DNA of 64,000 bases from Chara braunii (GCA_003427395.1 BFEA01000015.1:3421808-3485807); one strand, 5' to 3'. Positions 1 through 64,000 are shown, counted from the stretch's first letter. The notes: a model not told the origin generated them from the letters alone. Translations and numbers: made by a program.

Positions 1-1135
1 AGTTCAAGCATGCGTTGATGTTCCGGTTCTTACTTAGTCAGTCTTTCCTTCATATGCATGTGTTCCACAAGTTCACTTCTTCCTTTTGTCGAGTTCAAGC
101 ATATGTTGATGTTCCGACTCTTACTTAGTCAACCTTTCCTTTATGTGCATGTGTTCCATTAGTTCACTTCTTCCGTTTATCAAGTTCAATCATGTGTTGA
201 TGTTCCGGTTCTTACTTAGTCAATCTTTCATTCATGTGCATGTGTAACACTAGCTCACTTCTTCCTTTTGTCAAGTTCAAGCATGTGTTGATGTTCCGGT
301 TCTTACTTAGTCAATTTTTCCTTCATGTGCATGTGCTCCGTTAGTTCATTTCTTCCGTTTGTCAAGTTCAATCTTGTATTGATGCTCTGGTTGTTACTTA
401 GTCAATCTTTCCTTCATGTGAGTGTGCTCCACTAGTTCACTTCTTCCTTTTGCCAAGTTCAAGCAAGCGTTGATGTTCTGGTTCTTACTTAGTCAATCTT
501 TCCTTCATGTGCGTGTGTTCCACTAGTTCACTTCTTCCTTTTGTCAAGTTCAAGCATGTGTTGATGGTCCGGATCTTACTTGGTCAACCTCTCCTTCGTA
601 TGCATGTGTTCCACTAGTTCACTTCTTCCTTTTTGTCAAGNTNAAGCATGGGTTGATGTTCCGGTTCTTACTTAGTCAATCTCTTCTTCATATGCATGTG
701 TTCCACTAGTTCACTTCTTCCTTTTGTCAAGTTCAAGCATGAGTTGATGTTCCGGTTCTTACTTAGTCAGTCTTTCCTTCGTGTGCATGTGTTCCATTAG
801 TTCACTTCTTCCGTTTGTCAAGTTCAATCGTGTGTTGATGTTCCGGTTCTTACTTAGTCAATCTTTCCGTCATGTGCATGTGTTCCACTAGTTCACTTCT
901 TCCTTTTGTCAAAATTCAAGCATGTGTTGATGTTCGGGTTCTTACTTGGCCAAGTTGTCCTTCACGTGCATGTGTTCCACTAGTTCACTTCGTCCTTTTG
1001 TCGAGTTCAAACATGTGTTTATGATCCGGTTCTTACTTAGTCAACCTTTCTTTCATATGCATGTGTTCCACTAGTTCACTTCTACGCTTTTGTCAGAGTT
1101 CAAGCATGAGTGGATGTTCCGGTTCTTACTTTAGT
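1..1135. repeat. 91-bp tandem satellite, ~12.4 copies, running off the left edge
   Basis: AGTTCAA unit start recurs at 1, 92, 183, 274 etc.; unit AGTTCAAGCATGTGTTGATGTTCCGGTTCTTACTTAGTCAATCTTTCCTTCATGTGCATGTGTTCCACTAGTTCACTTCTTCCTTTTGTCA. Confidence 0.97.
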
Positions 1136-1208
1136 TGCTCTTTCTCTAAGGGATGGGTGACCGACATTGGGCTGCTATCACGGGGTGATGACTTGATTAG
1201 GACTAGAA

Positions 1209-1497
<289 letters not shown>

Positions 1498-2584
1498 AGC
1501 ATATGACTAACCCTTCTCCCCCCTCACGTGGAAAACATTGCCAGGGCACGAGCGGAGAACAAAATCAGACCTCACTTGGTGGAGAAAGAGGACAAGGGGG
1601 GGGTAGCCGGTCCCTTGTGCCACCAAGAAGGCAAGAGAGAGGACATCCAAAAAAGAAAGTGGGAGAGGCGGAATCCGGAAGAAAGCATAAGTTGAAAGTG
1701 AGGTCATTTTGACTCAACCATTTCCCCGACTGCATGACTATGAGAAGAGGATGGGCTGATTGAACGACAAAGCACAGCCAAAGAGCATGGAAAGAATAGG
1801 CATGTGGGAAGGGCTATGTGTTGACCCCCAACGGGGCAACGGGGGACATTGTATGGATCTTCTTGCTTGTGTGGGATTGTGCAGGTGAGTAATGGCTAGA
1901 AATGCCTTGAGCGGAATAAGTGCGAGAGGAACTGGGCACCAAGAGGGAAAGGGAAGAGGGACAAAGGGGCTATGGGACCCTTAACATAGAGCCAATTCAT
2001 GAAAATGACTTTTGCACTTGAGACTTTGAAGTGTGATTGGGAGTGCAATCGTACCAAGGAAAATGTGATGTTGTCTGTGCATGCATATGAGGACCCCGAA
2101 AAAACTTAGGGGCCTACTTCAATAAGGTGGGAAGCAAATTGTGAGATCCGATGGATGCGTAGAGGCGAGGGGAAGGACGGCCCCGCCGCACCCCGATGAC
2201 GCCATATAGCCAAAATGCCTAGGGAAATGGTGCGTGGCCTAAGGATGACGCTTAGCCTACGCACAAGAGAAGAGAAAGGCTCAAAGAACCCCTGGACTGC
2301 CTGCATATTGGAAGGAGTAATTGCTTGAGAACACTATAAAGAATGAAAAAAAAATCAGCGTTGCGGAGCGACCAGCGAGACTACCACCCGGAGTGAGGGA
2401 TGAGCTACATCCCCAATATCAAAGCTCTCTCGTGCGATGGCCCACCCCCATCCATCTCAAAGCACTAGGTGGGGGTGACCTTGGGATGAATTGCCCGCGC
2501 CCTGAGCATGAGTGTGGGCGGGCCGAGCCAACTGGGACCCGCAGTGGGGTCGACTAAGGCTCGAAAGTCTACCGGGGTTTGGCC

Positions 2585-3544
2585 CTACAACGTGGACCAC
2601 AGTAGATGCGGTACTAACATTCGGGTAAGCGTTGCTGGTGTGGTCTGCTCGTCGCAGCGCGGAATGATATCTAGAGGCAGATCATCCAGGAGTTGCGCCA
2701 GGAACACCAGAACTTCACTCGTGATTGGCTTCGGTGGCCGTCCCTTACTTTCCCGAACAAAATCCCCAACAGCTTGCCTTCCATGTCCGTCCTCCACCCT
2801 TGAATGATCAACAACTCCACGTCATCGTCAGGGACTTCGTCTTCTTCGTCTTTATCGGCCAGCTCCGCCCAATGGAACACCACTTCGAGAAGACAGAAGT
2901 TGAGCGCGACATACTCGTTCCACCACTCCGCCCACTTGCGGCGTCAAGGATAGGTACGTCCAATTGCCTGATTCAAAAAGAGAGAGGGACGTCCATAGCG
3001 AACTGCCAGAAGGTAGGGAGATCAGAGGGAAGCCTGAAGGTCGAGAGGTGGTGCCGGTTCATTGAGGCGGCGCAAAGGGAGGAAGCTCCGGGATGATGAC
3101 CTCCGGCGTAGAGAGAGAGAGTCTGAGTTGGCTGAGGTCGATGTCGTTGGTGGACTCGAACCGATCGCCTGGTCGGGCTAACAGCTGGATCCACACCTTC
3201 GTGAGGTCCCGTGCCCAAAGTCACAGTTGTCGGATGGTGGCCGTATGGCATGACGGATGCAGCGTTGTAAGATCGCCAGTGAAGGCGATGATTACCGACA
3301 CGTGGTTGACGCCTGGTGGAGACAACCGCAAAAAGGCCGACACCTCAGCCAACACTCGCTTCCGATCGCTGGTTCGTGCAAACCGAAGTTTCGCTGCCAT
3401 GTGGATGGTCGTTGTACTGAAGAGCGTCGTGAAACGAAGAAGATCTGGACTCAATCGTGGTTCCTGCACTTGCCGGATCAACGAAATATGCCCCCCGGGT
3501 CTCATTAGTCGCTCGCTAATGACGTGCTCGGTAGAAAGGCTCAT
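2585..3544 (-). pseudogene. Fragmented extra ORF downstream of integrase, unknown function
   Basis: Consecutive protein-like minus-strand ORF pieces 3544-3221, 3251-2973, 2883-2671, 2797-2585 (e.g. EVLVFLAQLLDDLPLDIIPRCDE). Confidence 0.5.
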
Positions 3545-4780
3545 CGCGATGGAGGAGAGGGTAGAGACGAAGGTGGAGAGGAGGGAGAATCAGAGTAATC
3601 GAATTCGAGATCGTCGCCTTCCTCTTGAGAATAGAGGGACGATGTGGACGAGGGGAGAGAAGGAGAAGGAGGCAAGGGACGAAGGTAGGACACGGGTCGA
3701 ATGATTGGCCAAGCCGATCGACTTTCTGAGACCTCCTGCGCAAGTCGGACCGTGTTCACTTTGCTTGGACCGAGCTCGACTCTGTGAAATCGCCCGAAGA
3801 ATTGTGGCGCTAACTTGCCCTGGCGAGCATATTTCCTCACCTGCACTACGTCCCCTAATTTATACTTGGGCCGAGGCCCAGCATTCCCATTTCGGGCCTC
3901 GTAGCTCCGGACCTGTCGTCCGTGGACCATGTCGGTCATCCGCTGTCTTTTTCGGGCTAACCGGGGGAGGGTTTTTTCTATCAATTCTAAGTGGCGTTGG
4001 ACCTTGTCTTTGACCGTTGCTCTCGTGGCTCGTCGTTCAAGGGTCGTCTCGTGGTTTAGGCTCGACAGAGCTACACAAGCTAGACTATTGGTCCGTAACT
4101 GAAAAGGGGTCAGGCCAGTGGACTCATGAGGGGTCCCCCAGTGGATAGCTAGGATATGGTCCACGATATCGGGCCAAGGCCTCGTGTCCCGTGCTGCGAT
4201 ATTTCGCCGTAGAGCTGTCTTAATCACTCGGTTTGCATTTTCTACTAGTCTGTCGATTGCGACGTATAGGGAGTCGTATTACGAATAGAGACACCATGTA
4301 CGACTAGGCTCCGTAAAACTTATCCTCGGAATTCTGCCCTATTATCCATTAGGATTTCCTCGTTGTCCTAATGCATTCCGAGGAAACGGTTGACATACCG
4401 CACAATTTTCGTCGCCTGTCGCGTTTTACAAGGGTAGGTTTCAATCCGTTTTGAAAAATGATCCACGAATACCAGAAGGACTGAATATTCGCAGCTATTC
4501 GGTCCAGGGGGTATGACAATATCCGTTGTATCCATGCTAACCCTTTGGAATAATCGTTCGACTACGGTAGGTATTATCCATCTAGGCGGTTGAATCAGCG
4601 CCTTGTCTCGCAGACCGGGTAATTGTTAACGATGAATTTAACATCGTCATGGATATTGGACCAATACCATTCGTTTTTATCAATCGCTGCCTTTGTGATC
4701 CTGACAGCAAAGTGAGCGGCGGTTTCTTCGTGGCAGTCGTACCTCATGAACAGATGACGACATCCAAATCCCACTACCAT
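3541..4780 (-). pseudogene. Integrase (HHCC zinc finger, rve core and C-terminus), disrupted
   Basis: CHEETAAHFAVRIT...WYWSNIHDDVKFIVNNYPVC; IKTALRR...WPDIVDHILAIHWGTPHESTGLTPFQL; GKLAPQFFGRF (GPY/F-like). Confidence 0.88.
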
Positions 4781-5419
4781 CTGTCTTTCGTTTTAACTGT
4801 TCGTCATTCCTTCGGTAATCCCGTGCCCTCTCGTTAGCTCACCTCCGATCTTCATTGGTGAATTCTCGGAGGGAGTTCCTAACCACCGTAGCTATCAAAA
4901 CGACATCTCTCCATACTTCCACGCGTTGAAATCTGCATATCCTTTTCAGCACTTCGGACGTGGCCTCAAGGAATCGGGCCTCCGTCGGGATTTTATTGGT
5001 TTGACACAAAGGACATAACCAGGCTTTATCTCCGTTTCTGTATTGGATAGAGAAGTCCTGGGCCCGGGAGACACACTGTTGACAATCTACCCATTCGACA
5101 TACCCTTCCCCACTATGACGCATCGAAACCGAATAGACTCGCGATATTGCTTCGCAAAAATAACCAAATTTGTCGGGCAGGGAGAGAAGAGAAGAAGTCG
5201 ATGGGGGAGAAAGGGGGCCTCTAGAGTTACCTCTTCCACCCATCGCCATCGTGTCCACGTGTCACTTCCTCGAGGACCGGGGGAGAATGACCACTTCTCC
5301 ACACGGGGATCTCTTGACTGACTCCGGCTCCTTCCACAGAGTGATCTCTTCACCCTTGGTCACCTTGCATTGCCAGTGTAGTCGTGTCCACCCATCCACG
5401 TTCCCATGCTTTTTTGTCT

Positions 5420-7039
5420 TCTGATGAATGATGTTGAAGTCGTACTCTCATTGCCCAATCATGCCCGTATAGTTAGTGAGTCTCTTGAGGGCCAGTAGGG
5501 GCTCGTGATCCGTGATAAGGAGGAACTTATGTCCGTATAGATACGGATGGAAGTGTTGAATTCCCCAAACAACCAAGTAGCACTCGTCTTGAGGGGCCGA
5601 ATCGTTCCTTCTTTCGTCAAGTACAGTTCGTGAAGCGTATTCGATGATGTGCTCGCGACCGTCCTTCCCCTTCTGGGCCAAAATAGCGGAGATCGCCTAA
5701 GGCTGCCAGTTTGTGATGGGGATGAACTGTTTCTCAGGATCGGGCCGAATCAACATAGGCGCCGAGGCCAGGGCCTCCTTCAGAGTAACAAAGACATGTT
5801 CACACTCCGCGTCCCACTTCAGCGGCTGGTCCTTTCGTAAAAGATCTGTCAGGGGCTGGGTGATTGTCACAAACCCTTTGATAAATCGTCGATAATACGA
5901 GGCCAGCCCCAGGAAGGCTCGAACTTGCGTCAGTAACATGGGCATAGGGGCTTCTCGAACCGCCTCGACTTTTCTCGAATCCGACCTCAAACCTCCTCGT
6001 GTCACCACATACCCCAGGAACAAGATTTCCGAAAGGAAGAACTCACTTTTCTCCAGCGCAATCTTGAACCCAACATCCCACAATGCCCGAGCGCCCATTC
6101 CATGTGCCGAGCATGTTCGTGAAACGATTCAGAATACACCAAGAGATCGTCCATGTACACAATGACGCAAAAATTGATCATTCCTTGGGTCATTCGGGTC
6201 TTGTTGACGAAGTTCTGAAAGGTGATGTTCATCGTTCTCTGAAAGGTAGCCGGTGCGTTGCATATTCTCATACGACAACGAACCCACTGCCACATGCCCT
6301 CGAACAATACGAACGCTGTTTTCAACCGATCCTCCTATTTAACCAGGATATGATGGAACCCATGGCGGATATCAAACTTACTAAAATATCTAGCACACCC
6401 AATCGCATCCAACAGATCATCAATCCTGGGGAGGGGGTACACATCCTTGATTGTGATGTCATTCAACTTCCTATAATCGATCCATATGTGAATCGACCCG
6501 TTCTTCTTTGGAACTAGGACTACGAAAAATGACCATGGTCCGGTAGCTGGTTCAATCCAACCGTTAGCTTCGAATTCCCAAATTCGTTCTAGCGACGTCT
6601 TTCGTTTGGCGAGGGAATATCGGTATGACTTGCTGAGGATCAGTTGGTGCATTCTGGTCTGGATTTCATGCTGAATAACTAACGATAGTCCGATGTCTGT
6701 GCCCTTGACGCTAATCACTTCTGATTTTCGGTTAGGCGCGATTAGTCGATGAGTTTCATCGGACACATACTGGGGCACATGTAGCTCATAAAGTTGTTCA
6801 TGTATACTAACTATCACTTGTTTCGTGCCTACTTTACTATCGTTCTCTGACGGAGGAGCAAAAACAAATGAATTGTCTGATCGCAAAGAGAACACCGTGG
6901 CGACCATCTGGGCGTCTTCTTCCTTGATTGCCACGTGTTCTTCTGGTGTTACACTGTCATCGATGTCCTGCAAGTTTATGGGTTTCTTGGCAATCTTGAT
7001 CCCGAGTTCGTAAGGGTTGCCGCGCCCATGGGGTTCCAA
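5420..7039 (-). pseudogene. Reverse transcriptase and RNase H, frameshifted
   Basis: VVLVPKKNGS..IDYRKLN..YPLPRIDDLL; KTAF; NAPATFQR; YMDDLL; VRAFLGLASYYRRFIKGF; IEYASR; FLLITDHEPL. Confidence 0.96.
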
Positions 7040-7336
7040 AGCTCCGTCTTCGGCGCCCTGTCTCAGCAGTCAAACCTCTTTCCCTCTAGAAAGCAGGGAA
7101 CAAGGTAATTTTGTAATGTCGCAGAATGCTTTCTTGTCATTATACCTTAAGAGATGTGGGGTGGTGGCTTCGTATAGGGTCTGAGGGGGTTCCAAAGAAT
7201 CAACCATTCGGGATACTTGCACGAGTGGTTCCCCTAAGATTAGAGTCTGTGATCGTTGGATGTTTCTTTCCGTAAGGACAAAGGTTTTCGTCGTTTTCTG
7301 TCGAACCAGGTAGCGAATTAGTTGATGCGCCAGGTT

Positions 7337-8113
7337 TCAGATCTTTGGGTCCGCTTCGTCCTCGCTGTTGGAAGAACTTTCTGATAACTTTGGTTCCTCT
7401 CCCCTTTGGTCCGTTTCTTTGAGGGGTCCCCTCCAAGTGATCACATGGAGTGGTTCTCCATTCCTGGGGAGAGCTTTCCGAGTCGTAGGGAGCGTAGTTC
7501 GAAGAGTTAGACGCATCGGGATGACGTACGGCTTCCCACCTGTATTCCGGAGGATGATGGACCATCTCTTGAAATCGAGGTTGGCTCTCAGTGCAGTAAG
7601 GGCCAGTAATCCCAAAAGAACATCGTACGTATTCACATCTAATATCACGACATCTCCCAATGCGTGAACTTTTCCTAATTGAAACGCAACGTTCGTCATC
7701 CTTCCTACCACCTTGAGCTTTTCCTCGTCGGCAGAGACAAGGTGATCTCCTTCCGATAACGGGATCAGGTCCTTTCTTCTGCCTGCTCGTTCTACAACCC
7801 TTAAGGAAATGGCCAGGACCTCGGCCCCTGAGTCGATGATAGCATTGTACGGGTTTCCCCAAACTTCTATGTCGCATTTTGCAGACTTCCATGGAATGGC
7901 CTTTATGCGCAAGAAGTGATCATATTTTTGGATGAGTCCTAATCGTATCAGGTCCGAGGTATTGAGGACATCTTGTTTGTCCTCGCAGGCGGGGGGTTTT
8001 CCTTTCATGGTTGCCTGCTTCATGAGGGTAAACCGTTTCCGATTTGCCTTGCAATGCTGCAACATTCGTCCATTCGCCTGTTCTGATATGGACAGCAGGT
8101 GTCCGATTGGCAA
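7337..8113 (-). pseudogene. Retropepsin aspartic protease region of polyprotein
   Basis: AIIDSGA catalytic motif; YDVLLGL. Confidence 0.92.
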
Positions 8114-8119
8114 AGGGAT

Positions 8120-9409
8120 TCAATGATCCAGGGCTCGGATAATATTCAGGAAATCAATTTCTCCCGTAACGAAGGCAGGGCCGCCCGATTCCATTTCTCC
8201 GGGGGACGGTCTCCATTCCGCTATTTCTCGTTGCTCGTTTACTGGGCAGATGGTCCCGATCATTCCCAAACCTGGGTAACCCAGCGAGATGTATTGGTCG
8301 AGCGGGATAAGTTCCGCAACCTCCTCAGTGGTAATCATTGCACTTCCTCTTCCTTTTGTCTCCTCAATCATCATGCCCACCCGTCCGGGTCCGTTGGCCA
8401 CTGGCACTACTGCCACAAGGGCGGCTCCCACCCGGACTTGTGTCGGTCGGTTGGGGCAATCCCGGGCTAGGTGGCCGGGCTGGTGACACGTGTAACAAAC
8501 GCCTAGATTAGCCACCGCACCACCCACAGCCTGAGCGGGGGCTGCTGCCTGTGTTAGAGGTGCAGCTCGGACAACAATAGGGCGCATCGATCTCATCATA
8601 AATTTTATCCGGGCATTGTACTCACGCTGTTCTTTCTTACTTTCTTGCATCAAGCTAACTAGCGTTCGAGTTAGTTCCAGTATGGCATTTGAGTCACTTG
8701 GTTTTGCGAGGGGGTCTAGAGGAGGCGCAAGTGGGGAAGGCGTAGGTGCGACCATCACCAACAGTCCTGTGGTAGTATCTGGTATCGTTCTTAGCTAAGT
8801 AACGAGGCCAGAGACGAAAGCCATATTTTCGAACTTGTTTTGGAGCTCAGCTAGTTCGGCCTTTGCCCTGGCCAATTCTGAAGAGTCCCCTTCCTTAGCG
8901 TGGTCTTCCCCTTCTAAAAGGCTCGCGACAAACTTTTTCTCCATTTCTTCCGAAGCGTCCATGATCTGTTGCATGGTGTGGTTGATTGGAGAGAACTGCT
9001 TTCGCAGCTTCGCCCTCATCGTTCAACTCCGAAGCACATCGATAAACAGGTCCCTCTCGACATTTTTGCCCCGTTCTGAGTTAACAAACAACCTATAGAA
9101 CCTACTGCGGTATTCAGCGACGGATTCGAGGGGCTTCTGGACTCGATCCTTAATCATGAACAAGGCCTGCTCAGGGTGGATGTAGTGAAGGTCGGGAGAT
9201 GTAAACCAATGGTGCGCATCCCCTCCCAATTTGGCGGGGATGTTGATCCTGGCCTCATCATCGTCGTATTGTTGTGCACGCAGTGTGGCTAGCCATGCTC
9301 CGGCCAGATGATGCGTAGGGTCGAAGAGGTATAGATCAGGCGGGGTTGTTGGTGCACGTGCTCGAGGGGCCGGGGCCCCACCAGCATTTAGTGTCGGATG
9401 GGCATTCAT
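8120..9409 (-). pseudogene. gag with CCHC zinc knuckle, in-frame stops
   Basis: LGGDAHHWF, QKPLESVAEYRSRF (retrotrans_gag-like); CYTCHQPGHLARDC. Confidence 0.92.
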
Positions 9410-9550
9410 GTTGGCGGCCTGCCGACCTGCCGATCTACTTCTGGTTACTATAGGGTCGCGTCGTGGCGCGTTTCTCTCCCTAGGACGCCCTCTATTTTCC
9501 AGATTGTCCCTTGTATCCTACCCGATTGACGATCTTTGGGCCTGCCCCGT

Positions 9551-9566
9551 GTCGGCTCCGATACCA
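9551..9566 (-). promoter_or_regulatory. Primer-binding site for initiator tRNA-Met
   Basis: Minus strand TGGTATCGGAGCCGAC versus plant PBS TGGTATCAGAGCC. Confidence 0.9.
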
Positions 9567-9779
9567 ACCTCACGCCCGACACAACTTCCTGATCGGAGTG
9601 TGAGTGGGTCTGGAAGTGTGAAAAGGGGGTGTGACAAGGATTTTAGAAAAGTGGGGTTGGAGTCCCAGATCGAAATTGAGATCTCTTGTGGCAAGCTCTG
9701 GGATACAAATGCAGGAGGAGTTTTGTTTTGCTTAAGGGAGCGGAGTTACCGCCTCCGTTGGTTTCGTTGTCTGGGTTCA

Positions 9780-10320
9780 ATCTGGTGTACTGTCGGGACG
9801 CTATGGCTATCCCGCTGGTTCATCACCTACCGACGTCGAACGTCGCAAGTCTCCGAGTCCGACGCGGCTGGCCTTAAGCATAGGTTGTGCGCGCGTCGTT
9901 CTTCCTCCGAGCGAGTTTGCCAGATGAAGCCAGAGGCTCGGTACTCGTGGTTCCGGAGACACTCTGAGCATGGGGGTTGGGGCCACTGAGGAGCAATTGC
10001 GAGTCAGGGGATGATGGTAAGGGAGTGATTGGATAGGATGCGGTGATAGGGAGGGAACTCGGTCCCTATAAAATAATGATTCCAGGTTCCGTGAGGACGT
10101 GACACGTGTATGGACTAGAGTAGCTGGGGAGATGGGGGTTACGTCCCAAGGCCTGGTCGAGATCCCACTCACAAATGTGTTCGTTCCCCGTTAAGTAGGG
10201 AAATTCCAGAGGTTCCGCCCAGGACCTTGCAGACAAACAAGAGTGTTCCCAATATTCTCGGAATTCTTGATCCCTCAAGCACTCGTGGTCAGTGACACGA
10301 AAGGGAATGTTGAAATTCAT
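9780..10320 (-). pseudogene. Diverged, disrupted copy of the leader-encoded unknown protein
   Basis: Manual translation ICEWDL...APQWPQPPCSECLRNHEYRASGFIWQTRSEEE...LRPAASDSETCDVRRR aligns with ORF 16133-15609. Confidence 0.8.
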
Positions 10321-10870
10321 GTTGCAAGCCGGGGTGGAAAATCAGCCATTCAGGAAATTGGTCGAGTTCACTATTCAGGTTTCGTAGACGCGCGTGTAGA
10401 CAGCGATCGTCCTTGGTCGGGCCTACACGTGCGTGCGCGGGACCTATCCTCGATCAGATGGGTGAAAGTCAGCGGGTCACAAGGAGGTTCATCTATAGTG
10501 AGACAGTTATCTAATAGTCTAGCATGCCTATCCGATTCATACACAAACAGAATCGCGCCTATCATCCATGCATCTAGCTCACATACAAGCAGAAGGAATC
10601 GAGGATCATGCAATAATTCTTACAACAATTCTTCGGCCAATCAGCCCCGAGATCACACAAGGTTCGATCATCGATAACCACTCTATCAGATTAGCCGATT
10701 CCAAAAGGGAAGGGGAGTGGGAGAAAACATTCCACACATCGTTCTTCGAGGAGAGAAAACAAGAAAGGAAAAAAAAACTCGAGATTCCGATCCAAAAAGG
10801 ACAAGGGCTACCGAAGCCGATACCAAAATTACTTAGAAGAATAGAAGAAGAAGCTCATCACACACCTTCC

Positions 10871-10872
<2 letters not shown>

Positions 10873-10953
<81 letters not shown>
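10873..10953. repeat. (CT)n microsatellite
   Basis: Direct inspection. Confidence 0.97.
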
Positions 10954-10955
<2 letters not shown>

Positions 10956-11788
10956 CCATCTCGATGCGGGCAGTCCGTCGCCTCGCACCCACATAGAGTT
11001 GTCACCCGACTCACCCCGCTTGATCCGAGCATGCAAGCCAGGTTCGTCTGTGCGCCACAGTCCGTCGCGGCCCCACGTTAACCTCGCATGCCTAGCATCA
11101 GCTTGTCAGATCGCCCAACTCTCTACTCACCTTCCAAATCTTGCTCGTTAACCAATCCTCTCGACCTCGCTAACTTCCAAAATTCTTAGAGAGTAAGTTA
11201 ATCGCGCTTGCAAAATTTATAGCATGCATGCATGCATGATACTCGGGATTATGTCCGAGTAGGAGGGAGAAGAAGGAAGGAAGTGTGCCTACGACTGCAT
11301 GGTCAGGCCATAACGTGTGGGACGTAGCCTCACTCCACACATCGATCTCGTCATGCAAGCGTTCAGGCCAACAAGACAGAGGAAGGAGAATGCGTGCACG
11401 AGGGTGCTACAAAAGATATCAAGAGGGAGAGGATTACAGTTGCAACTATGCCCTCCAAAACAAGAATTACAGTTACACGAAAGGATTAAGGCACAGAAAA
11501 ATCAGAGCGCGGATCCTGACGCGGCAAGGCGTGCGCAAGCAAGAAGCGTCGTGCGGCAGAAATTGAGGTGCGCCCAAATTCCTAATCTGAATCCTAAATC
11601 AAAAAGAAATTCCGAACGAAGCAATTTCGATAGCCCGCGAGGGTTTGTCATCAGTTGAAAGTTCAAAAACGATTTTCCCGCGTGACGATCGCACCTAAAT
11701 TATCATTTCCCACAGCAGAACAAGAAAGAAGCTATGTCAACACTTATCTTTCGCGCTCGCTAAGGCGCGATCAGCTACAACCGTCACA

Positions 11789-14700
11789 AGATTACCCTGG
11801 TCTGAAAGAGAAGAACACGGAAAGCAAGGGCACCCATGCAATTCACCAGGCCATCCCGATTCAACTCGTTTCGACCCCCGAAGTATTTTGCCGCAAAAAG
11901 TTGCGCGGCTGCAGAAAACAGTTCATCACAGGGTGGCCATCTGGCCCCCCCCACAGTCAAGGTTGCAGATGGTGCACTGAGCGCTAAACAAGCAGGAGTG
12001 GCGATGGGTGTCAATGTTAGGAATGTTGGAGCTAGAACTGATAGTATTTTATGCATCTATGCCCCAAACTCTGTTAGGGAGCGGAGGACCTTTCTCGGGA
12101 TCCTGGAGGCAAGAATCCTCGACGGGATTCCGTTGGTGATAGTAGGGGATTTCAACGCAGTCCCAGATAGGTGGACAGGCCGTTGGAGCCTGCTATCTTC
12201 CCCATCCCATGTAGCCGAGGAGGACGAGCAAATGATGGAAGACCTATGTAGCTCATTGTCAATTTGCCACTCTTCGACACCTTCCGCCGCGTTCATCTCA
12301 ATAATTGTACCTTTACATGCACTATGCGGCAAGGTAATCAAAATCACTCTTGTATCACCTATGTATGATACGTGATAACGACCCCGCAAGGCAATCAAAA
12401 TCACGCATTCATCTCATTCTCTCATCTAATGATATGGAAAGACCTCTTCGAACGGCAATCATCCTACCACTTCGTCCCCACCCTGGGCTTGATCACAAGA
12501 CATGCGGGGTGACCCTTATGATGCGAAAGCGGCCCGATTGAGGGTCAGGTTTCCACAAGCTGGACACATCCCTACTCCTTGATGTACGGCTATAGTCCCT
12601 GATCAAGGCAGAGTGGTCCTTCTGGCAGCGACAAAAGCCCAGTTTCGACTCCTTAGTGACATGATGGTTCAATAATGGTCTTTTCTACCTTGCAAAGAAG
12701 TGCAAGGAGTTCTCCAAGGAACATGCGCCCCAAAGAAACTACCATGAGAAAGAACTTCACAGTGAATTCCACAACCGGGAACAACAGGTAGAACTGCAGG
12801 TCAATCCACAAAATCGAGGGCAAACTAACTAAGTTTAAAAACAAAGCTTCTATAGACACTCGTTTTTTCAGCTTGGCTACAACAAAGATTGGGCGTACAG
12901 TGATCGTGGCCCTTTTTCACTTGGAGGAGGGAAGGGATAGCTTAGCCATCTCAACAACCCACTGTACATGAGTCACTATAACCTTTTTAAAAAACCTCTA
13001 GACATCTCAGATTGCGGATCCATAGGATAAGGCTAGGATGAGAGACCTGCATGATTTTCTTAGGCCAATGACGACAGCCCTGTCGAGGCAACAAAAAGAA
13101 AGTTTGGACACCCCACTTACCAAGGGTGAAATATGGATGGCGCTGCTCCAGATGGAGAAAAGAAAGACCCTCGGGATTGAGGGCTTCCAAAAGGAATTTT
13201 GGGAAACCTTGTGGCCCACCCTGAGCGTGGACTTGTGGAGCTACTATCAAAAGGTATGGGAGGAAGGGGACATGGGGGGGNACCGGGCTTGTATCCAGCG
13301 GCCTAGCTCAGTTAGTAAGGCACGCAAGTGGCATTCAGGAGGCCTTGGGTTCAATCCCCATTGGCCTCATGTACCTCTGTCTCTTATACACATCTAGATG
13401 TGTATAAGAGACAGCTATAGGCCCATCACCCTTTTGACGGTAGTCTACAAGATGCTTACCAAAGACTTGGCAAACCGAATGACCAAGGTTTTAAAGGGCG
13501 TTATACACCCGGCTCGGACTGGTTTTTTGCATAATAGAAGAAAAACATTCTGATGGTAAATGAAATGGTCAGCCTGGGTAGGTGACAAAAGAGGAATGTA
13601 GGTATCATCTTTAACGATTTCGGAAAAATCTATGACCATGTTGACTGACAGTTCCTATACAGGGGTACAAAAAAAATGAATTTTGGCCTTGTCTTTTGCA
13701 GATGGATAAGCATCTTGCACAAAAATGTCAACACTTGCATCTAGGTCAACGACATGATGCCCCCCCCCCGTTCCCGCTGCAGCGGTCGCGACGTCATGCA
13801 AGTGGCCCCGATCGCCCCTTACCTCTTCCTTATTATAATAGAGGCCTTATCGGCCAACCTGCGAAGCAACAAAGATATAAAACACGTTGAGGTGGACGGT
13901 ATCCCAGAGGAGGCGGTCCCAGTCTGCTCCCTATTCACGGACGGCCTAACAATCTTGGTGGAAGCAAGCACACAAAACCTAGAGAAGATTCATACCTTGA
14001 TGGATAGGTTTTGCCGTTTATCAGATATGACGGTGAATTGAGGCAAAATAACGGTGGGATGGCGGTTTCATCATCAGGGTGGCAGATCGCCCGAAAGACC
14101 ACAGATTACATGGCTACCTCTCGAGGCCCCGCTGCGGGTTGTGCGTGCATCCCTATCAACAAAATGTAAGACCGGGTCCAATGATGAATGAATAACTAGC
14201 GCAGCGAGGTCCAAATTACTCAACTGGAATGGGAACCACACTTCAATTTTTGGACGGAAAATCCCCAGGCTATATAAGGATGGTGGAGTCGAAGAGGAAT
14301 TGTGAGTGTGCCTACTTAACACATGGAGGAAACTGCCAATCCCAGACATGCCACCCCTTGATCAGTGGAAGGAGATCTCTAGGCAGCCGCTGTTCGGGAA
14401 TAGATGGATCACAGACATCCACGGCCAGGTCAGGCGCAACTCAACCTTCCCATGGAAAGGGTGGGTCAAGCATGGGGCACTCCGAGTGGGGGACCTGTGG
14501 GACATAGAGGCTGGGGAATGGGAGAGTGCAGATAGGATGAAACAATGGTTGAGGTATTGTCATCGCATAGAAGAAGTTATAGGGACATTGATTGAGAGCA
14601 TCTCTTTGGCATGGTACATCATTTTAAAAAGGGGCTTGGTACTGAAGGAAGGAGACTGGGTGGGGCTCCCTGGGGACCCGGGTTCAGTTGGAATGGTGCA

Positions 14701-15320
14701 TATGGTGGGTGGCAACGAGGTGCTGGTCGAGAGATATATGTTGTGAGAGAGGATGTCCTAATAGGGAGTAGGCAACCATTTTTCTGGGTCCACAAAGTGG
14801 AGGTTTTTCTTATCAGGGTCATGCATATCGTGGGGAAACAAAGGGTCTTTTGGTCATTGACACCAATAGCAGACCTGACCATCGACCCTAGGGAATGGTA
14901 GTGGAACCTGGGGGGGGTAAGGGGAAGGAGAGCAAGGACTGCACAACGACCCATGAGCTATACGGAGACTCAAAAGAGAATTGCGGAACACAATCTGCGA
15001 CAGATGGCAGCGTCACCTCAATGTGGATCGAACCACCATGCATCTCATTCAGTGGTTTCACGAATCTAAACTACGGTCAGCCAAGATCTCATCACTACAG
15101 TGGCAAGTGGCCCACGGATGCCTCCCAACAAATGATTGGTTGATCGATCACACGAGGTTAGAGCAAGAGGGACGAGCACTTCTCTGGTGCGTAAAATGTT
15201 TGCGGAGCTATAATTCGCGAAAGAGGATCGAAACCATAGAGTACCTCTTCCTGCAGTGCCCTTCGTCGGTATTATTGTGGCGATGGTGGGACAGGATATG
15301 GCGGCAGATGGTCCCCTGCA
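11789..15320 (+). mobile_element. Decayed L1/Tx1-type LINE ORF2 (APE-RT-zinc finger), truncated at both ends
   Basis: APE: GVA, IYAPN, IVGDFNA, LDH; RT: GIEGFQKEFW, IAPYLFLIIIEAL, LFTDG; C-terminal WCVKC...ETIEYLFLQC. Confidence 0.92.
13377..13414. other. Nextera mate-pair junction adapter (assembly artefact)
   Basis: Exact CTGTCTCTTATACACATCT+AGATGTGTATAAGAGACAG. Confidence 0.99.
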
Positions 15321-17619
15321 TGTGACGCTCAAAACCTCACGCCCTGCGCTGCTTCCCGGTCGGGGTGTTTTGGCTTGCGGAAGGGGTGCCCAGGGAAAGG
15401 CAGCAAAGATGGGGTGTGACAAGGATTTTTGGAAAGATGAGTGCGGGGACACAGACAAAACTGAATCCCCCGCGTTGATCCGACGGTAGTAAGAAGAAGT
15501 TTCATCACCTCGTGGGTTTTAAGGGAGAAAAAGGCGCGCGAGAGACTTGTAGCTATGGGAAATTCAATCTAAAAAGTATCACTGGACTTCCCAGCGAACC
15601 GTCGCTCTTCATTTCGCGTGAAAGGGGGCGGGCACACACGTGGTATCCCATTTTCGGATGAGGTCTTGTCGGCGCTTGTTACACAACTTCGAGTCCGACG
15701 TGGAGGGCCTCAACCGAGTAGCCTTTTCTTTGTGCTCGTCCTCGCCACGTGTACGATAGTGGAACCCCTTGGCCTGATAATGCTCGAAGCGACGACAATC
15801 GCTGCACTCAGTGTTAGGCCAATGAGGCTCCACTGTCGTCCACCGGTCGGTGATCAATTCGTTAAATGGCAATAACAACGAATATGGCAGAAAGTTTGTA
15901 TCAATGATAATAAAGCCCGCACCCATGAATCCATAACACCGAGTTTCGGGAGGAAAGTAATATCGCCCTCCGATCTTGGCGACGGCTTCTCGTACGTCCC
16001 ACTCACATACACGTATCCTTTTCTCGTTGTACGGGAAGGGGCGTGGCGGGGGCACGGAAAGTTGGCGCCCGGTCGGATTGGGGCCGTCAGTCCACACGGC
16101 ATCAAAGGTAAGCTTAAAACAGATCTTAATCATACATCATTCGGCTGACACTCCAGGCAACCCGATCATTCAGTCGATCAACCAATTGTCCTTACAATCA
16201 TGCCATAACAAACGACTCACCGCATGTACATGCCGAAGTGAGAGAAGCAAGGTTACCATAATTCATCCATTACGATATAACGGGACCGGAGGAGAGAAAG
16301 AGAGAGAATACGGACGCAGACCAAGAGGGAAGAACGAGTAGAAAGCAATCACAGAATGTCAGGCAATCTTTCCCAGGGGAGTTCTGGCTTAAAAGCCGAT
16401 CGGTCGAAATTTACACTCGAAGATACAAATTTTGGGACAAAGAAAGAGGGAAACACTTCTGCCATAAAATTCCACCATAGCCCCAGGCCATACACTCACT
16501 CACTTCCAACTCGAACGTCTCACTTGCACTGACGATTCCGACCGTCACGTGCCAACCCACCATCGTGATCATCAACCTGCCGACTTAGTCAATGCACGGC
16601 CCTGCTCGGATCCTACAGTCTGTCGGGCGATCCAGCATGCCGAGTGCTAGAACTACAACCAGCTCGTCGGGAGTTTTCGACTCGCACCTTCCTTCATACC
16701 ACCCAGCCATAGCTTCTCAGAAGTGGGTTGATGAGTGGAGAGAGAGATTTTCGGGAGCGCTTGCGGAATTTATAGCTGCAGAAAGGAAGATAGATGCTAG
16801 GAAGGGTTACGACTGAGACAGGGAGGAGTAGGGAAAGGTTGAGGGATTGCCCGACGAAAGCCATGTCGATCATTTGGATCCCAGCTACAGCCAATAAGAA
16901 TCATCATGTGTCAGGAATTTCCTCCTTACACGGCACGTCTCCTTGGCTAGGGGAAGTGAAAGAGGGTCGACAGGGTATTTCGACACGGGGATCAGAGCGG
17001 GAAGAAAAAGAGAGCGGAGAATAGCATGAAACTAAACCAAGATTCAGACGATCAAGAAGGAGAGAAAAGGCGCGCAAGGTCGAAGGAGAGATGAAAAACA
17101 GTTACGGAGAGAGAAGAAGGGTGAGCGCAGAGAAGAGAGTGTCGAAGGCAGCGTGGGAAGCGGGGAGGGGAGGCTTGCATGCATGACGCCGACGCGGAGG
17201 CAAAAAGGGCTCCAAAACAGTTACAACTAATTTAAATTAAAAAGTGTCATATCTGCGCGGTAGAGCAAGCGCAGAAGAAAATCCTATACCTATTCAGGTT
17301 CCTACGAAAATTCCTAGAGCTTTCCGAGACGAAGTTGAGAACATTCAAGCGCAAGAAACGACACGTCAGATTCCTCTCATTCCGGAATTCCTAACCGTCG
17401 ACCCAAATTCCTAGCACGCTCGCTAAGGCGCGTGTAATTCCCATGTAATTCCCAAATTTGCAAAAGATAAATTTTTGAAAGTGATTCGACGGTCCCGCAT
17501 ATTACATTCATGAACATACAAAAAGAAGCCTCATCGGGCTGTCACCCAAAATTCGAGAAAGAGGAGGGGGGGGGGGGGCCGACAGAAGGTGGTGCACGAA
17601 CGAAAGATAGCGCATCACA
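15321..17619 (-). mobile_element. LTR-like unit B (solo leader or 3' LTR-like copy)
   Basis: Termini TGTGACGC...GCATCACA; collinear with 20242-23020. Confidence 0.88.
15609..16133 (-). CDS. Conserved unknown Cys/Trp-rich protein (174 aa) encoded inside the LTR-like unit
   Basis: Uninterrupted ORF; homologues at ~20510-21010 and ~9780-10320, with many synonymous differences from the 20.5-kb copy. Confidence 0.75.
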   Translation of the reverse strand: MIKICFKLTFDAVWTDGPNPTGRQLSVPPPRPFPYNEKRIRVCEWDVREAVAKIGGRYYFPPETRCYGFMGAGFIIIDTNFLPYSLLLPFNELITDRWTTVEPHWPNTECSDCRRFEHYQAKGFHYRTRGEDEHKEKATRLRPSTSDSKLCNKRRQDLIRKWDTTCVPAPFHAK

Positions 17620-17699
17620 TATGTGACGCTCAGAGGGTTCCAAAACTATGCGATCTCCTGATTGCATGGAGGAGAGTTATGGCGAAGGAGATCGAAGAT

Positions 17700-20150
17700 A
17701 GTTAGGAGATGAATGAGGAACCCAGCGTATCAGGATGGTGTACAAGCGTCCTAGTCGACCGACGTTGACTCACGTTTGGGACCTCAGCCCCCCAGTGTGT
17801 CGATTCGCGTGCGGGTTCGATTTTTGGGCATTCGACCGCACGTACCCCCTATGCTACAACGAACGAGAAATGCCCTCGGCTGGGCCACCTTTGCAATTGC
17901 ATACGAAAAACCTTCGCATGTGGTTCAGTAGCTCGACGGGGATACGTCCACCCAAGGGATGGTGACAGCTCCCGCAGGTGGAGGTAAGCGGTGCCTCGCG
18001 TGACCCTGTCCTGTCGTAGGGGCTTGCGAGAGGTATGGCTGGCGCACTCGGTCGAAGCGGCAAACGCTCTCCGTGACAAGTCCTGCAAAATCCTGCGTGA
18101 CGCGGTTGGGAGGGTCTCCGTGCGAGACCGATGCGCTCGACACTAGGATGTTTCTTCGGCGATCGAGTAGGGACTCGTAGAGGGAGTGTTTGAGGTTTCC
18201 CTCCCGTATGGGTGAGAACGAGTTGTTTAGAATCGAAATGGATCCGTGCGCCGACCACCATCGCCCAGGGCAGTCCTAATAGTATCAAATATAAATGTAC
18301 GTCGATATTTTATGTGTTAACCAGCATATGTACCCGACCCACCTTGATCGCAACGTTCTCAATGATCCCTACGATATTCATGGCCTCTTCATCGGCCGAG
18401 ACATAATTGTCCTTCCCTGGTAGAGGAAGGATAGAGTTCAATCGTCCAGTCTTCCTGACTGTGTTCAGGGAGATAGCTACGGCTGATGATCCAGTGTCAA
18501 TAAGCGCATCGAACGGTTTACCCCAGACTTCGCAATCACATTCCGCACTTTTCCATAGGACCGATCGGACAGGTACAAAATGATCTTTCTCGGCGTAAGA
18601 AATAGCGGCGATTCTCACCATTTCAGGTGCGCTAGACTCGATCGCAGGGGGAGGACTTGTCTTGCTCTCATCTTTTTTTTTTTTTTTCAGCATACGCTGA
18701 ACGCGCTGGTAGGTAAAGCGCTTTTGATTCTTCTGGCATTGCTGCAGGAGTTTGTCATTTGCAACTTCGGATATGGTCAGCAAGTGTCCTACGGGGACCG
18801 ACTTTCGGATGTCCAATTGTTTGAGTGTATGTAGGACATCGATCTCTCCTGTTTGAAACTGTAGTCCTGGTTCCGATGTGCATTTGACCCAATCGAGTTC
18901 GTCTTTGGCAGCTCGGATCGCTCAGATCAGTCCGGCCAATTGAAGGTATTCGGTTGGACCAACGATATCTGCGGCCCCGGAAGAGGATCTCGATGTAGAT
19001 GCGTCCTGATCGGTTGAGGGTGGTTGATCGGCGACGGAGGGTGAAACTTCCCTTGCGTGTTCTAATACTGCGGCCACCCGACCTTGATTCAAGGCCACGG
19101 GCGCGGCCGCAGGGGGTGGCTGATTACGTTTCAGTTGAGGGCATTCTCGCGCAAAGTGTCATGGTTGTTTACAGTTGTAGCATTCAATCCTCCCTGCTGG
19201 TCACGGTTAGCCATATGAAGAGGAGCGGCAGGAGGGGCTGGTCCCCCTGCGGGAGGGGCAGTAAGCAACGGGTACTGAGTGGGGATGGGGCGGGGAGGGC
19301 TGGAATTAGCCTTTACTAGTTTCGTCATAATCTGTTCCAGTCGATCCATCTAAGAAGCCTGCATCTGGAGCAGGTTATTCATCCACTCGGACTGTTCAGT
19401 CGTAGCGGTATGGATCACCTGGGCCAGATGCAAGTTGGTAATGGGTACTGATGCGGCATCTTGGGCCATGACCGTGCTTACAGGCGCCACTTTGGGAGGA
19501 AGAGGAGGTTTCGCTAGAGGCAGGGAGTGATACGGGGAGGAATCCGGGGCGGGGCCATCCTGGTAGTCATGATCGGGACGAGGGTAGAATCGTCCCACCG
19601 CTCTGAGCCATGACCGTTTCTTGGTCGCCACGTCCTGGATCGTGTCCGAAATGTCTTCTTCTCCCTGACTAATATACTTACTCGTGTCCAGCAGATCTAG
19701 CTCAAGGGCTTTAGCTATGATGCCGGACAATTGGTTTGTCTTGGGAGGGGCTTTTTTCTGCAACTTCGCCTTCAACACGGGATTGCGGAGACGATCGATG
19801 AACAGATCTCGGGCAGCATTTTCTTCCCGTCCCAATTTATCCAGGGCGGTCTGAAAACGATCTACAAAGTCAGGTAGCAATTCCCCTGGTTCTTGCGGAC
19901 GGGTTTTCAGTACGAACCATGCAGCATCTTCGCTGACCACGTCAAATCGCGCTAGGAACGCTCTCTTAAAAGTATCCCAATCTACCCATCGGTGCCTTCT
20001 GAATCAATTATGCGCGGTGTTTCGGAGTAACAGGGTGATGGTGCGGGGAAGATCCTCGACGCCATAACCCTGTGCTTGCACGGCTTCAAGCCATGCCTCT
20101 GGATGAGTGTAGTTAGGATAGAAGGGAAAGGTAGCGGGGATGCTTACCAT
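17700..20150 (-). pseudogene. gag-protease polyprotein with Cys-rich C-terminus
   Basis: QEPGELLPDFVDRF (gag); VPVGHLLTISE and WKSAECDCEVWGKPFDALIDTGS (protease, homologous to 7337-8113); ILLGLPW; then CRTC/CGSC/CNC. Confidence 0.85.
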
Positions 20151-20225
20151 CACACAGAGGCGATTAGATTGTTTAGCTGATCTTCCTCTCGCCAGCTCGT
20201 CTCACTAACGTCAGAACCAACACGT

Positions 20226-20241
20226 GTCGGCTCCGATACCA
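20226..20241 (-). promoter_or_regulatory. Primer-binding site for initiator tRNA-Met
   Basis: Minus strand TGGTATCGGAGCCGAC, identical to 9551-9566. Confidence 0.9.
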
Positions 20242-20509
20242 ACCTCACGCCCTGCGCTGTCTTTGGTTTGGAGTGTTAAAGGTGCGGAAAGAAGGCCCCG
20301 AAAAACAGCAAGATGGCGTGTGCCAAGGATTTTTGGGAAATTGAGTGTGGGGACACAGACAAAACTGGAATCCCCCGTGTTGGTCTGATGAAGTGAGAGA
20401 ACTGGTCGGTTGCAACACGGGTTTCGAAGAAGCACGCACGCGAGATTTGTGACGCGGGGAACTTTGAATTAAATCTAGAAAATACCGTCGGACCCCACCG
20501 AGCCACGGC

Positions 20510-21010
20510 TCTTCGTTTAGGGTGAAAGGGAGCGGGCACGTGCTTAGTATCCCACTTTCGGACTAGCTCCCGACGCCGCACGCTGCACAATTTCGAATAT
20601 GACGTGGACGGCCTTAATCGCGTGGCCCTTTCCTTGTGCTCATCCTCATCTCGTGCTCGGTAATGGAATCCCTTTGATTGGTAGTGATCAAAGCATTGGT
20701 AATCACTACACAGAGTGTTAGGCCAATGGGGCGCCAGTGCCGACCACAGGATGACGATCAACTCGTTGAATGGTAATAGTAACGAGTACGGCGGAAAATG
20801 CGTATCGATAATGACAAACCCGACGCCGACAAACCCAGAACACCGATTTTCAGGAGGGGAGTAATATCACCCACCGATCTTTGCGACGGCTTCTCGTACG
20901 TCCCACTCACACACACGCGTCCTTTCCTCATTATACGGGAAGGGGCGAGGTGGGGATACGGGAGACCGGCGCCTAGTCGGGTTGAGCCCGTCAGTCCACA
21001 TGGCAATCAA
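20510..21010 (-). pseudogene. Second copy of the leader-encoded protein (one CGA>TGA stop)
   Basis: WTDGLNPT..PPRPFPYNEERTRVCEWDVREAVAKIGG*YY...PHWPNTLCSD...KGFHYR..LRPSTS..KWDTKHVPAPFH. Confidence 0.85.
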
Positions 21011-23832
21011 TCAGGCGCCCAAAATATCCTCAATCATTCATCGTAAATCCAGAGTCGAGAAATGTATAACTTATCGATCAACCAGAAAGACAGCGTCAAA
21101 ATTCCAAAAGAAAACGAAGAAGGAAAGGAAATTTCAGAGAGAGGGAGAGACGAAGACTCGTGTATGGTGGGGTGCGGCCACTGTTACGTGTATCAGTTGC
21201 ACGTGGTTTTGAAATCCCTCATTATTTTACGAGGGTATGCTGCATATGCTGCGCTGTATAAGGCAGATGGCATGTGCATTGTGTCCTGAATCACAACATC
21301 AACGGATCCAAACACTCTTGCATCCTCGAACAGAATCCCAACAACATTGCCTCTGTCATCGATTCGTTGGATAGTGTCCTAATCAAAACGAGTTTCGTGT
21401 CCGTGTGCATACATTCACTGTGGAAGGTGCGAAAGGCGGTTGTCATGCAATGCTCCTGCCCTATTGTGCCAAAAGCGAGTAATCACAATCCATTTCGGTG
21501 GTTGTTACACGCGCATCCATCATTCACAAGACAAGGTGATCAAATCTCAGCAAGTCCGAGGATTACCCAGGAAACTAATGGAAGAGTTCCGGAAGAAGGT
21601 CTTCCGAGTATACATTCACAAGTGCTTATTCCATCACAAACCGAAGAGATCGACTCTCATACATGATTATTCACATCAGCGAGAGACGAGAAGGAGAGAG
21701 AAAGAGAGACATGCGAGAATATCACGCCAGGAGGGAGAGGTCACACTGAGATCTGGGAATGCAAGAGAAGGTTCGGCTTTACCGTTGTAAGCTCACACTA
21801 AAGAATGGATTCACAACAAGGGGGCGTACTCGCCGTCAAATTCCAACATGGTCCCGGGCCAATCATCCACTGAACTCGAATCACTCGTCTTCATTCGTGC
21901 ACCGACGATCCCGGCCGTCGCGTGTCACCATCCAATACTGCAATCGTCACCCCGCCACTCTAGCCTCGACGTGGCTTGCCCGGATCCCACAGTTCGTCGT
22001 GGCGATCTAACGCACAGCCAGCCAGTCTACAGTCGGCTCATCAGGACTGTTCTCTCGCCCTATACACACATCATCTAGCCACTGCTTCCCGAAAGTTGGC
22101 TGAGGAGTTGAGAGAGAGATTTGTTGGGGCGCCAACGGAATTTATAGTTGCGAGAAGGGAGAGAGACGAGAGGAAAGACAAAGAGTGAGGTAGAGGAGGG
22201 TAAAGGAGGGCTTGAGAGTAATCGCCCGTCGAAAGCCATGTTGATCCCCCTCAACTCGATCTCAGCCAATCTGAATCGTCGCGCAGTAAGAACTTACACA
22301 ACGCTTCTCCTTGGCTAGATGGGGAGAGAGGATCGACTGGGTTTTCGAGCGCGGATCTTAGAACGGGAAGAAGAGGAGTGTGAAGGATAGAGCGAAACGG
22401 GTCCAAGATTCAGATGATCAAGAAATAGAAAAAGGGCGCGCGCTGGGAAGGAGAGGGAAAAGCAGTTACAGGGGGAGGGAGCGAGAAAGCATGTGCGCGC
22501 GAAGGGAGGCGTTGAGAGGGGCGCAGGGAGGAAGGAGGAGGGAGCTTGCTTGCATGGCGCCAGTCGGCAAAAGGAGAATGGGCACCGAAACAGTTGCAGT
22601 TTTTCCTAATCCTATGCTAATTCAAAAATTGAAAGTACCAAATCCGCGCGCAAAGCAGGCGCGGGAAAGAAAGAAAGTCCTCCGTCCATCCATATTCCTA
22701 CAAGAATTCCACAGTTTTCCAGGTCGAGGCCGAGAACATTCGCGCGCGAAAGGTCGCGTGGTGTTCCGTTAATTCCGGAATTCCTAACTGTCGAGCCAAA
22801 TTCCGAGCGCGCTCGCTAAGGCGCGCGAAATTCCCATGCATTTTCAACAAAAAAAAAAGAATTGACAGATTTCAACGAGGTACCTTTAATCGAGCAAAAA
22901 CAGAGGGAGGGGGAGGGGGGGGTTCTCGGGGGTCGAACAAGACACATCTGGATGCAGAGAAATGACGGGGGAGAGAAGGGGTCCAAAAGTTGGCGCACGT
23001 CCGGAAGCTGGTTCGTCACAGACCACCCGGTGGTGGAGGAGGACGTTCGAAAAAGGTGACTTTCACGCCTCTCCGAGAATTCAAAGAAGGCATACATTCG
23101 TCTGACACTTCTGGTGCTTTGACGCTTGCGTGGCGATGGCCAAATGAACAAACAGTGGTGCCCTTTTCTTTGTCTTTTTCTGTGGTAAGGCCCTTGATCA
23201 GATGATTTGGAGGCCTCTGAAGAGCGGCCCTGCTGGCAGTAGTGGGGGGATTTGTTCGCAATGAACGAAAGAAAGGAAAGTATAGAGAAGGAAGACCGGG
23301 AAAAAGGAACAACCCTGAAAAGATCTTTGTGCATCATTCCGGTGTGTGCCGGCTTATGACTGGCCCAGACCAGTGGCGGTTGCACTTATGCAGATTCTTC
23401 CTCCCCTTTCCTTGCCGTAGATCTCTGCCTAATCTGCCATCAGATATGAAGAACCCTCCCTCCTTTTTTTTCCTTCTTTTTCTTTTTGAAGAGCCCTACC
23501 CCGTAGTGCCAGAACGGAAGGTGCATGCAACCCCCCCCCCCCCCCCCCCCCCCCCACCACCAAAAAAAAAAAAAAGGAAAGAACGGAAGGTGCAGAGAAG
23601 AGCAAAGGAACAAAAACAGAAACCAAAAGTACAGAGTGTTTTACCGAGCAGACTGTGGGGATCCCGGCCCCAAAATCTCGAATCCCATGTGTTTTTCTGT
23701 TTAAAAAAAAAACAAAAAGCGTACAGAGTTCAAACAAACCATCACAGTCCAGGCTTCGGCTGGGACTTTGGAGGATGTACCTGAGCACAAATGATGGCCA
23801 GATGCGTCCCAAAAGGGGAAACTACGCGGGAG

Positions 23833-23994
23833 TCGCAAAAAAAGAGTTATAATTGCAGTATGGGCGAAGATATACAGTATCCAATTGCAGTTGGGTTAAT
23901 GTATACAACCGAGCTTTATGGCCAGGTAGGGTGCTCGAAGTGCAATTGCAAACTGTATCTTGCCCCATACTGCAATCATAACTCGTTTTTGTGA
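23833..23994. mobile_element. MITE family a (foldback, ~160 bp)
   Basis: TIR GAGTTATAATTGCAGTATGGG...CCCATACTGCAATCATAACTC; inverted copy at 39003-39164. Confidence 0.8.
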
Positions 23995-24025
23995 TGCTGC
24001 TGAAGCTGCCCCCTTACTAGACTAG

Positions 24026-24113
24026 TCCCCCGAATACAACGCACGGTCATCATAGCTGTATCGAGACTGACGGATGGCCCAAATACACGTGCGTTGTATT
24101 CGGGTGAAGAAGG
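24026..24113. mobile_element. MITE family b, internally deleted copy
   Basis: CCCGAATACAACGCACG...CGTGCGTTGTATTCGGG; matches 38308-38418. Confidence 0.75.
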
Positions 24114-24423
24114 GGAGAGTATTCCTGACCGCAGGCCGCAGAGAATCGAATCCCTGAGTTCTATTGGCCTGCTCTGCCCCGTGAACACTCTAACCGAGCA
24201 GACTAGGAACAGCCCCACTAGGAAGATCTTTTCTTTCTTTGTTTTTTTTGTTGTTGTAACAAGGAATATCTCCCGTTTTGTTATTTTTTAGGACAAAATA
24301 AATCTCCTGGGCGGAGGTCCCACTAGCAAAGAGGATCAGATCTGAACGCGCGATCCTGGACGTGTTCGTGGACAGGTGCAGGAAACCGAGATGGAACTAC
24401 TTTCTGCAACTCTTTGCTACCGT

Positions 24424-25000
24424 CTTCACCCGAATAGAACGCCCGGTCATTGCAGCTGTATTTCTCCCAGATTTCCGTCCAGATGCGGCGATAATGACCG
24501 GGCTTGTATCCAGCGGCCTAGCTCAGTTAGTAAGGCACGCAAGTGGCATTCAGGAGGCCTTGGGTTCAATCCCCATTGGCCTCATGTACCTTCCTGGGCA
24601 AGCTTGGCCCCCGCCACCTAGAGATATGCGGTTGGTCCCCCCAAGTGGCATTGAGCACAGACTGCTGATGTTCATAGAGGGAGGGGACCGGAGGGGAGGC
24701 ACAGTGACTGGCCCATCGGAGAAGCTCGGTCCTGATGCTACCGGCTGACCCCTGGCCGGTATCGCCCACCTGCTGTAGCAGGTATCGCACCTGCTGGCAG
24801 CTCCCACATGTTCCCTCGTTGGAGGCTTGAGCACGGATGTGGCTGCTACGGGGTTCCCCGTAATACTATAATGACAATAAAAATGGCCTGAAAGGCCGTC
24901 CTGTCCAGATTTGACAGGTAATTGATTTGGTTGGGCTTAAAGAATTTGCCTTTAAAAAAAAATAAAAAAAATAATGACCGGGCGTTCTATTGGGGTGAAG
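24424..25000. mobile_element. MITE b-related TIRs enclosing a SINE
   Basis: CTTCACCCGAATAGAACGCCCGGTCATT...AATGACCGGGCGTTCTATTGGGGTGAAG. Confidence 0.65.
24513..24880 (+). mobile_element. tRNA-derived SINE, copy 1
   Basis: A box TAGCTCAGTTAG, B box GGTTCAATCC; body shared with the 25088 and 25596 copies; tail GGCTGCTACGGGGTTCCCCGTAATACT. Confidence 0.85.
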
Positions 25001-25087
25001 AGGGTAGTGGGACCTCGCCCCTGTCGAATCTACCGGATGGCTCTGGGGACCCTTTTTTTTTTTTTTTTTCCCTTATATCATCATTTT

Positions 25088-25560
25088 CCGTAGCTCAATT
25101 GGTAAAGCACACAAGTGGCACCCGCGAGGTCATGCGTTCTACTCCCATCGCCCTCACCGACCTACCTGGGGGCAAGTCCCACTACCAGCGTTGAGCTACC
25201 TCAAAGCCTGAATCTGGATGCTTTTGCGGAGATGTGCAGGAATGGTGTTGAGTTTCCTGAACTGCACGTCTCCACAAACACGTCCAGATTCCCGCGTTGA
25301 GGTAGCTCAACGCTGCTAGTGGGACTTGGCCCCTGGGCATACTCGTTACCCACCATCTACGGTTGGGTAGCAGATACTGCTGATGCTTGTAGGGGGAGTG
25401 GACGGGAGTGGAGGTACAGTGACTGGCCCATTTGGTATGGTCCCTGACGCTACCTGGCCAGTATCACCCACCCGCAGAGTAGGTGTGGTCCCCGCATGTT
25501 CCCTCATTGGAGGCATGAAAATTGATGTGGCTGCTACGGGGTTCCCCGTAATACTGTAAG
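25088..25560 (+). mobile_element. tRNA-derived SINE, copy 2, carrying a 148-bp foldback insertion
   Basis: TAGCTCAATTGGTAAAGCACACAAGTGGCA head; same tail as copy 1. Confidence 0.8.
25177..25324. repeat. 148-bp foldback (hairpin) insertion
   Basis: 28-bp arms with 1 mismatch (TCCCACTACCAGCGTTGAGCTACCTCAA / TTGAGGTAGCTCAACGCTGCTAGTGGGA) plus inner complementary arms. Confidence 0.9.
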
Positions 25561-25595
25561 GAAGATCTTCACCAAATAGTTTTTGTGGCAAATGA

Positions 25596-25863
25596 AACTC
25601 AGTTGGTAAGGCACACAAGTGGCATTCAGGAGGTTGTGGGATTGATTCAGGAGGTCGTGGGTTCAATCCCCATTGGCCTCATGTACCTTCCTGGGCATGC
25701 TTGGAGCCCGCCACCTAGGACCACTGGATCCCCCGATCGGCATTGAGCAGAGTCTGCTGATGTTCGTAGGGGAGGGGACCACCACCTAAGGGGAGGCACA
25801 GGGATTGGTCCTGTTGGCATGGTCCCTGATGCTACCGGCTGTCCCCTATCCGGTATTGCCCAC
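25596..25863 (+). mobile_element. tRNA-derived SINE, copy 3 (5' part; tail-like sequence resumes at 34896-34960)
   Basis: CTCAGTTGGTAAGGCACACAAGTGGCATTCAGGAGG...GGTTCAATCCCC; homology stops at GGTATTGCCCAC. Confidence 0.8.
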
Positions 25864-26423
25864 ATGGAGGACATCATCCACCCGGCACAAACCGGTTTCA
25901 TGCATAATCTAAATATTCAAGAAAACATTCTTCTGATTAATGAGGTGATCAACCTGGCACACCAGTCTTCTCAGGGAATGAGTGGACGCAGGTGAATCCA
26001 TTGATTCCTCTTCGCCCGGCTAATGAATTCCCTAGCCTTTTCACGCTCCCTCAGAATGCATTGGTTCCATTATCATGGTATGGAAGAGACTCGGTAGCAG
26101 ATGAACAGGAGGAGGAAGTATAGTCAATATTCCCATCAACTCCTCCTAACTGTTGTAAGGTCTAGGTAGGATTGAAACATCTGGCACCATAGGGGAGGGT
26201 GAAGAGGTCCTCTACAACAGAACTCGTGATCAGAGACTATCGGGCATGTAGTTCTCAAAGGTATCCAAATTGTCAATGTGAGGGACGCTGGACCCGATTT
26301 CCAGCAGGTGCCGCTCCCCACCAATAGATGGAGCCGCTCAAAGAATGCTAGGATAGTCTGCTCTTATCAGCTATCCTAGCATTTACTCAGGGTGTTTGTT
26401 TAAAAAAAAAAAAAAAAAAAAAA
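25864..26423 (+). mobile_element. LINE RT fragment fused to a near-identical copy of the LINE 3' end at 31334-31782
   Basis: IIHPAQTGF...NIQENILLINE at 25864-25972; 25976-26423 matches 31334-31782 and ends in poly(A). Confidence 0.85.
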
Positions 26424-26817
26424 GCTTGTACAGAAGCACTTGGGAAGCTCCATCTGGCCTAGGGCCGGGTCCTACTCGTGTGCATTGTGTTCATCTGGCC
26501 GCCGATCTCTATAATCTACGCCCCGACATGAAAATATGTGCCAGTGGGACCCTGCCCCTGGAATTGCTCTCTAAAAAACAAAAATAAGGCTTTGATGTTC
26601 CATGTCGTATTTGTGGGTCCTGGTACAAGAAGTCAATTTGCACCGTAAGTCGCGCTGAAGCACGCTATACTTGTAGCGATGGGGATAAACCCCGCGGTCA
26701 ACCCAAGCAACTCAACAATTACCACCAACACCACTTCAATGATTCGTTCACCAGATATGTCCCGTATGCAGTTGCAGTGATCGTACACACAGAATCGAAT
26801 ACTCACACAAGGGGGGG

Positions 26818-26888
<71 letters not shown>

Positions 26889-27825
26889 NNNNNNNNNNNN
26901 NNNNNNNNNAAACATTGAAGAAAACATACTCTTGATTAATGAAAAAAAAAGTCTTGCACACCAGTCTAAGAGTAATGTTGCCCTCATTTTTATTGACTTT
27001 GAAAAACCTATAACCATGTGGAGTGGTTTTTCTTAGACAGATGCCTGGATCGCCTGAATTTCGGGAGTAACTTCCGACGATGGGTGCGCATCTTGCACGA
27101 GAACGCCACCACGAGCATTCAGATCAACGGGGTGCTAGCTCCGGCAATAAGGCTACAACGTTCTGTTAGATAAGGGGATCTCACTGCCCCCTTCTTATTC
27201 ATTACCATTATGGAAGCGCTAACAGTCAACCTCCACCAAAGCAAAGACCTTAAAAAAATTCAGATCTTCAGCATCACAGAAAGAATGCATTGGTAATAGT
27301 ATCTTGTGGTTCAACAACGGCCTAGCATTCCTAGGACGTAAGTGCAATGAATACTCCAGAGCCTTGGCAAAATCAAGAAATCAAAAAGAGAGGGAAACCC
27401 TTCAAAGACTCCAAAAACTCCAAGAAAAGGAAGAAAAAACGGACGATCTAAATACAGAGCAAATGGCAATGGAAATCCAATCACTAGAAGATCAATTAAT
27501 GAAATACATGGAATACAGATGGCAAGGGTTCAGAATACAGGGGAAACCAAGGAAACATCAAATGGAAGGTGATATGGATGCTCGCTTCTTTGCTATGGCC
27601 AAAGTAAGGTCAGGTAAAACCACTATAGAAGCCTTAATGAACCCCTTCAATAGTGATGAACCCTTAGCCATTTCCACAGCAGCCAGCATGAAAATAGCTA
27701 GAGATTTCTATAAAGATCTATTCACATCCAAAAATTCAGCTATTCCCCCAGAGCAAAAGGAAAAGGAAATAGAAGATTTTCTTATTCCCCTCAACAAATA
27801 AATATCAGAAGAACAAAAAGAACAT

Positions 27826-28707
27826 TTGGAGAGGTCAATTTCAAAAGATGAAATTTGGAAGGCACTAATTGTAATGGAAGAAGAGAAGACATCCGGAATT
27901 GACGGTCTTCCCAAAAAATTTTGGGAAGCCATGTGGGGTCCTCTTGCACAACACTTAATGGACTATTACCAAGCAGTATGGGAAGCAAGGGACATGGGGG
28001 AGATAGTAAATCAAGGATTCCTCACGCTTTTGTATAAGAAAGGTAATAAACTCAACGTTCGTAATTACCGCTCCATCACTCTACTTACAGTGGTCTATAA
28101 ATTAATAGCAAAAGTACGAGCAGATAGAATGCTCCAAGTCATTGTCGATATTATTCATCCAGCCCAAACAGGATTTATAAAAGGTAGAAACATACAATAC
28201 AATATCCTCCTCATAAATAAACTTATAAAAGTAGCACGCCAATCTAGACATAATGCGGCATTTATCTTCATTGATTTCGAAAAAGCTTATGACCATGTAA
28301 ATTGGCTCTTCCTAGACAAATGCCTAGCTAAGATGAACTTTGGGATTAACTTTAGAAGATGGATCACAATCTTGCATCAAAAAGCAACCACAAGTGTGAT
28401 GGTTAATGGTAGCTTAGCGCCTCCTTTTGAATTGACAAGATCGGTGAGACAAGGCGACCCTTTAGCACCCTTTTTTTTTATTATTATAATGGAAGCATTT
28501 GCAGCTAACCTAAAGAAAAATAAGGATATTAGAAAAATACGAGTGACATCCATCCCAGAAGAGGCAATCTCTATGTGTTTACGTTTCGCTGATGATTTAT
28601 CCTTGATGATAGAGGCATCACAGGAAAACATGAAGGCAATCCAGGATTTAATGGATAAGTTTTGTAGACTAGCAGACATGAAGGTCAATTGGGGAGAAAT
28701 AAAATAG
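27826..28707 (+). CDS. Non-LTR reverse transcriptase core (open segment of disrupted ORF2)
   Basis: RT motifs DFEKAYD, RQGDPL, FADD. Confidence 0.9.
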   Translation: MERSISKDEIWKALIVMEEEKTSGIDGLPKKFWEAMWGPLAQHLMDYYQAVWEARDMGEIVNQGFLTLLYKKGNKLNVRNYRSITLLTVVYKLIAKVRADRMLQVIVDIIHPAQTGFIKGRNIQYNILLINKLIKVARQSRHNAAFIFIDFEKAYDHVNWLFLDKCLAKMNFGINFRRWITILHQKATTSVMVNGSLAPPFELTRSVRQGDPLAPFFFIIIMEAFAANLKKNKDIRKIRVTSIPEEAISMCLRFADDLSLMIEASQENMKAIQDLMDKFCRLADMKVNWGEIK

Positions 28708-29388
28708 GGATGGTGGATTAACTACCAAGGAGCTAGACCTCCAGAATCACCACGGGTTAAGAGGCTTCCACATGATAGGCCTATAAGGGTCCTGAGAATT
28801 GCACTATCAGCCGAAGGGAAACCAATAACCAACGAGGATAATATTTTTCAAAGCGCCCAAACAAAATTAGAATCTGGAAGAACAAGCACACATCAATAAT
28901 GGGTAGAGCATTGGTGATTAATAACGTGGTCCTAGCCTTGATCTGGTATAAGTCCGCGATTTGGGCCTTAGATACTAAATAGTCTAAATCCCTCCAACAA
29001 CAACTTGCAACGTTTTTGTGGAGAGGTAATCATGATTATAAAAATGTCATTAACAGGGTAGCTTGGTCCTCAATCATTCAGTCAAAAACCAAGGGTGACT
29101 TAGGTATCATTGATCCAACACTCCAAGCGAAGACACTCTTTATCCAATGGATTAAAAGATTGTTACTCAATCCCCAAACCCCTTGAAATGGCTTGGCATG
29201 GGAACAACTAAGGAGACTTGCCCCACAGTCAGAGGAGTACGTAGACTTAGCCATGTGGCTGGAGAACAGAGACTGACCTATACCTAGAAGCTCATCCCAA
29301 GTTACAGACGCGGCTCATCTGTCTAATAGGGTTGCTCCAAGGATAGATATTGTCAAAGATTCCTTCTGGACAACCCTCCTCAAAACAT

Positions 29389-29910
29389 CAACAAAAAAAT
29401 TCCCATGAGAAATGAAAGTTGAAAAAACATTCCATAAAAAAAAAATCCTTCTTATTTATAAATTATCATTCCAATGTTTGTCCAATTCTAAAATTTTCAA
29501 TTTAATTTGATAAGTTCCCGTCTAAATATGAGCTTTCCCTTCCAACTACATTTATTTGTTCAAGATGGAATGAAAGTCTGGACGAATTAATGAAATGTTT
29601 TAATTAGACTTTCATTCTATTACAACAAATATCGTCTAATTTAGATTGGATTAACCTATTTATGACTGGAAATCCTTACTTAGATTGACAGTCCAATTAA
29701 AATATTTCATGAACTCATCCAGACTTTCATTCCATCTCTAGCATGCAGTTCAAATAAGAAGGGATACCTCATTCTTGGAAAGAAAGTTTTCAAGTAAGAC
29801 GAAAAATTTTAAAATTGAAATTATATTTTTTAAGATGGAATGAAAATTTAGAATTTAGAATGTAATTTTACTCTAGAATGATTATTTAATTCTGGGAATT
29901 TTTTTTGTTG
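29389..29910. mobile_element. AT-rich 522-bp MITE inserted in LINE ORF2
   Basis: TIR CAACAAAAAAATTCCC...GGGAATTTTTTTTGTTG, internal inverted repeats; removal restores LLKTWRKLP. Confidence 0.9.
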
Positions 29911-31782
29911 ATGGAGGAAATTACCCTTACCTGATGCACATTTCCCAGAACGATGGGAAAAGATAAATCGTCAACCTCATTTTAACAATACTTGGATACA
30001 GGATCACCATAGCACCACACTACATTGCAATGACAGCCCATGAAAGAGCTGGATCAGAAAAGGAGTGACCAGAATTAAAGATATCTGGGGTGAAACCAAC
30101 AGGGACTGGGTTTCTCATCAAATTCTTAAGGACAAACTAAAACACTGCCACCACGTGCAGAGAAACCTAGAGGATAGTGGATCTGATCCCCATTGAATGG
30201 ATCAGAGTACTCAGGAGGGGGAAGAGGCTCCATGAAAATGATTGGGTGGCAATAAACGGGAATCCTAGAGTGGTGGGCAATGTAATCCTCATATCAGCGG
30301 ATAAACAAGTCTTAGTTGAACTATATGAATTAAAAGAATATAACGTGTTCAACACCAAAACAGATAACCATCCGGTTTGGTTATCAATGGAAAGCATCTT
30401 CAGGATCAGAGTTCTCTCTCTGGACGCACAGTCATGGCTGGCTTTTCGACCCTCAACTGACATTGCAAATCTACCAATAGACCCCGAATGTTGGTCATGG
30501 GGAACAAAGAAAAACCTCAATAGAAGACACAACATACACCTGCATACTTTATCAGTCAAATCAACCTACCGTATGCTCGGACCAAGAATCAACCTGAAAG
30601 ATAAAGTAGAGGAGAGATGGATGAAACACTTGAATAAAGGAAAGAAAGAATTAAGGAATATTAAATAGTTCAAGAATGCCATGATCAAACCTTCTAAGAT
30701 ATCATCTCTCTAGTGGCAGATTGTACACAGGTGTCTCCCGACCAATGATTGATTGATTGATAGAACCTCACTTGAGAAAAGGGGAACAGCAGAGCCGTGG
30801 TGTAAACTCTGCCTATCGGCATTTCTAAGTAGAAAAATTCCAGAAACAATCGAGCACTTGTTCCTAGAATGTCCAGGCTCGATATGGCTTTGGAGGTGGT
30901 GGGATCGTATATGGGAACAACTAGAAACCACAGAAAAATGGCCCTGGGAATGGAGAGCAATTCTCCTAGCACATTGGGCACCCGAACCGAAAGATAATTT
31001 TTCTCACAACCTGTTCACCTTGGGAAGAAGCGCAGTCCTCTGGGCGATCTGGACAAGAAGGAACACCCTAGAATGGGAAAATATTAGATTGGATGGACCT
31101 GAGTTTAACGACAACATAAAACAGCAAATCCAAACAGAAATTCTCGACCAATGGATCACGATAAAAGAGAAAATCCAGTTCAACTCTTCCAAAGCTGAAA
31201 TCAAGAAAATTTTTCAAAAGTTCAGCAGTGACTGGCTGGGGGGGGAGAAGGGGGCAAAAATAGGACGGGTGGTTTGGGAGGATGAAGGGATGGAAGGGGA
31301 GCAGGTACTTATCAGGGACTACAAACTTCAGTTCAATGAGTGGACGCAGGTGGATCCATTGATTCCTCTTCACCGGACTAATGAATTCCCTAGCCTTTTC
31401 ACGCTCCCTCAGAATGCATTGGTTCCATTATCATTGTATGGAAGAGACTCAGTAGCAGATGGACAGGAGGAGGAAGTATAGTCAATATTCCCATCAACTC
31501 CTCCTAACTGTTGTAAGGTCTAGGTAGGATTGAAACATCTGGCGCTGTAGGGGAGGGTGAAGAGGTCCTCTACAACAGAACTCGTGATCAGAGAATATCG
31601 GGCATGCAGTTCTCAAAGATATCTAAATTGTCAATGTGAGGGACGCTGGACCCGATTTCCAGCAGGTGCCGCTCCCCACCAATAGATGGAGCCGCTCAGA
31701 GAATGCTAGGATAGTTTGCTCTTATCAACTATCCTAGCATTTACTTAGGGTATTTGTTAAAAAAAAAATAAAAAAAAAAAAA

Positions 31783-34700
31783 GAGGAAGCGGTCCCGATT
31801 TGCGCATTATTTGCGGACGACCTCACGATCTCGGTAGATGTCACATGGAGGAGATCCATAGGCTTATGGACCTTTTCTGTGCCCTTTCAGACATGGCTGT
31901 CAACTGGGGTCAGAAAACGGTAGGATAGTGGCTTCACCATCAAGGGGGCCGGCCACCGGAAGGACACCATGTCGCTTAGGCTGCCCTGGATTCCCCTATC
32001 TGGATCTTGGGTGTCAAAATGACAGCTTTAGGAAACCCCCCAGAGAATGATAGGTGGTTTTCTAGCCCTGCACTTGCTAAACTCTCCCAATGGAATAACC
32101 AGCATACGTCCCTTTTTGGACGTGCCCTGATTATTAATAACGTAGTTTTAGCCACACTATGGTATAAATCAGTCCTCTGGCCTTTGAGCTCAGACGCCAA
32201 AGAACACTGAAGAGGAAAGTGGCAACCTACCTATGGAGAGGAGACAACGAAAACCCCCATGCAATAAGTAGAGTGGCATGGGACTCAGTCACACAACCCA
32301 AGGCAAAAGGAGGACTGGGTATCCTGGACCCTCTTGGCCAGTCCCAAACCTTCAGTTTACAATGGGTGTTACGTTTGATCTTCAGTAACCCCTCAGTATG
32401 GAGGCCACTCGCACTAGAACAAATAGCCCATCTTGCCCCCGAAGCCCCTTCGATCGTCCACCCCCTCCAGTGGTTAGACGACTGCTATTGGAAGATCCCA
32501 CGACGTCCCCGAGGAATGGTAGGGCGGAGAGACGACCTCTGGCTCTACTGTTAAAGATTTGGAGGAAACTTCCCCCTCCTAATCGTCCGCCTCCAGACAG
32601 GTGGGAAGAGGTGGCAAAACAACCTCTCTTCAGGAACCGTCGGATCACCGACGAGAGGGGTCAGATTTTCTGCAGCTCCGATCCCCAATGGAAAGGATGG
32701 GTGAAGAATGGAGTGACAAAAGTTTGTGACCTTTGGGACAGGGAAAAGGGGGATTGAAATTGCCCGGTGAGATTGAGGGAGGACCTAAGATACTGTCACA
32801 ATGTGGAGACAACCCTTGAGGAATTATTGGAAGCCCTTCTGGTTGGATGGTGGCCTATTCTAAAGGCAAGGTACTGAAAGAAGGGGACTGGGTAACTAAG
32901 GAAGGGGGGGGAAATAAACTATGCCTTGCCCACATGACCCGATCGGAGGACGCATTGATTGAATGGTACAGAATAGAAAGGAATGGTAGACTGACAGCAA
33001 GAGGAGATCCCTTCCAATGGATTCAGAAGGATGAATTGCACAGAGTCAGGGTGCTGGAAGAAGGAGAGAACAAGAGGTTTTTTTTTCCTGAGTAAACTAT
33101 TGAGGCCCTCCATATGATTGATCCCTTGGAATGGGTTTGGAATCTCGATCCACACAACAGATTTAGCCAGACCAAACCTAAAACTTTGTCCGATCTAACA
33201 GTCAAAGCAACATATCACATGATCAGAGTTAATTGTTGTCTCAAAGACATAGTGATCGATCGATGGCAGAGGCATCTCAACATGGATAGGCATCTTCTCA
33301 CACCCATAAGATGGTTCGGAAATACTAAGTGTAGACCAACGAAAATCACATCACTGCAGTGGCAGATTATGCATAGATGCCTTCCCACCAACAATTGGTT
33401 GATCGATCACTCACAGCTTGAACAACAAGGTAAAACACTCCCATGGTGTGTTCGATGCCAGCAAGGCTTCCCGACCAAAAAGAGAGTTGAAACAATCAAA
33501 TATATATTTCTACAATGTCCTGTAGCGGTTCTTACCTGGAGGTGGTGGGATAGAATATGGCAGCAGATAGTCCCTGATCATCCATGGCCGTGGGATTGGC
33601 GCGCTATACTATTGGGGCATTATCCACCCTTCCAAAACAACATCTTTGTACGAAATATGTTCCACCTGGCCCGACGAACGATTTTGTGGATCCTATGGTG
33701 GCAGCGATGTGTGCTGGTTCTAGATCACGCTTGGGTAGAGGGGGAGGAAAGGTTGGAGCAACTCAAAGTGCACATCCAGCTCGAACTCTCACACAAATGG
33801 AAATTATTGAAGCAAACACTAGACAACCTCCACAGAGCCTCAGACATCCGACAACGACTTTTACAGTTTTCTAGGGAATAGCTGGGCGGGGACCCGGAGG
33901 GCTGGGTAACAGGAATAAGCTGGTCAGGGGCTTGGGTGGGTGATGGGGAGGGTGACGACGACCCCAGTGAGCAAGTACCGAGGGACTATCAATTAAAATT
34001 TAAAGACTGGTTATCTGTAGACCCCAGTATCCCCATGCGTTCAACAGAGGACTTTCCAGATCCGTTACCTCCCCACTCACAGGCTGTGGAAATATGTCTG
34101 TCGTCAATCAATAAGCGCTCCCCACTCTCTTTTACCCTCCTGTTCCCCTTTCGATAACACTCCCGGCCAAGCTGTCACCCCACCCTACTTAGCTCTGGTC
34201 ATTTGACAAAAACGTTATCTTTGTCTGTCTAGGCTCTGGTCATTTTGTTGCTACACTGCAACAATGACTCACTCCTACAGTTTTCCTGGGAGTGGTCGAG
34301 CGGGGAAAGAGAGGGATGGGTCCTCTTGGAAGGACGGGCAAGGGAACGGAAAGAAACACTGGTGGCCCCCAGTGGTTCCTCCCGGACCCCTGTCCTTACT
34401 CTAGGATGCAGAAGGAGATTGAGGACTACCAGGAGTTCAGAGGAACTAGTCCTTCAGCAGTAGTAAATCGACCTCGTACAGGGCGAAGTGGACCATCAGT
34501 CATTCAGGGGAAACCAGTCCTTCAGCAGCAGAAATTCGGCACCTGGTACAGGGCGAAGAGGTTTTCTCCCTGCAGCTCATTATCCTGTGCAGAAGATCTT
34601 TTGAAGATAGCGTTTCATCTCAGTCAATTTCCACCACAGCCTACTCAGTGGCAGGTCTGTTTTTGGTATTTTTCAATGCCCTGCTCAATCAATCCCCTGG

Positions 34701-34895
34701 AGCCCAGGTAATCAATGTTGGCAAGGGCCCTCTAATTTTTTTATGTTTACAGTCTGTATATGGCACGTTGGACCCGTTTTCTAGCTGGTGACGCTCCCCA
34801 CCAATAGATGGAGCCTCTCCCCAAGTGGTAGTGGTGTATGCTATTATCAGCGCCACTATCACCGGCAGGGGTGTTTTTTCTTTATAAAAAAAAAA
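31783..34895 (+). mobile_element. 5'-truncated L1/Tx1-type LINE directly after the previous poly(A)
   Basis: Begins EEAVPICALFADDL; GRALIINNVVLA, KGGLGI, WCVRC..ETIKYIFLQC; poly(A) 34886-34895. Confidence 0.92.
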
Positions 34896-35576
34896 GGAGG
34901 GAGCAGTCCCCGCATGTTCTCTCGTGAACACAGTTCTGGCTGCTATGGGGTTCTCCGTATGCGTACAATTAGGAGTAGTGGTAGGTGGGACCATCGGGGG
35001 AAATGAACTTAGCCATAGTAAGTACACGTAGGCGCACCGCTGCCAGGAGCGCTACGCCCTGCCGAATCGATGCGCGGGGTTGTGTGGTAGTGCGGACGAT
35101 GCTATGCTTTGCCAAACTGACGTGTCTGATAGTCTCCATCGCTTGCTACTTCGCCTCGTTCTTGGAGTCGTCATCAGCTGATGGGCGCTCGTGAGGGTGT
35201 TCTTCTCGACGATCCGCGAATAGGGTGAAATTTCGAAAAGGGCAATGAATTGGTTTTAGTGATAAGGTTTTCTCTCCTCTTTTCTTCAACAGCGTGGCAA
35301 ATGGATATGGATGGAGGCTTGAACCCCCTATGACGCCTTGCTAACAAGTTTGGTGAGGTCAAGCTACACCGTTTTTTTGTTTCCTTTTGGGAAACGGAAG
35401 ATGGTCGTCGTGGTTTTCGGTGCTAGCATTGCTCAGAGCCTAGGTGCTAGCAACGGCAGGTGGTTTTCCTTCCCCGAAGATGCTGGGGTAGGGTTTGAGG
35501 GGGCCGTGGTAAGTTGGGGATTGTTGAAGAAGAAGGGAGAGGGGCTATTTGTTGGATTGTTGCTTTACTGGATTAC

Positions 35577-35884
35577 TTCATCATCAGGATGCTGCTCGTC
35601 ATCACTATCATCATCATCAGGGTACTGCTAGTCATCATCATCAAGGAGTGGGTCTTCGCTTTTGTTCAGCACTAGTATCATCATCATTATCATCATCAGG
35701 GGTGCTGCTCGTCACTTATCGTGATATTACTATCATCACAGTTCACTGTCATAAGGGCATATAGGGCGCTGCTCACCCCTATCATCATCATCATGTCATC
35801 AACATCATCATCACTTGATTGTCTTCACAAGGCGCTGTGCAGTATCATTATCATCATCATTATCATCATCACCATCACCATCAC

Positions 35885-35916
<32 letters not shown>

Positions 35917-35938
35917 CCATCATCATCATCACGGACAC

Positions 35939-35973
<35 letters not shown>

Positions 35974-36175
35974 GTTTGTAAGCATAGGGGCGGGGTTGTT
36001 TGTGCTGCTCTTTAGTATGATCAGCATCATCATTCTGTCTTCATTCTCATCACTACCATCACGACCATCACCTTCATTAGTTTCTCATCATTAGATGTTT
36101 GCCCTTCAAGGTATTGTTTGCCGTTCACATCAGCAGGTGAGTTGGTTCTCACCATTATGGTCATCATCATCATCT
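35577..36175. repeat. (CAT)n/(CAC)n-rich microsatellite tract
   Basis: Direct inspection; pure run about 35844-35972. Confidence 0.95.
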
Positions 36176-36269
36176 TTAGGGTGTTGTTCGTCGTCATAAA
36201 AAAAAAATAAAAAAAATCTCATCTATCTTTTATTTTCAGGAATTTCCGATTCTTGATGCTTCTCGAATA

Positions 36270-37460
36270 AGTCTATCATCTAGTTGACTACTTTCTATTT
36301 GGTTGGCCTCTCCAGGAGGATGCAGGAATATGCGTTATCTGGTAAGTCATCTGTGATCCTGCGAAGGGTGGTTGAAAATTCGTTGGCCCTCGAAGACCGA
36401 TGCTGGAGCAACGCTGGCTGGAGCCGGAGCCAGGTGGCGCAACTTTGTGACCCAGCTTAGTGGGGGCGTGAGGCCTGGTAGAGAGCTCTGGGGGGCTGTT
36501 TGCGGGGGCAGTCCCAGTGGTCATCGGGGGTCGTAACTGGAGCAACGCTGGCCGGTGGTGGAGCAAGGTGGTGCAACTCTGTAAGACCTGATGGGAGTAT
36601 GAGGCCTGGAAGAGCTTCGGTTCGTACTGAAAACATCCATGTTGGTGGTGGTCGCAGGTGGATTGATTAGCTTTCACCTATCTGATTCGTGGCTGGGAGG
36701 CTTTTTACTATTTTTGCCGCTTGAGAAGGTTGTAGGAATAGGTGCTATCTGGCAATTCATCTGTGATCCTGCGAAGGGTGGTTGAAAATTCGGCGGCCCT
36801 CGAAGACCGATGCTGGAGCAACGCTGGCCGGAGCCGGAGCCAGGTGGCGCAACTCTGTGACCTAGCTTAGTGGGGGCGTGAGGCCTGGTAGAGAGCTCTG
36901 GGGAGCTGTGTGCGGGGGCAGTCTCAGTGGTCATCGGGGGTCGTAACTGGAGCAATGCTGGCCGGTGCTGGAGCAAGGTGGTGCAACTCTGTAACCCAAC
37001 CTGATGGGAGCATGAGGCCTGGAAGAGCTTCGGTTTTTTGTGCTGAAAACAGCCATGCTGGTGATGGTCGTAGGTGGATTGAATAGGTTTCACCTATNTG
37101 ATTTGTCGGTGGNTCTTATGAATGTCTTAGGACTCTAGGGACTCTTAGCAACCCATCCTAGGCGGTCTGAAGCGGTTATACTCAGTGATCTGCGGCTGTT
37201 CGATGCCAGAACGACGCTGGCCGGTGCTGGGGTGATGCCCTGTAACCTGCTGATGCAGGAGCGTGAGGCCTGGCAGAGAGATCTGGGGATGCTTTGGGGT
37301 GGGCATCCCAAGGGACAGCCAAGGCTTGCTGCTGGGACGACGCTGGTCGGACCCGGGGCGAGTTGCGTTGCCCTGTAACCCATTAGGGTGGGGGTGTGAG
37401 GCCTGGAAGAGCTCAGCAGGGAGTAAGACTGTGTTGGAAAGTCTTAGAAGGGCTTGTTAG
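36270..37460. repeat. ~400-bp tandem repeat: two close copies and a diverged third
   Basis: 36288-36677 and 36674-37093 near-identical; GAGGCCTGGAAGAGCT motif recurs at ~37398. Confidence 0.88.
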
Positions 37461-37703
37461 GGATCCTGAGGGTTGTCAGCTTTCGTAGGACCTCTGTGGC
37501 AGCCTATTGCATGTGTAGTTCCTTATTAGGTCATTAGATATTCACAGACTGATCTCAGTCGAAGCCGGGTAATGGCCCCGGTATCTCAAGTGATCTCAAA
37601 TGTTCTCAAATGTTCTCAAATGTTCTCAATGATCTGAACAATTTGATATGGGATGCTGGGCCCTGTTCCCAGCATGTGCTGCTCCCCACGCATAGACTGG
37701 AGC

Positions 37704-37737
<34 letters not shown>

Positions 37738-38307
37738 GTAGTGGTAGGTAGGTAGTGTGAGATGAAATTGAGAGAAGAACATAGCTTTATATAAAATAAA
37801 ATAAAAATGATTGGGTTCCAATTGGAGCCTCGATATCGACAGTCCATGGCTACCATGTTCGATCTAGCCAAGAATGGGTTTCCACCTTGTACTAGGTCCC
37901 ACTAACTAGGATTACTTGCTTCGAACCATCTGTTACGAAGACCGACGACCAGTACATAGGACTTATCCAGGTAAGGGGGACCTTTGCCCCCATTGATCAG
38001 ATGTTTCAAAGCCAAGGCAGATGATTTTTTCCTCGTTTTCATTGTCATTGTCGTTGCTTCGAGGGGGTCGGAATCGCGGCGAGAGGAGGAAGAGGGCCCA
38101 GCATCTTGACGGGGGCAAGGTCCCACTTACCGAGTTCTCTGTTCCTGGCCATTGGTCGTTGTGATCTACGGTCCAGAAAGAGGGATCCAAGAAAGGAGGG
38201 CTTTGGAGTGAGCTCTGGACATACTACCAGCTATCAGATACGTCGAGGCCAAGGTGGAATTCCGGCCAGGTTCATTTTTTTTTTTTTTGAAAAACAGAAA
38301 GGCCTAC

Positions 38308-38418
38308 CTACCTTCTTCCCCCGAATACAACGCACAGTCATTATAGCTGTATTTAGACTGAAGGATGCCCCAAATACAGCTATAATGACCGTGCGTTGTA
38401 TTCGGGGGAAGAAGGTAG
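38308..38418. mobile_element. MITE family b, near-perfect hairpin copy
   Basis: CTACCTTCTTCCCCCGAATACAACGCACAGTCATTATAGCTGTATTT and its reverse complement. Confidence 0.85.
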
Positions 38419-39002
38419 TGCGGGTACGGCCTGAATCTGTCAAGAAGACTTTCAACTGCTCTGGAAGCCCCACATTGCGTGAAACAGCAGCCACGTTTCT
38501 CTTTTCCTAAACCCCTTTTTGGGTTCCCCCTTCTAGGGTTCCGAACCCTTTTTTTTTTTTTTTTTTTTTTTTTTCCAACCTTCTCCTTTTTCTTGCTTTC
38601 ATTTGGATTGTTGGAATGAGTGGGAGTTTGAGGGCCAGGAGGAGGGCCACCAGGTAGGGGGGGGGCTGCTCTCACCTCCTCTCCTTGTAAGTTTGAATGC
38701 TGAACGATCCTTGCGGCGGCACAAAATCCATAGGCCATGAACCACCGCCAGTAGCGGACGAGTTTGACGGCTAAGAGCATACTCACACTAGGACCTTTTT
38801 ACTTATTTCTGGATGGAAAATGCAGCCAGATACATCCAGGTCTGGCAGTAGTTACGCTCAGATACGTTCAGAAGAAGAGCGGCAGTGTGAGTACGCCCTA
38901 ATAATACTTAATATCAGTTGGCAAGAACTGGCATGCAATGATCTGATGTGTCACCATCTCAAACAAAACACAAAGTCACCATCTCAAACAAAAAACAAAA
39001 AA

Positions 39003-39164
39003 CAAAAACGAGTTATAATTGCAGTATGGGCCAAGATACAGTTTGCAATTGCACTTCGGGCACCTTACCTGGCCAGAAAGCTGGGTTGTAAACGTTGCCC
39101 CAACTGCAATTTTGAAACTGTATCTTGGCCCATAGTGCAATTATAATTCATTTTTGTGACTCCC
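39003..39164. mobile_element. MITE family a, inverted copy
   Basis: Reverse complement of 23828-23994. Confidence 0.8.
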
Positions 39165-39555
39165 ACATAAAAAGACGTGTCATGATCTCAAGACCTTCGC
39201 AGGGAGATCTGACGGCTAATACCTGCCCTACTTGGTAAGAATCATGCAAGACGAAGGGTCTCGCCGCACCGCACACGAAAACGAAACGAGTGCATCTGCC
39301 AGCGAAAGGTGGCAAAATACACTCATTACTATTTATAGCAAACCGATGAACCTGGCCATTTTCTGCAGGAAGATGCACTCGTTTCGTTTTCCGTTTCGTA
39401 TCCCGTGCGGCGACGCCCGAAATAGCACGTGGTATTGTACCCCAAATTCGTGGGGCTTGACGGTAGGACTGCCGCTGTAGAGCTAATAGTAGATTCCGTG
39501 CCACCTACCCTGGGGGTACATTTGCGAATTATTTCCTCCATTTGCAAGTCATTAA

Positions 39556-39967
39556 GGGCCTCGCCACACCTATGTCGAAAACTGATTTTTCGACATTTTC
39601 TCCTCGCCACACAGCATGTCGAAATCCGAGATGCAAAAAAATTCAGGAGCTGTCAGGGAAAGGGTTTCGACACCTCCTCTCGAGACGGGCTCGTTTCCCA
39701 GCCTGCAACTTCGACATTTTCAACAGCCCTCCGATGGGATGTCGAATTCTTGCCCGAATGTCGAAAAAGAGAATGCACCAATGCTTGTCCTATCTTCACC
39801 CCAGTTTGTCTCTTTTGTGCATACGACTCGTGAGTTCTTCACTTGGACATGCGGTGTGGCGAAGAGGGGTTTTCTGTCGAAAGAGGGAATGTCGAAAATG
39901 GGAATGTCGAAAATCTCCTGACATATGTCGAATTTCGTGATGTTTCTACATTTGTGTGGCGAGGCCC
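39556..39967. mobile_element. PIF/Harbinger (Tourist-like) MITE, 412 bp
   Basis: TIR GGGCCTCGCCACA...TGTGGCGAGGCCC; TAA target duplication both sides; internal TGTCGAAA repeats. Confidence 0.9.
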
Positions 39968-42037
39968 TAACTTCAAATCTCTCGGGATTGATTAGCCATT
40001 GTGTGACACCAAATTGAGTTGTGGTGGCAAACATGTGTGACAATAAATTTGACCTCTGGTGGTGAATGTGGGACACAGATTTGAGCTGTAGTGGGAAATG
40101 TGAATTCGGTCTGCGGTGGTGACAGTGACAAGCAGGTTTTGCAACTTTTTTTTTTTTTTTTGCAACTTTTTTGCTTACAAGAGAAAACATAAGAAGCCTT
40201 CTTCCTTTTGGTCGTGCGGTGAAAGGCTGCAATTGGGTGTGAGGTGAGAAAGGCGGAAAGGAAAAAAAAAAGAGAAAAAAAAAGAAAAGAAAGGTGAAAC
40301 GGTGGAGTTCACTACTGGAGGTATTTCCCCCAGTTGGTTTTACAAGGAAAGCAAAAGTAGAAGGTCATTTCGGTGCTCTCTATGGCCCTAGTAGCATTAC
40401 TCGCCATCCACCAAAATTCTGAACGAATCTGAACAGGCAGTCCGTCCCGATGCATTCACAATCTTGGCAAATGGCGGGTAATGCAACCACGTCGTAAATG
40501 AGCCGTACCCATCGTCCATTCTAGAATCCAGTGGTTGGGAAGCGTTAGCAGCCACACATCCTCACCTCCCAGTGGGACACTTGTCATGATGCCAAACGAG
40601 CATCTTGTGTAAGAGCAGGGAGCATGCTTGCCAGCGCCCAGCATAGTCCGATGATCGGCCAACACCTCCGAGCAGAAGCGTGCCAGGTGTAGAAAGCCAG
40701 GTACATGTGACAGCAACTTGCCACATTTCTTGGAAAGAATTATCTTGGGGCCCTTTTGGGGGGTCTCCCAGAATAGAAAAAAACAAACAAACTTGGAGGG
40801 TCAGAGTTCAGGTGAAGGATCATCTCACACAAAAAACAACAAGCTGAAAACAAAAAGGAAAAGAAGCTGCCAAGGTGGACATGTAGGTGACCAAGCCAGG
40901 GCAACCCAATGCTATGTTTGTGCTAAGCTAGCATGAAACTTGCCGTCTTTGCGACCAGATACGGACAAGCAAGGGCAACCCACAAACTCAGCTATGTTTG
41001 CCTCACGCTAGCATGAAGCTTGGCACTTTTGTGACCAGATACGTGCTAGTATCCGAACATGGGCTAAGAGAGGGCAACCTAGGAATTGAGAGGCAACCAC
41101 CACAACTGGTGGGTGCTATATTCATGCTAAGCCGAGAGAATCTGATGAGCTTTGCGACTTGTGCGACCATTGAATTTCCATGTTTGCAAGAGCATGGACC
41201 ATGCAAAAGCAACCCTCAAATGAAGAGGCCACATGGTAATAGTACTATATTTTGGGCTATGGTACCATGAGCCTAGGCTGTTTTGGGACCAGATTCATGT
41301 TTGCTGAGCATGGAAAGAGCAATGCCTTCTTCCACCAAACTTACACCACCAGCAGACGGGCCATACATCAGCCGCAGGTCCCTCACCGCGAGTTTCGGAG
41401 GCCCGAAATGCGACGCCGGCTATTGATGAAGTTTATCAACGGAGTGCCGGCCCCGACTTTTTCCCTATCATTGTGAACAACGACAAGCTGTCTGCACCAC
41501 TCTGAAACATTCACAAGACAAAAGCCAGTGAGGCCTGACCCTTCAAGGCAATGCACCCCTGTGCGAAGTCTACGGGTGCAATGCCCATGCCAAGTGCTAT
41601 GTCAGGATATGCTTGGCTGTGCTACAGCCTTGCCCATGGCATGCACATACTGTATACGAGCTTTGCACTCTGAGGTGGAGTACCCTAAGATCATGGGGAC
41701 TAGACAACGTCAAAGCAAAAAAAAGGGATAGTCTGTGAAATACTCCTGATCGTTGAACATAATGCTAAAATACCCCCAAAAGATGTGGATAGACCAGAAA
41801 CCCCGTCTGCACAAAGAACTTTGTGATATGCCCTCTAGCGCAGGTATGAGAAACTTGCGCCATAACCCTCTCCCCGAACGGCTAAGCTCACTTCATTATT
41901 TACCCTATTTGCCTGCCAACAAGGTTGAGAACTTGGCAGAATGCCACAGCCCATTTGCAGGGCAATGTGGTTGAATCGGACACACAGGTTGGAACTTCAC
42001 ACTCCTGCAGCTGCTCATCCCTCACCCCCTACAATCC

Positions 42038-42511
42038 CTGTCTCTTATNNNNNNNNNNNNNNNNNNNNNNNNNNNNNNNNNNNNNNNNNNNNNNNNNNNN
42101 NNNNNNNNNNNNNNNNNNNNNNNNNNNNNNNNNNNNNNNNNNNNNNNNNNNNNNNNNNNNNNNNNNNNNNNNNNNNNNNNNNNNNNNNNNNNNNNNNNNN
42201 NNNNNNNNNNNNNNNNNNNNNNNNNNNNNNNNNNNNNNNNNNNNNNNNNNNNNNNNNNNNNNNNNNNNNNNNNNNNNNNNNNNNNNNNNNNNNNNNNNNN
42301 NNNNNNNNNNNNNNNNNNNNNNNNNNNNNNNNNNNNNNNNNNNNNNNNNNNNNNNNNNNNNNNNNNNNNNNNNNNNNNNNNNNNNNNNNNNNNNNNNNNN
42401 NNNNNNNNNNNNNNNNNNNNNNNNNNNNNNNNNNNNNNNNNNNNNNNNNNNNNNNNNNNNNNNNNNNNNNNNNNNNNNNNNNNNNNNNNNNNNNNNNNNN
42501 NNNNNNNNNGT

Positions 42512-42605
<94 letters not shown>
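42038..42605. other. Partial Nextera adapter, N-gap, then (GT)n(GA)n
   Basis: CTGTCTCTTAT at 42038-42048; Ns at 42049-42509. Confidence 0.95.
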
Positions 42606-42606
<1 letters not shown>

Positions 42607-43379
42607 GGTGTGCCTTGCCCCTCCAACGGCTAGAGGGGCATCGCAAAAATTAAACCAACGCTCATAGGGGTATATTGATCATTAATTGAACCCTCAAAAA
42701 GTCTGGTGGTATCGAAAACTCGAATAGGTACCCCGTAGGGGTATCTTGCCAAGAGGACTGGTCCAATTGACACATTAGTTATTTCAAAAGATTTGACATT
42801 TGTTAGAAAGGCATTCCATTCTACCCACGTTTTTTAGTTGAGGGGTATTTTAGGATTTCCGCCAACTCTTATGGTTTGGGATTCCCTCGAAAAGCAAAAG
42901 GGTGAAAAAAAAAGAAGTTTCTATGAGCTAATGTTCATTCGATATGTTCTGCAATGTCCTTTGTATATATGAACTCAGTTATACTATGTCCATGTTATAT
43001 GTTCTGAGTTACAATAATGAGTTCCAAATTGACTTTGGTACTTATAGCCCTATTGTAAGCAAGAGGATATAACGATGTTTTCGTTAAAAATGAAATGTTT
43101 TATGAAAAGTGAACATACATAAATTATCATTTTTTTACAAAACAGAAGTCGATGATATTTATGAACAGAATAAGAAGATTTTCGATATAGAAAAAATATA
43201 ATGATGAAAAGTTTAACAAATTTTAAAACATATAAAGAACTAACAGTCTATGCTGTTAACAAAAGAAAAGTTTTTTATAACATTCATAATAATACTTGAA
43301 TATCGCGAAATAAAATTTGTGTTTGAAAAGTTCATATGTTGGGCAAAGCGGGCACCGTCATATGCCTTGCAAAAAGGTC

Positions 43380-46300
43380 TCAGCCCCTTACATCGCCAAG
43401 TGTTGTGAGTTAGGAATTTCAAAGAATCAGCGTGCATAAAAGCAAAAAACATGGTCAGGCCCCCGGACAGATAACACTCTGATTTGCAGTAAAAGAAATA
43501 TTTTGCCATCATACGTTCGACTTAGCTAACTTAAAGTTAGCAGGTACTATCTTCTATAATTATAAATTGTCAAATCTTCCAAAACAGTGATATCATTTTG
43601 TCCATGATGTGCAAGATCCCCTTACATCTCCAAGCGTTGTCACTTAAGAAAGACCCTGAGTGCTTAATTTAAAGCAACTCTGGTTTGACCTCCGGACAGA
43701 TAGCACCCCCATTTGCAGTAAAAGAAACACTTTGCCATCATACTTTGGACTTAGCTAAGCTACCTATCTTCTATTGTAAACTGTACAATCTTTCAAAAAA
43801 ATGGTATCATTTTGTTCATGATATACAGGGTCCCTGTATTCTATACACGCTTTTATTCTTTCATTTTCCCACAACAGGAGATGTCGCACATATTTGATTG
43901 TCGTGTCAACAAGACCATCCACTAATATTTTCAACATCGGTAGTTCTCTAATCGCTCTTCGAAATTCTGTTAGCCTTCGCATATTAACTTTATCTACATT
44001 GGACCTGTTTTCACTTGCAGAATATTCATTATAAATAAAAAATGACACCTTGCAACGTCCTTGGATGCATGCCTCCGCCAAAAACAACGTCATGACCTTC
44101 AAATTATTGTAGTAGAATTTCACTGCAGAGTAATATAATTGTGAGAATGACACAAGCACCTCTCGTGGATACATTTTCGACCCGCAACACCAACGACCAC
44201 AAATGTAGAGAGACTATCGAGGACAATGTTCCCAATGGTGCGGAGCAACGTCCACACCTCAGACACTGACTAGTAGATCTTAAAAAATGACTTCAAAAGT
44301 GAAAAATATTGCTCCCATATCACGCCACAAGTTTCTTCCCCATACGATGTCATTGGACGGTCATCAAGTAGTCGCAAATGGTTGGACCATTCTTCGAAAC
44401 AACAAAATACGGTTCAAACAATATTTGAATGAGACAAAATTAAAGCTAAAGTTCTTCATCATCAGAAACGCTAACGTTCTTCATCGTCAAGAAGAGCAAG
44501 GCATGCCATAACTATTTCTCTGACTAATTTTGGAATGTGCAGTCCATTTTCTAAGCGCGATATTTTTTACGAACACCTCCACAAAATACAATTTGCATAC
44601 TGTCATCGCTCAAGTGATGTTTTATCCTTTTCAGAAATGTAGACGCAACCTTTTCATAGCAATAGGCTGTGGGCCATTTTTTAAGCAACCCGTTTCTAAC
44701 TTTGATTGATTCACGAAACCGTTTTTGTGTTGTATATGATTACTAATCGGAACCACTTTTGATGACGGTCATCTGCAACCGTCATTATGCCGAAGACATT
44801 GGATTTCAAATCCATGTCGGGCATCCGCAACCTTCATTGTGTCGAACACGACGACTTTCGAACGCCTTGTCGTCCAATTCTTGAGACTCCCCACAACATT
44901 GACATGTTATCGTGACAGTTTGTCGTTGATAACCTTCAAGTTCTGTATGTGTCAAACAGCTGGCAGTTTGAAGTCCGGACCACCAAAAGCACTATTGTAG
45001 GGGACACGCGACAACTTCCCTAGACGGAAGGTTTCCTTGAAGGCAGTCGTTCCCGAGAACATGGAAAGCAGTTGTTTCCCGATACTGCATTAGACGCAAT
45101 GTCATCGTTCGTCCACCATTTGCCGCGTCCTTCGATTAGGCACCCGATAGGGTGAGGCAGTCTTTAGTCTTCGAGACTGACCACCATGCACATATGTCAT
45201 ACAGTCGATCATCTGCTATCCATAACAAAGACAGTACAAGAGACATATCTGCTCCCTGTGGTCTAAACGACACATATTTCCTGAGACACCACGCCATCCA
45301 TTAGTATTGTCTTAATCGTGAGTGGTGGACATCCCTTACAATTTGTTACCGACGACCTTCCGTATGTGCCAAACAGTCGGTCGTCCTCGACTTAGATGAC
45401 CGAAAACACTATTGTAGAGAGACCAAAAACAGTTGTAGAGGCGGCGAATGTTGGTGAAGGATGCGTGCGTCCAATGTTCATCACCATTTCTTGTCGTGTT
45501 GCCTTGACAACAGTCCATGTTAGTGTCTGATTTGCAATGGAGTGCCTACTGCGGGCTATTGACGGGAAAGTTATCGTGTTGGACACGGTAAGTGGCAATG
45601 AACCAGTCCATCCTACGCTATTCGTCACTCGATGACGTTGTATACATGCCAAACAACCAGAACAAGACTTTAGATAACAGACGATACCCTGTCGTTGGAC
45701 TGTGTCTGCGATAGAGAGCGCCAACCATATTCGACTGTATGGGGCAGTTTCACAACCTCTGGACGTCGTTCGGAGTGCCTTCATCAGTCGGTGAACAATA
45801 AAGTGTTGATCCCTTATTATTTATGGGCAAGTTGTTGTGTTGGAAACGACACTTGACGAGGACTGCCCATGACGATATCCATCAGTGCATCACAATTGTG
45901 AGTCCGACACAGTTTGCTATTGACGACCGTGACCTTCCATATCATGATGTGCCCAACAATCCATCTTACTCTCGTCGGATGACCAAAAGCACTATTGTAG
46001 AGGACGGATGGTACCTTTCCCGGACATACGCTTTCCAAGGCGATAGCTGCTGCAGAGAGCGCCTGCCGAATAGTGCCTGCCATATGAAGTGCCTTGAAAA
46101 GTCGACTACGACTGCAATAGATTTCTGATAACGTAGGTCATGCACGTGAACGTCGACGAGTCGGTCACGATCACAAAATTTTACCAGAATTCAGGCACCA
46201 CGGATGGCAGAACACGACAACTGCTGGCAGGTTATTGTGTCGAGCACGATGACACAAATCATGCATCGAGGTTGAATCATCGTGTTGGACATGACACCTG

Positions 46301-47720
46301 CCGGACAGTCTATTGTTTCACACACCACCACAACCTCATAGGCGGGATGCATTGGGCACCTTTCCTGGTTCCATCCTATGGACACGGCGAAGACATCAAA
46401 GACACAATCACCGTTGCAAGGTTGAACAGAGGTCGGGCATCACGGTTGGCACCACGACCTATGGCAGGCATCACAAAAGGGACAGCGACCGCTGGTCACC
46501 TTCGGGTTACGAAGAGAGGTTATGCGATTTATGAAAACATAGGTCATTCACGCGATCGACGAGTTGGTCACGATCAAAGTTGTTCACCAGAGTTAAGGCA
46601 TCACGGACGACAGGACACAACTACCGCTGGTAGGTTGTTGTGTCGGGCATGACAACACAAATCATGCATCGAGGTTGAGTCATCTTGTTGGACAGGACGC
46701 CGTCGGACAGTCTATTGTTTCGCACACAATGACAACCTCATAGACGGGGTGCATTGGGGGCCTTTCCCGACTAGTTATTGGGTTGGACACGACGACCACA
46801 TCACGGACGCAATCACCATTGTAAGGTTGAACAAAGATCAGGCATCACGGCTGGCACTGCGACCTGTGGCAGGCATCACAGAAGGAACTGCGACCGCTGG
46901 TCACCTTTGAGTTACGCAGAGTGGTTATGCCCGACAATGTGACTGTTGGCCAGGTTATCTTCAGGTTGGGTCATCGTGTTGGATATGATGACTGTCGGCA
47001 GGTTGTCGGAAAGGAGACGACAACGGCCTCATGCACGGGATTTATTGGGCATCTTGCCCGACTGGTTATCGGGTTGGACACGACGACCACCTCATGCACT
47101 ACATGTTTTGGGCACCTTGCACGCCCGGTCATCAGGGTGGACATGACGACCACATCATGCACAGAGGGTAGTGGAGTCATATGAAGCCGAGGAAGTGCCC
47201 GACAATGTGGCTATTTGGCAGGTTGTCTTGAGGTTGAGTCATCGTGTTGGACACAATGATCGCCGGAAGGTTATCGGGTTGGATACAACGACAACTTTAT
47301 GCACGAGATGTATAGGGCAACTCGCCCAAATGGTTATCGGGTTGGACACGACAACCACCTCATGCACTGGATGTTTTGGGGATCTTGCAGGCTTACACGA
47401 CCGGTTATCGGGTTGGACGAGACGACCACATCATGCACAGGGGGTCATATGAACCCTAGGAAGTGCACGACAATGTGACTGTTTGGCAAGTTGTCTTGAG
47501 GTTGAGTCATCGTGTTGGACACAATGACCACCGGAAGGCTATCGGGTTGGATACAACGCAACCTCATGCACGAGATGTATACGGCAGCTGGCTCGAATTG
47601 TTATCGTCTTGGACACGACAACCACCTAATGCACTGGACGTTTTGGGCACCTTGCACGATCGGTTATCAGGTTGGACACGACGACCACATCATGCACAGG
47701 GGTAGAGGGGTCATATCAAG
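43380..47720. repeat. Series of diverged tandem duplications (~240, ~420-580, ~410 and ~270-290 bp units)
   Basis: Recurrent ATTTGCAGTAAAAGAAA (2x), CACTATTGTAG (3x), 46160-46560 vs 46560-46920, GACAATGTG..GAGTCATCGTGTTGGA (3x). Confidence 0.8.
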
Positions 47721-48795
47721 CCACGGAACCTGCACTCCGGGTACTTTGTTGACGTCATCAAACAAAAAACGCAAGAGGAAAGATAGAGACCGTTGATCGT
47801 AGATATCAACAACTTGCATAAACCCTCCCCAAATACTGTAGTCTCCAAACCGACGATTCCAAGACGAGCAAGTGAGAGATAGTTGTCAGACACTATTAGA
47901 CGGTGGGTCAGTTACCTGGACAGCGGACCACGGTCTTACGAAGCAGATCTCCGATTCGCGCAGTAGCCGCTTTGGTTGGCCAGTGCTGCCAGCAGCAGCT
48001 CGTTCCGTGGACGAACGTTCGCCGCACCACACCCGATCGCCAATGATGGGGAACGCAAAAACATACGTCGCAACACACCCGCTCGTGAAATGAGGTTGTT
48101 GCTCGAGTGGAAGGTGTTTTGAAAGGACGAGGCATCCAGTGACAAACACCCGTTCGTATCCCCTTTGTGGCATAGGGCCATCGGCACCGTCGTTTTGATT
48201 CGATCAAAAGGCCGACGGCTCGCGGGAAGAGACTGGCTCCAGAGTATAACGTTTGTGCCCTCTTTGTAGCACAGGGCCATCGGCACTGTCAATTCGATTC
48301 GATCAGACGGCCGACGGTTCGTTGGAGGAGACATGCTCCAGAGTATATAAGTACGAGTGGTCCCCCTCCTCCATTTTGCATTCTCATTTGTGATTCAGCG
48401 TGCACGTCGGACTTCAATGCAGGTCAGAATTTGTTTGCGACGTTTGGTGAGTCAAAGGCAAGCCAGCGGAAAACACCCGCTTGTCCCTGCTATCTGGCAC
48501 AACGCCATCGCCACCATCGGTTCGACTCGATCGGACGACCATCGGTTCGCGGTAGGAGACAAGCTCCATAGTATATAAACAGGGGTGAGCCTTCTTCTCC
48601 ATTTTCCAGTTTTGCTCTCACTCTCTTGTCGCGTGGCAGAAGAGAGTGAGTGGGGCCAGACGGTGGCGCTGTTCCAAGGCGAGGAGCACGGTTCGAGCGG
48701 ATCTTCGGAGCGGAAGAGAAGAGAAGAGAGCGAGTGGGGTCGAGACAGCGCCGAGCTATTTGAGCGTTGTTCCAAGGCGAGCAGCACCTTTGGAG

Positions 48796-48833
48796 CTGTC
48801 TCTTATACACATCTAGATGTGTATAAGAGACAG
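48796..48833. other. Nextera mate-pair junction adapter (assembly artefact)
   Basis: Exact 38-bp adapter between two identical ~145-bp copies. Confidence 0.99.
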
Positions 48834-49117
48834 GGGCCAGACGGTGGCGCTGTTCCAAGGCGAGGAGCACGGTTCGAGCGGATCTTCGGAGCGGAAGAGA
48901 AGAGAAGAGAGCGAGTGGGGTCGAGACAGCGCCGAGCTATTTGAGCGTTGTTCCAAGGCGAGCAGCACCTTTGGAGCGGATCTCGGAGTGGAAGAGAGAG
49001 TCGGCACCGTTTTGAGAGGTGAGCACAGTTAGAAGGACAGCGACAGACGGTGAGAATTTTTCCCGATCCCCAATTTCAGACCACGAAGCGCCACGTGGCA
49101 GTTTCGGCTTTGCAGTT

Positions 49118-52100
49118 GTCGTATCGAACACGACAAACACATAAGTAACGGGTTTTCGGAAGTCGCATTGCACGTGATAATGTCTCCGTCGTCGTGTTGA
49201 ACACGACCGTCCCCTGACGGCGTCGTCGTGTACTTTGCAAGGCAGGGTTGTGCATCTGCTGCACTGGAGATGGTTACGTGTTTAACACGATGACCGCCCG
49301 TAAACGTATCATGCGCACAACTAGCTAGCACCCCGCGTCAGTGTTGTGTAGTCGTGGGCAAGGGCTGCACTGGCGGTGGTTGTCGTGTTGAACAGGACGA
49401 CCGCCCATAAACATCTCATGCCCACACCTAGCTAGCACCCCGCGTGAGTGTTGTGTAGTACTGGGCAAGGTCTGCACTCACAGTGGTTGTCGTGTTGAAC
49501 ACAACGACCGCCCGTAAACTTCTCATGCCCACGGTTAGCTAGCACCCCTCGTGAGTGTTGTGTAGCCGTGGGCAAGGGTTGCACTGGCGGTGGTTGTCGT
49601 GTTGAACACGACAACCATCCGTAAATGTCTCATGCTCACGACTAGCTAGCACCCTGTGTGAGTGTTGTGTAGCCGTGGGCAAGGGCTGGCAGTGGTTGTC
49701 GTGTTGAACACGACGACCGCCCGTAAATGTCTCATGCCCACGGCTAGCTAGCACCCCACATGAGTGCTGTGTAGCCGTGGGCAAGGGCCCATCTGCTGCA
49801 CGCCCGTTGGTTGTCATGTTAGACACGATGATCATCTATCAATGTCTCACATTCCCGTAGTTGTCACGACAACCACGGTCAACGTCTCTTGCCCATGGCG
49901 ACCTAGAACGCGGCCTGAGTGTTGTGCAGCCTTGGGCAAGGTCTACATAACACGAAGGCAGCGTTGCGTCGCTGCTATGCTGGCGGTGGTTGTCGTGTCC
50001 AACAAGACGACCGTCCATCTATGTGTCATGCCCATGGTTGTCGTGTTCAACATCACGACCGTCCGTCAACGTCTCATGCCCACGGCTAACTAGCACGACT
50101 CCTAGAATGAGGCATTGGCGGATGGTCGTCTAAGGTCGGCGTCTCATGCAAGGGATGTGTAACACGAAGCCGTTGTGGTTGTCGTGTTCGACACGATGAT
50201 CTATCCAGACTATCCGTAGCTCTCCCTGGGAATAAGAGTTTTAGGGTCGGTCGTCGTGTTGAACACGTCAGCCACTGCCAAAACAAACGACCCATTTCCG
50301 CTCACTACCAAGTTTATTAGGACACATTGGTTGTGTAGAGGTTGCTTCGTCGTTTTCGACACGAGGGGTCCCCATGTCTCTGGCGACGACCGTCGCTCGG
50401 GCACTCCGGCCTTGTGCAAGGCATGTCGTCGTCACGCCGAACACGATCGAGCTTTGGGCGGTTGTCGTGTTCAACACGACAATTGTCCTTTGGGCAATCC
50501 GGGCTTATAGAGGGGAGACCGTCCATCGGGCACTCCAACCTTTTTCAATGGACATCGTCATGTCGAACACGCTCGCCCTTCGGGAGGTTGTCGTGTTCGA
50601 CATGATGGTGCCCGACCACGCATAAGGCAAGGTCCGCACAGAACCGAGGCAATGGCTGCTGCAACGGGGGTGTCTGTCGAAAAACCTTTGGGCGGTTGTC
50701 TTGTTCAGCACGATGACCTCCATCGGGCACTCCGGCCTTCTTTTAATGGACATTGTTGTATCGAGCACAATTGCCCTTCGGGAGGTTGTTGTGTTCGACA
50801 CAATGGTGCCCTTTTTTCACAGGGTTAGGTTTGTAGAGCACCGAGGCAAGGGTTGCTTCAGCGGGCGTGTTTGTCGGGATCAACACTTGGTCTGTCGGTC
50901 GTGGGTGGGTGTTATATTGCCATTGGCCGGAGCAAGGAAGGGAACAACAGTCCCGACAACAGTGAGTGTTTCACATGCTTTTCAGTTCTGGATTTCTTGC
51001 AGACATATGGGGGGATGTGGTAGACTGACTCTCGTTCGCATCTGCAGCTCGTTGGCATGTGGCGTATCCGCGCATCGGAGGTGTTGCGAAAATGGGCCAC
51101 TTGTTTCGGTTTGGTTTCAGCCTTCAGGGTGTCCTCTGTTCGACACAACGTGTCCTTGTGTCTCTGCTCCAGTGGGGTATTTGTCGTGTTCAACACGATG
51201 ACCGTCCCTCACGCACTCCGACCGTTTGCAAGGCATGTCATCGTCGTGTCGAACACGATCGCTCGTGAGGGGGTTGTCGACGACCGTCCTTTGGGAGCAT
51301 CGTCGTGCTCGACACGACCGTCCTTTCGGAGCATCGTTATGTTCGTTTTCGCATGGGCCGTGTGCTTCTCCTATTAGTAATTGCTGCCATTGTGGCGTGC
51401 AGGGCGCTTCAGAGTCGCGATGGATATCTCACACTGAATGACCCCTGCTATTTGGCACAAACGCTTGGCACACCCTTTCACTCCCTGCGTGCCGCGTCCG
51501 CGGATCTCGAGAGTCCACAACGATCGACGGTGCAACTTCGATTCCGATCCGTGGATGACGGTCGTACCGTACATCCATGATCACCTGGACTCCTAGAGAG
51601 AGCCTCAGTGGGAAAAAATGGTCAGGGAGTGCTCAATGGCCATGGGCAGAGGACTATAAGTTCGCTAATATGCTTGAGTGGGGAAGTTATATTCCCATGC
51701 CCCGTTATGTCCTTGGTCCAGTGCGATTGCGTCGCTTGTGTAAAAAGTTGAAATCTGATCGCTATTACAGTCTGTTGGACTGCCAATATGTGACTGCCTC
51801 GCCTCACACATGGTGCCGTGCGATGAAACAAGAGTTGCTTGACGGTGCCCGACATTCTGAGTTCCTGGATCAGCACCCTTTGCGATCTCCTGGGCTATCG
51901 CCTCGAGCAGTGTCGTACTGCTGCATCAGATTGCGTCTGGCAACGTTCGTTTTTTGCAGGGTCCTTTGCGTTGTGTCTTCGAAGAGGAATAGGACCTTGA
52001 CTGACGTTGTGGTGTATGTGTCTAGGAACGAGTTGGAAATGCCTAGACGAAGGATGATTTTAGTTCAACGAGAAGTCGAAGGGAAATGGGATGTAGTGAT

Positions 52101-53495
52101 CGGCGATAGGGTAGACGATGTCGACGCATGGCGCGAGGTTGAAACAAAAGTGTCCTCTATATGGGATGCTATAGGTAGTTCTCTGGTCGGAAGGTCCGAC
52201 TTTGTTCGTATGAAATATATTTCAGTGTTTGCGGATGACGCTTCCGCCGAGGAAATACAATATCTGACGTTCGGATCGCCAATTAGAACGTTCAATGACT
52301 ACATGACTACGACAACTCGCCGTCATCGCTATACTTTCTGCACATTCGGCAATTTTTTTTTTTTCAACCGTACATAAAAATGATTAGACTGTCAATTTAT
52401 CGATTATGTTAGTCGTCTAGCGCTTTTGTTATCAATGATTTGAAGTCAGTCTGTCTTTCGGTTCAATCGGTCAGCTTTTGGTTTTCTGTATCTGTGGCCT
52501 CATGAACAAAATGTTTCGATTTCTTGATTATTGGTCAAATGTTGTCAATGGTACATGCCTCCGAAGCATTTGGTTTTCTATATCCGTGGTCTAATGAACA
52601 AAATGTTTCGATTTCTTGATTGTTGTTCAAATGTTGTCCATGGTACATGCCTTCACACTACGAATGTGGATTTGACTGTCACGTGACGAGCAGGGATTGT
52701 GAATGACTGTCTGATGAGTTCTCCTACTTTGGATACTCACGGTTGTATATCACGCAGTCAAGTTCGTTATCGACTCCAACACGACAAACGTTCTGGATGT
52801 TGCCATCTCGACGGTTTGGCGGGATGTTGATGCCCTGCGTGACCGTGTCGATCGAAATCGTGTCGTCGTTGTATGTGTCCCGTCTTCAACACGTTGAGGG
52901 ATCCGTCGTGTCGAAGTCCCGAAACCAGAGGGTTTGTGGGTGGCAGAGATTCGTCGTGTCGAACACAATGATGCTCCCAAGGAGGTTGTTATCGTATTTG
53001 AGACGACCATCCCAGAGGATGTCGTTGTATGTGTCCCGACTTCAACACGTCGAGGGATCAATCATGTCGAAGTCCCGACATTGGAGGGCTTGTGGGTGTC
53101 AGGGATACGTCGTGTCGAACACGACGACGTTGCTAAGGACGTTGTTGTCGTGTTCGACACGACCATTCCTGAAGGGAGGGTGGGTGCGACGGATTCGTCG
53201 AGTCGAACATGACGATGTTTCTTAGGAGGTTGTTGTCGTGTTCGACACGACAATCCTAGAGGGCGGGTAGGTATCACTCTCCGAAGTTACACTGTCAAAC
53301 ATGGCCTATGAAGAATTGTAGGAAGGGGATTGATTGTCGAACACGACGATGCTTCTTAGGAGGCTGTTAATCCCGTGTGGCGGGTGAGTACCGAGGATTC
53401 GTCGTGTCCGACACAACGATGTTTCTTAATACGCTGCTATATCACGCAGGACGGGTGGGTGCCGCTGTCCGGGGTTGTCGCGTCGAACACGATAA
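49118..53495. repeat. Array of GTCGTGT-N3-ACACGAC palindromes, including a ~107-bp tandem repeat at ~49321-49800
   Basis: Perfect-arm copies at 49191, 49596, 49698, 50464, 53109, 53147, 53235, plus many 1-2 mismatch copies. Confidence 0.92.
51577..52377 (+). CDS. Hypothetical protein or exons embedded in the palindrome array
   Basis: 266-codon non-repetitive ORF followed by an AT-rich 3' region; no recognised motif. Confidence 0.35.
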   Translation: MITWTPRESLSGKKWSGSAQWPWAEDYKFANMLEWGSYIPMPRYVLGPVRLRRLCKKLKSDRYYSLLDCQYVTASPHTWCRAMKQELLDGARHSEFLDQHPLRSPGLSPRAVSYCCIRLRLATFVFCRVLCVVSSKRNRTLTDVVVYVSRNELEMPRRRMILVQREVEGKWDVVIGDRVDDVDAWREVETKVSSIWDAIGSSLVGRSDFVRMKYISVFADDASAEEIQYLTFGSPIRTFNDYMTTTTRRHRYTFCTFGNFFFFNRT

Positions 53496-53911
53496 CACCC
53501 GCATAAGAAATATCATTCGAAGGGGATTTACCGTGTCTGACGGATTTGAGATGGTGGAATGGATGCATGTTCGTCCCATAAATGAAGGCGTTTCTCATTT
53601 ACTGTCTTTGTGTTCTTGATCGGTTCTTGCCTGGCAGCTTGGCTATTACTAGCGTCCGGCGGATTATACGGAATGGATGTTGCAGAGTATCAAGGAAAAC
53701 GCTTAAGGACCAGGAGTTGTGAGAGTGTCGAGCACTCGCCCAAAGAGTCGAAGGGATCCTCGGTTGCTGGGGTCGAGATACACCAGGGTCTAAGGCGACT
53801 GCACAGCGCTGGTCAGCAATCTCTGAGATGCAGACGCCTGTGCAGCGAGGTACACCTCTTTGAGGTCCGATTAGTCGTCATAGAGGATCTAATCAAGACA
53901 GGGAGGTCGCA

Positions 53912-56335
53912 TTGCCTGTCCGGACGGTGAGTGGTCAAAGGTCTAGTGGTCATGGTGAAGGGTCTGGTGGTCGTCGGCGGAACTATGCACAAAAGACAGC
54001 GGGGCATGCAGGCTCTGCTGAGAAGTTTGTCCATGGGCTATCCGAGGCCGTGTCCGTCGTTGACTACGACGACAAATTCTGGATGTTCGACTGGGTAGGC
54101 GATGTTTGGCAGGTTGGTAGTAGTCTTCTTTTGTATGTCGTCTTACAATACCAAATCAGACCAATAGGTGGTATAGCGTCTTCGTCAGGCAGGCAACGTC
54201 CTATTGCCACTTTCGAGATGACTATGCTCTTGAACCGCAAAGGCGAGAGAGTTCGTAATATCATACATGTTGTTGTCCGGTGGAGAAAACATTATGGATA
54301 TGGTAAACCGCTCGTTGATCTGTTCAATCCGGATGCAAATCAAGAATGCAATTGTCCGATCTCGTTCAGGTTTTCGACTTCTTCGACAGGAACAAGATTC
54401 AAGGTCACAAAGACTCATAAAGACGACACCATGACGGAACCAAAAAGTGTGATGTCAGCAACTGCACTGGGATAATTTTCAGGAGCACTCAAAGGGATAT
54501 CAGTGCGACCAACTGTAGGTGCCATATCAATTCGGCCATCAGTGTCCATGCCGCTTGTCCCGAAAGCAGGACAGATCGCTGCGAAGGGACCTGCTCATGC
54601 ACAGGTTGAGCCGCCAGCACCGAAGAAGATTTTGCCAATAGCAGTGAAAGAGCCACTCAGCAAATTGCACGACATTGTGCGTTCCTTGAACATGTGTGGT
54701 GCCGTTGTGCAAGGCTATGACGAGCCTTTGTATTTCGAAGATGTGGAGGAAGGGAGCAACACAGAGAGTACACTGAGAGAAGAGGAAGAGGAAGGTTCGC
54801 AGGAGCGAAGTAGGGAAAATTGCGGAGAGGAAGAAGAGGATAGTGAAAACACTATAAGCGAGAGGGAAGGCCGTGAATGGAGTCACAAGGTCGAGAATGA
54901 AGAGGAAGCACGACACTCACACATTCCTGCGGAGCTTCACGTCGATTAGGAGGACAATAGTGATGACGAGCACTGCGGCGACATTCAGGAGCACGAACAA
55001 GATTGACATGAGGACAATGCGCACCACAAAAGTAATGGAAAAGCTAGGCATGAGAGGAGAAAAAGTCTCAACTAGAAAAGGAGCAAGAAAGAGCAACCGC
55101 AAAAGAGACAGGTGTAACCTCTCCCGATGGATGAAGCACTCCAACGTACTCGCGACGCAGAAGCTGCTGCCAAACAAAAGTCGATGCGGAAAAAGAGAGC
55201 AGCAAAGGGCAGTACAATGGAGATGACGACCGTTTTCCCCGCGTCTGAATAGTCGCAGTCCAGCGACGAGACAAAAGGCAAGACTGTCACATGACCATCA
55301 AGATTGCAAATGTCGCCAAGTAAGCCAGCGACTTTGCATCTCCGGAAATACTTATTTCTGGACTTCAATACTGACAGTACCAAAAAAAGCGAGATACAGT
55401 TCATCACTGTTGAATTTCAAAAATTTATGGATATTCCAAATGAGGAACTTAGATATAATCGGAGATTCCTCGACCAAAATCATATTGACGAAATCTAAGA
55501 AGCGATGGTGACATCGGGTGAAGTGGTCATTCGAGAAAGGACAACAGGCAAGACGGGGTTGAGCGCATTCCCGTTATATGAGAAACCAATACTGTTGTTG
55601 GTGGCACTGCATGACCAACTGCATATAGACTCATCAGGTAAGGTTGTGCGAGCAAGAAGGGTTACTCCTGATGATTTTTACAAGAAACCACTTGATAAGT
55701 ACTTCGGGTAACACAGCGTGGCAGCAACACGAAGATGTTTTCACAAAAATTCAGTTGTGAAAAAAAAGTTGTGGCTAAATTACTGGACAACTAGGCGAGT
55801 TTATTATCCGGACCACTTCATGGATCACTATGGGAGGTTGAGCATGTTCCAAAATGCGAAAGACATATGAAACACTCCGCCTCATCGGAGCATCGTTGTT
55901 CAGGATATCAGGAAGTTGTGGAACGTGTCCGACAGTCCTGAAGCCAAAGGCGGGAAGGGAGCTGATGTCAAAAATGCGGAGTGTAGAAAGTTTGCAGGGA
56001 AGTCTCTTGGAGTGACTAGGCTTGATCATTACATTAGTATGTCACTCGGTCAGTGGAGTTCAGAATGATCCGACTTCCATGGTCCTTACATGATCTTAGC
56101 TAGGTCGTCGGACGACGTACTTCAAAAGATGGAGCAGGTGTATGAGGCTTGGGAAAGCGGACAACTGTCGGGAAGAGATGCTGATGAACGTGCATGTTTG
56201 CGTAAAAAATTGTGGAAAGCGCCTTGCATGCACTCACCAAGGAACAGTGACAAGAATATTATACGTCGTGGTTTGCCAGCCTTGTCAACGATGTTGTTGT
56301 TACCTCAAAAGTTAGAAGACGCACATAACACGTGA
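53912..56335 (+). pseudogene. Disrupted large ORF: unknown N-terminus, acidic linker, ParB/Srx-like domain
   Basis: Collinear ORF pieces; YNRRFLDQNHIDEI*EAM...EKPILLLV...YFG*HSVAA resembles the ParB R..L...V..L/PI.V/G.H pattern. Confidence 0.5.
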
Positions 56336-56565
56336 CGATCCGGTTTGTGAAGCCAGTTTCCCTAAGGATGTTAAAGTTGTGGGAATAGACACCAAACAAG
56401 GGAAAAAATTGCACCGTGAAGGTTACACGTTGCTATTGTGAAACGCAGCGGCGACAACAAAGTAGGCAAGCGAACACCGTCATGAACTCGTATCCACTTC
56501 TTGTATCGATTTTTCGAAAGACACCACTTGTAAAGAAGTCTTAGAAATACTATTGTTGTTTACGT

Positions 56566-57406
56566 GTGTGTTTATATGCAGTGCCTGATCCTTGGTTCAA
56601 AATTATTCTACCAACGGTACGCCTCACTGAGGTCAAGATGCAGTATGTTGAAAGGATTGTGAGCACCGGTGAAGATAACGAAGAGCACGACATCGTTATT
56701 TACAACGGTGACTGGAAGGTGGAAAAGAAAGACATCATGATCATCATCGAAGATGAAGGATGGTTGAATGACAAAGTCGTGAATTTGTATCTGCTCGCCA
56801 TCCAGATCGACAACGACAATGCAAGAGAGAGTTTGATAATTAGAGAAGAGATTGGAGACGAGAGTCTCAATGACATTCCATCAGATTCTGTGTACATTTT
56901 AAATTTATTTTTCTATGCTAGATTGGCATCCGCAGTGCCCAGAAAAATTGCTTACTATGAGGGAATGAAGTGGGTTAGGGAAAAAAATATGTTTGATTTC
57001 AACTTTGTACTTATCCCTCTTAACTTTGGAAACCACTGAGCCTTGACATGTGTTAGAATAAACAGTTGCAATTGTGAATTCCACCTTGTAGACTCTCTCT
57101 GTCGCGCTGACCGCCTCGCACCACTTGAACTATTAGCCGCGTTCTTTAGAATAAAGTTCCAACATCAAAATCTTCATGAAAGATATCACGTGGAGGACCT
57201 TACGAGAAGTTACAACATATTTTGAGACATCGCTTGATGGGGTGTCTGTCCAACAGGATGGTTGTAGTTGTGGTGTTTTTATGTTAGGTTTTGCATCTTT
57301 GCTAGCGAAAGATCACTTCCCTCCATTCAAATTCGCGCAAGACAATATCCTGCATATGAGGAATAGAATCGCATTCGACATTTTGTCAATGGTCGAGCAT
57401 GAGTGA
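56566..57406 (+). pseudogene. Ulp1/SENP (peptidase C48) SUMO-protease domain, disrupted
   Basis: GWLNDKVVNLYL; NLFFY; VLIPLNFGNH* (HW motif, W>stop); VDSL; QQDGCSCGVFML; MRNRIAFDIL. Confidence 0.9.
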
Positions 57407-59639
57407 AAATTCCAGATACGTGGCTTATGATATCATTCAACTTTGTTAATGGTTAAAAATAGTTTCAATGGCTAGTATGTGTCATTTCACACTTTGTTGA
57501 TGGTTAAGAATTAGTTTCAATGGTTGCTATTGTTTTCCACAATTTTAAAATATTATTGCATAATGATGTATTTCTCAAACTTTTTAATGCTACGCTTTCA
57601 CAATTTCGCCTTGTTTCATCGTTTTTTTTATCTTTTCCTCCTCTTTTTTGTGTGTCATTTTACACTTGAAAAAAAAAATGAACATGAAAACAATTTCACT
57701 TTTAACGAAAACACCATTATACGTAATTCAGTTTAAAGTTTGAGTTTTTACACGTTATTGAAAAAATTTCACTTTCCATCTTCACTAGCATAAGTTCTCA
57801 CTTTGCACCAAGTTTTAAACAACATCGATTCCTCCATAAGACACGTTCCTGATTGAGAGTTGTATCCAACCTCAAAATTGGAGCTGAAGAAACTATTAGG
57901 TTTTCCACATAACATGCAACATGTTGAACAATTAGTAAATAATTTGTTAATGTTTGCATCAAGGCATCGATGTTAGAACATGAGAAGCATTAGAAATTTT
58001 CATTTAGCAAACTCTCATTGGAGTAGGTTTTATATTTTTATTATCCAAAAAAATATTTATAATGAGTTTGGAATGTGTTGTTAATCAGTTGAAAATATCT
58101 TGAAATTAATGCATATTTATTAAGATTTAAAATAAAATTAATCAACAATTGAACCATGTTGAGCAACGGTTGAAAACATGAAAAATAAATAATGAATTTA
58201 TTGCTTGGAAACCAGTAAAACAATATACAATAAATATTTTAAGTTTTTTGTTGAGACTTTAATGATAATCGTGGTTTATGTTCCCACATGATTGTCATGA
58301 ACCGTAGCTCCTCTATATTCAAGCAGTAACACACATCTCAATGATCCAAATGTATAACGGTACTAGTTATCCATTTTTTTCAAAACGTTGCGAGAGGTGT
58401 TGAGGACAATGTTGGGAGCGGATGTCCAATAGGGGTTGGAAGCATTGTGTTTATCCCACCTTAGAGAGGGCACTCATCCACAGAGCACAGAACCTCAACC
58501 GCGTGCACACCCGAATAAGTATTGACCGAGACCACTGCTTCTTGATCGCCAGCAACGAGGTGCACCACTCGCCAACTCAGGTTTCGGGTTTCCCCAACGG
58601 ACTCGCTCGGAGGCGATCACACACCCTGTCCTCTGTCACCAAGGGGAGTACCGTAGGACTGCTATGGGGTTAGTGCCCCTGCTTTTCTTATCGTCCATCC
58701 CCCAGCCCCCCAATGTCATCCCCCATGAACCTACACAAGCGGAGGGAAAGCCCAAGTAGCCATATATCGATATTCTCCAACAATACTATTCGAGGCATGC
58801 ATACGGGGGTAACATTTTATGTAAACAACTAATGGAAGACTAGGTTGAGACCATTCCCTTTGGAGTTTGAACTCTGCAAGACACTAAACGTGTCATCACG
58901 ACTCTTTGAGATCCTAGATGTACTCCCCTAGTGTTTCACATGGATAAGCGATGGCGGCAATATAATGGTTGTTTTGTGTGATTCACACGTAGAGTTTGTA
59001 CTTTTACGTATACTTCTATTTTAAACGATTTTGTGGGATCTAGCAGCTTTCCGTTGTTCGAAATGACCGTAGTGGACAACAAGTTTTTTGCATCCCGTGT
59101 TATCTTAATGATTGCATTTACCCCTTTGTTCCTTTGCTTTTCCTTCACTTCCTCCTTCCAACTTACGGAACCAACACATGAAGATTCCAATTCCAACATG
59201 AAACTCCAATGCGTACTTTCCTGCAATCTTTGGCATACCCTTTTCATCATTTTTTCATGTGCCTATACTTGCTTCGACCGTCAAGGAGCATTGGGCGTGA
59301 GGTTGCGCACCACATATGAGTTAGGATCCAATTGATGCACTAATACCATTCATGTGGCTAGTTGTGGTCCCCTGTTAACGTCAGCATTATCATAACAGTG
59401 GTTGTGAAGAGCTTTGGACTGCGGGGCCATTACCCAACTCTAGCTTAGGAGCTTCTGAGAGTCCATGAGATAAAGGAAGTAGTTGCCTGGTTGCTCCTAA
59501 GGGCACCGTAACTGGGATACCATCCGTAGACTGCGCGCAACAGATGTGGCCTAGCAGGTAGTTGTCTGGAGATTTCAGGGGCCACCGGAACACCAGGCAT
59601 CAACTGAAGACGACTGAAGTGAGCGGAAGAAGACTCAGG

Positions 59640-60021
59640 CAATAATACTCTCTCTTTTGGAAGCATTTACGTAGTTTTTTTGTTTTTCACTACTGCAATT
59701 ATGAACCGATCATGTTTGTGAGCGTGAATATGTGATCGACACACACAGACACACACACACACACACGCACGCACGCCCACACACATGCACAGAGTGGTTG
59801 GAGGAGAATAATAACATCATACATTTCTGCTAGCAGACAATTCACACGATTGTTTCACTACCAACTTTGAACATGTTGGTTGTAAGAGAATAAAAATCCC
59901 GTCCTATTCTCTCTTTAGGAAGCATGTACACAGTTTTTTGGTTTTCCATTGCAATTATTACGAAGTGATCATGTTTATGAGCGTGGATACTATGTCATCC
60001 ACACACACGCACGCACGTACG

Positions 60022-60101
<80 letters not shown>

Positions 60102-60221
60102 CACACNNNNNNNNNNNNNNNNNNNNNNNNNNNNNNNNNNNNNNNNNNNNNNNNNNNNNNNNNNNNNNNNNNNNNNNNNNNNNNNNNNNNNNNNNNNNNN
60201 NNNNNNNNNNNNNNNNNNNNN

Positions 60222-60272
<51 letters not shown>

Positions 60273-60410
60273 GCACACACGCACGCACAAACACACAGAG
60301 TGGTTGGACGAGAATAATAACATCATACATCTCTGCTAGTAGACCGTCCACACGACTGCTTCACTACCAAGTTTGAACATGTTGGCTTTAAGAGAATAAT
60401 CACCTCGTCC
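59640..60410. repeat. Tandem duplication with (CA)n microsatellites and an N-gap
   Basis: CAGAGTGGTTGGA.GAGAATAATAACATCATACAT at ~59790 and ~60296; Ns at 60107-60221. Confidence 0.88.
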
Positions 60411-62113
60411 TTGCATTTTCTAGCTGGGAGAACTGGGAGACACTATTTACACAAAACGAGAGTATGACTTTCTGGTCCAATGAGGTGTGGGGGATTAGTA
60501 GGCAATGTAACATAGGCAGACAATCACGACTTGTTTTCTATTACAGCCACACAAACTTGGTTGGCTTTGTCTGCAGATCTTTAAAACGTTTAATTGGGGA
60601 CAAAAGATTAAGATTCACATTTAACTTTATGGCCCCTTACTCTTTCATCACGACTATCAAATCCTTTCATATGAAGAGAAACCTATATATAGCCTTAAGC
60701 TGCCAGTACCTTTCCCATATGTCAATCGCGGACAATTTCAGAAAGCCAAAACGAAATATGGACCGCCAATTCAATTTATCGACGGCAGCCCTCCCCTGTT
60801 CGACCCCTAGGTTACCTAGCGCATTTCAACAAAATAGTTGGGAAAGGTATTGGTCGTTTAACCCAATTCGTTTCAGCAAGATAGTTGGGAAACGTCCTAG
60901 TGGTTTAAACCACATATACCCTTTCACAACCATTTTGTTCGACACGACCATTAATGCACGTATCCTTTGGAGCTCTACATACCAGACCGAAATAGATGGC
61001 AGCGTTGTCAGTGCGAATACCCTCACAAGGGTATCCGCCCTGGTTTTTGCCAGTGGCAAAAAATAAGTTTTGGCTTGAAAAATAAGTGCACCGTGCGAGC
61101 CGTGATTGTATGTTATTTCAGGTTGCTAGAATGTTTGACTAAAAGAAGAGAATGCGTAGCCGCGCAATTTTGAGGTGCGCGTGATTTTTCTTATTAATAT
61201 TGCAAAGTCGGCATAGTTGTCAGTCAAATTTTGCTTTCAATTACATGATGTTCTCTTTTTCATCTGTACGTTTCTTTGTAGCACGTGTGTGCATACGAAG
61301 GCGACCCTGTTATTAACCACATTAGACCTGGTTGTCGGTGTCATGTTTTAGGAATGACTACCTTGGATTTCATTTGAGAAAACCTTGTAGCTTGCATAGT
61401 ACATAATGTAGTGGGGCGTCTGCTATGAACGCACGTCAGCAAGAGGTGCCCGCAGTTTTGACGAATGTGAGCATAGATCTAGTACGTATGGCGGGTTGTG
61501 AGTGAGACTAGGTTTTTTGTGCGGTGTGTGTCGGTAAGGCCGCATGCCACGCAACACCCGCTTATATGGAATTTCGGGGTTGTTAATCTGAGATATGGGC
61601 CTAACGCTATTGGTTACGACACTTGACTTTCGAGCAATTGGTATGAGGATCAAGGCTAGTGAGCATCGAAGGAGTGATGGAGCACAGTTGGAGGAAACCG
61701 AATGGTTGGGGGTCCGACGTGGCTATTCCCTCTTGGTTTTATTATCGGTCCCAATTGTGGGCCCGATCGGTGAGACCAAGGAGGTGCCGGTGTCCCTTCC
61801 ATTCACCCTAAGCATCGTTTCCCCCCCTCCTCCGCTATCAAAATTTTTACCTCTTTCATTTATTGATTTTATCAATGTGAAGTCTCATTTTCCAGGACTT
61901 GACCAGCACCAACACTAGTTTCGGGGTGGGTAGTGGGACTAACTGGTCTAACTCATTTGGTATACCACTGAGCTGATCAAAAAATATAAACCTAAGTTCG
62001 GTATTCACCAGATACAAATGAATAAAGTGTTGTAATCAGAGTTACTTGGGATTGTCAGCTCCCTATACCTTGTTTTGGGAATGGTACCGATCGAGGAACC
62101 GACGAGAACCAAT

Positions 62114-62188
62114 GGGGTTTAGCTCAGTTGGAACGCGCATGTACTGTAGAAATACAGACCTGAGTTCAGGTCCGGATGGAGGAACCTA
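62114..62188 (+). pseudogene. tRNA-like sequence (Tyr/GTA-like), degenerate
   Basis: A box TAGCTCAGTTGG; TGTA-CTGTAGAAA-TACA anticodon-like arm; B-box-like GAGTTCAGGTCC. Confidence 0.55.
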
Positions 62189-62268
62189 ATGGGTAAGACT
62201 GGCAATTTCATAATTGCTTGAGGTTGGTCAGCTCAATGATGATTTCCAAAATCGTGGTCGGACGTTTT

Positions 62269-62350
62269 GTCCTTCGGGACATCCGTTAAAATTGGAACAA
62301 TACGGAGAAGATCAGCATGGGCTTCAAGAGGAGGCACGGGTACAAACTCT
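62269..62350 (+). ncRNA. U6: U6 snRNA-derived sequence (pseudogene or variant)
   Basis: GTCCTTCGGGACATCCGTTAAAATTGGAACAATACGGAGAAGATCAGCATGG versus plant U6 GTCCCTTCGGGGACATCCGATAAAATTGGAACGATACAGAGAAGATTAGCATGG; 3' half diverged. Confidence 0.85.
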
Positions 62351-64000
62351 ATTCTAAGGGTATAGGACCACCATTAGGACAACGCTTATGAGGGATCCGA
62401 GTATAGAAAGTTCATGTGCGAGTATGTCCTGACTAGAGTCAAAATTTCGGCTCCCTACAGTTATACGTTTTCATTTTCGTTTAGCGCCACCTTCGACCTT
62501 TTTCGATCTCGGTTGCTTGTCCCTCTGCGTTCGGTTGTGCCCAACCTTGGGTGTATGTAGACGACGAAGATGGGCAGGAGCGAGGACCAGAGGAAATATT
62601 TAGGCTATAAATTGATAAGTAGTCGGGCGAGGTTGGACTCAACCTTGGTCACGCCACACTCGGAAGTGTGAACGGTTCCGACTGCGTGTAGTAAGAATGT
62701 TTGGGGCTATAAGAACATACAGTATAGTCAGAGGTGCTTTAATCAACGAAGACGAAAGCGAAGAAGGGAGATGAGAGAGGCCTAGATCGCTCGTTCTTCA
62801 ATGGAATCAAGCGAATCAAAGGTTGAATTTGAGGTTTAGAGGTAGGGCGCATCCAAGTCTGAGGGTCAATTTTTGAATCGAGTAGGCGGTGATAAGAAAG
62901 AAGGAAGGGAGAATGTGCAAAAGAGTCAAGAAACGTAGGGAAGAGAAAGGAAGAGGTGTAAGCTGTTGTTTCTCGGTTATTCCCTAACCGATTTGGACAA
63001 ATCAAGATGATAAGTTGGGGTTCATGGGCAGTGCGAGCGTGATGGCAGTGCTGGTTTGGGTGGTAAGTTTAGTTGTTTAGTCAAGGTGGGTGTTAAGGAC
63101 TACGCAGTGTGTCAGTAAAACGAGTAAGAAGAATCAGAATCGGAACTGTATAGTCTCGTGTTTTAATGAAGGATTCACTTTCGGTTAGTATTAGAGCGTG
63201 ATCTATAACCACGCACTCTTAATTGTTGACAGGGTGCTCGTCGGCTTTCCTTTTCATCGTTGTGCCTTCTCCATTGATATAATCCTCGTTCTGCTCGTAA
63301 CCACTCGTCTCGTTGGCAGCCTTCGTTTTGCTCGTTGTGTCTGCCACAATGGTGATTTGTTTTTCTTTCGTGAGCGCGATCCAAATACACTCCGAGCATT
63401 CAAGTTGGATTGTTGAGGGAAGAAGAGAGTGAGGGTGTGGAGAGGGTAATGGTAAGAAGGAGCTATGAGGGGAAAGCGTTGGATGAACTCGGGTGTGGGA
63501 TCTCCTATCTGCGAGAAACAGACGTGATGCAGTTTCTTTGGCATGGTGTGTACCTTCTCATGTACCAACGGAAGATTCATTTTCAATTGACGTAGGAGAT
63601 CACCGTACTGTAGAAGGTCCCGATGCTGATTGGAGTTGTGATTGTTGTTGTGCCCATCTAGTCGGGTTTCCATGGTGGCTACCGCTCTTCTTTGTACTGA
63701 TCGAGTCGTCAGGGTAGTAACCGTGATGATCTTCATGTTCCAGTCCATGCTCTTCTCATTGTGGTAGTTGTCTTTTATGTCAACAGAGGGGGCACACGCA
63801 TCAGGCGACGATACAACCGTGTATCTTTTCTTATTTTGGCGAAAGATTCGTTCTCATTCTGTATATTTTGTGGACAGTAGAACAAGGTCGTAGTCGAGCG
63901 CAACAACTTATTTTGGTCATCATCGCCTTCAGCGTAGAGATCGCATTGTTTATTGACTTTTGTCCATCTCCAAGTTTATCCTACTACCCCTGTGTGATCA

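Follow-up and report, generated by a model that had tools for sequence, protein, structure and literature searches.

The classical ORF carried within an LTR is sag of MMTV, which is located in U3 and encodes a membrane glycoprotein, the superantigen. Complex retroviruses encode small basic regulators (Tat, Rev, Rex and Tas) with arginine-rich segments that act in trans on their own RNA or LTR; their genes are located internally or in the 3′ region, and expression is from spliced RNAs. In plant LTR retrotransposons the additional ORFs (aORFs) that have been described are in the internal region, either upstream or downstream of gag-pol (PMC7264820), which agrees with the position given for known extra ORFs in an earlier note on the DNA described here. 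A literature search for ORFs inside retrotransposon LTRs returned nothing relevant.

We have analyzed a 64,000 nt stretch of the Chara braunii genome (GCA_003427395.1, BFEA01000015.1:3421808–3485807), referred to throughout as the window, which contains an ORF within an LTR. The ORF is similar to plant aORFs such as Ogre ORF1, which lies upstream of gag (PMC7264820), in being an extra gene that is conserved within its family, accompanies gag-pol in Ty3/gypsy elements of the green lineage, and is in sense orientation and 5′ of gag. It departs from them in being inside the LTR and upstream of the PBS, and hence at both ends of the element, whereas the aORFs are internal, and in sequence it resembles no described family. 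With MMTV sag it shares the property of being a protein-coding ORF within the LTR of a reverse-transcribing element, although the Chara TATA box is upstream of the ORF, suggesting a position in R/U5 and not in U3 as for sag, and the Chara product, a small hydrophilic protein with a tail that is basic, has no Pfam match to the sag family. The parallel that we propose with Tat, Rev, Rex and Tas is a possible functional analogy, drawn from composition and not from relatedness in sequence or structure. Accessory genes of LTR retrotransposons are known as such; what is new here is one in an undescribed position and belonging to an undescribed family.

Organization of the window

The window contains one intact copy of the ORF (ORF B) and the following features of the elements that carry it and its relatives, all on the minus strand.

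15609–16133 (−): ORF B, the LTR-borne accessory ORF, 174 aa, intact
15333–17619 (−): LTR B, a 3′ LTR, which holds ORF B; TGTGATG at 17619, GAGGTT end at 15333
16767–16775 (−): TATA box CTATAAATT of LTR B, 678 nt upstream of the conserved start
15321–15332 (−): terminal segment X′ (TTGA plus GCGTCACA) after LTR B; the 3′ terminus of the element, abutting a truncated LINE
17611–17631 (−): junction of X (GAGCGTCACA), TA and the start of LTR B (TGTGATGCG), a near-perfect palindrome
17622–20222 (−): composite internal region, with gag at 19940–19350, protease at 18816 to about 18200 and tail at 18142–17622
20223–20241 (−): PBS-like TGGTATCGGAGCCGACACG directly after LTR A; together with 11 upstream bases, 30/30 identical to that of element C
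20241–23020 (−): LTR A, a 5′ LTR; TGTGACG at 23020, TATA box at 22147–22139, GAGGTT end at 20241
20516–21037 (−): ORF copy A, with stops at codons 9 and 57; conserved ATG at 21001
9567–11788 (−): probable 5′ LTR of element C; TGTGACG at 11788, TATA box at 11222–11214, GAGGTT end at 9567
9566–9548 (−): PBS of element C, directly after the LTR
9794–10320 (−): ORF copy C, decayed, of a distant lineage, with stops and one frameshift
3544–9409 (−): coding remnants of element C, including gag, CCHC knuckle, protease, RT, RNase H and DDE integrase

ORF B has 174 codons and an intact reading frame (16133–15609), as the earlier note had reported, and a tblastn search of the window with its product identifies exactly two more copies, A and C. 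Copy A (21037–20516) matches with 70% amino acid identity over 174 aa. It had been described as a one-stop copy; both of its stops are in frame, and only that at codon 57 falls after the conserved start Met. The distant copy that had been placed at ~10320–9780 is recovered as copy C, which is 37% identical over 92 aa at 10069–9794, has a second match in another frame (27% over 48 aa at 10212–10069), and is broken by stops and a frameshift. The motifs quoted in the note (CEWD, P.WP...CS, GF...R.E.E, LRP..S.S..C..RR and D...VP) are all present, as is the change of the second Cys of CS.C to Tyr in copy A. The start that is conserved in the family (MWTD) is a GTG at 16097 in ORF B, and the ATG of ORF B is 12 codons upstream of it.

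The host element has the gene order gag – protease – RT – RNase H – DDE integrase, with Pfam matches to Retrotrans_gag (weak), zf-CCHC, aspartic protease, RVT_1 and RT_RNaseH; the integrase H2C2 and DDE motifs can be read in the translation of 4792–3544. Judged by the coding remnants of element C, from gag to the DDE integrase, the host is classed as a Ty3/gypsy LTR retrotransposon. The integrated termini are TGTGACG...GCGTCACA, i.e. TG...CA. A polypurine tract is absent directly 5′ of the 3′ LTR, and instead there is a pyrimidine-rich stretch ending in GCGTCACA-TA.

LTR A and LTR B are 68–73% identical and there is no target-site duplication. That the two are the LTR pair of a single insertion is ruled out by the 73% identity, a dN/dS of 0.12 and the lack of a target-site duplication. 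The interval 23020–15321 is probably a composite in which two family members are joined within their internal regions, and its internal region is without about 5.2 kb (RT, RNase H and IN) relative to L003, a related C. braunii locus described below.

Between the start of element C and the end of LTR B there is a 3.5 kb LINE fragment (11789–15320, plus strand) with endonuclease, RT and zf-RVT domains. It is cut at both ends, one of which abuts the start of the element C LTR and the other the end of LTR B, and the last codons and stop of the LINE run by chance into the LTR terminus. Related LINE copies are at about 27800–31500 and 31800–33900, and a continuation beyond A of the LINE that adjoins B was not found.

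Several other repeats are present. A tail segment of ~400 nt between the integrase and the 3′ LTR (17811–18204) has a DNA word depth of about 170,000, the highest in the window, as compared to about 10 for single-copy pieces, and in L003 it is also found apart from the rest of the element (29264–29656, 55378–55767 and 60399–60606). A MITE-like element of 528 nt (29386–29913) matches its own reverse complement and is 90% identical to L001 1978–2505, an insertion in an LTR copy on BFBZ01005442. A tRNA-like sequence of 95 nt is present with 100% identity at 13282–13376 and 24497–24591 (and also at 25069–25163); the first of these is inside the LINE and directly follows an N at 13281. ARAGORN calls no tRNA, and the repeat may be a SINE head or an assembly patch. 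At the left end of the window (1–1186), beyond the decayed 3′ part of element C, is a satellite of about 12 units of 91 nt with 84–93% identity.

Location of the ORF within the LTR

Further copies were obtained from C. braunii reference loci that were fetched via the pol genes of the family. In three of these loci in the reference assembly (L007, L008 and L013) the ORF is present in both LTRs, the pairs are 94–97% identical, and the pol genes lie between the two copies of the repeat that bears the ORF. Target-site duplications of 4 bp are present in L007 (TACT) and in L008/L015 (TGCT). The ORF belongs to the LTR and, because it lies within it, is copied with the LTR by reverse transcription at every insertion; the earlier placement of the ORF inside an LTR-like repeat is thus borne out by both LTRs of complete elements. 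A reading of the ORF region as a leader present only at the 5′ end, for which L003 with no second copy within 42 kb downstream was the example, is overturned by the LTR pairs of L007, L008 and L013.

The LTR starts with TGTGAYG (at 23020 in A, 17619 in B and about 45278 in L003) and ends with GGCGTGAGGTT, and the distance from the ORF start to the LTR end is a constant 760–764 nt. In A, C, L003, L006, L007, L008 and L013 a tRNA-iMet-like PBS comes immediately after the LTR end, with gag next, and in 5′ LTRs the ORF is about 240 nt upstream of the PBS. The junction of the LTR end and PBS is identical at all 30 of the bases compared in A and C, despite proteins that are only 30–46% identical. 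The PBS-like sequence itself (TGGTATCGGAGC) is identical in elements A and C and differs by one base from the classical tRNA-iMet PBS TGGTATCAGAGC, the form with which it was compared. No tRNA gene matching the PBS was found in the window or the fetched loci. The position of the ORF upstream of the PBS-like TGGTATCGGAGCC, as the earlier note had it, holds for copies A and C and fails for B, which is in a 3′ LTR with no PBS after it.

A, B, C, L003, L006 and L008 have a conserved TATA box (CTATAAATT), with the ORF 650–1300 nt downstream of it. It is the only conserved core-promoter motif, and a pyrimidine-rich patch comes after it. The architecture of LTR B recurs in L007, L008 and L014. There is no conserved promoter or splice acceptor just 5′ of the ORF, where conservation is limited to 12–20 nt around the ATG, and the segment from the ORF stop to the LTR end contains no TATA-like motif common to the A/B and C lineages.

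Coding potential and selection

About sixteen copies of the ORF were examined, from a family that DNA word depth suggests has probably thousands. L008 and L015 were treated as one locus assembled twice and were counted once; they have the element and its 3′ flank in common, with the 3′ LTR region of L015 partly inverted, and their likeness reflects either segmental duplication or assembly redundancy or error. The ORF is intact in seven of the ~16 copies (B, L001a, L002, L003, L004, L005 and the 3′ copy of L008), at protein identities to ORF B of 23–67%, and two further copies have a single stop past the conserved start.

The differences between B and A are distributed 24/23/70 over the three codon positions (p about 1e-8), with a dN/dS of 0.12, whereas in the two other frames the same alignment gives control values of 1.8 and 1.6. 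Between lineages the dN/dS is 0.08–0.20 (Nei-Gojobori) and not near 1, the third-position excess has p values of 1e-4 to 1e-9, and pN/pS is 0.3–0.7 where synonymous sites are saturated; the third-position excess from which the earlier note had read purifying selection is therefore confirmed. The ORF is conserved in at least four sublineages under purifying selection, and between A and C it has diverged about as much as gag and protease (37% identity versus 32% and 43–46%, respectively).

A different pattern is seen between the two LTRs of single insertions. In L008 the ORF differences are 14/11/10 by codon position with a dN/dS of 0.88, and in L013 they are 3/3/3 with zero codons that differ only synonymously. 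The within-insertion value of 0.88, as compared to the low values between lineages, shows that the protein is selected in propagating lineages and that inserted copies decay neutrally. This is the usual signature of a transposon gene, with selection while the lineage transposes and neutrality once it has inserted. What these data show is a genuine protein-coding gene, accessory to a clade of Ty3/gypsy LTR retrotransposons that has so far been seen in C. braunii.

Features of the protein and its relatives

Alignment of eight sequences reveals a conserved core at about residues 30–115, rich in aromatic and aliphatic residues, in which the invariant positions include R41, C43, F69, F74, F81, P83, L88, L93, W98, W105, P106 and C113 (ORF B numbering). 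The C-terminal tail is basic and hydrophilic, rich in Arg, Lys and Ser, with a pI of 9.8–10.6 and a GRAVY of about −1.5. C43 and C113 are the only invariant cysteines in the eight sequences; C110 is a Tyr in one of them, and in the distant group H104 is a Tyr and C66 is absent. Four invariant Cys/His ligands in a recognizable spacing, as for a zinc-binding domain, were not found in these sequences. Metal binding, which the earlier note had considered possible, is weakly supported with just two cysteines invariant, and may nonetheless apply to the main lineage.

The protein has no recognized family, as had been noted. Pfam searches with single proteins give zero families at E values up to 0.1, and those with eight aligned members give nothing consistent at E values up to 10, the sag family included. 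A profile search of PDB sequences has zero matches at E values up to 10, and an ESM Atlas feature search gave no usable match. AlphaFold2 models are of low confidence, with a pLDDT of 32 from three sequences and 41 from eight.

Relatives are restricted to C. braunii records and one ENA contig in a profile search of 1.84 billion representative proteins, two word-based searches and a metagenome scan, and the profile search of the 1.84 billion representatives contains no homolog that is free of the element. Two of the homologs (P0001 and P0004) are on small contigs filed under a Chara braunii project, and another (P0002) is on an ENA metagenome contig. A fourth, P0003, is a 1077 aa C. braunii gene model with the ORF domain at residues 423–578. 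This model spans 78 kb (L003 10001–88218, BFEA01000018.1) and strings together a Myb/SANT-like exon, the ORF of the L003 5′ LTR as the domain exon, and a DCP1 decapping gene; the chimera has the appearance of an annotation artefact. Public annotation of C. braunii includes the ORF solely as this one exon, and in this sense the description of it as unannotated was correct.

Termini of the elements

Each of the full copies has the order LTR – PBS – internal region – X – TA – LTR – X. The segment X has a length of about 11 nt, with GCGTCACA at its end, and a palindrome is formed by X-TA-TGTGACGC. The X-TA-LTR junctions are at 17631–17611 in the window, about 17231 in L007, 17858 in L008 and 17996 in L014, and the second X sites are at 15321–15332 in the window, 20042–20062 in L007, 20855–20875 in L008 and 21628 in L014. 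The 5′ LTR abuts the PBS and is never associated with X, and the 3′ LTR has X on both sides. This is the pattern that would be expected if plus-strand synthesis began immediately ahead of X and the ends of the cDNA were joined, with the palindrome at the resulting junction being cut afterwards. Integrase cleavage of palindromic LTR-LTR junctions has been described for foamy virus and HIV-1 (PMC1180852, PMC1905944).

Transcription

RNA-seq data from three oligo-dT runs give a depth of 2–3x, with reads that are mostly 90–95% alike and come mainly from paralogs. DNA reads of the organism have matches to the window of 99% or more. With these few reads, RNA depth tracks DNA copy number, and the ratio of RNA to DNA depth is roughly flat across the unit. 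The tail segment has more RNA reads than any other part of the window. There are no spliced joints among the few, mostly paralogous reads. Between the TATA box and the ORF there are 20–30 upstream ATGs, and simple cap-dependent scanning to the ORF is therefore improbable. Its translation would have to rely on shunting, reinitiation, an internal start site or splicing.

Discussion

The reading of these observations that we consider likely is that the ORF is a selected accessory gene borne by the LTR, with the TATA box upstream of it, a location in an R/U5 leader, and a product that acts in trans. Transcription would start about 30 nt past the TATA box, and a start at this position would place the ORF in R/U5 of the genomic RNA, as the first long ORF and ahead of gag; the term leader assumes that transcription is from the conserved TATA box. 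An alternative route of expression is a short transcript that both starts and ends within one LTR, which would apply if there is a poly(A) site between the ORF stop and the LTR end. The product of ~170 aa, in which an N-terminal core of about 100 residues is predicted to be folded, may act in trans for its own element, which we suggest with low certainty. From its composition, the basic tail may bind nucleic acid, and the likeliest roles would then be in handling the genomic RNA, through its export, translation or packaging, or in regulation at the LTR. This predicted trans-acting, nucleic acid-binding role is the weakest step of the proposal.

A different placement of the same gene is that it is real and LTR-borne but located in U3, with the genomic RNA starting downstream of it and the ORF expressed, like MMTV sag, either at the 3′ end of transcripts of the element or by a promoter of its own further upstream. 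A start downstream of the ORF would leave a typical R-U5 of about 200 nt, and gag would not have to follow a leader of over 2 kb containing dozens of upstream ATGs. The sparse, mostly paralogous RNA-seq reads do not locate the start site. However, conserved core-promoter motifs are limited to the upstream TATA box, with its pyrimidine-rich patch, and no TATA-like motif common to the A/B and C lineages lies between the ORF stop and the LTR end. We regard a U3 location as possible although rather unlikely.

Two other explanations concern the nature of the ORF and not its place in the transcript. That it is a piece of a host gene picked up by one element, or a gene that the host has domesticated, is suggested by the annotated P0003, in which the domain is beside Myb/SANT-like and DCP1 domains, but the domain exon of that 78 kb model is simply the ORF of the L003 5′ LTR. 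All of the copies examined are in LTRs, there is no element-free homolog among the 1.84 billion representatives, the ORF is shared by lineages with no more than 30–46% identity in gag and PR, and inserted copies decay neutrally; we consider either possibility very improbable. Alternatively, the open frame could be incidental and the conservation due to a constraint on the sequence as non-coding DNA or RNA, e.g. for RNA structure, for packaging or as a cis element of U5, since leaders of retroelements carry conserved cis elements and the neighbouring non-coding blocks here are conserved too (e.g. AAAATCCTTG and the LTR end). This is contradicted by the frame-specific pattern of substitution, as the substitutions have a three-base periodicity, the dN/dS of 0.08–0.20 is obtained in one frame only, and frames are intact at 23–67% protein identity to ORF B, and we consider it extremely improbable.

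Returning to the LTR-borne accessory gene in an R/U5 leader, a selected gene within the LTR makes the LTR a coding unit that is copied to both ends of the element, beyond its part as promoter and terminator. For annotation, the consequence is that the reference genome either misses the ORF or fuses it into a chimeric host gene model (P0003). The finding raises the questions of how translation of the ORF, and after it gag, is achieved on a leader that contains dozens of upstream AUGs, whether the protein is expressed by 3′ and solo LTRs, and what role a lineage-restricted protein has in a family that fills a large part of a 2 Gb algal genome. A more extended proposal, which we think doubtful, is that each LTR might be a self-contained gene, complete with promoter, ORF and terminator, that supplies a trans-factor, and that integration might proceed via a circle-type LTR-LTR junction, which the integrase would cut in place of the linear cDNA ends. 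If this is true, every LTR, including 3′ and solo LTRs, could supply a trans-acting factor needed by the clade.
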